A stretch of 58,424 bases of DNA, from the NCBI GenBank assembly GCA_030643485.1, contig DAOWLG010000038.1:1-58424 (forward strand), written 5' to 3'. Both the position numbers and the translations under genes were made by a program. Of this stretch, positions 1 to 58,424 are shown piece after piece. Source of the stretch: Candidatus Nealsonbacteria bacterium. Lineage in GTDB: Bacteria; Patescibacteriota; Minisyncoccia; Minisyncoccales; JAGMDC01. The notes below the pieces were generated by a model that searched no databases, had not been told where the DNA came from, and worked only from the letters and a program-made list of their open reading frames with translations. Position 1 is the stretch's first letter, and every line of letters starts with the position of its first letter.

Positions 1-252
1 GCTATGTTTCTTAGCGAGTAATTCTTTTTTTTGAGAATTACAATTTCATCTCGCTCGCTTTTTGAAAGATGCGAGAACTTTTTTGTTTTGTTTTTCATTC
101 TTTTATTCTACCATGTTCGGTTTCAAATGGGAATGTGGGAATTTAATACTCGTAGAGACAAGCCCATCGTTTGCACCTGGCATAAATTACATTGCGGAAG
201 TTTTAGGGGCGATTGAATATGCATTGAAGGACTTTAAAGAATAACTAAACTT

Positions 253-841
253 ATGAAAGAAGAATTTTATAGAGCGGATTTGAAGAATATCGCCATAGAT
301 GATTTAGAAAAGTTATCTAAATTTTTAGAGTTATCCGAACAAGATAAAAGTTATTGGAAATGGGTTATTATTGCGTTGCATAGTTCTTTGTATGAATTTA
401 TGTTGCTTGCCTTGTCGGGAGGTAATGTTTACTCAGATATTTGGGAAAAAGTAGAAAAGGAAAAAGTGGGACTGATTTATGAAATCAAACTTTTTCATTC
501 AAGGAATAGGATAATCTGTTTTTTTGCAAGCTTTTAGACGAATAAAAAACGCAAAGAAAATGTGTGGCAAACCATTTGTTTCTAATTCAGATATTGATGA
601 AGCGATGAAAACATTAAATACAGAATTTCGCAACCAATTTTCTCATTTCAAGCCAATAGGTTGGTCAATTGAAATTTCTAGAATAAAAAAAATTTTACAG
701 ATAACCTTGCCAATAATTATTTTTATTACTTCTGAGTTTCAAAAGGAAGGAATGGGGAGGGTGAGGATATTAATGGAAGAGAATGAACAGTCAGCGATAG
801 ACGAAATGTTAAAAAAAATTATTTTACGGAGCAAATTTTAG
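253..841 (+). pseudogene. Possible single gene split by a frameshift. ORFs 253-537 and 524-841 overlap at a T7 run. The C-terminal part carries an Rx4H HEPN-like motif.
   Basis: The two same-strand ORFs overlap by 14 nt at the homopolymer ttttttt (519-525). The second ORF starts at a non-ATG codon and contains FRNQFSHF (R-x4-H). No other recognisable family signature. Confidence 0.3.
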
Positions 842-895
842 TAAAATTTTAAAAGTATTTTTAGTTTGCACCATATCAATTTTAATTAAAAAAAT

Positions 896-1273
896 ATGCC
901 TATTATAAAATGTCCAAAATGTGGCGAAGAATACGATTCTATGTATTCTTCTCACTCTTGCGAAAAATCCAAAAAAGTGCCATCGGCAAAAAATAAAAAA
1001 GGCAATACTACTATATACGGCACAAAAGACCAAAATAAATCCTATAAAGATTTTAAAAACGTCATGAAGGATGAATGTAATTTTTATAGCAAAACCGACG
1101 AATACGAAAATGAGATAATCAAAATGGTTGTTTTTATTTGTGTCATAGCAGGTATAATAGGTATGATGAGTGTGGGGTGGAATATAGGGGTATTTTTGTG
1201 TTCTGCCCTTATAGGATTCTGTATATCTCTTGTTTTAGCCCCTATGATTGTGCTTGGGACTAATGATAAATAA
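896..1273 (+). CDS. Small zinc-ribbon protein with a C-terminal transmembrane segment (hypothetical)
   Basis: N-terminal CPKCG...HSC knuckle, Lys-rich linker, then two hydrophobic stretches (VVFICVIAGIIGMMSV, VFLCSALIGFCISLVLAPMIVL). Confidence 0.5.
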   Translation: MPIIKCPKCGEEYDSMYSSHSCEKSKKVPSAKNKKGNTTIYGTKDQNKSYKDFKNVMKDECNFYSKTDEYENEIIKMVVFICVIAGIIGMMSVGWNIGVFLCSALIGFCISLVLAPMIVLGTNDK

Positions 1274-1364
1274 TAGAAGTAAAAATGGAAGAAGTAAAAA
1301 TGGGGTCAACTCTATTTTAGAAATAGTAAATAGCAAGGTGAGACGACAACAGATGACTATTGAT

Positions 1365-1392
1365 TTGACAGATTTTGTGAGATTGCTACAAT
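1365..1392 (+). promoter_or_regulatory. Sigma70-like promoter for the riboswitch transcript
   Basis: TTGACA (1365-1370), 16-nt spacer, TACAAT (1387-1392). Confidence 0.45.
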
Positions 1393-1414
1393 AAATAAAA
1401 GCGATAATTGAATA

Positions 1415-1532
1415 TGCGGTTTATCAAGAGTGGCGGTTAGAGTTCTGGCTCAACAATCCGCCCAGCAACCCTTCAAAATGATTCTTTGAAGAAGGTGCTA
1501 AATCCAGCCCCACACGGGGAGAGATAAAAGGT
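1415..1532 (+). promoter_or_regulatory. SAM-I (S-box) riboswitch aptamer
   Basis: TTATCAAGAGTGGCGG...CTGGCTC...CAGCAACC...GGTGCTAAATCCAGC...GAGAGATAAAA matches the conserved S-box blocks. P1 is TTTATC (1420-1425) paired with GATAAA (1522-1527). Confidence 0.8.
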
Positions 1533-1546
1533 CGATTTTTTATTTT

Positions 1547-1575
1547 ACTCTTTCTCTCGGGAAAGAGTTTTATTT
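1547..1575 (+). terminator. Riboswitch expression-platform terminator
   Basis: ACTCTTTC (1547-1554), loop TCTCGG, GAAAGAGT (1561-1568), followed by TTTTATTT. The 5' arm is partly complementary to the 3' P1 strand GAGAGATAAAAG (anti-terminator logic). Confidence 0.7.
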
Positions 1576-1581
1576 ATTATT

Positions 1582-1755
1582 ATGAAAACATCAATAAAAA
1601 ATTTTCAAAACAAAACAAGGCAATCTCAATCAAAAGAAAAAAAGCGAACATTACTTTCCCAGAAGAAAAAGAATACGGGGAAATTTTGGGACGATTTGGA
1701 GGAGGTGCAGGGGGAAGAAGGGACAGTTTTCGTTATCCCGTTTCGTCAGAAATAA
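1582..1755 (+). CDS. Small protein (57 aa), paralog 1, downstream of the SAM riboswitch
   Basis: ATG 1582, TAA 1753-1755. Shares the KNTGKFWDDL..QGEE.T..VIPF block with ORF 1836-2159. Substitutions between the two copies are rich in synonymous changes in this frame. Confidence 0.55.
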   Translation: MKTSIKNFQNKTRQSQSKEKKRTLLSQKKKNTGKFWDDLEEVQGEEGTVFVIPFRQK

Positions 1756-1835
1756 AAATAGAACCAAAGCCGCAAAAGCAGGTCAAATTAGCCTATTTGA
1801 CTTGGAAACATTTAATACTAAATACATAAAAAAGT

Positions 1836-2159
1836 ATGAAAAAGTTAATAACACTTATATCTACGAAGGGGAAATCAAAGGAACAGATAAAATCGGAGAT
1901 ATTAAAGCAATTACAGGAGAAAGGGTTTTTGAAACCAAAGCAGGAAAAGAATACGGGGAAGTTTTGGGAAGATTTGACAGAAGAGCAGGGGGAAGAGGAT
2001 ACGATAGTAGTAATTCCTTTTTTAAGAAATGAAAAGAAGCAAAGCCCGCAGAAAGAACCGAAAAATTCTGAGAGCGTAAAGGAATCACAGGAGAATACGG
2101 AAAGAAGATGTTTTCAGATTATAGGATACCCACGAGCAAAAAAGAAATCGGAGAAATAG
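1836..2159 (+). CDS. Small protein (107 aa), paralog 2
   Basis: Contains KNTGKFWEDLTEEQGEEDTIVVIPF (1947-2021), homologous to 1669-1743. Lys/Glu-rich tail. Confidence 0.55.
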   Translation: MKKLITLISTKGKSKEQIKSEILKQLQEKGFLKPKQEKNTGKFWEDLTEEQGEEDTIVVIPFLRNEKKQSPQKEPKNSESVKESQENTERRCFQIIGYPRAKKKSEK

Positions 2160-2339
2160 GGATAAAATAAAAATTCCGATTTTGGACAATTTTTATTTTT
2201 TTCGGCTTATCGTACAAGTGAGCGAATCTGAAAAGAAAAAATTGCGAAAAGCAATTTTTTCCAAACACAGCAAAAATTTATTCCGATTATACGAAAAAAA
2301 ATTCGACGGTCGCCCCCCAAAAAAAATAAAATGTGAAAT

Positions 2340-2475
2340 TTTTGCTGGGTTTGGGCGGTTGCCTCGCAAGGCAACCGCCTTTTCAGTCCCGCGTCGGCGG
2401 TTGCCTCTTTCCTGCGGTCGTTCTCGTTCTCGGAAGCGGTCTCGTTCGTCGTCGTTCGTCGTCGTGGTCGGCGGA
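2340..2475 (+). ncRNA. GC-rich structured island of unknown class (candidate small RNA or relic)
   Basis: Sharp local G+C rise in an AT-rich intergenic region. The motif GGCGGTTGCC occurs twice. Overlapping ORFs on both strands are low-complexity and not credible. No SRP, RNase P, tmRNA or 6S motif recognised. Confidence 0.25.
2354..2383 (+). terminator. Strong hairpin plus T-run (intrinsic-terminator-like)
   Basis: GGCGGTTGCC (2354-2363), loop TCGCAA, GGCAACCGCC (2370-2379), then TTTT. Confidence 0.5.
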
Positions 2476-2516
2476 AAAGAGGAACAAGCAAATCTCATTT
2501 TTTCAAATCTTTTTTC

Positions 2517-2545
2517 TTGCTTTGGTGGATTAAATTTGGTAGAAT
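2517..2545 (+). promoter_or_regulatory. rplS promoter (extended -10)
   Basis: TTGCTT (2517-2522), 17-nt spacer, TGG-TAGAAT (-10 at 2540-2545). Confidence 0.45.
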
Positions 2546-2594
2546 GATATTGAAAGTTTGAAGTTGTTTAATTTGAGCACTAACTAAAATTATT

Positions 2595-3068
2595 ATGCCT
2601 ACAAAAATTGAAATTTTTAATCAAACACAATTAAAAAAGGATTTGCCTGATATTCGTCCCGGCGACACTGTTCAGGTTTATCAAAAAATGCCTGCTTCTA
2701 TTGCAAGCAAAAAAGAAAAAGAAAAGGGCAAAGAAAAAATCCAGATATTTGAGGGCTTGGTTTTGGCGCGCAAGCACGGAAAAGGAGCCCCCGCAACTAT
2801 TACAGTAAGACGGGTAGTCTCTGGAATCGGAGTGGAAAAAATCTTTCCAATACATTCGCCTTTAATTGAAAAAATAGAAATAACAAAAAGGGCAAAAGTG
2901 CGCCGCGCAAAACTTTATTATCTAAGAGCCGTAAAAGGTAAAAAAGCGCGATTAAAAAGAAAAGAATTTACTCCAACAGCGCCTAAAAAAGCGCGGGAAG
3001 AAAAGATTGAAGAAAAACCGGAAAAGAAAGCGGAAGAAAAAAGCGAAAATAGCGCCCAGGTGATGTAA
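2595..3068 (+). CDS. rplS: 50S ribosomal protein L19 with a Lys/Glu-rich C-terminal extension
   Basis: L19 core blocks: PGDTVQV, IQIFEGLVLARKHGKG, ITVRRVVSGIGVEKIFPIHSP, EKIEI. The last 15 nt overlap tRNA-Leu. Confidence 0.95.
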   Translation: MPTKIEIFNQTQLKKDLPDIRPGDTVQVYQKMPASIASKKEKEKGKEKIQIFEGLVLARKHGKGAPATITVRRVVSGIGVEKIFPIHSPLIEKIEITKRAKVRRAKLYYLRAVKGKKARLKRKEFTPTAPKKAREEKIEEKPEKKAEEKSENSAQVM

Positions 3069-3136
3069 TTGGTAACCATAGCGGCTTGAGGGGCCGTGCC
3101 CGCAAGGGCGTGTGGGTTCAAGTCCCACCCTGGGCA
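3054..3136 (+). tRNA. tRNA-Leu (anticodon GAG), class II with long variable arm
   Basis: Acceptor GCCCAGG/CCTGGGC. Anticodon stem GCGGC/GCCGT with loop TTGAGGG. Variable arm GCCC-GCAA-GGGC. T arm GTGGG-TTCAAGT-CCCAC. Discriminator A. Confidence 0.9.
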
Positions 3137-3204
3137 CATAAATTTTTGCTATTGCAAAAATTTATTCCAAACTACAAATTACACACACAAATTACATAAT
3201 TTCA

Positions 3205-3237
3205 TAAAAAAACCGCCAATTTATTGGCGGTTTTTTT
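3205..3237. terminator. Bidirectional intrinsic terminator
   Basis: A-run, CCGCCAA (3213-3219), loop, TTGGCGG (3224-3230), T-run. Lies between the convergent tRNA-Leu and ORF 3261-3503. Confidence 0.7.
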
Positions 3238-3260
3238 ATGTATATGTAATATTCGTAAAT

Positions 3261-3503
3261 TTATTTCTCTACTTTTTTATTTTTATCTTTAAAAAACCAT
3301 TCATAAATACCGAAAATCCAAGTGGCAGTATAAACAAAACTAACAAAAAACACTCCCCATTGTTCATTTACATAAGCGGTGATATACCAAAATGGCTGAG
3401 AAAGAAGTCCAACTACAAAACCCCATTTATTCTTTTTTGCCACAAGTATAATTGCTCCTGCTCCTAAAATAAATATCGCTACCTGACAAATGTTGTCAAA
3501 CAT
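3261..3503 (-). CDS. 80-aa three-TM membrane protein resembling one repeat of a PnuC-type transporter
   Basis: VAKKNKWGF.VGLLSQPFWYITAY...WGVFFVSFVY...GIYEWF resembles the PnuC N-terminal repeat pattern (KKN.WGW..G........Y....YG....Q.......GWY.W). Confidence 0.45.
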   Translation of the reverse strand: MFDNICQVAIFILGAGAIILVAKKNKWGFVVGLLSQPFWYITAYVNEQWGVFFVSFVYTATWIFGIYEWFFKDKNKKVEK

Positions 3504-3544
3504 ATTTTTTTAAAAAATGGAAATAAATTTAATAAATAAATTTT

Positions 3545-4276
3545 TCACTCCAATTTACCAAATTTATTTAAGAATTTTTTCCATTTTCCAAAATCTCGCG
3601 CGCTAAAATGTTGCCTATCTTGGTCTTTGAAAAAAGAAATGCCTTTTATAGAATCTCCCATAATCTTTTTAAAATTATTCACAGACATAACTAAAAAATG
3701 AGGTTTATCATTATTATCAATCAAACACCAAATATAAAAATGATATTTATCTTTTATTAAATCTCGTGGTTTCATATCTACCGCGTAAGTATTTTTTGAT
3801 TTTCCATTTTTATATTCAATTCTTGAACTTTTTACCTGAATTGTGCGAAATTTTGTTGTATAATTTTTACTTCCGCATTCACAAAAGTGATTAATCATTT
3901 CTATTTCTCCACCACATTTATCACAAGATGGTTGATTAATTAAATTTTTACTTCCACACTTTACGCATTTAGTTTTATTGCCAATCATTTCATACTTACA
4001 ATCAAGACACATTTTTTTAGCAATTATTTTACTTTTTTGAATTTTTGAAAAATCTTTACCACATTTTTTACATACTAACTTAGGAGTCAAATTCCAATTT
4101 TTTCCACAATCTTTGCAAACATGTTTATGAATTATAAAATCTATGTATTCATCGTAAACAGGATCATAAACATTCCACCCGTATTTAGATAATTCAAAAG
4201 ACACTAAAAATTCTCCATAACGAGAAAAATGTTTTGCGCTTAAACCAATTGTTGTTTTTTTCTTTTTTTTCCGCAT
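3545..4276 (-). CDS. Putative type II restriction endonuclease (Hjc/PD-(D/E)xK-like) with three inserted zinc ribbons
   Basis: GEFLVSFELSKYGWNVYDPVYDEYIDFIIHK ... three CxxC..CxxC pairs ... RTIQVKSS fits an E/D...D...(E/Q)xK nuclease core. Adjacent to a methyltransferase. Start uncertain (4276 or 4300). Confidence 0.55.
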   Translation of the reverse strand: MRKKKKKTTIGLSAKHFSRYGEFLVSFELSKYGWNVYDPVYDEYIDFIIHKHVCKDCGKNWNLTPKLVCKKCGKDFSKIQKSKIIAKKMCLDCKYEMIGNKTKCVKCGSKNLINQPSCDKCGGEIEMINHFCECGSKNYTTKFRTIQVKSSRIEYKNGKSKNTYAVDMKPRDLIKDKYHFYIWCLIDNNDKPHFLVMSVNNFKKIMGDSIKGISFFKDQDRQHFSARDFGKWKKFLNKFGKLE

Positions 4277-5498
4277 AATTAAATTCCGAAATATCAACAA
4301 ATTTATTATTAGATAGATTAGATGCTAAACTTTTTTTTATATTTTTCAAACTTGCGTCGCGGAACATTTTTTTATTTATTTCAATACCAATACCAATTCT
4401 ATTTAATTTTTTTGCTACAATTACGGAAGTAAAACTTCCCCCAAAAGGATCTAATACCTTTTCTCCTCGATAAGTGAACATTTTTATTGTAAATTCTGGT
4501 ATGCTTTCTGGAAAAGGAGCGGTATGACCAAGAACATTTTCGCCTCTGCTATTTATTTTAATAACTGGAGAAAATTTCAAAACATCTCTCCGCCATTTTT
4601 TAATAAAATCTTTTGAAATTTCATATTCTTTTGACTGATGAGATTGTGTTATTAATGTTTTCAAAGAAAACCTTTTTCCGCGATTGCTTTTGCTTCGCTC
4701 AAAACATTCTAAATTCTTACATTCCCAACTCATTAAACCAATTTCAGATTGCGTATTACCGTTAACTTTTAATGTTCCGCAAATAGGACAAGGATAACGG
4801 GTATTATCTAATCTATGTTTATGAAATATCAAAATATGTTCATAACAATTAGCAGGATATTGATAAAAAGGATAGGGACGATTTCCATTTTTATGTCTTT
4901 CGGTTTGAACTTCGCCTTTATCCCAAATAAAATCATCAACAAATGTAAATCCTTGTTCTTCAAAAATTTTAATAAAATACGCACCAAGAGGTAATCTTCT
5001 TTTTCCCCAGACAGATTTTGTTTTCAAATTATCATTATCAAAAATATCGCCGATATTAAAAACAAATACACGATGATTGTCTAATACTCTGTAAGACTCA
5101 CAAATGATTTTGCGCATATCTTCTAAATACTCGTTTAGATTTTTCCATTGGGAATAATCGCGGGCATTATAGTAAGGTGGAGATGTAACCATAACATGAA
5201 TTGACTCAGATTTCATTCCCTGCATAACTTTTAGGCAGTCTCCCCAAATTATTTTTATTCCATTATCTTTTTTTTCTATAAATGTAGATAATTTATCGTT
5301 AACACCTTGATATTGTCTTTGATAATCTTCTTTGACAAATTGAATATAAATTTCAGAAAAACTTTTAATTATTTCATCGCGATTTTTTGATTTTCTTAAA
5401 TATGCAATCTTTTTCAAAAATTCATCTAAACGACCTTTAGAAAAAGTTTTTAATAAATACCGTTCGCTTATTTTCAAAATTTTATCTAAATAAAACAT
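4194..5498 (-). CDS. DNA methyltransferase (N4-C/N6-A, beta class) with an internal zinc ribbon
   Basis: Motif IV VTSPPYYNARDY precedes motif I VLDPFGGSFTSVIVA. Insertion CPICG...WECKNLEC. The 3' end overlaps the nuclease ORF by about 80-100 nt. Confidence 0.85.
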   Translation of the reverse strand: MFYLDKILKISERYLLKTFSKGRLDEFLKKIAYLRKSKNRDEIIKSFSEIYIQFVKEDYQRQYQGVNDKLSTFIEKKDNGIKIIWGDCLKVMQGMKSESIHVMVTSPPYYNARDYSQWKNLNEYLEDMRKIICESYRVLDNHRVFVFNIGDIFDNDNLKTKSVWGKRRLPLGAYFIKIFEEQGFTFVDDFIWDKGEVQTERHKNGNRPYPFYQYPANCYEHILIFHKHRLDNTRYPCPICGTLKVNGNTQSEIGLMSWECKNLECFERSKSNRGKRFSLKTLITQSHQSKEYEISKDFIKKWRRDVLKFSPVIKINSRGENVLGHTAPFPESIPEFTIKMFTYRGEKVLDPFGGSFTSVIVAKKLNRIGIGIEINKKMFRDASLKNIKKSLASNLSNNKFVDISEFNYAEKKEKNNNWFKRKTFFSLWRIFSVF

Positions 5499-5535
5499 AA
5501 TTACATAGATTAAAAATTATAGAGGCGTGGGGTTT

Positions 5536-5619
5536 CCCCACACCTATTGAGGATATGCGAATTCATAAAATGAATTCGCCCCTGTCGCCTTCGGCGACTA
5601 ATCCTTAATAGGTGTGGGG
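5536..5619. repeat. CCCCACACCTA three-way-junction palindromic element, copy A
   Basis: P1 is CCCCACACCTATTGAGGAT/ATCCTTAATAGGTGTGGGG. It encloses hairpins GCGAATTCAT-AAA-ATGAATTCGC and GTCGCC-TTC-GGCGAC. Confidence 0.85.
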
Positions 5620-5646
5620 TTTCCTTATATCTTATTTTAATATAAA

Positions 5647-7920
5647 ATGAAAATAATGGCAAATGTGAATTTATCTACTTTAATTGAACAAATTCCTGGA
5701 ATTGGCGCGGTTTTTCAGAAAAAACTGAAGAAATTGGGGATTAAAACGGTCCGGGATATTTTGTATCACTTTCCTCATCGGTATGAGGATTTTTCTAATA
5801 TCGTTCCTATTTCAAAAGTTAAATTTCACCCCGTTAGAAAATCAGAAAAAAAAATCAAAGGTCAATCCCGTCTTCTTAAATTTTCTAACGGGGTAAATGA
5901 AACAGTATGCGTTCAAGGCAAAATTCTGGAAATCAAAAACGAAAAAACCTGGAAAAAAAGAATGTTTTTAACCCAGGCAGTAATTCAGGATAATACCGGA
6001 GCCATAAAAATTGTCTGGTTTAACCAGCCCTATCTAACAAAAACCTTAAAACAAGACGACAGTATTTATTTGGCAGGAAAAGTTGCCTTGGGCGATGACG
6101 GCGCCTATCTTTCCAATCCCGCGTATGAAAAAATTACAAATTACAAATTACAAACAGATGACTTAATTCATACCGGGAGAATTATTCCGGTCTATCCAGA
6201 AACAGAAGGGCTTTCCTCGCGATGGCTTCGGTATATTGTAAAGCCGTTGTTGGTAGAATTATCAACGCAAATTCCGGAAATTTTACCCAAAGAAATAATT
6301 CAGAAAAATAATCTCTTGTTGCTCAAACAAGCGATTTGGCAAATCCATTTTCCGGATTCAATGGATTTGGCAAAAAAAGCGCAGAAACGTTTTTCTTTTG
6401 AAGAACTTTTTCTAATTGAATTGGCTGTGATAAGCGCAAAAATGCGGTTAAACAAAGAACAATCCACGGCTATTCCAATGGATGTTAAATTGATGAAAAA
6501 ATTTGTTAAATCCCTGCCATTCAAGTTAACTGACGCTCAAAGAAAATCTGCGTGGCAAATTCTAAAGGATTTAGAAAAACCTTGTCCTATGAACCGCCTC
6601 TTGGAAGGAGATGTCGGCTCTGGAAAAACCATAGTGGCGTTAATGGCTGCTTTGGAAACAATAAAAGCCGGTTATCAGGTTGCGCTTATGGCTCCAACTG
6701 AAATTTTAGCAAAACAGCATTTTCAAGGCGTTTCTGCTTTACTAAAAGATTTTAATATCAACATCGGGCTTCTTACAGGAAAAGAAGACAAATTTGTGTC
6801 GCGAAAATTAAAACAAGAAGTAATAGAAATTTCCCGCCGAAAATTATTAGAAAAAACAAAAAATAGCGAATTAGATATTTTAATCGGCACTCACGCCTTA
6901 ATTCAAGGTAAAGTAAAATTCGGAAATCTGGCTTTGGTAATCTTGGACGAACAACACCGCTTCGGCGTTGACCAGCGCGCACGGCTTTGCCAATCCCAAG
7001 CAATCCAAACCAATAAAAACAAAAATATTTCACTCCTACGCACAGTTGCAACTGTGCGTAGGAGTGTTCCGCATTTGCTATCTATGACTGCCACGCCTAT
7101 CCCCCGGACTTTAGCACTGACCATTTACGGCGATTTGGATTTATCTTTAATTGACGAATTGCCAAAAGGAAGGAAAAAAATTATTACTAAAATAGTGGCG
7201 CCCGCAAACAGGCAAAAAGCATATAATTTTGTAAAAAAAGAAATCAAAAAAACAAGGCAGATTTTTGTGATATGTCCAAGGATTGAAAGCCAAAAAGACA
7301 AAGAAAATATAGATACTGCTTCTTCATGGGCAAATGTAAAATCAGTTGAAGACGAATACGAAAAATTGTCAAAAGAAATTTTTCCAGACGCGAAAGTAGA
7401 AATGCTTCACGGAAAAATGACGCCAAAAGAAAAGGAAAAAATAATGAAAAATTTCAAAAATAAAAAAACAGATATTTTGGTTTCCACTTCAGTGATTGAA
7501 GTGGGAATTGATGTGCCCAATGCCACGGTAATGTTTATTGAAGGAGCGGATAGATTTGGCCTGGCTCAACTTCATCAATTCAGAGGAAGAGTAGGAAGGT
7601 CAAAATATCAATCCTATTGCTTGCTGTTCACCGACTCGCCGGCTGTTAAAACCCGACAGCGGTTGAGGGCATTAATCACCTCTGAAGATGGATTTAAGCT
7701 TGCTGAAAAGGATTTAGAAATTAGGGGAGCTGGTGATTTTTTCGGCGCGCGGCAGTGGGGCATATCTGATTTAGTGATGGACTCCCTAAAAGATATAGGT
7801 TTAGTGGAAAAAACCAGAAACGCGGCGCAAAAGATATTAGAACAAGACCCGGAATTAAAAAATTATCCCCTGCTTCAAGAACGCCTACAAAAATTCCAAG
7901 AAAAAATCCACTTGGAATAG
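5647..7920 (+). CDS. recG: ATP-dependent DNA helicase RecG
   Basis: GDVGSGKT, ILDEQHRFGV, SMTATPIPRTLA, QLHQFRGRVGR. N-terminal wedge/OB region. Confidence 0.95.
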   Translation: MKIMANVNLSTLIEQIPGIGAVFQKKLKKLGIKTVRDILYHFPHRYEDFSNIVPISKVKFHPVRKSEKKIKGQSRLLKFSNGVNETVCVQGKILEIKNEKTWKKRMFLTQAVIQDNTGAIKIVWFNQPYLTKTLKQDDSIYLAGKVALGDDGAYLSNPAYEKITNYKLQTDDLIHTGRIIPVYPETEGLSSRWLRYIVKPLLVELSTQIPEILPKEIIQKNNLLLLKQAIWQIHFPDSMDLAKKAQKRFSFEELFLIELAVISAKMRLNKEQSTAIPMDVKLMKKFVKSLPFKLTDAQRKSAWQILKDLEKPCPMNRLLEGDVGSGKTIVALMAALETIKAGYQVALMAPTEILAKQHFQGVSALLKDFNINIGLLTGKEDKFVSRKLKQEVIEISRRKLLEKTKNSELDILIGTHALIQGKVKFGNLALVILDEQHRFGVDQRARLCQSQAIQTNKNKNISLLRTVATVRRSVPHLLSMTATPIPRTLALTIYGDLDLSLIDELPKGRKKIITKIVAPANRQKAYNFVKKEIKKTRQIFVICPRIESQKDKENIDTASSWANVKSVEDEYEKLSKEIFPDAKVEMLHGKMTPKEKEKIMKNFKNKKTDILVSTSVIEVGIDVPNATVMFIEGADRFGLAQLHQFRGRVGRSKYQSYCLLFTDSPAVKTRQRLRALITSEDGFKLAEKDLEIRGAGDFFGARQWGISDLVMDSLKDIGLVEKTRNAAQKILEQDPELKNYPLLQERLQKFQEKIHLE
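5828..5894. repeat. Inverted repeat (15-nt arms) inside the recG coding sequence
   Basis: ACCCCGTTAGAAAAT (5828-5842) and ATTTTCTAACGGGGT (5880-5894). In frame, encoding HPVRKSEKKIKGQSRLLKFSNGV. Confidence 0.8.
7031..7066. repeat. Perfect 36-nt palindrome inside the recG coding sequence
   Basis: CACTCCTACGCACAGTTG|CAACTGTGCGTAGGAGTG encodes SLLRTVATVRRSV. It lies between the DEQH box and the SMTATPIPRT motif. Confidence 0.85.
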
Positions 7921-7961
7921 TTGATTTTTCTCTATTTATTGGTATAATAAATGATTACATT

Positions 7962-8033
7962 GCCCTCGTAGTTTAACGGATAAAACAAAAACCTTCTAAG
8001 TTTTAGATGGGGGTCCGACTCCTCCCGAGGGCA
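7962..8033 (+). tRNA. tRNA-Arg (anticodon TCT)
   Basis: Acceptor GCCCTCG/CGAGGGC. Anticodon stem AAAAC/GTTTT with loop CTTCTAA. T arm GGGGG-TCCGACT-CCTCC, with an unusual C at the position normally T55. Confidence 0.85.
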
Positions 8034-8036
8034 CAT

Positions 8037-8112
8037 GGTGGTCGTAGTGTAGTGGTTAGCACGAGATCTTGTGGAGATCTCAACGGGAGTTCGATTCTCC
8101 TCGACCACCCCA
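8037..8112 (+). tRNA. tRNA-His (anticodon GTG) with encoded G-1 and 3' CCA
   Basis: G-1 at 8037 opposite discriminator C. Acceptor GTGGTCG/CGACCAC. Anticodon stem AGATC/GATCT with loop TTGTGGA. T loop TTCGATT. CCA at 8110-8112. Confidence 0.9.
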
Positions 8113-8151
8113 AAAAACTTGACGAGAATTTTTATTTTGGCCGCAAAAAAT

Positions 8152-9501
8152 ATGATCAAAAAACAAAAAACAAAACAAGAATTAATTAAGCCGCAAACAC
8201 TTAAAGGGTTTCGGGATTTTCTGCCGGAAGAAATGCGGCTTAGAGAATATGTAATTAATATTTTTAAGCAAGTATTTGAATGTTATGGATATGAACCCTT
8301 GGAAACCCCGGCTTTAGAATACACTAATTTAATGCTTGGAGTTTCAGGCGGGGAAGCGGAAAAACAATTTTTTAGATTCAAAGACAAGGGCGGCAGAGAT
8401 GTAATGCTGAAATTTGAAGTTATGGTCTCAATGTGCCGCGCTATTGCCCAACACAAAGATAAAATCGTTTTTCCTTTCAAACGATATCAAATTCAACGAT
8501 GCTGGAGAGCGGAAAAGCCCCAAAAAGGACGATTGCGAGAATTTACCCAATGCGACGCCGACACTATTGGAGCGAGTTCAATGATGGCTGACGCTGAATT
8601 TATTCAAATGGGCATTGAAATTATGAAAGAACTTGGCTTTAAGGAGTTTATTACTTTAATTAACAACCGGAAATTTTTAACCGGATTGATTAAGTTTGCA
8701 AAGGCAGACCCTTCTCTTTTTTATAAAATCTGTATGTCAATTGATAAACTTGGAAAAATTGGGATTGAAAATGTTAAAAAGGAAATGATTGAAAAAGCAG
8801 GTATTCCTTGTGCCACAGCAAATCAAATTCTAAAGATTATCTCTGTAAAAGGAGAAAGTGAGGAATTAATTAAAATCTTTAAGAAAAAAATGGCTAAAAT
8901 TCCAGAAGCCCAGGAAGGACTTTCTGAAATAAAAGAAATACTTGATTATCTTAAAACCGCTGGCATAGATAAGAAATACTACCGATTTGAACCCGCGATT
9001 GCCCGGGGGTTGGCTCACTATACCGGTCCTATCTGGGAAATAATGGTAATTGAAGGAGGAGTTGGGTCGGTTGCCGGTTGCGGCAGATATGACAATGTTA
9101 TTGGCGACTATCTTGGTGGAAAGGAAAAAATTCCGGCTACTGGCGGTTCTTTTGGACTTGAACGGATAATGGAGATATTAAAAGACAGAAAAATGGCAAA
9201 TCTGCCAAAAAATTATATTAATGTTTTAGTCACAATCTTTGATGAAAAGTTAGCAAAAAAATCAATTGATATAACAACTCAATTAAGAAAAGCGGGTATT
9301 GCAACTATGTTATATCCTGATACAGCGCGTCTTGATAAACAACTTAAATATGCCAACAGCAAAGAAATCCCTTTTGTCGTAATCATTGGGCCGGAGGAAG
9401 CAGTAAAAAATCAAATAACTCTTAAAAACATGAAAACTGGGGAACAAATAAAACTAAAAAATAAGGAATTATTAGAAAAACTAAAAAAAATAATAAAATG
9501 A
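8152..9501 (+). CDS. hisS: Histidyl-tRNA synthetase
   Basis: KGFRDFLPEE, RYQIQRCWRAEKPQKGRLREFTQCDAD, GCGRYD. Start set to ATG 8152 because the longer ORF (8071) runs through tRNA-His. Confidence 0.95.
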   Translation: MIKKQKTKQELIKPQTLKGFRDFLPEEMRLREYVINIFKQVFECYGYEPLETPALEYTNLMLGVSGGEAEKQFFRFKDKGGRDVMLKFEVMVSMCRAIAQHKDKIVFPFKRYQIQRCWRAEKPQKGRLREFTQCDADTIGASSMMADAEFIQMGIEIMKELGFKEFITLINNRKFLTGLIKFAKADPSLFYKICMSIDKLGKIGIENVKKEMIEKAGIPCATANQILKIISVKGESEELIKIFKKKMAKIPEAQEGLSEIKEILDYLKTAGIDKKYYRFEPAIARGLAHYTGPIWEIMVIEGGVGSVAGCGRYDNVIGDYLGGKEKIPATGGSFGLERIMEILKDRKMANLPKNYINVLVTIFDEKLAKKSIDITTQLRKAGIATMLYPDTARLDKQLKYANSKEIPFVVIIGPEEAVKNQITLKNMKTGEQIKLKNKELLEKLKKIIK

Positions 9502-9609
9502 ATTCTATAAATCTGAAAAAAATAAATAAGGCAGTAAATTCTCATCATTATAACTTTTTCTTTCTCGGGAAAGGATTGTGTTGATGTTGAAAAAAAATCA
9601 TCAAAATAA

Positions 9610-9636
9610 CCCCTTCCTGAGAAGGAAGGGGTTTTC
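9610..9636 (+). terminator. Intrinsic terminator downstream of hisS
   Basis: CCCCTTCC (9610-9617), loop TGAGAA, GGAAGGGG (9624-9631), TTTT. Confidence 0.7.
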
Positions 9637-9693
9637 GTTTCTTTCTGCGAAGCGGAAACTCATAGTTCATAAAAAAATAGGAGGTGAAAAAAA

Positions 9694-9831
9694 ATGAAAA
9701 GAAAAATAAACATATTATCTCTAGTTGTGTTGCATTCATTCCCCAACGAAAACCTTATTACGCCTGTTGGAAAAAAGACAGAAAAACAAAAAAAGGAAAG
9801 CGAAAAACTGGAAACACCTAAAAAAGAATAA
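9694..9831 (+). CDS. Candidate 45-aa ORF with a strong Shine-Dalgarno sequence
   Basis: AGGAGGTG lies 7-8 nt upstream of ATG 9694. Product MKRKINILSLVVLHSFPNENLITPVGKKTEKQKKESEKLETPKKE. Followed by a hairpin plus T-run at 9854-9888. Confidence 0.3.
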   Translation: MKRKINILSLVVLHSFPNENLITPVGKKTEKQKKESEKLETPKKE

Positions 9832-9853
9832 ACACAACGAAAAATAAAAAATA

Positions 9854-9888
9854 TAAGGACATTTTATTCTTTAATGTCCTTATTTTAT
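9854..9888 (+). terminator. Hairpin plus T-run after the small ORF
   Basis: TAAGGACAT (9854-9862) ... ATGTCCTTA (9874-9882), then TTTTATT. Confidence 0.5.
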
Positions 9889-9995
9889 TATTTTCTCTTC
9901 TTGTTATTGTTCGTTTAGATTTAATATCTCTATTTTTTTATTTTTGAAGTCAATTTTAATTGAATAATTTCTAAATAAACCAACTCCCACCAGTG

Positions 9996-10271
9996 CTATT
10001 GAGGAGGAATATGACGAGATATTACTTCAGCCGCAGTAAAGCCAACCTTTTTTATATAAAATATTTTTTCCGGGTATTTTTCTTTAGCTTTTTCAACGGC
10101 TTCTACTAAAGTATCTCCTAAAAATCCCTCTTCTGTTTCAATTTCAATAGCAAAAAATTTACCATTAAAAGATGGCTCATATTTTTCTTTAAATTTTCTT
10201 TGATATATCTCTTCTCCTTTTTTGGCTATTTCTCTGGTGTTAATCGTCGATAATTGTTTTTCTTCATTCAT
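9996..10271 (-). CDS. Hypothetical 91-aa protein
   Basis: Clean ORF with a Glu/Lys-rich alpha/beta-like composition. No motif I can name with confidence. Confidence 0.5.
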   Translation of the reverse strand: MNEEKQLSTINTREIAKKGEEIYQRKFKEKYEPSFNGKFFAIEIETEEGFLGDTLVEAVEKAKEKYPEKIFYIKKVGFTAAEVISRHIPPQ

Positions 10272-10355
10272 ACCTTTATTATACTACAAAATTCTTTTAA
10301 TGCTACTGAAATAGATAGTCAATAAAAAATCTTGTTGGAATATTTTTAAATATTC

Positions 10356-11378
10356 TCACTTCTTCTCTTCTAATTTTACTTTTATTATTTGTTCTTGTTT
10401 TTCTCTTAAAATTTTTAATTCTACTTCCTTGCCGATTTCAAATTTCTGCAAAATAGACGACAAAGGATTTTTGACGGTAATTTTTTCTCCTTGGCATTCT
10501 AAAATAATGTCAAATTCTTTTAAGCCGGCTTTTTCCGCGGCTGAATTTGAAACTATTGCGGACTCCCCCAGATTCTCTCTTACTATAAAAGCGCCGTAAT
10601 CAACAGGCAGTTTATTTTTTTCAGATATTGCCTTGCTCAAAAGAATATATCTCACTCCTAAAAATGGCTTTTTTATTTTTCCGTATTTTTTTACTTCTTC
10701 TAAATCTTTTTTGGCGTAATCAATTGGAATTGCAAAGCCAATGTTTTGAGCCATTGCCACTATTGCCGTATTTATTCCAATAACCTTTCCATTCATATCC
10801 ACTAAGGGCCCGCCGGAATTTCCTGGATTAATAGCTGCGTCGGTTTGGATTAGACCCCTTAATTGTTCTGCCTGCTGTGTATGGCCTCCAAGAGCAGTGA
10901 TATTTCGACTTAAACCGGAAACCACTCCGGTGCTTACAGTATCATGAAACTCTCCTAAAGCGTTTCCAATAGTAATTACCGCTTGTCCAAGCGCAATATT
11001 TTTGGAATCGCCTAGATCTAAACAAGGAAGGTTTTTTGCCTGTATTTTTAGAATAGCAATATCATTGATAGAATCACGGGCTAAAACCTTTGCAGGATAT
11101 TTCTTTTCCGGGTCTAAAACAATTGTGTAGTCCGCTTTAGGGTCGGCAACCACATGCTGCGAGGTTAAAATCATACCATCTGGAGAAATAATAAACCCGG
11201 AGCCGCCCCCTATTTTTGTTTTTTCCTTTTTTTCGCCCATTCGCGGCACAGTTAAACTTTGGCCGCCGAATGGAACCATATAAAAACCCTCTATCTTGGG
11301 CAGGTCTTTTGAGATAACAATCGTAATTACTGCTGGGCAGGACTTTTTTACTATATCTATAATTGGCGATTTCTCCAT
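10356..11378 (-). CDS. HtrA/DegP-family serine protease with PDZ domain
   Basis: Triad contexts LTSQHVV (His), NDIAILKI (Asp), NPGNSGGPLV (Ser). C-terminal PDZ-like region. Confidence 0.9.
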   Translation of the reverse strand: MEKSPIIDIVKKSCPAVITIVISKDLPKIEGFYMVPFGGQSLTVPRMGEKKEKTKIGGGSGFIISPDGMILTSQHVVADPKADYTIVLDPEKKYPAKVLARDSINDIAILKIQAKNLPCLDLGDSKNIALGQAVITIGNALGEFHDTVSTGVVSGLSRNITALGGHTQQAEQLRGLIQTDAAINPGNSGGPLVDMNGKVIGINTAIVAMAQNIGFAIPIDYAKKDLEEVKKYGKIKKPFLGVRYILLSKAISEKNKLPVDYGAFIVRENLGESAIVSNSAAEKAGLKEFDIILECQGEKITVKNPLSSILQKFEIGKEVELKILREKQEQIIKVKLEEKK

Positions 11379-11441
11379 TATTCTATAATAGCATAAAATA
11401 TCATTGTCAACAAGAGAAAAATCTGTTAAAGTAATAAAATC

Positions 11442-11513
11442 GCCCCTGTAGTTTAATGGATAAAATAAGAGTTTCCTAAACTCTTGATAAAGGTTCGATT
11501 CCTTTCAGGGGCA
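11442..11513 (+). tRNA. tRNA-Arg (anticodon CCT)
   Basis: Acceptor GCCCCTG/CAGGGGC. Anticodon stem AGAGT/ACTCT with loop TTCCTAA. T arm AAAGG-TTCGATT-CCTTT. Confidence 0.88.
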
Positions 11514-11520
11514 CAAAAAT

Positions 11521-12030
11521 ATGAATAAAATTTTTCAGTATTTTTTAGTAAAACACAACCGAAAAACGCCTTTCGTAATTTTGGTTTATTTCTTTGCCAC
11601 TTTTATTATCGTAAGAACATTTGTCTATGCCTGGACTTACGGCTTTATCCCTGAAATAACGCTCGTGATAAGAGATATACAAATCCATCATCTGAATTTT
11701 GGTATTTTCATTCTGGCTGTTGCGGGATATTTGGCGCTAGTAAGAGAAAAAGAAGATAGTCGTTTGAAAATCGCTAAAATTTACGGAATTGGCTTGGCTC
11801 TGGCTTTTGACGAATTCGGAATGTGGCTTCATCTTGAAAATAATTACTGGCTTCGCCAAAGTTATGACGGTATAATTATTATCACAGTAATTCTGCTTAA
11901 CATTGTTTTTCTTAAACATATCTGGCAAAAAATTATTGAACAGCATATAATATTAGGAAGGAAAATCCTGAACAAATTTCGGAAAGATGTTGAAATAAAA
12001 AGCAGAAAAATCTTAACTGGAAAAAAATGA
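11521..12030 (+). CDS. Integral membrane protein (hypothetical, about 4 TM)
   Basis: Several hydrophobic segments (FVILVYFFATFIIVRTFVYAW, FGIFILAVAGYLALV, IYGIGLALAF, IIIITVILLNIVFL). Confidence 0.6.
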   Translation: MNKIFQYFLVKHNRKTPFVILVYFFATFIIVRTFVYAWTYGFIPEITLVIRDIQIHHLNFGIFILAVAGYLALVREKEDSRLKIAKIYGIGLALAFDEFGMWLHLENNYWLRQSYDGIIIITVILLNIVFLKHIWQKIIEQHIILGRKILNKFRKDVEIKSRKILTGKK

Positions 12031-12031
12031 A

Positions 12032-12104
12032 GGGCCCATAGCGTAGTGGTTATCGCGCATCCGTGGCACGGATGAGATCGTGGGTTCGACTCCCACTGGG
12101 TCCA
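12032..12104 (+). tRNA. tRNA-Ala (anticodon GGC)
   Basis: Acceptor GGGCCCA/TGGGTCC with the G3:U70 alanine identity pair. Anticodon stem CATCC/GGATG with loop GTGGCAC. T arm GTGGG-TTCGACT-CCCAC. Confidence 0.9.
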
Positions 12105-12110
12105 CAAAAA

Positions 12111-12145
12111 AATTGCCAAAGGACAGTCCTCTGGCAATTTTTTTT
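12111..12145 (+). terminator. Hairpin plus T-run after tRNA-Ala (left copy of the island boundary repeat)
   Basis: AATTGCCAAAGGA-CAG-TCCTCTGGCAATT with one A/C mismatch, followed by TTTTTTT. Confidence 0.6.
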
Positions 12146-12205
12146 GTGGTGTTTATTGAAAAAAAATTAGAACTTATTTTGAACAAAATCCCGACGCTGA
12201 TTGAT

Positions 12206-12232
12206 TGCCCGCTCGCCGCAGGCGAGCGGGCA
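12206..12232. repeat. Perfect 12-bp-stem hairpin in the structured island leader
   Basis: TGCCCGCTCGCC-GCA-GGCGAGCGGGCA. Confidence 0.8.
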
Positions 12233-12291
12233 GAAATCCGTTTTGCGAATTTCCCGCCCAGCGTTTCCGCCCGCTACTAAGCGGCGGCGAA

Positions 12292-12380
12292 CAAAACAGA
12301 AAAATTTTCTTTTCCTTATTGATTAAAAAAATTGGCGAGGTGGCGATTAAAAAAAATGTAAAGAAAATTTTTCTGTTTTG
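12292..12380. repeat. Long-range inverted repeat with 21-nt perfect arms
   Basis: CAAAACAGAAAAATTTTCTTT (12292-12312) and AAAGAAAATTTTTCTGTTTTG (12360-12380), with a 47-nt loop. Confidence 0.8.
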
Positions 12381-12410
12381 ATTTTCCGCTATTGCGGGAA
12401 ACGGAAACGC

Positions 12411-12440
12411 TTTCGGGCTTTGCCCGATTTTTTTTTCGGG
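12411..12440. repeat. Island inner inverted repeat, left (also a hairpin plus T-run)
   Basis: CTTTCGGGCTTTGCCCGATTTTTTTTTCGG is the reverse complement of 18907-18933, apart from T-run length. Confidence 0.8.
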
Positions 12441-12557
12441 GGAAGGACTCTATGAATCGTTGACTACAATCAAATTTTCAGTTATCATTATAATAAGCAA
12501 GCCAGAGGTATTTTACTATAATCAGTATATTATAATAGTTTATCAAAATCAGATAAT

Positions 12558-12758
12558 ATGTCAATAGTCAGTGAAAACATAAGAAAACTTCGCAAGAAAA
12601 AAGGAATAAGCCAAGATCGCCTTTCAAAAGAGGCGGATTTGGCGTTGAATACAATCGTCAAAATAGAGACTGGCGAAAGCCCAAATCCCACAGTTGAAAC
12701 ATTAGAAAAAATCGCCAAAGCTCTTGATGTCCAAGCTGGCGATTTTTTCAAAAAATAA
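12558..12758 (+). CDS. XRE-family helix-turn-helix protein (likely R-M controller)
   Basis: IRKLRKKKGISQDRLSKEADLALNTIVKIETGESPNPTVETLEKIAKAL is a classic Cro/C1 HTH. Immediately upstream of mod. Confidence 0.8.
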   Translation: MSIVSENIRKLRKKKGISQDRLSKEADLALNTIVKIETGESPNPTVETLEKIAKALDVQAGDFFKK

Positions 12759-12762
12759 TTTT

Positions 12763-14568
12763 ATGACAAAAAATAATAACAACAATCAGCCGATTGATAA
12801 AACAGAGATTGTCTGGCCAGGAAAGCGAAAAGAAGTTGAACGGGTAAGTTTGCCGTTTCAAGTAATTGAGACAATCAACGCGCCTCGTGGAGCGCGGCAG
12901 AAAGAGATGTTTAACAATAACACGCCAGCGGATTGGAAAAATCGGCTTATTTGGGGCGACAATCTTTTGGTGATGGGTTCACTTCTCAAAGAATTTGCCG
13001 GAAAAATCAATCTTATTTATATTGACCCGCCTTTTGCAACTGGCGACGATTTTTCTTTTACAGTGCAGATTGGCGATGGCGCTGAAATTACGAAAGAACC
13101 GTCTGCTCTTGAGGTTAAGGCGTATCGCGACACTTGGGGCAAGGGCATGCAGTCATATCTTCAAATGATGTATGACAGATTGGTTTTGATGAAAGAACTT
13201 TTGGCTGACGACGGCTCAATTTATGTGCATTTGGATTATCGTGTGTCACATTATATAAAAATGATACTCGATGAAATTTTTGGAGAAAAATCTTTACGAA
13301 ATGAAATTATTTGGTTTTATCCAAGAGGAGGAGATGCGGACAAACAATTTAATAGAAAGCACGATTCAATCTTTTGGTATTCTAAAAGCGACAATTCTTG
13401 GATTTTTAACTGGAAAGATACTTTAATTCCCTACACAGAGGAGCAACTTGCGCGTTTCAAAAAGAAAGACGAGAAAGGAAAATTTTATTGGAATGTAAAT
13501 CCTCGTGGCGAGCGAGTGAAAACCTATTTGAGAAAAGCAGGAATAGGGGAATATGATGTTTGGAATATAGGAATTAACGCAACCGAACTTAAAGAAATTG
13601 GATATCCTACGGCAAAACCACCGAAATTACTTGAACGCATAATAAAAGCTTCTTCAAATGAAGGTGATATTGTGGCTGACTTTTTTAGTGGTTCGGGCAC
13701 AACCGTAAGTGTTGCCGAGAAATTAAATCGAAAATGGATAGGAGTTGATCTCAGCAGGTTCGCGATTCAGACAACTCGCAAACGGCTTTTGGATATGAGC
13801 GCAAAGCCGTTTAAGGTCCAAAATCTTGGAAAATACGAACGCCATCATTGGGCAAAACTTAATGGCAAATATAAGGATTATGTAGAATTTATTTTGGAAT
13901 TATATCACGCTGAACGCATTGACGGTTTTACTTATTTGCACGGCAAAAAAGCGAAAAGTTTTGTTCGCGTTGGCTCGGTGGACGCTCCGGTAACGCTTTC
14001 AGAAATCCGCTCTGCGCTGGAAGAATGTCAAAAAAATAAAATCAAAAAACTTGATATTCTTGGCTGGGAATGGGAAATGGGATTGCACGATTTAATAAAA
14101 GAAGAAGCGGAAAAATACGGTGTCAAACTTGGGACATTTCAAATTCCGCGCGAGGTGATGGAATTGTCAGTTGCGGACGCTCAAAAGCGCGATGTCCAAT
14201 TTTTTGAACTTGCTTACTTGGAAGTTGAGGCAAAAGTTAAAGACAAAAAAGCGACAATTACGCTCAAAGATTTTATTATTCCAAATCCAGAATTATTACC
14301 AGAGCAAGTGAAAGGTAAAGTGAAAAATTGGAGCGACTTTATTGACTACTGGGCAGTGGACTGGATGTTTAATCAGCACAAGAAATGGACAGAGGAAGAT
14401 GACACTTTTCACAATATGAACCAGCGATACCGCACGCGCAAAGAACCGAAATTGGAACTTTCAATGAATTACGATAAATATAAAAAATCTGGTAAATATA
14501 ATATCTTGGTAAAGGTCGTAGATATATTTGGGAATGACACTACCAAACTTATTACAATTAAAATTTAA
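12763..14568 (+). CDS. mod: Type III R-M methyltransferase (Mod, N6-adenine beta class)
   Basis: Motif IV LIYIDPPFATGDDF and motif I ADFFSGSGTTVSVAEKL. Start set to ATG 12763, just after the XRE stop (12756-12758). Confidence 0.88.
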   Translation: MTKNNNNNQPIDKTEIVWPGKRKEVERVSLPFQVIETINAPRGARQKEMFNNNTPADWKNRLIWGDNLLVMGSLLKEFAGKINLIYIDPPFATGDDFSFTVQIGDGAEITKEPSALEVKAYRDTWGKGMQSYLQMMYDRLVLMKELLADDGSIYVHLDYRVSHYIKMILDEIFGEKSLRNEIIWFYPRGGDADKQFNRKHDSIFWYSKSDNSWIFNWKDTLIPYTEEQLARFKKKDEKGKFYWNVNPRGERVKTYLRKAGIGEYDVWNIGINATELKEIGYPTAKPPKLLERIIKASSNEGDIVADFFSGSGTTVSVAEKLNRKWIGVDLSRFAIQTTRKRLLDMSAKPFKVQNLGKYERHHWAKLNGKYKDYVEFILELYHAERIDGFTYLHGKKAKSFVRVGSVDAPVTLSEIRSALEECQKNKIKKLDILGWEWEMGLHDLIKEEAEKYGVKLGTFQIPREVMELSVADAQKRDVQFFELAYLEVEAKVKDKKATITLKDFIIPNPELLPEQVKGKVKNWSDFIDYWAVDWMFNQHKKWTEEDDTFHNMNQRYRTRKEPKLELSMNYDKYKKSGKYNILVKVVDIFGNDTTKLITIKI

Positions 14569-14576
14569 CCAAAGTT

Positions 14577-16202
14577 ATGTATTTGCCAGAAGACATTGAT
14601 GACATTTTAAGAAATAGAGAAGCTGAAATCTTGGAGTTCAAGGAAGCCAAGAGTAATTTTGATTCAAGGGATCGTTCTGATTATTGCGCCGCAATAGCAA
14701 ACGCAGGCGGTGGCAGATTACTGCTTGGCGTAGATAATGATAGGAATATTCTTGGCACTTCTGTATATGCTGGAGCAATAGAAAAAATTCCTCACGAAGT
14801 ATATCAAATTATTGGAGTTCGTATAATTGTTGAGGAAGTTGACCACAAGAATGGCAGAGTTGTTGTGTTTGATATACCAGCAAGACCCGTTGGGCAGCGT
14901 GTGCGTTCAAACGGACATTATAAATATCCTATTCGGATTGGCGAATCGTTAGTCGAGATGGATGACGAAACAACTCGTAATATTTTGAATGAAGTGCAAC
15001 CAGATTTTTCTGCTGGCATTATAGATGGCCTTGATTTAAGCGATTTAGATATGGCGGCTATTGATAATTTTAAAAAACAAAGAGCGGAAAAAACTGGTAA
15101 TTTAAGAATTATTTCTACTCCCACGGAACAAGTATTGCAAGATGCTGAACTCATACGCGATGGAAAAATTACATTTGCTTGTTTAGTTTTGCTGGGTAAG
15201 GCAGAAAAAATAGCAAAATTTTTACCGCAAGACGAAATTATTTATGAATGGCGAAATACGAAGGGACAAATTCATCATGATTTTAGGAAATTATGGCGAG
15301 CGCCATATTTTATTATTTATGACGAGATTTGGCAGACAATAAATGTTCGCAATCTGCGAATACCTTATCAAGAAGGATTTATACAGCAAGAAGTGTTGGC
15401 GTTTGATGAGAAATCTTGTCGTGAAGCAGTTAATAATGCTGTAGCCCATCGTGATTATTCTATTGGCGGACGATCTATTCTTATTCAATCCTCTCCAGAA
15501 AGTTTTACTGTCGTAAGTCCCGGGGGATTTTTATCGGGCATTACCGAGGACAATGTTTTGACAGCCTCTCCTCGCTGGCGCAATCGTCTTGTTGCGGAAG
15601 CACTTGAAAGGACAAATTTTGTTGAACGATCTGGACAGGGAATTGATAATATTTTTGAAGCATCAATTCGTCAAGGCAAGGGTTTGCCAAATTTCCATGG
15701 CACGACTAATGACACAGTGCAAATAAATGTTCCCGCAAAAGTTCAAGATGCGGAATTTATTAAATTTTTAGAAAAAGTGGCGAATGAAAAGCAAATCAGT
15801 TTTTCCTTTAATGAAATTTATGAATTGGAAATGCTCCGCGCGCAAAAAACTCTTGTGAGTTTAAAGCATAAAGAAAAATTTTTAAAACTCGGAATTATTG
15901 AAAAAATTGGGAAAACCAGTGGGACAAAATATATGCTTTCGCATCGCTATTATTCTTATGAAAAAAAACCAGGGATTTATACAAGAGTTAAAGGTATCAG
16001 CCGTGAGCATAAAAAATATTTAATACTTGAACATATTAAACGCGAAGGTCAGGGATGCAGGAGCGATTTTCTTGATGCATTTCCAGAGCTGAAGGCAAGA
16101 GATATATCAAATCTATTACAGGAGTTAAAAAAAGATGGAAAAATTGAGCGAATAGGTTTTGATACAACTGGTTACTGGCGGATTAAAGAAGATTCTAATT
16201 AG
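14577..16202 (+). CDS. AlbA_2/Schlafen-like plus HATPase_c_4-like plus wHTH protein (COG2865-type) inserted between mod and res
   Basis: N-terminal EAEILEFKEAKSNFD...GGRLLLGVDND, central AVNNAVAHRDYS, and a C-terminal winged-helix-like segment (ISNLLQELKKDGKIERIG). Confidence 0.75.
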   Translation: MYLPEDIDDILRNREAEILEFKEAKSNFDSRDRSDYCAAIANAGGGRLLLGVDNDRNILGTSVYAGAIEKIPHEVYQIIGVRIIVEEVDHKNGRVVVFDIPARPVGQRVRSNGHYKYPIRIGESLVEMDDETTRNILNEVQPDFSAGIIDGLDLSDLDMAAIDNFKKQRAEKTGNLRIISTPTEQVLQDAELIRDGKITFACLVLLGKAEKIAKFLPQDEIIYEWRNTKGQIHHDFRKLWRAPYFIIYDEIWQTINVRNLRIPYQEGFIQQEVLAFDEKSCREAVNNAVAHRDYSIGGRSILIQSSPESFTVVSPGGFLSGITEDNVLTASPRWRNRLVAEALERTNFVERSGQGIDNIFEASIRQGKGLPNFHGTTNDTVQINVPAKVQDAEFIKFLEKVANEKQISFSFNEIYELEMLRAQKTLVSLKHKEKFLKLGIIEKIGKTSGTKYMLSHRYYSYEKKPGIYTRVKGISREHKKYLILEHIKREGQGCRSDFLDAFPELKARDISNLLQELKKDGKIERIGFDTTGYWRIKEDSN

Positions 16203-16372
16203 TAGTAAAATGTTGTTTTTAGTAGAAGAAACAAAGAAATTACCTTAAAAATAGGGGTGTGAATAAGTTGTAAGTTCTACTAAAATATAGTTTATTTTCA
16301 GGGGGGTTGAAAATAAATAACGCGCGCGATTTTTAACTTAAAATAGACCATCTTGATAGTTTTTATTTTCAT

Positions 16373-18871
16373 ATGACCAAAAATCATAGAAAAATTAAAA
16401 AATCGAATCTTCCGCTTGTTTGCGCTTTACAACCTGCTGTCGCTGCGTGGCGAGAGGGTGGATATAAAGAGGGGACGAGCAAGACAACTCGGCGGCTTTT
16501 GGAATGGTGGTTCGTGGAAGACCACGAGGTTGCCGATGGAAAATTTTTTGCTTTTTGGCGCGCTCAAAGAGAAGCGATTGAACATTTGATTTATTGTTAT
16601 GAAGTTTTGGAAGCGCGCAGTTTATATCAGTTAGCGCAAAAGCTTGATGCGAGAGTACCCGTTGATCCAAGCGCGGATAAATGGGCAAAATACGCTTTCA
16701 AAATGGCGACAGGTTCGGGCAAAACAATGATAATGGCGATGGCAGTTGTTTGGTCGTATTTTAACGCTACCAAAGAGAAGCAAAAAGATTTCACAAAAAA
16801 TTTTATTTTAATCGCGCCAAATCTGATTGTGCTTGACCGATTAATGGGCGATTCAAAAAATCCAGAATTTTTTGAAGGCGCTATTTTCAAAAAATTTCCT
16901 TTTATTCCCCCAGAATGGTCATCGGATTTCCAGCTTGATGTTATTGGACCTAACGAAGAACGGGAAAGCACTAAATCATCAACACTCTACTTGCTCAACT
17001 GGCAAAAATTTGTTGAACGCAAAAATAGTAAGGCAGAAAATCCTGTACAGGATATTTTAGGCCAAAAGCCGCCAAGCGAGATTATTGTTTCTTTGAAAAA
17101 ACTCAAAGACAGGTTATCTCATCTTTCAAATGTGATGGTGCTAAACGACGAGGCGCATCATGTTTGGGACGAGGATCTTGTTTGGTATAAAGCTATTACG
17201 GATTTGAACGATAACTCAGGACTGATGTGTCAGTTGGACTTTTCGGCAACGCCAAAATATCAGAAAACAGGACAACTTTTTACTCACATTATCACTGATT
17301 ATAGTTTAGGAAGCGCGATTGATGACAATATCGTGAAGCGTCCGAAAATTGCTGAGATTGAAAATGCGCCAGAAATTGAAAGCAAAAAAGCATCAGAGAA
17401 ATATCGCGTCCAAATTGACGCAGGCATCAACCAGTGGAGAGTTATGCGCAAAGTGATTATCAAAACAAACAAAAAGCCAGTGCTTTTTGTAATGACGGAA
17501 GATAATGCTTCTGCTGATGATGTTGCCGAATATATGGCGACATTTCCTGAATTCAGCGGAAACAAAATTTTAACAATTCATTCAGGCAAAAAGAAAGATC
17601 AAATTGCGGCAAAAGATTTGGAAATAGCGCGCAAAGCGGCTCGTGAAATTGACTCATTGGAAAATCCGCATAACGCAATTGTTTCCGTGCTTATGCTTCA
17701 CGAGGGCTGGGATGTGCGCAATGTTGTTGTAGTTGTTCCTCTGCGTTCTTTTAGCTCAAAAGCAAAAATTTTGCCTGAGCAAACGTTGGGAAGAGGTTTG
17801 CGCCGAATGTGGCCAGAGGATAGCAAGCATAAAGAACTATTGATAGTTATTGAGCATCCGCAATTTCACGATTTGATTGACGAGGCATTAGCAGAACAGG
17901 GTGTTAAAGTTGAATTTGTCAGTTTGGAAGAAGCTTACAATCCCCCGGTAATTATTCAAACGGAAAAAAATAAACTGAAATACGATATTGAAACGCCGAT
18001 GCTCTCTGGAGGACTAACGCATTCGGTAACAGGGATTGAGAAATTACAGGCGAATGTCTTGGATAGCAAATTGTTTAAGTATGATTCTTTACAGGCGCGA
18101 GATGTAATCCTTCGCAAGATTGATATGCTGACGAAAAAAGAGGAAGCAAAAGAAGTGTTGGAGTTTCCATACGCTGATAATCCGCAGATATATATCGCGA
18201 GTATTGCTAACGCGGTTTTGCGATTTGCGAGAATTCCGGGACATTTTGATAAAGTCGCGCCACAAGTCAAAGAATATATTGCTAAATATCTTTTTGATAG
18301 AAAAGTTGATATTACCAATCTTGAAACATTGAAAAAGCTCAATCACCCTAAAGTGCGTGGCGCGACCATCTCCATTTTTGTTGATATTATTAATAATCTG
18401 ACAATTGTATCAGAAAAAGCAAAAATGGAAGAACGAAAAGCGCGAGCGTCTGAGATTAAACCGTTTCCGTGGACAAAACTTGCTGTGGCGGCGCAAAAAT
18501 CCGTTTTGAATTTTACACCAGTTGATAATGATTTTGAGGCAAAATTTGTAAAATTTCTTGACGGAGCAGATGATGTTGATGCTTTTATTAAAAATGAAAC
18601 AAGGACAATGAATCTCAAAATTCCGTATATTGCTCAAGACGGATTTTTGCGCCGCTATATTCCGGACTTTATTATTCGGACGAAAAATGGTATGGTGATT
18701 ATTGAAACAAAGGGGCGTGAAGATGTTGATGTTGTGGCAAAAGATTTGCAGGGTAAACGATGGACAGAAGAAGTTAGCAGACGCACAGGGACAAAATGGA
18801 CATTTTTACGCGTTGATCAAAAAGAATTTGAGAAAGCAAGATATAACAAACTTGCTGAATTAACAATCTAA
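16373..18871 (+). CDS. res: Type III restriction enzyme Res subunit (SF2 helicase plus PD-(D/E)xK nuclease)
   Basis: MATGSGKT (Walker A), LNDEAHH (DEAH), LHEGWDVRNV (motif VI region). C-terminal YIPDF...VIIETKG nuclease motif. Confidence 0.9.
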   Translation: MTKNHRKIKKSNLPLVCALQPAVAAWREGGYKEGTSKTTRRLLEWWFVEDHEVADGKFFAFWRAQREAIEHLIYCYEVLEARSLYQLAQKLDARVPVDPSADKWAKYAFKMATGSGKTMIMAMAVVWSYFNATKEKQKDFTKNFILIAPNLIVLDRLMGDSKNPEFFEGAIFKKFPFIPPEWSSDFQLDVIGPNEERESTKSSTLYLLNWQKFVERKNSKAENPVQDILGQKPPSEIIVSLKKLKDRLSHLSNVMVLNDEAHHVWDEDLVWYKAITDLNDNSGLMCQLDFSATPKYQKTGQLFTHIITDYSLGSAIDDNIVKRPKIAEIENAPEIESKKASEKYRVQIDAGINQWRVMRKVIIKTNKKPVLFVMTEDNASADDVAEYMATFPEFSGNKILTIHSGKKKDQIAAKDLEIARKAAREIDSLENPHNAIVSVLMLHEGWDVRNVVVVVPLRSFSSKAKILPEQTLGRGLRRMWPEDSKHKELLIVIEHPQFHDLIDEALAEQGVKVEFVSLEEAYNPPVIIQTEKNKLKYDIETPMLSGGLTHSVTGIEKLQANVLDSKLFKYDSLQARDVILRKIDMLTKKEEAKEVLEFPYADNPQIYIASIANAVLRFARIPGHFDKVAPQVKEYIAKYLFDRKVDITNLETLKKLNHPKVRGATISIFVDIINNLTIVSEKAKMEERKARASEIKPFPWTKLAVAAQKSVLNFTPVDNDFEAKFVKFLDGADDVDAFIKNETRTMNLKIPYIAQDGFLRRYIPDFIIRTKNGMVIIETKGREDVDVVAKDLQGKRWTEEVSRRTGTKWTFLRVDQKEFEKARYNKLAELTI

Positions 18872-18906
18872 ACCCACCCACCGCCCTTATTATTTTTGAA
18901 ATCCTG

Positions 18907-18933
18907 CCGAAAAAAATCGGGCAAAGCCCGAAA
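18907..18933. repeat. Island inner inverted repeat, right
   Basis: CCGAAAAAAATCGGGCAAAGCCCGAAAG. Confidence 0.8.
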
Positions 18934-18953
18934 GATTAGTAGGCAAAATGAAA

Positions 18954-18982
18954 AATTGCCAGAGGACAGTCCTCTGGCAATT
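18954..18982 (-). terminator. ruvA terminator hairpin (right copy of the island boundary repeat)
   Basis: AATTGCCAGAGGA-CAG-TCCTCTGGCAATT is a perfect hairpin, with T-runs on both strands. It lies 2 nt from the ruvA stop. Confidence 0.6.
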
Positions 18983-18984
18983 TT

Positions 18985-19572
18985 TCATTTTCCAAGCATT
19001 TTTAGTGCTTCCTTTATTTTGTTTTCCGCGTCCATTTCTATGGGAAGTTTAGATAATGTTTCCTTTGCTTCCTGTTTTAAAAATCCCATATTCACTAAAG
19101 CGTCAAAAGCAGAATTATTTATGCCCGCTACTACTTCTGATATTCTTTCTTTTGGTTTTAACGATTCATTATTTTTAATTTTACCGGACAATTCCAATAA
19201 AATCTTTGCCGCTCTTTTCCTGCCAATACCGGAAATGCCTTCAAAAATTTTTTCCTGACCATCTTTAATGGATTTTTTCAAATCTTCCAATGGCCCCAGT
19301 CCTGAAATTTCCAAAGCCGCTTTTGGTCCTACGCCGGAAATTCCGATTAACATTTCAAAAACCTCCCTCTCCCCCCAAGTTAAAAACCCGTATAAATTCA
19401 AGATATTTTCTCTTACATAAAGAAAACAAAACAATTTCAAAAATTTTTCTTGTCCTGAAATTTTTTTAAGCGTCTTTTGAGAAAGAAAAACTCTATAACC
19501 AACTCCTTGCGATTCCAAAACAACAAACTTTTCCTTTCTCAAAATAATATTTCCTTGTAAATACGCAATCAT
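18985..19572 (-). CDS. ruvA: Holliday junction branch-migration protein RuvA
   Basis: MIAYLQGNI...VLESQGVGYRVFLS (OB domain) and two HhH motifs (ISGVGPKAALEI, ISGIGRKRAAKILLEL). Start set to the MIAYLQG methionine. Confidence 0.9.
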   Translation of the reverse strand: MIAYLQGNIILRKEKFVVLESQGVGYRVFLSQKTLKKISGQEKFLKLFCFLYVRENILNLYGFLTWGEREVFEMLIGISGVGPKAALEISGLGPLEDLKKSIKDGQEKIFEGISGIGRKRAAKILLELSGKIKNNESLKPKERISEVVAGINNSAFDALVNMGFLKQEAKETLSKLPIEMDAENKIKEALKMLGK

Positions 19573-19580
19573 ACTAAAAA

Positions 19581-19711
19581 TTTTCAATTATCAATTTTCA
19601 ATTATCAATCAATTATCAAATTCCAATTTTCAAACAAATTAATTAATTTTATTAATTGAAAATTGAATCATTGAAAATTCATTGAAAATTGGTTATTGAA
19701 AATTGAAAATT
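19581..19711. repeat. About 130-bp AT-rich imperfect palindromic element (GAAAATTGAAAAT family), copy 1
   Basis: Left arm TTTTCAATTATCAATTTTCAATTATCAATCAATTATCAAATTCCAATTTTCAAAC. Centre AAATTAATTAATTT. Right arm ATTGAAAATTGAATCATTGAAAATTCATTGAAAATTGGTTATTGAAAATTGAAAAT. Nearly identical to 31961-32091. Confidence 0.9.
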
Positions 19712-19771
19712 ATTATTTTATTATACACCTATTGCGAAAAAATAAAAGTTGTGATAGTATAATGAAGAAAT

Positions 19772-20023
19772 ATGGCGATAACTAAATCAGCGAAAAAGGC
19801 ATTACGCCAAAATATAAGGCATAAAAAAAGAAACTTAATTTACAAAAATAAAATGAAAGGGCTTGTAAAACAGGTCAAATCTTTTATTAAAGAAAAGAAA
19901 ATAAAAGAGGCAAAAGAATTATTGCCTCAGGTCTATAAAATCCTGGATAAATCCGCAAAAATAGGAATAATTAAGAAAAACACTGCGTCAAGAAAAAAAT
20001 CTCGTCTGGCTAAATCTCTGTAA
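19772..20023 (+). CDS. rpsT: 30S ribosomal protein S20
   Basis: MAITKSAKKALRQNIRHKKRN..., small and basic, with typical S20 N-terminus and length. Confidence 0.9.
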   Translation: MAITKSAKKALRQNIRHKKRNLIYKNKMKGLVKQVKSFIKEKKIKEAKELLPQVYKILDKSAKIGIIKKNTASRKKSRLAKSL

Positions 20024-20987
20024 TCAACATATCTATTGCCATAATCGGGTCAACGCGCCCTGTTTTTATATCTCGGTCTACCTTGAATAATTTCTGGTAG
20101 ATTTTTTTTAGAACATCAAGCCCAAACTTTTGAGCCTGATAACAACTTTTTTGCGCAACATAAGGATGCATTCCCGGAATTTTTACTCTACCAAAGGACG
20201 AGGTTCTTTGGTTGTTCGGCTGAACTCCCTCAGAATGACTTGAAAGGTAGTCCTTAACTAAAAGCAAATTTCTAAATTGGAAATTTATCATAGAAAGAAG
20301 ATACAAGGGTGCGTCTCCTTTCTCCAAATGTTTATGAATTAAAAAAATCGCGCGTTTCTTGTCTTTTTGCGCGATAGCGTCAATGGTCTTAAAAATATCT
20401 GTTTCAATTCTTGGAGCCACTAAAAGTTCAATATCCTTTAATACTACGAGAACACTTCTCGTAGTATTAAATTTATAAGTGCATAATTTTTTGATTTCCT
20501 GAGATAATTGCCAGAGGTTATTACCCACGAAATTTATCAATTGTTGTATTGCTTGATTTTCAATTTTTGAATTATATTTTTCAAATTCTTTTTTAATCCA
20601 ATTTTCCAATTCTTTATTTGATAGAGTGTCAAACTCTTGGCATTTTGCTGTTTTTTTCAAAAACTTAAACAAAGAATCCGCTTTATTAACTTTATCTTTT
20701 TCATAAAAAAGGATAACATCTTCTGTGTTCTCTATTTTTTTTAAGACATCTAAAATTTTTTCCTTAAATTCAGAATTTAAGAAAATATTTTTTAGAACTA
20801 TTAATTTTTTTTCTTTGAACATTGAGACACTTTGAATGTTATGCTCAAATTCTTCAAAGCCTGAATTTTGGCAGTCATAATATCTTAAATTCAATCCAGT
20901 TTGATGGATTTTTTTGTAGCGCTCAATAATCTCTTGTAATTTCTTAAGAGAGCGATATGTATCTTTGCCATAGAGAAAAAGAAACAT
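20010..20987 (-). CDS. holA: DNA polymerase III delta subunit (probable)
   Basis: 325 aa. The N-terminal LFLYGKDTYR... and overall helical C-terminal pattern fit delta-subunit proteins of small genomes. No catalytic motif available to confirm. Confidence 0.65.
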   Translation of the reverse strand: MFLFLYGKDTYRSLKKLQEIIERYKKIHQTGLNLRYYDCQNSGFEEFEHNIQSVSMFKEKKLIVLKNIFLNSEFKEKILDVLKKIENTEDVILFYEKDKVNKADSLFKFLKKTAKCQEFDTLSNKELENWIKKEFEKYNSKIENQAIQQLINFVGNNLWQLSQEIKKLCTYKFNTTRSVLVVLKDIELLVAPRIETDIFKTIDAIAQKDKKRAIFLIHKHLEKGDAPLYLLSMINFQFRNLLLVKDYLSSHSEGVQPNNQRTSSFGRVKIPGMHPYVAQKSCYQAQKFGLDVLKKIYQKLFKVDRDIKTGRVDPIMAIDMLITEI

Positions 20988-20988
20988 T

Positions 20989-21354
20989 CTATTTCAAAAC
21001 TGTTTTGATTTTTTCAATTATTTCATTAGGAGTAAAATGAGCCTTAATTAGATAGTCATTTGCTCCTAAATTTATTCCTTTTTCTATGTCTTCTTTTTGG
21101 CCAAGATTAGATAAAATAATTACCGGCAATTGAGATAAACTCGGATCTTTTTTCATCTGAGATAAAACCTCAAAACCATCTATCCCCGGCAAAATAAGGT
21201 CAAGCAAAACCAAATCAGGTTTCTCTGTTTTTATTTTTTTTATTCCTTCTTCGCCGTCAATTGCCTCAAAAACCTCATAACTTTCTTTTGTAAGTTTTTG
21301 AGCAATTAACTCTCTAAGAAATTTATCGTCTTCAATGATTAATATTTTTTGCAT
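20989..21354 (-). CDS. Single-domain response regulator (REC only)
   Basis: MQKILIIEDDKF, DLVLLDLILPGIDGFEVL, PVIILSNLG, ANDYLIKA. Start set to the ATG 1 nt after the kinase stop. Confidence 0.9.
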   Translation of the reverse strand: MQKILIIEDDKFLRELIAQKLTKESYEVFEAIDGEEGIKKIKTEKPDLVLLDLILPGIDGFEVLSQMKKDPSLSQLPVIILSNLGQKEDIEKGINLGANDYLIKAHFTPNEIIEKIKTVLK

Positions 21355-21355
21355 A

Positions 21356-22396
21356 TTAACAAGGCAGGGTAAAACAAAAAGTAGAACCCTTTCCTTCTTG
21401 AGATTCAAACCAAATTCGACCTTTATGCGCTTCAATTATATTTTTAGCAATAAACAAACCCAGTCCCGTTCCTTCTGTCTCCATTCTAATTATATTAGCC
21501 CCTCTAAAAAATTTAGTAAAGACACGAAATTGCTGGTCAGTAGGTATGCCTACTCCGCTGTCATACACGGAGACCTTGATTTCTTTTTTGTTTTTTCCTT
21601 TTTCCTTACATTGTAAAAAAACTATCATTTTCCCTTTTGAAGAAGTATATCTTATAGCGTTTTCAATAATATTTCTAATTGCTAATTCTATCTTTTCTTT
21701 ATCTATATTAACCTCTGGCAATTTTTTCGCTGCAATAAACTTAAAATTTATTTTTTTTCTTTTTATTTCTTCTTTATATGAACTTATTATATCTCTACAT
21801 ATTTTTTCAATGTCGTAAAAATCTTTTTTATACACATGCCTACCTTCCTCAATCTGAGTTATATTCAAAAGATCATTTATTAAGCCAATCATCCTTTCGT
21901 TGCTTCTATATGTCTTTTCTATAAATTTTTTTTGCTCTTTGGTAACTTCTCCTAAATCACCGTCTAAAAGCATTCTTAAAGTCCACTTAATAGCAGATAG
22001 AGGAGTAGGCAACTGATGAGCAGTGATAGAAACAAATTCTGTTTTCATCTGTTCTATTCTTTTTTCTCTGGTTATGTCGCGTAAAATTACCAAAGTTCCT
22101 ATCTTCTTTTTTTGTTCAAATAAAGGAACCGCGGAAACCTCCAAAACCAAATTTTCAGCAACAGTCAGTTCTTGCATTGGCGCGCTTTTTATTTTTTTTC
22201 CTAAAATTTTAATTAATCTTTTAAGATTTCCAAAGCCCGCAAGTTCTAAAACTGGCTTACCTATTATCTCCTTTTCATTAACTCTTAAAAACTCTTGTGC
22301 GCGAGGGTTTATTAAAGAAAGATTCCTTTGTTTATCAAAAACCAAAATTCCATCAGTAAGATTTGCGATAATAGGTAATGTTTTCCTTTTTATCAT
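21356..22396 (-). CDS. Cytoplasmic PAS-domain sensor histidine kinase
   Basis: H box [16 protein letters not shown] box [10 protein letters not shown] boxes YDSGVGIP and [16 protein letters not shown]. The start overlaps the upstream stop in an ATGA arrangement. Confidence 0.9.
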
Positions 22397-23082
22397 ATAT
22401 CTATATCCAGATTCCTCTGCGAGACACTGGTTTGAATTTTTATTCCCGCGTCTCCTGATGTTCCACCTGCTTTTTCTATGTCTAAAAAGATAGTCACTTT
22501 TGGCTGGTCATTGTCGCCTACCCCATCACCGGAGATATCTATTTCAAAAGCGTTTATTTCAAGATTAGATGAAGTCAAAGGGGTTTCTTGCCCGCTTATT
22601 TTTTTCATTAAACACTTATCTGTTGTATTCCAATAAAATTCTTGACACTCATTATGGTAATTTATAAATTTTATACCTCTTCCGCCTTTAGTCAATTGAT
22701 AGTTATAGTCGCAACCTTTATCTATATTATCTAAACATGGATCTTCTATTAAACAATTTTGCTCTTTTTGAGCCATGCGCAGACTCCGAGACATATACTC
22801 CATTACATAACTAGCTTGGTCTAAAACCTCTTGAGTGTTTAAGATTTTTGACTGGCTCTTTATCATAAAATTAAAAACACCCAAAATTCCTGCTATGGCT
22901 ATGGAAAAAATCATTACGGAAATCAAAAGTTCCACAAGGGTAAATCCGCTTACTGTCAATTTGTCCCGCTTTTTTCTCCGTCTTCTTGTTAATACCCTTC
23001 TTCCTCCTTTTGTTTTTGTCCGCGCCAAAAACCCGTGTGTCCTTTTCCTTTTTCTTTTTTTGGGCTGATAAGTAATAGACAT
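22393..23082 (-). CDS. rpmH: In-frame fusion of ribosomal protein L34 (residues 1-45) with a GspJ/PilW-like pseudopilin (from G46|F47)
   Basis: [45 protein letters not shown] is full-length L34. It is followed without a stop by [20 protein letters not shown], the prepilin cleavage/methylation motif with E+5. Confidence 0.8.
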
Positions 23083-23151
23083 ATTTATTTAGTGAACTTG
23101 GTAAATTTCCTATCAAATACTGTGGAAAGTCTCAACAATAAAACCTCTTCA

Positions 23152-23266
23152 AAATTTTCAATTTTCAATGACCAATTTTCAATGAATTTTCAATGATTCA
23201 ATTTTCAATGAATAAAATTAATTAATTTGTTTGAAAATTGAAAATTGATAATTGATAATTGATTTT
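23152..23266. repeat. AT-rich palindromic element, copy 2 (inverted orientation)
   Basis: Its reverse complement matches copies 1 and 3 over the centre and right arm (CAAACAAATTAATTAATTTTATTCATTGAAAATTGAATCATTGAAAATTCATTGAAAATTGGTCATTGAAAATTGAAAAT). Confidence 0.85.
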
Positions 23267-23345
23267 AGTATCTTTATATTACCATAATTCAAGAAAAAAT
23301 ACAATTGCCTGTATAAGAATATTAATGAAAGATGTTCTGCACAAG

Positions 23346-23365
23346 TTTTCCACATCTTATCAACA
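23346..23365. promoter_or_regulatory. Two DnaA-box-like 9-mers upstream of dnaA
   Basis: TTTTCCACA (23346-23354) and TTATCAACA (23357-23365). Each has one mismatch to TTATCCACA. Confidence 0.5.
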
Positions 23366-23387
23366 AAACAAAATATTTGTATTTATT

Positions 23388-23415
23388 TTGCGTTTTATTT
23401 TGAAAGTGATATAAT
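23388..23415 (+). promoter_or_regulatory. dnaA promoter (extended -10)
   Basis: TTGCGT (23388-23393), 16-nt spacer, TGA-TATAAT (-10 at 23410-23415), 12 nt before the ATG. Confidence 0.45.
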
Positions 23416-23427
23416 AGAAAATGAAAT

Positions 23428-24780
23428 ATGACAAAAGAAGAATTATGGCAGGCAGTGCTTGCTCAAATTCAATTTAATATCTCCTCGGCAAATTTTGCTA
23501 CCTGGTTCAAAAACACTAAAATCTTAGTCAAAAAAGGGAAACAAATTATTATCTCTGTTCCTAACAATTTTTCTAAAGAATGGCTGGAAAATAAATACAA
23601 TAAAATTATCCTGAAAATTTTACGGGAGATGGACCAAGAGATAAAAGAAATCACATACGAAGTTTCCAAAACAGCGACAAAAACAAAAGAGCAAATTATG
23701 TCGCGCAACGGCTATCAAGATGACGGACAATTAGAATTCCCTGAATTTAAGGTTAATAAAATCACTAACCTTAACCCCCGCTATGCTTTTGAAAATTTCG
23801 TGGTTGGGGCTTACAACGAAGTCCCTCATGCGGCTATTTCCGCGGTTGTGAAAAACCCTGGTAAAATTTATAATCCGCTTTTTATTTATGGCGGAGTAGG
23901 ATTGGGAAAGACCCACTTAATCCAAGCCGCTGGCAATAAAATAGCTGAATCTTTTCCTAAAAAGAAAATCAGATATATTCCATCGGAAAAATTTATCTCC
24001 GGGGTGGTTAATTCTATTAGAAATCATAGTATTAGTAGTTTAAAATCAGACTATAAAAAAATTGATGTTTTAATTATGGACGATGTTCAATTTTTAGCAA
24101 GTAAAGAAAAAACTCAAGAAGAATTTTTCCATATCTTTAACACTTTATATGAAAAAAACAAACAGATAATTATTTCTTCAGACAGACCCCCAAGGGCGAT
24201 TTCTCCAATCGCAGAGCGGTTAAGGTCGCGGTTTGAAGGAGGGATGATAGCTGATATTGGCTTACCTGATATTGAAACAAGGATGGCAATCTTAAAAGTC
24301 AAATCACAGGAAAGAGGGGTGAATCTACCTGAAGAAACATCGGAATATATTGCTACTAATATCCAGAAAAATGTCCGCGAATTAGAAGGAGCAGTAAATC
24401 GTATCGCTGTTTATCAAAAATTAGATAACCAAAATTTTGACACTAACGCGATTAAATCAATACTTAAAAATATAATCACAAACCCTCAAAAACCGGTAAG
24501 TGTTAAAAAAATAATTCAAACCGTGGCAGAGTTTTACGATATAAAAGAAAAAGAAATTTTTGCTATTAGCCGAAGAAAAGAGATTGTAAAGCCCCGACAA
24601 ATTGCTATGTATCTTTTAAGAAATATATTAAGTTGTTCTTTCCCTTATATCGGAAGAAAATTTCAAGGAAAAGACCATACTACCACTATTTATGCTTTTG
24701 GGAAAATTTCTAAAGAACTGGAAAATAATGAGATATTAAATGAAGAAATAAATTTAATAAAACAAAGATTATGTAGTTAA
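23428..24780 (+). CDS. dnaA: Chromosomal replication initiator DnaA
   Basis: GGVGLGKTHL (Walker A), VLIMDDVQF (Walker B). C-terminal DNA-binding domain IAMYLLR...GRKFQGKDHTTTIYA. Confidence 0.97.
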   Translation: MTKEELWQAVLAQIQFNISSANFATWFKNTKILVKKGKQIIISVPNNFSKEWLENKYNKIILKILREMDQEIKEITYEVSKTATKTKEQIMSRNGYQDDGQLEFPEFKVNKITNLNPRYAFENFVVGAYNEVPHAAISAVVKNPGKIYNPLFIYGGVGLGKTHLIQAAGNKIAESFPKKKIRYIPSEKFISGVVNSIRNHSISSLKSDYKKIDVLIMDDVQFLASKEKTQEEFFHIFNTLYEKNKQIIISSDRPPRAISPIAERLRSRFEGGMIADIGLPDIETRMAILKVKSQERGVNLPEETSEYIATNIQKNVRELEGAVNRIAVYQKLDNQNFDTNAIKSILKNIITNPQKPVSVKKIIQTVAEFYDIKEKEIFAISRRKEIVKPRQIAMYLLRNILSCSFPYIGRKFQGKDHTTTIYAFGKISKELENNEILNEEINLIKQRLCS

Positions 24781-24797
24781 TAATAGATAGTAAATTC

Positions 24798-24874
24798 AGT
24801 GGATAATAAGTGGAAAAAATATAAAAATAAAAATCAAAGAAATAATTAGATATTTATCAACAATATTTTCCACA
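24798..24874. promoter_or_regulatory. DnaA-box cluster in the dnaA-dnaN spacer (oriC candidate)
   Basis: Reverse-strand TTATCCACT (24798-24806) and TTTTCCACT (24809-24817). Forward TTATCAACA (24854-24862) and TTTTCCACA (24866-24874). Very AT-rich surroundings. Confidence 0.5.
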
Positions 24875-24931
24875 TCTTATTATATCTTAATTTAATAATA
24901 AGACACAGGAAAAATTGTTTGCTTAATAATA

Positions 24932-26056
24932 ATGAAAATAATAATATTAAAAGATAATATTAAGAAAGGTTTAGAAATCATAGAAAAAATAACAGGAAAA
25001 AATTTAACCCTTCCTGTATTAAATAATGTTTTAATTTCAACAGAGAAAAATCTTTTAAGGTTATCTGGTACTGATTTAGAAATAGGAGTAAAATATTGGA
25101 CGCTATGTAAGACAGAAAAAGAAGGAGAAATAATAATTCCGGCTAAATTTGCGTCTAATTTTATTAATTCGTTACCACAAGAAAAAATATATTTGGAAGT
25201 AAAAAATAAAATTTTACATATTGAATGTAAAAATTATAAAGCAAAAATTAAAACCGAATCTACTCAGGATTTTCCTATAATTCCTAAAATAGAAACAGAG
25301 GATTTTATAAGTGTAAATAATTACCCTTTTTGTCAAGGACTTGAGCAGGTAGTAGAATTTACTACGCCAAATCAGGCAAGGCTGGAACTTTCAGGTGTAT
25401 ATTTTAATTTCCAAAAAAATAAATTAAAATTAGTTGCCACAGATAGTTTTCGCTTGGCTGAAAAAACACTTTATTTTGAAAAAGAATTAGATAAAGAATA
25501 TTCTTTTATTATTCCTCAAAGAACAGTTCAAATGATAATTAATATTTTCTCAGAAAAAGAAGGAAAAATAAGAATTTATCCCTCATCTAATCAGGTTCAA
25601 TTTGAGACATTTTTCCCGGAAATTTCCCATCCCGAAGTTCAGGTTATTTCCCGTTTAATTGAAGGCGAATACCCGAATTATCAGGAAATTATTCCTGAAA
25701 ACTATGAAACCCAAGTTTTATTATCAAAGGATAAATTTTTGAATCAAATTAAAACCGCTTCCCTTTTTAGTGAGAAAAGTAATGAAGTAAAAATAAAAGT
25801 TGTTCCTAAAGAACAAAAAATAGAAATTTTTTCTCAAAGTCCGGAATTAGGCGAAAATTATTCTGATTTAGAAGGAAAAATAACCGGAAAAGAAGTGAGT
25901 GTATCTTTTAATTGGAAATATCTATTAGAAGGGCTTTCTCGCTTGAAAAGTTCTGAAATAATAATTGGGTTAAACGGAGAAGAAGGTCCTGTAGTATTAA
26001 AGCCAAAAGGTGATGATACATATTTCTATATTGTAATGCCAATTAAGGGAAATTAA
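24932..26056 (+). CDS. dnaN: DNA polymerase III beta sliding clamp
   Basis: 374 aa directly after dnaA. Contains LSGTDLEIG, VATDSFRLAEK, a C-terminal MPIK, and three-domain length. Confidence 0.95.
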   Translation: MKIIILKDNIKKGLEIIEKITGKNLTLPVLNNVLISTEKNLLRLSGTDLEIGVKYWTLCKTEKEGEIIIPAKFASNFINSLPQEKIYLEVKNKILHIECKNYKAKIKTESTQDFPIIPKIETEDFISVNNYPFCQGLEQVVEFTTPNQARLELSGVYFNFQKNKLKLVATDSFRLAEKTLYFEKELDKEYSFIIPQRTVQMIINIFSEKEGKIRIYPSSNQVQFETFFPEISHPEVQVISRLIEGEYPNYQEIIPENYETQVLLSKDKFLNQIKTASLFSEKSNEVKIKVVPKEQKIEIFSQSPELGENYSDLEGKITGKEVSVSFNWKYLLEGLSRLKSSEIIIGLNGEEGPVVLKPKGDDTYFYIVMPIKGN

Positions 26057-27975
26057 AAATTAATTTTCAACAGCGCTTTTGACATAAATTCCTTCCAGAT
26101 TGGGCCCGCGATCATTACTGATGGTTTTTTCTTCATTGGATAATTATTATTATTTCCTGCCCAAACACCGCAAACAAGAGAAGGAGTATAACCTACTGCC
26201 CAAGCGTCTTTATATTCCTGAGTAGTGCCGGTTTTCGCGGCAACCTTATATCCTTTTATATGCAGAGACGAATTAAACCCAAACATAGGCGCTCTGGCTT
26301 CATTATCTGATAATATGTCATTCAAAAGTTGTGTTTCTTTTATCCCTAATACCCTTTTGGGTGTTTTTTTATTTTCTTCAATAATATTCCCTTGATTATC
26401 GGTGATTTTAAGAATACTTACAGGAGGAACCTTTAAGCCCTGTGCGGCGAAAACGCCGTAAGCCGAGGTAATATCCAATAATTTTACTTCCCAGCCACCT
26501 AATACAATAGAAGGTCCATAAGGCGGTGATAAGGTAGTAATACCTAAATTTTTTGCTGTTTGTGCGCTATCTTCTAAACCGGCTAAATATAATAAAACCT
26601 TTACAGAAGCAACATTTATTGATTGAGCCAAGGCACTTCTTAAAGAAATAGGTCCTCTAAATAGCCCGTCGTAATTTTTAGGGGTATACTCTTTATTCCC
26701 CCAGACCCCAAAATTTGTTTCTTCATCCACGACTATTGTTTTATCGTTATATCCTTTCTTAAAAGCGGTTACATAAGCAAATGGTTTGAACGCGGAACCC
26801 GGCTGTCTGCCAATCCCGTAGATTGCCACATTAACTTTTGGTTCAAATAAACAATTTTTTCCGTTCGTGCATCCTTTTGGAAACGACTCGCCAAAATAAT
26901 CCTTGGACCCGACCATTGCCAATATCTCGCCGGTTTTTGGTTGGATAGCCACTAACGACGCATTATACGCTTTATATTTTATATTTGTTTCAGAACCTTT
27001 TTCAACTGCTTCTTTTGCTATTTGCTGGAGTTCCCAATCCAAAGAAGTCCAAACCTTTAACCCTTTTTCTTTTAAGAAATTCTCGCCGTATTTTGTTTCT
27101 AAATATTGTTTAACGTAAAGAGTAAAATGAGGCGCTTTTATTTCCACTAAATTCGGGGCAAAAATGATTTCCTGTTGTTTTAATTCTTCTGCCTGTTCTT
27201 TTGATATGTATCTCTGTTTTGCCATTCTGTTTAGAATATTATTTTTGTGGCTTATTAGTTTCTCTTTGTGCTTACCATAAGGAGAAAGATAACTCGGCGC
27301 CTGGATTAGAGAAGCCAGTATAGCCGCTTCTGGCAGGGAAATTTCTGAAACAGATTTCTTAAAATAGGTTTGGGTTGCGGCTTCCACCCCATAAGCGTTA
27401 CTGCCAAACGGGACTTGATTCACATACCATTCCAAGATTTGGTCTTTTGAATATCTTCTTTCCAATTCTATTGTTAAAATAATTTCCCTTATTTTTCTCT
27501 CAATGGTTTTTTTTCTGGTTAAGAAAGTTGACCTGATAAGTTGTTGAGTGATAGTGGACCCGCCCTGTTTTGGTTTTCTTAATTTCAAGTCAACCATTAT
27601 AGCGCGCATTGTCCCCTTAAAATCAATTCCAGGATGTTTGTAAAAATTTTTATCTTCCGCAACAATGATTGCCTGCTTCAGATGTTCCGGAACCGCGCTT
27701 AAAGGAATCAAGGTTCTTTTTTCTTCCCCGTATATTTTATACAAAAGAACCTCACCGGTTCTGTCATAAATTTTTGTTGATTGGGTAAATTGTTTTTCAG
27801 TGAATTTTTCTGGCCGTGGTAGGTCTTTGGCGTAATAGATAAACAAACCAAGGATAATAAACCCAAGCAATAAAATACACATTCCCGTGATTTTCCAAAA
27901 CCCCTTTACTAACCCAATCCCTGCACGCAGGAGCGGGGCGGTAAGGGGTTGTCTATAAAGTTTTCTGCGAGCCAT
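26053..27975 (-). CDS. Bifunctional penicillin-binding protein 1A (GT51 transglycosylase plus transpeptidase)
   Basis: EDKNFYKHPGID, GGSTITQQL, RKIREI (GT51). GSAFKPF (SxxK) and KTGTT (transpeptidase). N-terminal TM anchor. Confidence 0.93.
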   Translation of the reverse strand: MARRKLYRQPLTAPLLRAGIGLVKGFWKITGMCILLLGFIILGLFIYYAKDLPRPEKFTEKQFTQSTKIYDRTGEVLLYKIYGEEKRTLIPLSAVPEHLKQAIIVAEDKNFYKHPGIDFKGTMRAIMVDLKLRKPKQGGSTITQQLIRSTFLTRKKTIERKIREIILTIELERRYSKDQILEWYVNQVPFGSNAYGVEAATQTYFKKSVSEISLPEAAILASLIQAPSYLSPYGKHKEKLISHKNNILNRMAKQRYISKEQAEELKQQEIIFAPNLVEIKAPHFTLYVKQYLETKYGENFLKEKGLKVWTSLDWELQQIAKEAVEKGSETNIKYKAYNASLVAIQPKTGEILAMVGSKDYFGESFPKGCTNGKNCLFEPKVNVAIYGIGRQPGSAFKPFAYVTAFKKGYNDKTIVVDEETNFGVWGNKEYTPKNYDGLFRGPISLRSALAQSINVASVKVLLYLAGLEDSAQTAKNLGITTLSPPYGPSIVLGGWEVKLLDITSAYGVFAAQGLKVPPVSILKITDNQGNIIEENKKTPKRVLGIKETQLLNDILSDNEARAPMFGFNSSLHIKGYKVAAKTGTTQEYKDAWAVGYTPSLVCGVWAGNNNNYPMKKKPSVMIAGPIWKEFMSKALLKINF

Positions 27976-28022
27976 AAATCAATTATAGGTTATCAACGAT
28001 AACTTATCAATGATTAGTAATC

Positions 28023-28046
28023 AAAAACCCCCGTTCGGGGGTTTTT
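28023..28046. terminator. Bidirectional hairpin terminator
   Basis: AAAAA-CCCCC-GTTC-GGGGG-TTTTT. Confidence 0.65.
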
Positions 28047-28055
28047 GAGGTGAGT

Positions 28056-28208
28056 CTACAGTCCTGGAGTTTCTGATGGTGCCGCGGCTGGGGTTTCTTC
28101 TTCGTTATTTTCTTCTTCTTTATTCTCTTCTTCTTTAACTTCTCCTCCATCACCTTCGTTATCTCCTATGTCGTTGACAATAGGACTAATAATTTTTTCG
28201 TAAATCAT
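28056..28208 (-). CDS. Candidate 50-aa highly acidic small protein
   Basis: ATG at 28208, TAG at 28056-28058. Product MIYEKIISPIVNDIGDNEGDGGEVKEEENKEEENNEEETPAAAPSETPGL. A terminator follows directly. Below the ORF-track cut-off. Confidence 0.35.
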   Translation of the reverse strand: MIYEKIISPIVNDIGDNEGDGGEVKEEENKEEENNEEETPAAAPSETPGL

Positions 28209-28261
28209 AATTTTTAATTTTTTTACATCTATTCAATTGTTTTCGACCTTTTCCCACACCT

Positions 28262-28342
28262 ATTGTGGATATGCGAATTTGTGAAACAAATTCGCCTTGT
28301 CGCCTTTGGCGACTAATCCACAATAGGTGTGGGATTTCCGTC
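28262..28342. repeat. CCCACACCTA three-way-junction element, copy B
   Basis: P1 CCCACACCTATTGTGGAT/ATCCACAATAGGTGTGGG. P2 GCGAATTTGT-GAA-ACAAATTCGC. P3 GTCGCC-TTT-GGCGAC. Confidence 0.85.
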
Positions 28343-28394
28343 CGATACAATCCCTATTATATTTTTCCAAACAGATTTGTCAACCCCATTGGCA

Positions 28395-28423
28395 CCTAAT
28401 TTTGGTTTTAGACCAAAATTAGG
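28395..28423. repeat. 12-bp-arm palindrome
   Basis: CCTAATTTTGGT-TTTAG-ACCAAAATTAGG. Confidence 0.8.
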
Positions 28424-28451
28424 AATTTCTAATTTCTAATTTCTAATTTCT
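28424..28451. repeat. Tandem heptamer AATTTCT x4
   Basis: AATTTCTAATTTCTAATTTCTAATTTCT. Confidence 0.85.
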
Positions 28452-28480
28452 ATTAAATTTTTAATTCTTTAATTTCTAAA

Positions 28481-28531
28481 CATTGAAAATTGAATCATTG
28501 AAAATTTAATGAAAATTGAAAATTGAAAATT
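28481..28531. repeat. Partial copy (right arm only) of the AT-rich GAAAATTGAAAAT element
   Basis: CATTGAAAATTGAATCATTGAAAATTTAATGAAAATTGAAAATTGAAAATT. Confidence 0.75.
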
Positions 28532-28570
28532 CCCATTTGAATTTGGCAATTGTTGCCAAATTCAAATGGG
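28532..28570. repeat. Perfect 18-bp-arm palindrome abutting the pilin promoter
   Basis: CCCATTTGAATTTGGCAA-TTG-TTGCCAAATTCAAATGGG. Confidence 0.85.
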
Positions 28571-28574
28571 GAAG

Positions 28575-28611
28575 TTATCCACAGGTTGACATTTCTAAAA
28601 TGTGCTATAAT
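28575..28611 (+). promoter_or_regulatory. Consensus DnaA box fused to a promoter upstream of the pilin leader
   Basis: TTATCCACA (28575-28583), TTGACA (28586-28591), TGC-TATAAT (-10 at 28606-28611; the spacer is only about 14 nt by my count). The block ATTTCTAAAATGTGCTATAATGAAAATGT is repeated at 57721-57749. Confidence 0.4.
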
Positions 28612-28634
28612 GAAAATGTAAAAAAAATATAAAA

Positions 28635-28706
28635 CCCCACACCTAATAAGGACAAGGTGCCGAAGGCGATAAGCGCGAATTTAGTATATCCTGAAAAAGT
28701 AGGGGG
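28635..28706. repeat. CCCCACACCTA element, degenerate copy D
   Basis: The 5' arm CCCCACACCTAATAAGGAC is intact. The 3' arm is decayed (TATCCTGAAAAAGTAGGGGG). Confidence 0.6.
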
Positions 28707-28709
28707 AAA

Positions 28710-28801
28710 CCCCACACCTATTCAGGATATGCGAATTTGTTTCACAAATTCGCTGTTCATCAAGCCTTTATGGCTTGATGGAATCCTGAATAGGTGTGGG
28801 G
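28710..28801. repeat. CCCCACACCTA three-way-junction element, copy C
   Basis: P1 CCCCACACCTATTCAGGAT/ATCCTGAATAGGTGTGGGG. P2 GCGAATTTGT-TTC-ACAAATTCGC. P3 is replaced by CATCAAGCC-TTTAT-GGCTTGATG. Confidence 0.85.
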
Positions 28802-28847
28802 AAAGGTCGGCGATTAGATTACAATTTTATCTAACATCTAATTAAAT

Positions 28848-29288
28848 ATGTTACAATTATTTACTAAAAAACATAAAGGTTTCACATTGATTGAATTACT
28901 GGTAGTTATTTCCATTATCGGCATCCTATCCTCCATTGTCGTAGTTTCAATGGGTTCAGCAAAGGGAAAAGCGAGAGACGCGAGAAGGCAATCTGATATG
29001 AGACAGATAGGCACTGCTTGCGAGTTGTTTTATACCGACGGCAGCGTATATCCGACATCCGAAACTTATGGCGGACTGTCCATCGGCGATTATATGAGCT
29101 CGCTTCCTGTCCCTCAATCAGGCGATACTTATACATGGGAAGACAACCTTACACCTTCGGTTCCTCAAAAATTTTGTATTTGGGTTTTAGCAGAAGACGA
29201 TACAACTTATTTCGCGTCTTCGCATAAAGGAAGTAGAATGGATTTGATTGTCAGTCCTGCTACAAAAGGCACTGATTGCTGGGATTAA
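28848..29288 (+). CDS. Type IV pilin (PilA-like major pilin candidate)
   Basis: Leader MLQLFTKKHKG|FTLIELLVVISIIGIL, with the conserved E+5. C-terminal Cys pair. Confidence 0.85.
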   Translation: MLQLFTKKHKGFTLIELLVVISIIGILSSIVVVSMGSAKGKARDARRQSDMRQIGTACELFYTDGSVYPTSETYGGLSIGDYMSSLPVPQSGDTYTWEDNLTPSVPQKFCIWVLAEDDTTYFASSHKGSRMDLIVSPATKGTDCWD

Positions 29289-29322
29289 GAAAAATCAAGG
29301 AAATCGTAATAATCATTTCCCA

Positions 29323-29350
29323 AATCCCCGTTGTTTAGGCGGGGATTTTG
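29323..29350 (+). terminator. Intrinsic terminator after the pilin gene
   Basis: AATCCCCG (29323-29330), loop, CGGGGATT (29340-29347), TT. Confidence 0.6.
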
Positions 29351-29361
29351 ATTGGGGGTTG

Positions 29362-29433
29362 CCCCACACCTAATAAGGACTGACTTCGTCAATTTTAGAC
29401 GCCTTCGGCGTCTTGTCCTTATTAGGTGTGGGG
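29362..29433. repeat. CCCCACACCTA element, variant copy E
   Basis: P1 CCCCACACCTAATAAGGAC/GTCCTTATTAGGTGTGGGG encloses the hairpin AGACGCC-TTC-GGCGTCT. Confidence 0.85.
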
Positions 29434-29470
29434 TTGAGTTTTTGGGGGAATTAGTTTATTATGAGATATA

Positions 29471-30319
29471 ATGGATTTATTTTTTTATTTTTTTATATTT
29501 TTATTTGGATTGTGTATTGGCAGTTTTTTGAATTGCGTAATTTATTTGCTTGAAAGTAAAGAGAGACCTGTTCGCGGCCAAACGCGGCGAACAGGCATCC
29601 TGGGACGTTCCTTTTGCCCTAATTGCGGCCATATTTTATCCTGGAAAGATTTAATTCCTGTCTTAAGTTTTTTAATTTTGAAAGCAAAGTGCCGCTATTG
29701 CCAGAAACCTATTTCTTTACAATATCCAATAGTAGAAATAGCAACAGGGTTGCTGTTTCTACTAATTTTCAATTTTCAATTTTCAATTTTCAATCAATTT
29801 TCAATTTTCAATTTTCAAAGCATCATAGCCTTCTTTTTTCTGCTATTGATTACTTGTTTCCTGATAATTATCTTTGTTTATGATTTCAAACATTATATTA
29901 TTCCCGACAAGGTGATTTATCCTGCAATAGTTATCACCTTTTTTTATCATCTAACCAGCCATTGGGATTTGGGACTTGGCTGGCCATTAGTTATTGGGAT
30001 TTGGGACTTCATATCGCCTGCGCTTCTCGCTTCAGGATTTTTTTTGTCTATTGTCCTTATCTCACGCGGAAAATGGATGGGCTTGGGCGATGTAGGGCTT
30101 GCTTTTTTAATGGGTCTTTTACTTGGATTTCCTAATATCTTAGTAGCACTCTTCCTTGCGTTCTCAATTGGTGCTATAATAGGAACAGGGCTGATAATTA
30201 AACACAAGAAGACCCTGAAAAGCGAAGTGCCGTTTGGGCCATTTTTAGTAATCGGCACGTTTATTGCAATGTTCTGGGGAGAAAAAATTGTAAATTGGTA
30301 TCTAAATTTTGCCATATAA
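29471..30319 (+). CDS. pilD: Prepilin peptidase (A24 family, PilD-like)
   Basis: CPNCGH...CRYCQ cysteine pairs, LQYPIVEIATGLLF, multiple TM segments, WMGLGDVGL and VPFGPFLV catalytic-Asp contexts. Confidence 0.9.
   Translation: MDLFFYFFIFLFGLCIGSFLNCVIYLLESKERPVRGQTRRTGILGRSFCPNCGHILSWKDLIPVLSFLILKAKCRYCQKPISLQYPIVEIATGLLFLLIFNFQFSIFNQFSIFNFQSIIAFFFLLLITCFLIIIFVYDFKHYIIPDKVIYPAIVITFFYHLTSHWDLGLGWPLVIGIWDFISPALLASGFFLSIVLISRGKWMGLGDVGLAFLMGLLLGFPNILVALFLAFSIGAIIGTGLIIKHKKTLKSEVPFGPFLVIGTFIAMFWGEKIVNWYLNFAI
29567..29595. repeat. Palindrome inside the pilD coding sequence
   Basis: CCTGTTCGC (29567-29575) ... GCGAACAGG (29587-29595), encoding RPVRGQTRRTG. The arm sequence is related to the GACCCGTTCTCG palindrome in and after tatD. 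Confidence 0.75.
29765..29818. repeat. ATTTTCAA octamer tandem tract inside the pilD coding sequence
   Basis: 54 nt of (ATTTTCAA)n, in frame, encoding IFNFQFSIFNQFSIFNFQ. Same sequence family as the intergenic GAAAATTGAAAAT elements. Confidence 0.85.
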
Positions 30320-30322
30320 AAA

Positions 30323-30871
30323 ATGTTAAAATATAAGGGATTTACTTTAATTGAGATTTTAGTAGTTATGGGCATTATTGTTTTTTTCACAGGTTTAGTT
30401 TTGGTAAATTACAAAACAGGCGGAAATAAGTTTGCATTGCAGAGGTCTGTTAATAAATTAGCGCAGGACATAAGAAGAGCGGAACAGATGGCGATGTCAA
30501 TGAAAAAATTTTCTTGTTCATCAGGAGAATTAAGAGGATATGGAATAAAATTTGATAAAACTTTGACTACTTATAACTATAAAATTTGGGCAAAATGTAA
30601 TTCTAGTAATGAAGAAACAACGATTGATGGAGCAATAGAAAAAGGAGTAAGTATAAGCGAGTTAAATTCAAAAAAAAGCGGAAGTCCGGATGCCTTCTAT
30701 GATATTTTTTTTGTATTTTTTTATCCGCCTGATCCTAATGTAGATTTTGAAGACATAGATGGTAATAATATTGACGCAGATATTGTAGAAATAATTTTAG
30801 AAGTAAAAGATAGTTCTTTTCCTTCTATGTCTATAACCATTAATAAAGCCGGGCTAGTGGAGATAGAATAA
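30323..30871 (+). CDS. Minor pilin/pseudopilin (GspH/FimT-like)
   Basis: MLKYKG|FTLIEILVVMGIIVFF prepilin motif. Confidence 0.8.
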   Translation: MLKYKGFTLIEILVVMGIIVFFTGLVLVNYKTGGNKFALQRSVNKLAQDIRRAEQMAMSMKKFSCSSGELRGYGIKFDKTLTTYNYKIWAKCNSSNEETTIDGAIEKGVSISELNSKKSGSPDAFYDIFFVFFYPPDPNVDFEDIDGNNIDADIVEIILEVKDSSFPSMSITINKAGLVEIE

Positions 30872-30879
30872 AATTTTCA

Positions 30880-31434
30880 ATGAAAATTAAAAAAATAAAA
30901 AAATCTAATAATATCGGTTTTACCTTACTTGAAGTGATGATTGCTATTTTTTTTCTCACTGTTGGTATAGGGGGTGCTTTTACGGTTATTCAAAGGACAG
31001 TTGGCTTGTCTTATATTAACGCTTCGCGATTAGTTGCTGCAAATTTGGCGCAGGAAGGGATTGAAATCGTGAGAAATATCAGGGATACTAATTGGATAGA
31101 GGGAGAGGATTGGGACAAAGGAATTGGTATTCAATATACAGGTACTCCATTAGATTCAGTATATTATGAAGTGCAATACAATGATAAAGAAGCGGACATA
31201 GTCGTTTGCGTAACGCCTTGCGACTATAACGATATGAGATTTTTGAATATTGACGAAGATAGTTTTTATAGTTACAAGGATTCAGGAATATATACCACAA
31301 CAAAATTCAAGAGAAAAATCGCTATTTCAGATAAAGATAGCGACAAATTAAAAGTAACAGTAATAGTAGAATGGCAAGAGCGTGGAACAACTCATAATTT
31401 TACGGCTCAAGAATATTTGTATAATTGGAAATGA
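30880..31434 (+). CDS. Minor pilin/pseudopilin (PilV/GspI-like)
   Basis: ...SNNIG|FTLLEVMIAIFFLTVGIGG prepilin motif. Confidence 0.8.
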   Translation: MKIKKIKKSNNIGFTLLEVMIAIFFLTVGIGGAFTVIQRTVGLSYINASRLVAANLAQEGIEIVRNIRDTNWIEGEDWDKGIGIQYTGTPLDSVYYEVQYNDKEADIVVCVTPCDYNDMRFLNIDEDSFYSYKDSGIYTTTKFKRKIAISDKDSDKLKVTVIVEWQERGTTHNFTAQEYLYNWK

Positions 31435-31457
31435 GCAAAAAGGAATGTGTTATCTAA
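31431..31457 (+). other. Orphan 8-codon ORF (MSKKECVI) that looks like a severed prepilin leader
   Basis: The ATG overlaps the preceding TGA (ATGA coupling). MSKK is a typical prepilin leader, but the reading frame then runs into the rnpA start region and stops. Confidence 0.5.
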
Positions 31458-31782
31458 ACAAAATCGTCTTATTAAGAAAAAGGATTTTGAAAAAGTTTTT
31501 AAGGAAGGCAAAGGATATAGAAAGGATTTTTTATTTTTGAAGACAAATAAAAATGATTTGGATTTTACTAGATTTGGCTTTATAGTGAGTAAAAAAATTT
31601 CCAATAAAGCAGTGGCGCGGAATAAGATAAAAAGACAACTAAGAGAAATAGTCCGTAAGAAAATACCGGAAATAAAAAAAGGGATAGATGTTATTGTAAT
31701 TGCAATGTCCGGGATAGAAATTCAAAGTTTTCAGGAGATAGAAAAAACAATAGATGAAATTTTTAATATTAAAAATAATTAA
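31447..31782 (+). CDS. rnpA: RNase P protein component
   Basis: GTG start. [37 protein letters not shown]. Confidence 0.9.
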
Positions 31783-31960
31783 ATTTTATCAGGGGTTTAT
31801 TTCACCTTATTTGGGTAGCCATTGTCGGTTTTATCCGAGTTGTTCGGAATATTGTTATTTGGCAATTCAGAAATACGGACTTCTTAAAGGATTATTTTTA
31901 GGGACAAAAAGAATTCTTAAGTGCCATCCGTGGAATAAAGGAGGAATAGATACCCCTTAA
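31754..31960 (+). CDS. yidD: Membrane protein insertion efficiency factor YidD
   Basis: [19 protein letters not shown]...[17 protein letters not shown]. Confidence 0.9.
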
Positions 31961-32091
31961 TTTTCAATTATCAATTTTCAATTATCAATCAATTATCAAA
32001 TTCCAATTTTCAAACAAATTAATTAATTTTATTCATTGAAAATTGAATCATTGAAAATTCATTGAAAATTGGTTATTGAAAATTGAAAATT
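31961..32091. repeat. AT-rich palindromic element, copy 3
   Basis: Differs from copy 1 (19581-19711) by about 1 nt. Occupies the yidD-yidC spacer and the first codons of the maximal yidC ORF. Confidence 0.9.
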
Positions 32092-32840
32092 TTTGCATTG
32101 TGTTTGAGATTTTAATTTCTTTTTTTGATATTGTTTTATATAAGCCATTATTCAATGGTTTGATTTTATTGTACCAGTATTTGCCGGGTCAGGACTTTGG
32201 GATAGCCGTGATTGTCTTGACTGTTTCCATAAAAATAGTATTATATCCTTTAGGAGCAAAAAGCATTAAAATGCAAAAAGCATTGTCTGAACTTCAGCCA
32301 AAGATGAAAGAAATTCAGGAGAAATTTAAGCAGGATAAGGAAAAACAGGCAAAGGCGATGATGGAACTTTATCAAAAAGAAAAGATTAATCCCCTTTCCG
32401 GATGTTTGCCCTTATTAGTGCAACTGCCAATTTTAATTGCTCTTTATAGGGTATTTTGGAAAGGGCTGCAACCGGAACATATGGTTTATCTTTACAGTTT
32501 TGTTCCTTCCCCCGGAGTAATTAATTCTACTTTTTTGGGAATAATTGATTTAGCAGTGCCTTGTATTGCTTTAGCGTTTTTAGCAGGGATTCTTCAGTTT
32601 TTTCAGACCAAAATGATGATGCCGCACTTTTCCAAAAAGAGCGGCGGCGCAAAAAAGAAAGACCAGATGGGGCAATTTTCAGATATGATGCAAAAACAAA
32701 TGCTTTACTTTTTTCCGGTTTTCACGGTTATGATCCTATGGACGCTCCCTTCTGCTATTGGATTATACTGGATTGTTTTTACTCTATTCGCTATCATCCA
32801 GCAGCATTTTACCTTGGGAACATCTAAACAAAATGATTAA
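32076..32840 (+). CDS. yidC: Membrane protein insertase YidC (short form). The true start is probably downstream, for example GTG 32100.
   Basis: KMQKALSELQPKMKEIQEKFKQDKEKQAKAMMELYQKEKINPLSGCLPLLVQLPILIALY. Confidence 0.9.
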   Translation: MKIENFCIVFEILISFFDIVLYKPLFNGLILLYQYLPGQDFGIAVIVLTVSIKIVLYPLGAKSIKMQKALSELQPKMKEIQEKFKQDKEKQAKAMMELYQKEKINPLSGCLPLLVQLPILIALYRVFWKGLQPEHMVYLYSFVPSPGVINSTFLGIIDLAVPCIALAFLAGILQFFQTKMMMPHFSKKSGGAKKKDQMGQFSDMMQKQMLYFFPVFTVMILWTLPSAIGLYWIVFTLFAIIQQHFTLGTSKQND

Positions 32841-33294
32841 CAAAAAAGACTTAAAAACAATTGAAAAAATTACCAATGAGTTTTTTAAGAAAACCGGTTT
32901 TGAGATAGAGGTTGAAATAAAGCCGGGTCAGGACATAACTATTTTAATTGACTTAAAAATGGAAGAGCCACAGATTTTTATTGGAGAAGGCGGCAATACC
33001 TTGTCGGAGATTCAACGCTTATTAATAGCGATATTAAGAAGAAAAATTCCTAATATGTTTTACATTGATTTAGATATTCAGGACTATAAAAAGAAAAAAA
33101 ACGAATACTTAAAGGATTTGGCTCAATCCATAGCAGATGATGTGGCGCTGTACAAAAAAGAAAAAATCCTTTCCCCGATGTCGGCTTACGAGAGAAGGAT
33201 TATACATTTGGCATTAGAGGGAAGGCAAGATGTAATTTCAGAAAGCATTGGCGAGGGAATAGAAAGAAGAATAGTTATAAGGATACAGGAATAA
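32833..33294 (+). CDS. jag: Jag/KhpB-like RNA-binding protein (KH plus R3H)
   Basis: C-terminal R3H SPMSAYERRIIHLALEG. Canonical position after yidC. Start set to MINKKDL. Confidence 0.85.
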   Translation: MINKKDLKTIEKITNEFFKKTGFEIEVEIKPGQDITILIDLKMEEPQIFIGEGGNTLSEIQRLLIAILRRKIPNMFYIDLDIQDYKKKKNEYLKDLAQSIADDVALYKKEKILSPMSAYERRIIHLALEGRQDVISESIGEGIERRIVIRIQE

Positions 33295-34591
33295 TCATCA
33301 TTGATTCAATTTTTATGCCTTCTGGTTCTGGGTCGTAGACATAACTGCCTTTTATAGTTGGAACACAGTCGCCAGTTTTTGGTTTTTTGAAAAGCTGGCA
33401 TTTTGCTGTTTCGTCTCCAAAACCTTCTTGCGTGTTAAGTAGGACTTCAAAATTTCCAGTGATTTTGAAAGATAGAATATTTTTATGCAATGGTTTTGTA
33501 GTGCCTTCAAAAAAATCAAATTCAAGATTTTCAAAGATTTCTGCCATAGTAGGCGTGAATGTTTTTTTGTTTCCTTTACAATCAATTGAATCATAAAAAG
33601 TTATATCTCCCGAGGTTTCTTCTTCTAAATTTAAGAGAGACAAAGAGGAAAGTTTATCTAATCCTATGGGATGGATATAGGAGAGACCTGGCGGTGAGAC
33701 AGATAAATTTTCTATATCTAATTCTCCTAATGCAACGCCGCATTCGCCTCTGAATTCGTTTTCAGTAAATAAAATCGCGCCATATAAAAAATCCGTTTTA
33801 TTATTGAATTTAATTGATTGCGTTTTGTTGTTCCAGTCGCCAAGATTGGATTCACTATTAGAAAGATATTTTGGCGGTTCTAAACAAGTATATTCACCGC
33901 TTGTATTTTCGCAAAAATCAATTTTTTTATAGAGATAAACACCAGATTTATTCCAAAAAAATAATAAAGATTTTGGAACAAAGTTAAAATTAGGTATTTG
34001 TTCTCCATTTTTAATTTCCATTATTTCCTCGTCTGTTGTTGCTTTGTAATTTTTATTTTTATAGATAAAAACCGATGTTAACTCATCAGGAGAATCTATA
34101 AATTCCATTGAGTCAGCGTCAAAATTTTTAATGTCTGAAAAATCTGTTGTTATATGTTTTTTCTTTTCTTCTGCATCTATAAGATAGATTCCGGTAACCG
34201 GCATTAATGGTTTCATTTTTCCAAAAATAGCAAGTTGAGGATTAATAGTAATTAAAATTAAATAAGTGAAAAGCAAAAGTAACAACCCCATAATCCCTCC
34301 GAGCATCCATGACCTTGCGTCGCTGATTGCCGCTGGGTTGCCAACAGACGACATCCAGCGAATCCCTCCAAAAAGCAAAACGGCAAAAGCCAAAATTCCT
34401 CCAATCATCACGGAAAAATTAAAAATGTATTTTATGTACCCTGGCAGTTCAGTCCCTTCAGCCGGCGCTTCCGCTCCCGGCACGTTCGGATAATCAATTT
34501 CCAATCCCCTTTCCGCAAACGAAAAACCACTGCACGCACAAATCACCAGAACCGCAAAAAGAGATATTAATATGAGTTTTTGGTTATTCAT
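33275..34591 (-). CDS. Surface protein: signal peptide, TrbC/VirB2-like T4SS pilin module, then a roughly 300-aa extracellular domain
   Basis: LPGYIKYIFNFSVMIGGILAFAVLLFGGIRWMSSVGNPAAISDARSWMLGGIMGLLLLLFTYLILITINP forms two TM helices around a polar loop. The C-terminal domain has Greek-key-like YLY..F...LG.WNN...S.KF...YGAILF..EFRGEC. Confidence 0.7.
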   Translation of the reverse strand: MNNQKLILISLFAVLVICACSGFSFAERGLEIDYPNVPGAEAPAEGTELPGYIKYIFNFSVMIGGILAFAVLLFGGIRWMSSVGNPAAISDARSWMLGGIMGLLLLLFTYLILITINPQLAIFGKMKPLMPVTGIYLIDAEEKKKHITTDFSDIKNFDADSMEFIDSPDELTSVFIYKNKNYKATTDEEIMEIKNGEQIPNFNFVPKSLLFFWNKSGVYLYKKIDFCENTSGEYTCLEPPKYLSNSESNLGDWNNKTQSIKFNNKTDFLYGAILFTENEFRGECGVALGELDIENLSVSPPGLSYIHPIGLDKLSSLSLLNLEEETSGDITFYDSIDCKGNKKTFTPTMAEIFENLEFDFFEGTTKPLHKNILSFKITGNFEVLLNTQEGFGDETAKCQLFKKPKTGDCVPTIKGSYVYDPEPEGIKIESMMIIPVSL

Positions 34592-34600
34592 ATTTTTGCT

Positions 34601-34780
34601 GCCCCGTCCTTTGTCATTGCGAGGACCGCCACCATTGTCATTGCGAGAAGCGAACGAAGTGAGCGACGAAGCAATCTCTATTCCCTATTTAGATTGCTTC
34701 GGCTTCGCCTCGCAATGACAGGAGGGGGACGCTCGCAATGACAGATGGGACGCTCGCGATGTAGATGTCCGACATCTACA
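34601..34780. repeat. GTCATTGCGAG / GCTCGCAATGAC repeat cluster plus GTAGATGTC-C-GACATCTAC palindrome
   Basis: Multiple copies of GTCATTGCGAG..GCGACGAAGCAATCT and its complement. Palindrome at 34760-34780. Confidence 0.85.
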
Positions 34781-34788
34781 CTTCTATT

Positions 34789-36339
34789 TCAGAATGGTGT
34801 GGGAATAATAATTATTGATTCAACTCTTTTTGGATCAAAGCCAGGAAACGCCCAACTACTATATATGCTGTCGTTTTTTATACTATGGTAGCAGTTATCT
34901 GGTCCTTCGGGTTTTAAGAAAAGTTGGCAGTCATTGCCCTTAAAATGTTGCCCTGTGTTAAGCACAACTGCATAACTTCCATTGATATCAAAAGATAAAA
35001 TATTTCTATGTAATGATGAATCTATTTTTGGTCCAGGGGATTCTCCAGTGGGTTCAACCCTAAGGCAACAATCACTAGTGTAAGAGGGAGAATAATTGCA
35101 CAAAGAACAACAAGGGAAATTAGGAGGACAATCACAAGGAGTATTAGGACAACCTTTATTTGTTCCAAGATTTTTTAAAATCATTGCACCTTGATGACCC
35201 GTGAGGTCAATTTTTTTTCCATTTCCTGAACAATTAAGTCCGTCCCAGAAAACAACATCATCATAGGTTTCGCCCCAGATATTTATAAGAGCCAAAGAAG
35301 AGAGCGTATTATTTCCTATTCCATTTTCAGGAATATAATAGCCGCACCAGTCTGGCCATTCTGTGCTACATATATCTCTGGATAAATCTGGTATACTTAA
35401 ATGGAAAGCATAACCGCATTTACCTCTATGTTTATCATTAGTGAATAAAACAGCGCCGTATGTATTTTCCGGATTAAATTTTAAGGAATCTGCCCTGTTC
35501 TCCCATTTTCCGAGTTTTTCAACGCTTCCAGAAAGGTATTTTGGTGGCGTGGCGCAGAGATATTCGCTGGTGTCAGGGTTATCTAAGTCGCTTTCGCAAT
35601 AATCTGTTCCCTCATAGAGATAGACGCCCTGCTTATTTCTAAGAAAATAAATTGATTTTGGCGCAAAATCCTTATCCTCGTCAAAACTAATACTACCGTC
35701 CTTATTTTTAATTCTTTCTATCTCCGTGAAAAAATCGGCTTTGTAATTTTCATTTTTGAAAATAAAAACCGAAGTTAATTCATCAGGAGAACTGATAAAA
35801 AACATAGAGTTTGCTTGAAATTTATCAGTATCAATACTACCAGCATCTGTGACGAAATGTTGTTTTTGTTCTCCTTGTTTTTCCCCGACACAAGGAAGTT
35901 CACAAATATCTTGTTCACATAAACAAATTCCGGCAACCGGATCCAGAGGCTCCATTTTTTGGATAAACGCTAAATCAGGATTGATAGTGGTTAAAATTAG
36001 ATAAGAACCGAGCAAAAGCACTAATCCCATTATCCCGCCGAGCATCCATGACCTTGCGTCGCTGATTGCCGCTGGATTACCAACAGAAGCCATCCAGCGA
36101 ATTCCCCCAAAAAGCAAAACGGCAAAAGCCAAAATTCCTCCAATCATCACGGAAAAATTAAAAATGTATTTTATGTACCCTGGCAGTTCAGTCCCTTCAG
36201 CCGGCGCTTCCGCTCCCGGCGCGTTCGGATAATCAATTTCCAATCCCCTTTCCGCAAAAGTAAAACCGCTGCACGCGCAAATCGTGAAAACAGCAAAAAG
36301 AGATATTAAAATAATTTTCTGGTTAGATTTGTAATTCAT
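34789..36339 (-). CDS. Paralogous surface protein with the same pilin module and a larger Cys-rich extracellular domain
   Basis: The first roughly 120 aa are nearly identical to ORF 33275-34591. The C-terminal domain shares the YLYEGTDYC...LGKWENRADSLKF..YGAVLF motifs and adds a CPNTPCDCPPNFPCCSLC block. Confidence 0.7.
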   Translation of the reverse strand: MNYKSNQKIILISLFAVFTICACSGFTFAERGLEIDYPNAPGAEAPAEGTELPGYIKYIFNFSVMIGGILAFAVLLFGGIRWMASVGNPAAISDARSWMLGGIMGLVLLLGSYLILTTINPDLAFIQKMEPLDPVAGICLCEQDICELPCVGEKQGEQKQHFVTDAGSIDTDKFQANSMFFISSPDELTSVFIFKNENYKADFFTEIERIKNKDGSISFDEDKDFAPKSIYFLRNKQGVYLYEGTDYCESDLDNPDTSEYLCATPPKYLSGSVEKLGKWENRADSLKFNPENTYGAVLFTNDKHRGKCGYAFHLSIPDLSRDICSTEWPDWCGYYIPENGIGNNTLSSLALINIWGETYDDVVFWDGLNCSGNGKKIDLTGHQGAMILKNLGTNKGCPNTPCDCPPNFPCCSLCNYSPSYTSDCCLRVEPTGESPGPKIDSSLHRNILSFDINGSYAVVLNTGQHFKGNDCQLFLKPEGPDNCYHSIKNDSIYSSWAFPGFDPKRVESIIIIPTPF

Positions 36340-36342
36340 ATT

Positions 36343-37608
36343 TCATTTCAATAATAATTTCCATAAAGGAAGGTATTTAATATTTTTACCTTTGAATTTT
36401 TCTATTTTTTCATTGTCCCAAGTAATAATTTCTAAGGTCTTACAGTTTAATTCTTTACTCGCCTCAATCAATGCCATTAATTCCCGTTTTTCTACTTCCG
36501 GATTATCTATTTGATAACATACCTGAATTAATTTCTCAATTTTTAATCCTTTCCTTAATATAAAGTCAACTTCTTTTCCGTTTCTCGTTTTATAATAAAA
36601 AACATCTTTATTGGATGTGTATCCCTTTCTTAAAATTTCAACAAAAACCAAATTTTCCATTAGTTTGCCAAGATTTTGAGAAAACTGAAACGCTTTTGCC
36701 AAAATAAAACCATTATCAATAAGGTAAACCTTTTTTGGCGTTCTAATCTGTTCTTTTGTCTTGAAAGAAAACCTATTCAAAAGAAAAATCAAATATGCCT
36801 CTTCAAGATATTTTAAGTAATTTTGAACAGTATTTGTGCTTCTGAAATCCAAAGCATTTTTTAATTTTGTAAAACTGAATTCAGATGAAAAATTAGAAAT
36901 CAAATAAATAGAAAGGTCATAAATTTTTTGCGAAAATCTAATTCTATATCTTTTGACTACATCTTTAAATAAAATTGCGTCAAAAAGGGTAGCTAAATAA
37001 TCTTTGGCTTCTAATTTTTTAACCACAACTTCCGGAAAACCGCCTTTTTTGAGATATTCATCCAAATAATTCAAAATTTTGCCTTTTATTTCCGGCAGTC
37101 CGGTATATTCTTTTTTTATTTTGAAACCTTTTGCTATTAAAAATTCCTTAAAACTAAAAGGAAAAATTTCTATTGGAATATATCTTCCGGTTAAAGCGGT
37201 TCCCAATTCTTTACTCAAAAGATTGGCATTAGAGCCAGTCAAAATTAAATTATACCCTCTTCTTTGAAGTTTATTGACAAAGAGTTCCCAATTTTCTAAA
37301 TTTTGAATTTCGTCAAATAAAATAAACTTGGCATCAGGATAAACTTCAAAAATTACTTCTAAAATCTCATCGTAATTTTTCTTTTTCACTAAGTTTTCAT
37401 CATCAAAATTCAAATAAGCAAATTCCTTATCTCTTAAAAGTAAAAAAGAAAACACGGATTTTCCTACTCTTCTTGAACCTGTAATAACTTTTATTAAATC
37501 AGTATCTAAATTTCTTTTAGCAAAATCAAGTTTTTCTCGTAATACATATGTCTTTGAAACAAACTTTTCTTTTTCTAATTTATGTTGTAAAACAATGTTT
37601 TTTATCAT
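36343..37608 (-). CDS. AAA+ ATPase of the COG1373 / DUF4143 type
   Basis: Walker A GSRRVGKS and Walker B ILFDEIQ. Same architecture as ORF 45896-47206. The maximal ORF start (37704) lies inside a palindrome, so the start is set to MIKNIV. Confidence 0.8.
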   Translation of the reverse strand: MIKNIVLQHKLEKEKFVSKTYVLREKLDFAKRNLDTDLIKVITGSRRVGKSVFSFLLLRDKEFAYLNFDDENLVKKKNYDEILEVIFEVYPDAKFILFDEIQNLENWELFVNKLQRRGYNLILTGSNANLLSKELGTALTGRYIPIEIFPFSFKEFLIAKGFKIKKEYTGLPEIKGKILNYLDEYLKKGGFPEVVVKKLEAKDYLATLFDAILFKDVVKRYRIRFSQKIYDLSIYLISNFSSEFSFTKLKNALDFRSTNTVQNYLKYLEEAYLIFLLNRFSFKTKEQIRTPKKVYLIDNGFILAKAFQFSQNLGKLMENLVFVEILRKGYTSNKDVFYYKTRNGKEVDFILRKGLKIEKLIQVCYQIDNPEVEKRELMALIEASKELNCKTLEIITWDNEKIEKFKGKNIKYLPLWKLLLK

Positions 37609-37687
37609 ATTTCTGCTTGCTACTGAACAAAAATTCCATTTTTTGTTCACTACATCTATCTTACTGCACAAAATCGCTAATGTCAAT

Positions 37688-37710
37688 GTGTAGATGTCGG
37701 ACATCTACAC
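37688..37710. repeat. GTGTAGATGTC-G-GACATCTACAC palindrome
   Basis: 11-bp arms. Related copies at 34760-34780 and 42414-42434, and a variant at 56681-56703. Confidence 0.85.
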
Positions 37711-37716
37711 ATTCAT

Positions 37717-38745
37717 TTATTCTCCCTCGCAGCAAAACCAATTATCCATATAAAATTCTCTTGCGTCTAAGCAATCATTGCTATTTGGACCTTGTTTGCA
37801 TTTTGGTAAAACATTATTTCTTATAGCATCTTTGAGCGGGGACACGGAATCATCGGGAAGATAATAAGGATAACAATGGGGATAATCAGTTATTTGGTCC
37901 TCAAAAAAGCCCAAAATAACCAGGTCGCCTAATACTATTTTATCTAAGGCAATCCTACAACTTAATGTTCTCATTTTTACCTTGCCTTCCTGTATAGGAA
38001 ACCCATAACCAGTAAGGCATTGCTCTAATTTTGAGCGCGAATTAAGAAGTTTATTTGTAATTTTCCATCTGTTTGGGTCATTTGGTAATAAATTTTTTAC
38101 TTCAATCAATTTTATAAATTTTTTACAAGGACATATCATAGTGTTGTAATTTGTTTCCACATTTGTATAATTATTTGTAATATTTATGGAATGAGTTGTA
38201 ATCTGAGCGAAAATAGAATTAATTTTTGAAATTTCTCTACAAGGGTGATTAACGCTATTGCAATCGCCACAACTAAGAGAGTAGTTTATATCGCAATTTT
38301 CTCCATTTTCATCGCAGTCGCAGTCACCAGAAGGATTACAACTACAAGAACAAGAGCAGGGCACTGCTGGACAATTATCTACGCAGCCATGATTATTGTC
38401 TTTGCTGGTGAAAAAGAGCAAACACCATGCTTCATCTATTTCTGCTTCTGCTTCATCTCTCATTGATAGAGTTTTATCTTTTATTGTGATTCCTTTATTA
38501 TAAATTTTATCAAGTTCAATGATTAGTTTTTCAGCAAATAATTCTGTTTCGTCAGTTGTCTCGCCAATCGGAATTTTGCCTTTTTCAATTTTTTCTTGAG
38601 TAAATTTATTTTCCTTAAACGGGTCCACCACGCATTTTTCTTTTTGTCCCCAAGCAAAAATTTCCCTGTTTGTATTATAGAACAAGGTTGCGGATAAAGA
38701 AAGTAAAATTATCAGGAAAAACCAAATTATTTTATTACCATTCAT
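37717..38745 (-). CDS. Secreted Cys-rich protein (hypothetical)
   Basis: N-terminal signal/TM IIWFFLIILLSLSATLF. Cluster CVDNCPAVPCSCSCSCNPSGDCDCDENGENCD...CGDCNS, similar to a block in ORF 38771-41869. Confidence 0.6.
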   Translation of the reverse strand: MNGNKIIWFFLIILLSLSATLFYNTNREIFAWGQKEKCVVDPFKENKFTQEKIEKGKIPIGETTDETELFAEKLIIELDKIYNKGITIKDKTLSMRDEAEAEIDEAWCLLFFTSKDNNHGCVDNCPAVPCSCSCSCNPSGDCDCDENGENCDINYSLSCGDCNSVNHPCREISKINSIFAQITTHSINITNNYTNVETNYNTMICPCKKFIKLIEVKNLLPNDPNRWKITNKLLNSRSKLEQCLTGYGFPIQEGKVKMRTLSCRIALDKIVLGDLVILGFFEDQITDYPHCYPYYLPDDSVSPLKDAIRNNVLPKCKQGPNSNDCLDAREFYMDNWFCCEGE

Positions 38746-38770
38746 ATTTTTTATTCAACAAGATAATGAA

Positions 38771-41700
38771 TTATTGGCTTCCACAACAACATTTCAAGGA
38801 CTTAGTGCAGCAACAGTGAATTTTAGGAGAAATTTTTCCGACTACATTCCATTGATCGTTACAATTATTATTATCTGTCCATTCTAATATGTACGCATAG
38901 TCTATTCCTGTCACAGGATCATTGTACGCGCATCGCATTGATATTTGTTCGATACTTTCGCAATAGTTGTTGCAGCTTGTTTCAGGCAGACTGCACCAAT
39001 AAGCAGGATTATTTATGCAATTTGACCAGGTTGCAGGCTGTTGCGTTCGGCATTGTGGATGATTTAATACGCATCGGACTTCATCCTCACAACCAGGAGG
39101 GCAGCAGCAATCACGGGTTTGGTTCATTTCATCGGGAGCGCAATTTCCTTCACCGCAGTCATCATCTCTCCACGGAGTACATTCGCAATCACAAGGCGCG
39201 CCTTCTTTGCAGTACGCGCTATTTTCACAGCATTCAGCGCAATCTGTGGCTTCCGGAAGTTTATATTCGTCGGGACAGACTTTTTCATCGTCAAGACAAC
39301 AATACCCTGATAGATCTTCTACACAAAGTTGTTGTTCAGAAGGTATAAGTTTTCCAGAGAGATAAAAACTGGCTGGTTCGCCGTCAAGATTGTAGATATC
39401 GCATAATTGTCCTGGCTGCCCCTGTCCGATTCCTTTATTTAATTCATATTCAATACATATTTCAGGATTTATTTGGTCAAACGTTTTACAATTAAATTCT
39501 CTGCAATATCTTGATATATTAAAACTATAAAATTCATTTTTATCTATTTTTTTGAATAATTTTTTATTCATATATTCAGCCAAGATGAGCGGTTCTTCGT
39601 AAACATATTTGATTAAACTTTCTGCCTCGTTTAGATAACTTAAATCTGTTTTCAATTCGTTGTTTAATGTGTTTAATCTGTTCAGCGCTTCGTTATACGG
39701 TAAAAAAGTTGGAGTAACAAGCGGATCCATTAAGGGATCGTAAAAATACAAATGTCCTTGATCAAATAAATCATAATTTGCGCCATAAATAAACGACCAA
39801 ATTTCATCTCTTTTTTCGTTTAATTCTTTCATAATATCTGGTATAATGATATTTCTTAATTCCTCCATCTCGCTTCTAAGAGGACAGGGATCGTCAGAAC
39901 AATTACAATTGCAGCTTGAATTTCCACAACCGCTACAACCTGAGCAATTTTTATCACAATGGTCGCAGTCGCATTGATTAGCGTAATTTGTCAAATCTTG
40001 AGATTTGCTTTCTATATCTACAGCTAAAATTTTTAATTCTTTAGATAGATTCTTTAATTTTTCGCTTTTTATTTTAATTGCGGTTAAGAGTTTTTTTATA
40101 CAATCCAATCTATCGTGATTTTTCATTTTATCTACTATGTCTGGAGTGCTCAAATCTATATCAATCATATCGCCACTTGGATTTGCGTCTTTAATGTCAT
40201 AATGATAACAATCAATGTTTTTAGCCAAAACATTTTCAATCAAAAGGCCGACAGGGATTTCTTGGTAATATGTTATTTCTGTTTCCGGAGGTGTATGTTC
40301 CGGTGGTTCAGAAGGTTCAAATAAAGTTAGGTCTGGCAGTTTTAAGATAGCCAGTTCAGGATTTATAGTGGTAAAGATTAAATAAGAACAGAATAAGAGA
40401 ATCAATCCCATAATTCCCGCTTTCATCCAGGACATAGCGTTGCTTATTACTTCCGGAGAACCAACAGAAGCGAGCCAGCGGATTCCTCCAAATAGCAAAA
40501 CAGCAAAAGCCATAATCACGCCAAGTATTAAGGCAAAGTTAAAAATGTATTTTATATACCCGGGCAGTTTAGTTTCTATGCCTGGTGTTTTCGCTCCCGG
40601 CACATCCGGATAATCAATTTCCAAACCCGGAATAAAACCGTCACCATCGTCACTATCACCGCAGACAGAATCAGGTACGCATTTAATAGTCCCCTCTGGA
40701 TACCCGCTGCTACATTCTCCTGAACATCCTTCTGGCTCGCATATTTCAGTTCGTTCTTTAGCGGAGTCACACACATATTGATCACTACAACCATAGTTTT
40801 TCCATTTACAAGGGGTTGGCTGTGTCGGAGCTTCACCCTCGCAAATAGAATGAGATGGCATCAGAGGGTAGTTGTCTCGGCTGTCAGGATCTATGACATA
40901 AGGAGTATCGCCTATGTCATCTCCGTCTGCGTCCACTCCTGTGTAATCGCTCCAGCAGTTTCCCTCGGCGGAGTTGTCCCAATAGTGTTCATTGGCATAA
41001 TGCTCCGATGTTATTCCATCCGATGCTTGATAAGTGTTATCTGCTATAATGTTATGGTAGATCTTAAAAAGCCCAGAATTATGCAGGAAAATCCCATTTT
41101 CATTTTCCTTTATAGTATTACGAATTATTTCATTTTCATATGAATGGAAGTCGGATTTGAGTCCATAAAAGCTATTTGATATAACATTATTGATTATTTC
41201 ATTACCTCCACTACTATGCATCAAATGGATACCGCTACCAGGGTTCGAGTCTAGAGTGTTATTAAGTATTTGATTGTAATTTGCGGTCAGTATGTGAATA
41301 CCCTCACTATTTGAATTCAAAATATTATTTTCTATCCGATTGTGATGGCAACTGCTTATGAGGATACCATAACCACATGACTTCACAATATTGTTGGTCA
41401 CCTCGTTAGAATTAGACTGAGATATTATCTTGATGCCCGCTTCGAGACCCGTCACGATGCTTAACTCTACGATGTTATCTTCTATCACATTATTAATAGC
41501 TTGTACTAAATAAATTCCATCACCCCCGTCGTTCTTCACCGTGAATCCACTGATGGTCACTCCTGTTAATGGAGTAAATGACTCACCAACTAAGGAGATA
41601 CACTTACCACTCCCGCCGCCGTCAATAATCGTTGTTTCACTATTCTCCCCTTTAAGCGTCAGAGACTTCGAGATTTCCACATTCTCGTTATAAGTCCCCG

Positions 41701-48921: not shown

Positions 48922-50274
48922 ATGGTTTCAATAAATCAAATTATATCTTTATGTAAGCGGAGGGGGTTTATTTTTCCGTCATCGGAAATCTACGGCGGTT
49001 TTGGAAGCGGTTATGATTTTGGGCCGCTTGGCGTTGAAATGAAAAATAATATCAAGCGTGCCTGGTGTGACGAGATGACAAAAAAACAGAATTTACCAGT
49101 TGGCGAAATTGTTGGATTGGACGCCGGCATTTTAATGTCGCCAAAGATATGGCAGGCGTCAGGGCATCTTACAGCGGGATTTGCAGATGAACTTGTGGAA
49201 TGTAAAAAATGCCATAAGCGGTTTAAGATGGACGAATTAGATTCTTCGCCTACGGCTCAGAATGACAATGGGTTGAAATGTCCGGATTGCGACGGCGAAT
49301 TGACAAAACCGAAAAAATTTAATCTAATGATGAAAACATTTGTTGGTCCGGTGGAAGATGAAAGTTCCACCACATATTTAAGGCCTGAAACCTGTCAAGG
49401 AATTTATGTTAATTTTTTGAATGTTATGGAAACAATGCGGCTCAAAATTCCTTTTGGCATTGCACAAATAGGCAAAGCGTTCAGAAACGAGATAACTCCC
49501 AAAGATTTTATTTTTCGCACACGCGAATTTGAGCAAATGGAAATGCAATGGTTCTGCGAGCCATCAAAAGCCAATGAGTGGTTTGAGTATTGGAAAGAAC
49601 AGCGATTGAATTGGTACGCTGATTTAGGGCTTAAAAAAGAAAATATCAGGACTATTGAAGTGCCGAAGCAAGACAGAGCGCATTACGCTCAAAGGCAAAT
49701 AGATATTGAATACAAGTTTCCGTTTGGATGGAAAGAGATTGAAGGAATCCATAATCGCGGCGATTATGATTTGTCCAACCATAGCAAACATAGCGGCAAG
49801 GAATTAAATTATCTTGATGAGCAATCCGGCAAAAAATATATTCCTCATATTATTGAAACATCAGTGGGCGTGGAAAGAATTTTATTTGCTTTTTTATGCG
49901 ACGCTTATACCGAGATAAAAGGCGCGCGAACCAAAACTACCCAAGCGGTAAAAGAAACCGAAATGGTCTTAAAGTTAGATAAACAACTGGCGCCGATTAA
50001 AGCGGCAGTTCTACCATTGGTTAAAAATAAACCGGAATTAGTTAAAAAAGCAAAACAGATCTATCAATTATTAAAGCCGCGACTTGCCTGCCAATATGAC
50101 GAAACCGGCTCTATCGGCAGACGTTACCGCAGGCAGGACGAAATCGGTACAATTACGGCAATTACTATTGACTTTGATACTTTGAAAGATAACACGGTAA
50201 CAACCCGGGACCGCGACACAATGAAACAAAAACGAGTAAAAATTAACGACCTCAGGGAAGTGATTGGGGTCTAA
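48922..50274 (+). CDS. glyQS: Glycyl-tRNA synthetase (alpha2 type)
   Basis: RRGFIFPSSEIYGG, YLRPETCQGIYVNF, FRNEITPKDFIFRTREFEQMEMQWF, ETSVGVERI. Confidence 0.95.
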   Translation: MVSINQIISLCKRRGFIFPSSEIYGGFGSGYDFGPLGVEMKNNIKRAWCDEMTKKQNLPVGEIVGLDAGILMSPKIWQASGHLTAGFADELVECKKCHKRFKMDELDSSPTAQNDNGLKCPDCDGELTKPKKFNLMMKTFVGPVEDESSTTYLRPETCQGIYVNFLNVMETMRLKIPFGIAQIGKAFRNEITPKDFIFRTREFEQMEMQWFCEPSKANEWFEYWKEQRLNWYADLGLKKENIRTIEVPKQDRAHYAQRQIDIEYKFPFGWKEIEGIHNRGDYDLSNHSKHSGKELNYLDEQSGKKYIPHIIETSVGVERILFAFLCDAYTEIKGARTKTTQAVKETEMVLKLDKQLAPIKAAVLPLVKNKPELVKKAKQIYQLLKPRLACQYDETGSIGRRYRRQDEIGTITAITIDFDTLKDNTVTTRDRDTMKQKRVKINDLREVIGV

Positions 50275-50291
50275 CCCCAATCACTTCCCTG
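50253..50291 (+). terminator. 17-bp perfect hairpin straddling the glyQS stop codon
   Basis: CAGGGAAGTGATTGGGG-TCTAA-CCCCAATCACTTCCCTG. The 5' arm encodes the last residues REVIGV. No clear T-run follows. Confidence 0.45.
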
Positions 50292-50300
50292 TATTTGCTT

Positions 50301-51803
50301 ATGAAAAAACTTTTAGCGCAACACTCTTTGCTTTTGGAAAAACTCCATCAAATCGCGCGAAAAAACGATTGTTATTTAATTGCGCGGATACAGGAACAAA
50401 AGACAAAATTTGTAAATGTTCTGGATGATAAAATTGAAATGGTGAGAAAAGACCGAATTAAAGGAATAGGAATGCGGGTTTTTACTAAAAGCGGACACAA
50501 TGCTTTTAGTTCAACAGACAATATCTATGATGAAAAAGAAATTATCAATCTTTTGAAACAAACCATTTCTGCGGCAAAAAGCGCGCAAAAATCAAAATTT
50601 GCCAAAAATCAAGAAATTTTTAAATTAAAAACAATTAAAGATTTTGTCGTCCCAAAAACAAAATACGCTTTTGAGGATATCAAATTAACAAAAATTAAAA
50701 AAATATTGGTTGATATAAATAAAAAAGCAAAAAAGATGCTGCCTGTGAAAGCAAATAGTTCATTTAATATAACAGAGGAAATATGGAGGATAACACGGTC
50801 TGATGGAACAGATATAAGTTTCAAAATCCCGCGCAGCGTTCTGTCCTGCATTTTAACTTACAAAGAAAATGCACAAACCATTCAAAGAAGCGCAGGGATT
50901 GGAGGTAAAAGCTATGAGATATTATTAGATAAAAATCTGTTAAAAAAATTAGAGAAAGGGATTAAGGCATTATCCATTGAAATGCCTAAATCAATTAAAG
51001 CGCCTGTGTATAAATCCGGAAGTTATGATTTATTATTGGATGTAGATTTAGCAGGCGTCCTAGTCCACGAAGCATTTGGCCATTGTGCTGAATCCGACTA
51101 TGCTTACATGAGTTCTATTTTAAGTAAAAATAAAAAATTACTAAAAGGCAAAAAAGTAGCTAGTTCTGTGGTCTCTATTTATGATTTTGCTAACGAAAAT
51201 GAACGGGGCTTTTATCCTTATGATTCCCAAGGTGTAAAAAGAAAGAAAATAACCATTGTGTCTCAAGGAATTTTGAAACAATCTATTTCTGATATTTATA
51301 CTGCCAAAAAAATTGGAGCGCCTCTTACCGGCGGCTCAAAAGCGCAATTTTATAGTTCTATCCCCGTGCCGCGAATGAGTAATACGATTTTAGAAGTGGA
51401 AAATGTGATAAATGACAAATTATTTTTTAAAGATTCAGTTGATATTTCCGCGCAGGACCTCCAAAAATTTTTAGTTGAATTCGGTTTTTTCAAAAAAAGA
51501 AAAAAAATAATTTATTTGCAGGGAGATAGAGGAGGGCAAGTTAGCATTCTCAAAGGAACATTTATGCTCGGCGCGAATAATCTTTATGAAATAACTCGGA
51601 ATTCGGTTAAGCTATTTAAACCATGTCCATTTAGCGGAACAACTTTAGATGCGTTAAAATCTATAAAATTTGCTTTAGGGAAAGTAACTACTGGAAGAAT
51701 TGGCACTTGCGGTAAGGCAGAACAGCTTGCCCCAGTTTCTAACAGCGCAAATAAATTTGTTTTCATTGCCGCAAATAAAAATGTCAAAATCGGCGGCAAT
51801 TAA
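50301..51803 (+). CDS. tldD: TldD-family metalloprotease
   Basis: HEAFGH zinc motif in LVHEAFGHCAESD. Paired with a PmbA-like gene. Confidence 0.85.
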   Translation: MKKLLAQHSLLLEKLHQIARKNDCYLIARIQEQKTKFVNVLDDKIEMVRKDRIKGIGMRVFTKSGHNAFSSTDNIYDEKEIINLLKQTISAAKSAQKSKFAKNQEIFKLKTIKDFVVPKTKYAFEDIKLTKIKKILVDINKKAKKMLPVKANSSFNITEEIWRITRSDGTDISFKIPRSVLSCILTYKENAQTIQRSAGIGGKSYEILLDKNLLKKLEKGIKALSIEMPKSIKAPVYKSGSYDLLLDVDLAGVLVHEAFGHCAESDYAYMSSILSKNKKLLKGKKVASSVVSIYDFANENERGFYPYDSQGVKRKKITIVSQGILKQSISDIYTAKKIGAPLTGGSKAQFYSSIPVPRMSNTILEVENVINDKLFFKDSVDISAQDLQKFLVEFGFFKKRKKIIYLQGDRGGQVSILKGTFMLGANNLYEITRNSVKLFKPCPFSGTTLDALKSIKFALGKVTTGRIGTCGKAEQLAPVSNSANKFVFIAANKNVKIGGN

Positions 51804-51806
51804 ATT

Positions 51807-53126
51807 ATGTTTGCTCAAAAATTTCATAAAAAATTTGAAAACGCGAAAAAGAAAAAGATAATTTCAAATTATCGGATTTCTATTTCGCAAACAAAGAATT
51901 ATAGAATAGGAATTATCAACGAAGAAATAGCAGGAGTGTATAATCCTATTACTCTTTCTTCGGAAATTTCCGGCGATTGCCTTGTTGAATGGAAAAATAA
52001 ATTGATTAGCGCGGCAAACTTAAATAATGAGACCCTGCGCCATTTTGAAAAATTCTTACAAGACCTGAAATCTTTACAATATAAAGATACGGCTATGGCA
52101 AATTTTTTTCCTCCTCAAACATATCCTGATGTCAAATTATATGATGAAAAAGTGGTTGATATTATTGAAGGCAAAGAAAAAATTCTATTAGATCTTGTAT
52201 TAAAATTAAAAAAATGGCAAAATAAAGTAAAGACAAAAGTAAAAGAAATCGGCGCTTTTGCTATGTGCGCGGAAAATGCGATTTTTACATCCAAGGGATT
52301 GTCTGAATCAGAAAAATCAACAGTTTGTGGTTATTATTCTTCTTATGAAGAAAAAATTACTTTGGAAGATAATTTGAGAAAAATTCCCGAGCAAGAGATA
52401 ATCAATAAAAAAAGAATATTTATTGAACAATTTTATTCTCGTCTGGCAAAAAACCGTAAAATAAAGCCAAAAGATAAAAAAATGTCGGTTCTCCTGATGC
52501 CCTGGGTTTCCGAAGACATATTTTCCCATTTTATCATAAGTAATTTAGACGGTTCCGCGGTTCACAATAAACAAAGTTGTTTTTCTTCAACTGATTTCAA
52601 AAACAAAAAACAAATTTTAAGAAAGGATTTAAGTTTGAAATGCGACCCTACTATTGATTTTAACATCGGTTCTTACAAATTTTCAGGAGAAGGAGTTGCT
52701 AGTCAGATGACTGATTTTATAAAAAATGGCAGATTAGAAACACCAATTTTAGACCTAAAATACGCTAAACTGCTAAAAAGCAAGCCAACCGCGATTTTTA
52801 GCAGCCAATCCACACCTATATTAACGCCAAAACACGCTTTGCTAAAAATCACTTTTCAGGAATGCCTTAATATAATGGAACAAGGAATTATCGTTTTTAA
52901 CATTTTGGGATTACATACTCAAAGTTCTGTTAGCGGTGATTACTCCCTGCCTTGTCCGCAGGCATTATATGTAAAAAATAGCAAGATTTTAGGCAGCACA
53001 AGAGCGATAATTACCGGCAATCTCTTTGATGACATAAACCAGACAAATTTTCAGTTAATAGATTTTGCCACGGAAAAATTCCCAGGGTTTTTAATAAAAA
53101 CAAATGTAAGTTTTGAATCGATCTAA
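51807..53126 (+). CDS. pmbA: PmbA/TldE-family protein
   Basis: Size, position immediately after tldD, and a C-terminal G..F.L.....S.SGDYS.P pattern. Lacks the HExxxH motif, as expected for TldE. Confidence 0.65.
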   Translation: MFAQKFHKKFENAKKKKIISNYRISISQTKNYRIGIINEEIAGVYNPITLSSEISGDCLVEWKNKLISAANLNNETLRHFEKFLQDLKSLQYKDTAMANFFPPQTYPDVKLYDEKVVDIIEGKEKILLDLVLKLKKWQNKVKTKVKEIGAFAMCAENAIFTSKGLSESEKSTVCGYYSSYEEKITLEDNLRKIPEQEIINKKRIFIEQFYSRLAKNRKIKPKDKKMSVLLMPWVSEDIFSHFIISNLDGSAVHNKQSCFSSTDFKNKKQILRKDLSLKCDPTIDFNIGSYKFSGEGVASQMTDFIKNGRLETPILDLKYAKLLKSKPTAIFSSQSTPILTPKHALLKITFQECLNIMEQGIIVFNILGLHTQSSVSGDYSLPCPQALYVKNSKILGSTRAIITGNLFDDINQTNFQLIDFATEKFPGFLIKTNVSFESI

Positions 53127-53131
53127 AAATT

Positions 53132-54175
53132 ATGAACAATGAAAAAATTTTAGATATTTCTTGGGCAACAATCTTGAAAATTGTTGTTGCCGCATTTGGT
53201 ATTTATTTTCTATATATGATTAGCGACTTTTTGGTCTGGCTTGCTTTTGCTTTTGTTATATCTATTCTGTTTGAGCCCGCGATTGAATGGTTAGGAAGAA
53301 GGAAAATACCTCGGCTTTTGTCTGTAATTTTTATTTATGTTTTAATTTTCAGTGCGTTCAGCACTGCCCTTTATTTGTCTCTGCCGTATCTTATTTCGGA
53401 AATTCAGTATTTTTCTGAAATTTTTCCGCAGCAATTTCCGGAATTTTTTGGAAAAATTTCTCCTTTTTTTGAAAAACTCGGCTTTGAAGCGTTTAATAGT
53501 TTAGACGCGCTTTTGGGAAAATTCCAGATAGATTTAGAAAAAATGACCGGCAATATCTTTAGCTCCTTTTTTGTTATTTTTGGCGGAATTTTTAGCACGC
53601 TTTTTACTATCACTATTTCTATTTTTCTTTCCATAGAAAGAAAATCTGTTGAAAAGGGCTTAACCCTTCTCTTTCCAAAAAAATATGAAGAATACTTGTT
53701 GTCAGCGTGGATAAGGTCGCAAAAAAAAGTTATTGGCTGGTTTTTACTGCGAATTATCGGAATGATATTCGTGGGAATAAGTTCTTATATCGCGCTTTTA
53801 CTTTTAGACGTAGAATACCCAATTTCTTTGGGTGTGATTGCCGGTGTTTTTGATTTCCTTCCCATTATTGGACCATTTTTCGCCGCGATTATCGCTTTTA
53901 TAGTTGTAGCAATGGATGATATGCTTAAAGCGGTCTTTTTAGTAATTGCGTTTGGATTAATTCAGGCGATTGAAAACGCTATTCTCTTGCCAGCACTTTC
54001 TAGAAAAATGATACAGGTCTCCCCTATTGTTGTTTTACTTGCCCTGTTTATCGGCGGAAAATTTTGGGGCGTTTTAGGCGCAATTATGGCAGTACCATTA
54101 GCCGCAATCTTGCTGGATTTCCTAAAGGACTTTTTAGAAAAACGAAAAAATGAAGGAGATGATGAAAATCCGTAA
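53132..54175 (+). CDS. AI-2E family (PerM/UPF0118) transporter
   Basis: About 8 TM segments. Conserved C-terminal FDFLPIIGPF...GGKFWGVLGAIMAVPLAA pattern. Confidence 0.8.
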   Translation: MNNEKILDISWATILKIVVAAFGIYFLYMISDFLVWLAFAFVISILFEPAIEWLGRRKIPRLLSVIFIYVLIFSAFSTALYLSLPYLISEIQYFSEIFPQQFPEFFGKISPFFEKLGFEAFNSLDALLGKFQIDLEKMTGNIFSSFFVIFGGIFSTLFTITISIFLSIERKSVEKGLTLLFPKKYEEYLLSAWIRSQKKVIGWFLLRIIGMIFVGISSYIALLLLDVEYPISLGVIAGVFDFLPIIGPFFAAIIAFIVVAMDDMLKAVFLVIAFGLIQAIENAILLPALSRKMIQVSPIVVLLALFIGGKFWGVLGAIMAVPLAAILLDFLKDFLEKRKNEGDDENP

Positions 54176-54178
54176 AAC

Positions 54179-55723
54179 ATGAAAAAATTTTATATTACTA
54201 CAACTCTGCCCTATGTCAATGCTATTCCGCATATTGGTTTTGCATTAGAAATTATTCAGGCAGATGTGATAGCTCGTTATCGCCGTGAAAAAGGCGATGA
54301 TGTATTTTTTAATACTGGCACTGACGAACACGGCTTAAAAATTTATCGCCAAGCCCTGAAAGAAAAAAAAGACCCGCAAAAGTATTGTAATGAATATGCG
54401 GCTAAATTTGATAATTTGAAAAAGGCATTAAATTTAAGTTATGATAATTTTATTCGCACAACTGATAAAAATCATATCAAAGCAGCGCAGGAATTTTGGC
54501 AAAGGTGCGAGGCAAATAAAGACATCTATAAAAAAAAATATAAAATAAAGTATTGCGTAGGTTGTGAATTAGAAAAAACAGAATCAGAATTACAAAACGG
54601 GAAATGTCCTTTGCATCCGAATTTAGATTTAGAAATCATTGAAGAAGAAAATTATTTTTTTCGTTATTCAAAATATCAAGACAAACTTCTGAAACTGTAT
54701 GAAAAAAATCCAGATTTTGTTTTACCAATTTCCCGACTGAATGAAATTAAAAAATTTACTAAACGCGGCTTAAAAGATTTTAGTATTTCTCGATTATCAG
54801 AAAAAATGCCTTGGGGCGTGCCAGTGCCGAACGATGAAAATCATGTAATGTATTGTTGGTTTGACGCTTTAATCAATTACATTTCTTGTCTTGGCTGGCC
54901 AAAAAATTTAGAAAAATTTGAGCAATATTGGCCGGGAATTCAATCGGCTGGCAAAGATAATTTGCGCCAGCAATCATCAATGTGGCAGGCAATGCTAATG
55001 TCAGCTGGATTGCCAAATTCAAAACAGATTTTAATTCACGGCTTTATTACTTCTAATGGTAAAAAAATGTCAAAGTCATTAGGAAATGTAGTGAACCCGT
55101 TTGAACTGGTTGAAAAATACGGCGCTGACGCAGTTCGTTATTTTCTTTTGCGGGAAATTCCTCCATTTGAAGACGGCGACTACACGCAAGAAAAATTTGA
55201 GCAACGATACAATTCTGATTTGGCAAAAGGGCTTGGAAACCTCACCGCAAGAGTGATAACTCTTGCTAAAATCATCAATAATCAATCATCAGTTATTAGT
55301 AATCAATTATCAGTAATCAATAAAGTTCCAGATTCCAATTTTCAAAAAGAGATAAAGAAAACTTGGAAAAATTATGAAAAATCTTTGGGCAAATTCAAAT
55401 TCAACGAATCGTTAGAGGAAATCTGGAAACTAATCAGTTTTTGCGACCGGTATATTGAAAAAGAACGGCCATGGGAAAAAGCGACAGCGGTGAAAAATAA
55501 TCAATCATTAGTTATCAGTGATTTATTATTAACATTGGCAAGCATAGCTGAAATGTTAAGACCGTTTATGCCGAAAACATCGGAAAAAATTTTCCAACAA
55601 TTAGGGATAAAACCATTAAAAATTTCACCCTTAACCCCACCCTTAACTTCACCCTTAACTCTATCCTTTCAATCTTTGAAATTTAAGGTCAAGAAAAGCA
55701 AACCGCTTTTCCCCAGAATTTAA
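54179..55723 (+). CDS. metG: Methionyl-tRNA synthetase
   Basis: [17 protein letters not shown] (HIGH region), KMSKSLGN, C-terminal PLFPRI. Confidence 0.95.
55271..55345. repeat. Fragment of the AT-rich palindromic element embedded in frame in metG
   Basis: AATCAATTATCA and ATTCCAATTTTCAAA are shared with the left arm of the element at 19581-19711. Encodes [25 protein letters not shown] second short relative lies at 55494-55525. Confidence 0.7.
55626..55659. repeat. 12-nt tandem repeat x3 (CACCCTTAAC core) in the metG 3' region
   Basis: Cores at 55626, 55638 and 55650, encoding [12 protein letters not shown]. Confidence 0.8.
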
Positions 55724-55738
55724 TGAATTACAATATAA

Positions 55739-55772
55739 AGAAGTCGGACTTCCCGCTGGAAGTCCGACTTCT
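55739..55772 (+). terminator. 15-bp hairpin downstream of metG
   Basis: AGAAGTCGGACTTCC-CGCT-GGAAGTCCGACTTCT. Weak T-run. Confidence 0.5.
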
Positions 55773-55785
55773 AAAAATTTAGATT

Positions 55786-56607
55786 ATGTTATTTGACACT
55801 CACGCGCATCTTAATTTTGCCGCTTTTAGTAAAAACAGAGACAAAATCATAAAAAATTGCCAGAAAAATAATGTCTGGTTAATAAATGTTGGCATAAATT
55901 ATGAGACATCAAGAAAAGCAGTAGAGATTGCGGAAGAAAGTTCTCAAGGCATATACGCCGCAATCGGACTTCACCCACAAGAAATTTTAGAAGAAAGGTT
56001 TGACTTTGAAAAATATAAGAACCTTGCCATAAGTTCTAAAAAAGTTAAGGCAATCGGCGAGATTGGCTTGGATTATTGGCACAAACCAAAAACCAAAAGC
56101 AAATTAGCCGAGTTTAAGCAGAAACAAAAAGAATTGCTTTTGCAAGAAATCAAATTAGCCCATGAATTAAATCTGCCCATAATCTTCCACTGCCGAATGG
56201 CGCACGACGACCTTATTGAGCTTTTGACGAGACCCGTTCTCGTCCGCGCGCGGACGAGAACGGGTCTCGTCCCGCTCACCCTTAATGGCGTTATCCATTG
56301 TTTCACCGGAACCTGGCAGCAAGCGCAGAAATTTTTGGCTCTGGGATTTTATTTAGGATTTAATGGAATTATTTTCAAAAAAATTAAGGGAATTTCATTT
56401 AATGAAGTCATTAAAAAAACTCCATTGTCTCGGATTTTAATAGAAACCGACTGCCCGTTCCTTACCCCGCCGCAAGAAGGCGATAAAAGAAACGAGCCAA
56501 TTTTTGTAAAACACATTGTTCAAAAAATTGCTGAAATCAAAAATATCTCTTTTGAAAAAATAGCAAAAGTCACGACTCAAAACGCCAAAAAACTATTCCA
56601 CATCTAA
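55786..56607 (+). CDS. tatD: TatD-family metal-dependent hydrolase/DNase
   Basis: FDTHAHL, GEIGLDY, IFHCRMAH, IHCFTG, ETDCPFL. Confidence 0.9.
   Translation: MLFDTHAHLNFAAFSKNRDKIIKNCQKNNVWLINVGINYETSRKAVEIAEESSQGIYAAIGLHPQEILEERFDFEKYKNLAISSKKVKAIGEIGLDYWHKPKTKSKLAEFKQKQKELLLQEIKLAHELNLPIIFHCRMAHDDLIELLTRPVLVRARTRTGLVPLTLNGVIHCFTGTWQQAQKFLALGFYLGFNGIIFKKIKGISFNEVIKKTPLSRILIETDCPFLTPPQEGDKRNEPIFVKHIVQKIAEIKNISFEKIAKVTTQNAKKLFHI
56226..56271. repeat. Perfect 21-bp-arm palindrome inside the tatD coding sequence
   Basis: GACGAGACCCGTTCTCGTCCG-CGCG-CGGACGAGAACGGGTCTCGTC encodes TRPVLVRARTRTGLV. It lies between the HCR and HCFTG motifs. Confidence 0.9.
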
Positions 56608-56680
56608 ATATTCATATTAAAACAAGACATTCTCGAGCAACGGTCGTTGCTTTAGAATGTTACCTTTTAATTTCTTGCGA

Positions 56681-56703
56681 ATGGCGATGTCGGACATCGC
56701 CAT
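56681..56703. repeat. ATGGCGATGTC-G-GACATCGCCAT palindrome
   Basis: 11-bp arms. The core GATGTCGGACATC is shared with the GTAGATGTC family. Confidence 0.85.
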
Positions 56704-56717
56704 TTATTATTATTCAA

Positions 56718-56753
56718 GACCCGTTCTCGTCCGAGCACGGACGAGAACGGGTC
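56718..56753. repeat. Intergenic twin of the tatD palindrome
   Basis: GACCCGTTCTCGTCCG-AGCA-CGGACGAGAACGGGTC, followed by TCGTCC as in the coding copy. Confidence 0.9.
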
Positions 56754-56763
56754 TCGTCCGGCT

Positions 56764-57594
56764 TTATTTCAACGCGATGCCGTGACGGACGGCGCCTTCG
56801 GCATAGTGCTTTTGGATTTCCGCGGTGCTCAACGCTGTGTCATAAATCCTGACCTCGTCGATTGTGCCGTTGAAGTAATATGCGCCCAATCTTCCTATAT
56901 TAGTATCTAAGCCTGTACTACCCATTCCATCAAAAGCTGAATTTGTATTCGTTCCTACTAATTCACCATTCACATAACCTTTTGCTGTCCAATCACCCGT
57001 ATATTTTCTATAAACCCCAACAATATGTATCCAGTTGTTATTCCATTCGCTTTGCCATGCGTAAACAAGTGATGCAATATCTGTTCCATCATTAGCATAA
57101 AACAAAAGATTTCCATCCTGAGCAGGAGCATAGATTAACCAGCCAAAATTTCTACTGGCTATTGGATTTCTCTTCGCTTGGTCAGTAGTTTTCACCCACG
57201 CCTCAATCGTAATCGCATCAGTGATATTCAAACTCGGTGAATCGGGAATTTCAACATAATCATTATCACCATCAAATACTAACGTATTTCCATAAATTCC
57301 ATCAGTAGTCCAGCCAGAACTAGGAATAGGAGGGGCGCTAAAATTCTTTAATTCTCCATCATTCCCAAATCCGGATTCATCAAAAGCCGTAATTCCTGAA
57401 CCTTTTTCAAATCTCCATATCCCAACTGCTTCAGAACCCAATGCGTGCTGAACACTGGAACTAAATTGTTTAGCTTTTGCCATTCTTGCTTTTTCTCCAT
57501 ATCCTTTCATTGAAACCAAAACAATACTGGATATTAATCCAATGATGGAGATAACTACAAGAAGCTCAATAAGGGTGAATGATTTATTTTTCAT
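56764..57594 (-). CDS. Type IV pilin-like protein with a LamG/ConA-like lectin domain
   Basis: MKNKS|FTLIELLVVISIIGLI (Ser, not Gly, at -1). LVFDGDNDYVEIPDSPSL...WIHIVGVY...FNGTIDEVRIY. Start set to ATG 57594. Confidence 0.8.
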   Translation of the reverse strand: MKNKSFTLIELLVVISIIGLISSIVLVSMKGYGEKARMAKAKQFSSSVQHALGSEAVGIWRFEKGSGITAFDESGFGNDGELKNFSAPPIPSSGWTTDGIYGNTLVFDGDNDYVEIPDSPSLNITDAITIEAWVKTTDQAKRNPIASRNFGWLIYAPAQDGNLLFYANDGTDIASLVYAWQSEWNNNWIHIVGVYRKYTGDWTAKGYVNGELVGTNTNSAFDGMGSTGLDTNIGRLGAYYFNGTIDEVRIYDTALSTAEIQKHYAEGAVRHGIALK

Positions 57595-57656
57595 TATTCT
57601 ATTATACACCTATTGCGAAAAAACACAAAAATATTCTCATTCCTAATTCACAATTC

Positions 57657-57690
57657 CCTATTGTCTTATTCGTGCGAATAAGACAATAGG
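57657..57690. repeat. Perfect 16-2-16 palindrome upstream of the ArsR-like gene
   Basis: CCTATTGTCTTATTCG-TG-CGAATAAGACAATAGG. Confidence 0.9.
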
Positions 57691-57714
57691 AAAGATAGGT
57701 GTTTTATTATTTTT

Positions 57715-57742
57715 TTGAACAATTTCTAAAATGTGCTATAAT
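57715..57742 (+). promoter_or_regulatory. Promoter of the ArsR-like gene (extended -10)
   Basis: TTGAAC (57715-57720), 16-nt spacer, TGC-TATAAT (-10 at 57737-57742). A 29-nt block is identical to 28591-28619. Confidence 0.45.
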
Positions 57743-57764
57743 GAAAATGTTGTTGAGCGCAAAA

Positions 57765-58070
57765 ATGAAAATTATTATGACCACATCTTTATCATCTTTT
57801 AATTCAAGAGAGTTAGCTATGATTTACAAATCATTAGGAAATATCCGTCGAATTTTAATATTGATATATCTTTTAAAGCAGAAAGAATTAACAGTTGGTC
57901 AAATTAGTGAACTTTTAAAGCTTTCTTTCAAAAGTGTTTCTAAACATCTTTTAATTTTAGAAAATGCTGAAATAATTAAGAAAAGACAAATTGGTTTGAA
58001 TATGCTTTATTCAATTAATAAAAATTTTCCAAGATCTATTTTGTTCTTTTTGAAAAAATTGTCATATTGA
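57765..58070 (+). CDS. ArsR/SmtB-family winged-HTH regulator (start uncertain: 57747, 57765 or 57777)
   Basis: YKSLGNIRRILILIYLLKQKELTVGQISELLKLSFKSVSKHLLILENAEIIKKRQIG. Confidence 0.7.
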   Translation: MKIIMTTSLSSFNSRELAMIYKSLGNIRRILILIYLLKQKELTVGQISELLKLSFKSVSKHLLILENAEIIKKRQIGLNMLYSINKNFPRSILFFLKKLSY

Positions 58071-58102
58071 AAAAATTATCATAAAAAAATTTCAAAGAAT
58101 TT

Positions 58103-58136
58103 CCTATTGTCTTATTCGCACGAATAAGACAATAGG
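58103..58136. repeat. Inverted copy of the 16-2-16 palindrome downstream of the ArsR-like gene
   Basis: CCTATTGTCTTATTCG-CA-CGAATAAGACAATAGG. The loop is CA rather than TG, so this is the exact reverse complement of 57657-57690. Confidence 0.9.
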
Positions 58137-58223
58137 AAATGTGAATGTCTGGAATCTACATTTTTGCACGATCCCTCCCCTGTGTGCAGGGGCGAGGTTT
58201 TCGGTCGTTTCGCTCCCTCAAAG

Positions 58224-58260
58224 TTATCCACAGTTGCGTTTCTTGATAAAGTGGTATAAT
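58224..58260 (+). promoter_or_regulatory. Consensus DnaA box fused to a promoter-like element
   Basis: TTATCCACA (58224-58232), TTGCGT (58234-58239), TGG-TATAAT (-10 at 58255-58260; about 15-nt spacer). Confidence 0.35.
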
Positions 58261-58319
58261 AGAAAAATCGTATTATAGTTTTTTTAAGGCGCAAATAAGA
58301 GGAGATAAAAAACGGAAAA

Positions 58320-58424
58320 ATGGGCGAAGAAGCGAAAAGTAAAAAATTGCGTACAGCCAATGATTTGATAAATGAAGCAGTGGAAGAACAAAAAGAGAGA
58401 GAAAAAATTGATTTGAATACTTAC
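58320..58424 (+). CDS. 5' end of an unidentified gene (runs off the window)
   Basis: ATG 58320 preceded by AAGAGGAG about 15 nt upstream. Product MGEEAKSKKLRTANDLINEAVEEQKEREKIDLNTY... Confidence 0.35.
   Translation, partial: MGEEAKSKKLRTANDLINEAVEEQKEREKIDLNTY

Follow-up and report, generated by a model that had tools for sequence, protein, structure and literature searches.

The stretch of DNA analysed here, of 58,424 nt and referred to below as the window, raises the question of how one and the same palindrome comes to lie both inside a protein-coding gene and in the non-coding region that follows it. The gene is an intact tatD (55786-56607, + strand), whose ORF of 273 aa gave a full-length match in a Pfam scan (TatD_DNase, E=8.8e-76, profile positions 1-253 of 253), with the residues H6, H8, E92, H135, H171 and D222, which we take to be the metal ligands, invariant in the alignment with its relatives. 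A 36-nt core, GACCCGTTCTCGTCCG-N4-CGGACGAGAACGGGTC, is matched exactly within this gene at 56231-56266 and again downstream at 56718-56753, which bears out the double occurrence reported in an earlier note on this DNA. The window has no further match at up to three mismatches, and none of 100 dinucleotide shuffles yielded a match either. The 3′ extension TCGTCC is also common to the tatD and intergenic copies.

The coding copy (56226-56272) contains a perfect palindrome of 46 nt (56226-56271), formed by two 23-nt arms with no spacer, which upon folding gave -44.1 kcal/mol as RNA (z=-8.5) and -28.2 kcal/mol as DNA (z=-8.6). Fifteen codons of the tatD frame (56227-56271, + strand) correspond to the peptide TRPVLVRARTRTGLV, residues 148-162 of TatD, whose translation we infer from the intact reading frames. 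The GC content of the insert loop is about 0.6, with a 40-nt peak of 0.75, as compared to 0.38 for the tatD gene and 0.345 for the window. As had been noticed before, the palindrome gives the same peptide on either strand: an antisense ORF (56073-56306, - strand), which lies wholly inside tatD, has it in its translation (...SGTRPVLVRARTRTGLVKSS...), and is probably a product of the palindromic symmetry and not a gene. The sequence TCACCCTTAA, which stands 3′ of the tatD copy and recurs at the 3′ end of metG, was rejected as a further candidate, its frequency not being above chance.

The intergenic copy (56717-56754), detected through pattern match and folding, consists of a 17-bp stem, whose arms occupy 56717-56733 and 56738-56754, around the 4-nt loop AGCA, and its folding energy as RNA is -34.1 kcal/mol for the + strand and -38.2 kcal/mol for the - strand. 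A + strand ORF over this copy encodes the same peptide as the tatD insert; a HMMER search with this 42-aa ORF against 1.84 billion representative proteins returned no match, as expected for a match of 14 aa. Comparison of the copies defined a 3′ tag, CGTCCG (56755-56760, + strand), which follows the stem and remains unpaired in the intergenic copy. An alternative mini-hairpin, CGGACGAGA-ACGGG-TCTCGTCCG, folds independently as DNA and is directly followed by the T-rich GCTTTATTTC (56738-56770, + strand), an arrangement that a terminator scan found to be terminator-like; such a tail follows the mini-hairpin of the intergenic copy only, and the coding copies have no T-run. The position of this second site was also correctly described in the earlier note: it is bordered by tatD on one side and on the other by a convergent type IV pilin-like gene (56764-57609, - strand; Pfam N_methyl and Laminin_G_3), the stop codon of which is 4 nt from the tag of the repeat, and stands beside two strong hairpins (56626-56661 and 56679-56705). 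Both hairpins are unrelated to the repeat and are located between it and the tatD stop codon (56616-56705), the first spanning 56616-56671 around the inner stem just mentioned and the second being itself flagged as terminator-like. The whole tatD/pilin intergenic region folds with -71.5 kcal/mol (z=-9.7), and its three terminator-like sites are no excess over the 2.7 expected from shuffles. In this convergent 3′ region crowded with hairpins, any role of the intergenic copy would probably go no further than a contribution to a terminator or to the stability of the mRNA 3′ end.

A third copy was found about 3.6 kb beyond the end of the window, on a near-identical public contig (ENA L019). It is identical to the tatD copy at 47 of 47 positions, loop included, and lies inside the unrelated gene of a 2089-aa surface protein with an LTD domain, where a different frame is used and the repeat is read as DETRSRPRADENGSRP. 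Some 66 kb of a single genome hold three copies, two of them in unrelated genes and in two frames and one intergenic, all within about 4.05 kb and with roughly 62 kb around that have none (p of about 0.01 in a post-hoc estimate assuming uniform placement over the ~66 kb). This clustering in about 4 kb fits local gene conversion or segmental copying as well as it fits transposition. Over 12.5 kb only 2 SNPs separate L019 from the window, but from position 58305 onwards the two sequences diverge completely, which suggests that L019 was assembled separately. Since both copies of the window are present in it unchanged, the pair is not a duplication introduced by assembly, a possibility named in the earlier note. 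No transposase, including those of the Y1/RAYT type, was found among the ORFs of the 58-kb window scanned with Pfam, nor is any transposase listed in the precomputed Pfam annotation of the 8 kb that L019 adds.

Conservation of the gene order around tatD indicates that its TatD relatives are orthologues, and none of the 119 closest ones has the insert peptide. BLASTP identity is 66% for the best of them (identities over aligned columns reach 70%), and many have a length of just 254-259 aa. With the loop counted as starting directly after HCRxA and ending on the Gly, or its equivalent, that precedes (V/A)(I/V)HC(F/Y), its length is 29 aa here. Among the 119 relatives, 87 allowed both motifs to be placed, and their loops range over 14-38 aa, with modes of 18 and 21. 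These figures replace the 20 aa here and the 6-10 aa in known TatDs that had been claimed before. Without the 15 insert residues the loop comes to 14 aa, the shortest length among the relatives, and the solved TatD structures 1j6o and 2gzx/6l25 are 10-11 residues shorter, with the alignment gap exactly at the insert. An AlphaFold model of TatD (mean pLDDT 93.8, pTM 0.91) places the insert between the helix 140-148 and the strand 168-171, in what would be the alpha5-beta6 surface loop, across the TIM barrel from the metal site and thus on its non-catalytic face. A low-confidence beta-hairpin (154-157/160-163) is predicted within the insert, and the pLDDT is 58 for the block of residues 151-160, 58-82 for the alpha5-beta6 loop and at least 88 for the remainder. 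Alignment and structure mapping, two of the checks proposed in the earlier note, agree with its reading, and the segment was not found conserved in relatives that lack the palindrome. Three other lineages (L038, L039 and L041) have unrelated GC-rich and partly hairpin-forming inserts in the same TatD loop, and another (L043) has such an insert in a different loop; the palindrome itself, at up to four mismatches per arm, is absent from the ~50 kb flanking the tatD orthologues of the relatives L037-L040. As no empty-site allele of tatD was found, and the closest comparison is with orthologues at most 66% identical (BLASTP), the insertion, with putative boundaries that make it 45 or 48 nt long, is inferred from the comparison of orthologues.

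Outside this organism, a diverged relative of the repeat occurs twice in one Kerfeldbacteria genome (GC 0.52), in two copies about 2 kb apart, one of them intergenic and the other in the gene of a class I SAM methyltransferase, where it is read in the third frame (peptide RDPFSS...). Both share their architecture and the 3′ TCTCGTCCG with the repeat of the window, from whose stem theirs differ by one compensatory change of C:G to T:A and one G:T wobble. The insert segment of the methyltransferase is missing from its homologues and splits the Pfam domain, and no empty-site allele was found for this gene, the closest homologues being 57-58% identical (BLASTP; 63-64% over aligned columns). The presence of the same architecture in a distant genome of the Patescibacteria indicates a family that is older and wider than one locus. 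As a separate observation, three different elements are stacked in one loop of this methyltransferase.

An exact 21-mer of the repeat had no match in 185,579 species genomes, and a relaxed pattern gave 17 matches in genomes, with the flanking bases in common only for the one in Patescibacteria (Kerfeldbacteria); the other 16 were dismissed as chance palindromes of high-GC genomes with unrelated flanks. A pattern for the inner stem matched 18 times in JGI metagenome contigs, in every case high-GC unrelated hairpins without the outer stem, the relaxed pattern had no match in viral contigs, and the comparison with Rfam families gave only sub-threshold matches to generic hairpins (microRNA precursors). 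At the protein level, a word-index census with the three frame peptides joined yielded no candidate and missed even TatD itself.

Taken by their architecture, all five copies, three in this organism and two in Kerfeldbacteria, have TCT-CGTCC after the stem. The CGTC motif is unpaired in the intergenic copy of the window and paired with GACG in the two coding copies of the same organism, and in the two Kerfeldbacteria copies CGTCCG is only partially paired, across a bulge. The element measures 45 or 48 nt, is a hairpin throughout and is free of stop codons in all frames, so that a copy within a gene leaves the reading frame open. The flanks of the three copies of this organism share nothing, neither a direct repeat nor a target duplication being common to them, and an AG duplication like that of the yeast GC42 element was considered and discarded as inconsistent across copies.

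These data make it likely that the palindrome is a REP/RPE-like repeat, short and dispersed, native to a Parcubacteria-type lineage of the ultra-small Patescibacteria and translated where it falls into tolerant surface loops. The central claim of the earlier note, that an intergenic repeat had entered a coding region in frame, is upheld by the absence of the peptide in the 119 relatives, the local GC spike, the third copy and the Kerfeldbacteria relative. The unit would be a mini stem-loop with a 9-bp stem, CGGACGAGA/TCTCGTCCG, and a 5-nt loop ACGGG, and two such units, inverted and a few bases apart, would form a single hairpin of 17-21 bp ending in the 3′ tag CGTCC(G). Copies would be pasted into new sites, and those landing inside a gene would add 15-16 residues, the phase selecting among TRPVLVRARTRTGLV, DETRSRPRADENGSRP and RDPFSS..., and would persist only where the protein tolerates them, which in TatD would be the loop from alpha5 to beta6 and in the other two host proteins either a linker lying beyond the recognised domains or a variable segment between motifs. 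Regarding the machinery, there is apparently neither a target-site duplication nor a terminal inverted repeat beyond the hairpin, and for this reason a mobilisation in trans can be tentatively put forward, through a single-stranded hairpin intermediate and an HUH/Y1-type enzyme encoded elsewhere, a route that is our best guess and still less likely than not.

Some other explanations have to be weighed against such a repeat. The hairpin could be kept for a function instead of being selfish or neutral, either as an RNase III or other processing site, as a pause or attenuator of tatD, or as the binding site of a DNA- or RNA-binding protein. A role of this kind would agree with the very stable and perfect stems of 17-21 bp, with the compensatory change that keeps the pairing between organisms, with the resemblance of the intergenic mini-hairpin and its T-rich tail to a terminator and with the clustering of three copies in 4 kb. 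However, the nuclease, the giant surface protein and the methyltransferase that serve as hosts have no relation to one another, frames and positions vary, the coding copies have no T-run 3′ of the stem, and terminator-like sites do not exceed their frequency in shuffles; together with the lack of Rfam matches above noise and with orthologous TatD loops that elsewhere have entirely different inserts or none, this makes a conserved function improbable. The repeat might also be a regional accident with no mobile element behind it, copied locally from a nearby source hairpin by gene conversion, template switching or snap-back synthesis. Little probability is given to such copying, in spite of the three copies of this organism lying within ~4.05 kb of ~66 kb (p ~0.01, post hoc), the ~2 kb between the Kerfeldbacteria pair, the absence of a transposase nearby and the lack of a visible target duplication, because the same architecture is present in a second and distant Patescibacteria genome with a GC content of 0.52, and the flanks of the copies share nothing, which means that no larger segment was carried along.

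Whether the tatD palindrome is translated at all could likewise be doubted. The 'byp' elements of a yeast mitochondrion, reportedly described by Lang et al. in 2014, are said to be GC-rich hairpins that are bypassed or excised, and the palindrome could similarly be removed from the mRNA or skipped by the ribosome. It is indeed a GC-rich hairpin in an AT-rich genome, similar in size to those elements and with a strong stem in the mRNA (-44 kcal/mol), but all three coding copies, two here and one in Kerfeldbacteria, lie in an open frame, with no stop and with a number of nucleotides divisible by three, which bypassing would not need, and AlphaFold fits the segment as a surface hairpin that leaves the fold undisturbed, making this alternative very improbable. 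Finally, the segment would hardly be an ancestral TatD loop, as its peptide is missing in 119 relatives, or an artefact of assembly, as the copies recur base for base in an apparently separate assembly and the ORFs are all intact; this last explanation is the most unlikely of all, next to negligible.

With a dispersed repeat as the preferred reading, the locus has a wider interest. Good documentation of palindromic repeats that colonise genes in frame comes for the most part from Rickettsia and a few REP-rich bacteria. The same phenomenon can now be extended to the Candidate Phyla Radiation (Patescibacteria), for which no description of it was found in the searchable literature. The example is an unusually clean one, with an identical stretch of 47 nt in two frames and two genes of one genome and a relative in the third frame elsewhere, and suggests where part of the lineage-specific inserts in the proteins of this group may come from. 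The TatD alpha5-beta6 loop appears to have been independently struck in at least four or five lineages. We see an even chance that, in Patescibacteria, short repeats from several unrelated families use the surface loops of ordinary housekeeping proteins as landing pads. Those observed here are the hairpin that ends in CGTC, the GTCATTGCGAGG...GAAGCAATC palindromes, which are widespread, further GC-rich hairpins, and tandem repeats of heptanucleotides, three units of which (3 x 7 nt) make 7 codons. If so, the insertion of repeats would be a major source of lineage-specific inserts in these proteins. There is also a warning for annotation, as GC-rich "extra loops" and odd antisense ORFs in AT-rich genomes may derive from repeats. 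The finding also offers a small and testable system for how much structured selfish DNA an essential-type enzyme fold and its mRNA can bear.

Among the known systems, MITEs such as Correia and ERIC (PMC10969869) are similarly non-autonomous and hairpin-forming, and are sometimes intragenic with in-frame fusions, but they exceed 50 bp and have terminal inverted repeats around an internal segment as well as target-site duplications, none of which is seen here. The GTAG REPs and REPINs, linked to RAYTs, differ in their GTAG, absent at both ends of this repeat, and no Y1_Tnp is included in the domain lists of the window and L019. Some mitochondrial GC clusters lie in frame in coding sequence (var1), and double-hairpin elements that Paquin et al. 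reportedly described in 2000 can be counted among the comparable systems. The GC clusters of yeast and other fungal mitochondria (GC42, PMC4478555), which serve as an analogy only, are also GC-rich palindromes of ~40-50 nt in a very AT-rich genome, with conserved hairpins, variable loops and no known transposition enzyme, but they are organellar and mostly intergenic, and GC42 comes with an AG target duplication that is absent here.

Closer parallels are found in bacteria, where in-frame insertions of REPs and RPEs, and REP dimers folding as one large hairpin, are documented (PMC3733652, PMC10969869). As in the Rickettsia RPEs (PMC10969869), a palindromic repeat is present both between genes and in frame within housekeeping genes that are unrelated to one another, the peptide added by it falls where the fold can accommodate it (here by predicted structure), and the host genome is small, AT-rich and reduced. 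There are several copies per genome, three in ~66 kb here and two more in the Kerfeldbacteria locus, and the ORF is kept in TatD, in the 2089-aa LTD-domain protein and in the class I methyltransferase. Classic RPE families, on the other hand, are about 100-150 bp long and encode, in one frame, 30-50 aa of conserved peptide (PMC10969869, after Ogata et al. 2000), whereas the element here has 45-48 nt and 15-16 aa and uses all three frames; moreover, the host phylum is Patescibacteria instead of Alphaproteobacteria, in a comparison made by description and not by sequence. The likeness to Rickettsia RPEs drawn in the earlier note is apt as an analogy, and does not extend to membership, given a length of 45-48 nt and not 100-150 nt.

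Among the tagged REPs (Di Nocera et al. 2013, PMC3733652), which include RPE-4 and RPE-6 of R. conorii, those with a CGTC tag, alone or as inverted dimers, are described as abundant, mainly extragenic and located 3′ of genes. Here, the copies are few and one of three is extragenic, between convergent genes, in a comparison made by description. Other differences are the base pairing of CGTC in the coding copies (GACG...CGTC), the absence of A/T pairs at the first two positions of the stem, which here begins AGA/TCT, or CGG/CCG in the mini-hairpin, and a tail of CG(G) in place of CCA. Both systems, however, are built from a mini stem-loop, its stem being of 9 bp and its loop of 5 nt here, and of 8-9 bp and 4-5 nt in those REPs, and have inverted units a few bases apart that fold singly or as one large hairpin. 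Also common to both are intragenic copies that encode short peptides, a CGTC motif at one end of the stem, which in all five copies studied here stands directly 3′ of the 17-bp stem, and the fact that no dedicated transposase has been found. Of the classes described so far, the short tagged REPs (PMC3733652), which count the short families RPE-4 and RPE-6 among them, come closest.

The 36-nt core named in the earlier note was matched exactly at 56231-56266 and at 56718-56753, with no further match in the window when up to 3 mismatches were allowed and with a match in none of 100 dinucleotide-preserving shuffles. The copy in tatD is a perfect 46-nt palindrome (56226-56271) with arms of 23 nt and no spacer, and the intergenic one (56717-56760) has arms of 17 nt and a 4-nt loop; both continue on the 3′ side as TCGTCC, as first noticed. 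The intergenic copy lies, in agreement with the same note, between the tatD stop codon, from which it is separated by two strong hairpins unrelated to the element, and a convergent type IV pilin-like gene (N_methyl and Laminin_G_3 domains). In a window of 34.5% mean GC, the copies reach 40-nt peaks of 0.75 (tatD) and 0.68 (intergenic), among its sharpest GC spikes. Their predicted RNA folds have energies of -44.1 kcal/mol (z = -8.5) and -34.1 kcal/mol (z = -6.8), respectively, and the DNA fold of the tatD copy one of -28.2 kcal/mol.

The host ORF of the first copy (55786-56607, 273 aa) encodes a full-length TatD_DNase (Pfam, E = 8.8e-76), whose best matches are named by their sources as Parcubacteria, Nealsonbacteria or Patescibacteria group, which places the organism in the Candidate Phyla Radiation. 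The palindrome encodes TRPVLVRARTRTGLV (residues 148-162), and the predicted recurrence of this peptide was found in the antisense ORF 56073-56306 and in a + strand ORF over the intergenic copy. An AlphaFold model built with a 47-sequence alignment (mean pLDDT 93.8, pTM 0.91) shows a single weak stretch, residues 151-160 (pLDDT 58) and 161-170 (82), in which the insert projects as a beta-hairpin made of strands 154-157 and 160-163, preceded by helix 140-148 and followed by strand 168-171. Loops that run from a helix to a strand in a (beta/alpha)8 barrel lie on the side away from the catalytic face, where the strands have their N-terminal ends. The presumed metal ligands H6, H8, E92, H135, H171 and D222 do not vary in the TatD alignment, and therefore the enzyme is very probably functional and the insert a tolerated surface excrescence.

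As judged from the sequences of its relatives, this loop appears to be a hot spot: where the flanking motifs could be placed (87 of 119 relatives), the length of the segment varies between 14 and 38 aa. Among seven relatives compared at the DNA level, L038, L039 and L041 show GC spikes of 0.57-0.59 at the same loop in genes of ~0.35 GC, the L038 insert being a member of a GTCATTGCGAGG...GCAATC palindrome family, and L043 has a GC-rich insert with hairpin potential in another loop. In the closest orthologue (L037), the loop holds three tandem AAGTTAT heptamers, which give EVISYKLQ. According to the TatD family alignment, inserts confined to particular lineages are also present in a minimum of three further loops (after GLHP, in DYWxKPK and before RNEP), and one more lies in the C-terminal helix; PAAFASASTKVSADKKASANQ and SLPPSPMLRRTSPQELRRT are examples.

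A third copy was found in a near-identical ENA contig, L019, which reaches ~8 kb past the window end. This copy (L019 14446-14493) is 47/47 identical to that of tatD, CGCG loop included, and maps to a gene of 2089 aa whose product has LTD, fn3 and Big domains. There it is read as DETRSRPRADENGSRP in a frame different from that of tatD, in an N-terminal region and outside any Pfam domain. A relaxed two-arm pattern scanned on genomes, one per species, gave 17 matches, 16 of which were discarded as unrelated hairpins of high-GC genomes. The sole match in Patescibacteria, which shares the flanking bases too, belongs to a Candidatus Kerfeldbacteria MAG (L025), whose first copy, AGAT-CCGTTCTCGTC-tact-GACGAGAACGG-ATCTCGTCCG, shows one compensatory pair (C:G to T:A) relative to the window's element. 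A second copy with one G:T wobble, ~2 kb from the first, falls in the gene of a class I SAM methyltransferase, where it is read in the third frame as GRDPFSSLDKNGSAG and is stacked next to two further segments derived from palindromes. The Pfam methyltransferase domains are split at this site, and homologues of the enzyme lack the segment. Because tatD, the 2089-aa gene and the methyltransferase each read another frame, translation of the family in all three frames is seen, at the level of predicted genes, across three unrelated proteins.

Each arm of the element can fold by itself into a mini-hairpin, CGGACGAGA-ACGGG-TCTCGTCCG, whose stem is 9 bp and whose loop is 5 nt. Two such units in inverted orientation make up the whole element, which can be folded as either two small hairpins or a long one. 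On the 3′ side of the 17-bp stem, all five copies end in ...TCT-CGTCC, an end that is unpaired in the window's intergenic copy, paired with a 5′ GACG in the tatD and L019 coding copies, and only partly paired (as CGTCCG, across a bulge) in the two Kerfeldbacteria copies. No direct repeat was detected in the flanks of any copy. The tatD and L019 copies have no stop codon in three frames (by hand translation, two frames also computationally), a feature given no weight, as by a rough estimate 1 in 3 such sequences would show it by chance at this GC.

Duplication during assembly, raised in the earlier note as a possible source of the copies, is ruled out by L019 (ERZ23498719 scaffold_40, from an ENA metagenome), which carries both window copies unchanged. 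This contig differs from the window by 2 SNPs over 12.5 kb and is wholly unrelated to it over the final stretch, 58305-58424 (L019 from 12520 onward), so that it seems to have been assembled separately, from a near-identical strain; the break at 58305 may reflect an assembly join or a structural change that separates the strains. The other alternative put forward there, that the segment is conserved in distant relatives without the palindrome, was rejected, as was an ancestral origin of the loop segment, since the peptide is missing from all 119 closest TatD relatives. The best of them reaches 66% identity by BLASTP (aligned columns alone give up to 70%), many are only 254-259 aa long, and the conserved order ProS - peptidase - AI-2E transporter - MetG - TatD indicates that they are orthologues. 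Without the 15 insert residues the loop would be 14 aa long, as short as the shortest among relatives, and the solved structures 1j6o and 2gzx/6l25, when aligned, show a gap of 10-11 residues precisely at the insert. The sequence observation is thus confirmed, and the reading of the element as an intergenic palindromic repeat that also occurs in genes, in frame, is supported.

Another GC-rich palindrome family, GTCATTGCGAGG...GAAGCAATC, is more abundant, with 14 matches in the window at up to 2 mismatches where 2 are expected. Three clusters located between the large ORFs (41920-42405, 34613-34742 and 48838-48903) account for twelve of the matches, and two are isolated, with 2 mismatches each (6215-6226 and 20228-20239). 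One cluster brackets a small stand-alone GIY-YIG nuclease ORF (42011-42343, - strand) and supplies its 3′ end, and the family also occurs in frame in the L038 TatD and the Kerfeldbacteria methyltransferase. An AT-rich palindrome, TTCCCTATTGTCTTATTCG-NN-CGAATAAGACAATAGGAAA, stands on both sides (57654-57693 and 58099-58140) of an ArsR/HTH_5 regulator gene (57699-58070), and could be either an operator pair or another repeat family. Other palindromes are AAAATTGCCAGAGGAC/GTCCTCTGGCAATTTT (12106-12144, 18945-18991) and CCCCACACCTA...TAGGTGTGGGG (28252-28334, 28678-28738, 29362-29433), the latter around pilin and prepilin-peptidase genes. Short tandem repeats also appear translated in frame in the L037 TatD loop and in the window's metG (54179-55723), whose product contains a 12-residue stretch of this kind and has a C-terminal tail built of TCACCCTTAA-type repeats (3′ end, 55625-55658); one TCACCCTTAA 3′ of the tatD palindrome (56276-56285) is not significant.

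Elsewhere in the window, one ORF (22393-23082, - strand) starts as ribosomal protein L34 and continues without a stop as a type IV pilin-like protein (Pfam L34 residues 3-43, N_methyl 44-66), so that L34 stands where a prepilin would have its leader peptide; a gene for a prepilin peptidase is also present (29471-30319). The presence of dnaA-dnaN (23428-26056) indicates that a replication origin is probably nearby, and heptamer-repeat inverted structures map to 23153-23260. The window also contains a SAM riboswitch (1418-1530), two N6/N4 DNA methylases adjoining helicase/ResIII genes (4194-5498, 12724-14568) and a type IV secretion-like cluster with TraG-like ATPase, PrgI and T4SS_pilin domains (34789-45842).

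Identical copies occur at unrelated sites, all coding copies keep the reading frame open, a second genome has a related element, and the TatD insert is predicted to lie at the surface. These findings are consistent with an element that would spread by copy-and-paste, its copies surviving only at permissive, frame-preserving sites. No transposase domain was found in the Pfam-scanned window ORFs or in the extra 8 kb of L019. Three copies fall within ~4 kb of 66 kb (p ~0.01, a post-hoc estimate), a clustering that could result from local hopping or local gene conversion. The intergenic copy may act as a terminator or mRNA stabiliser; its mini-hairpin is followed by GCTTTATTTC, such sites being no more frequent than in shuffles.

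No matching family was found in Rfam, nor any report of such elements in Patescibacteria in the literature searched. Their importance would rise if a landing-pad pattern, in which surface loops take up short repeats of several unrelated families, were general in the Candidate Phyla Radiation. The proposed parallel with the palindromic elements of Rickettsia (RPEs), which are in-frame selfish palindromes (PMC10969869), holds for the phenomenon, in-frame palindromes in genes, but not for size. In architecture, it most resembles the tagged REPs described by Di Nocera et al., a class without a dedicated transposase that includes R. conorii RPE-4 and RPE-6 and shows 8-9 bp stems, 4-5 nt loops, a terminal CGTC, inverted dimers that fold as one hairpin and some intragenic copies (PMC3733652). 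Unlike tagged REPs, though, it has neither an A/T stem start nor a CCA tail, and its CGTC tag is paired in the coding copies, so the element is called REP-like and not a REP member. A good analogy from AT-rich genomes is offered by GC42 (PMC4478555) and other GC clusters of mitochondria.
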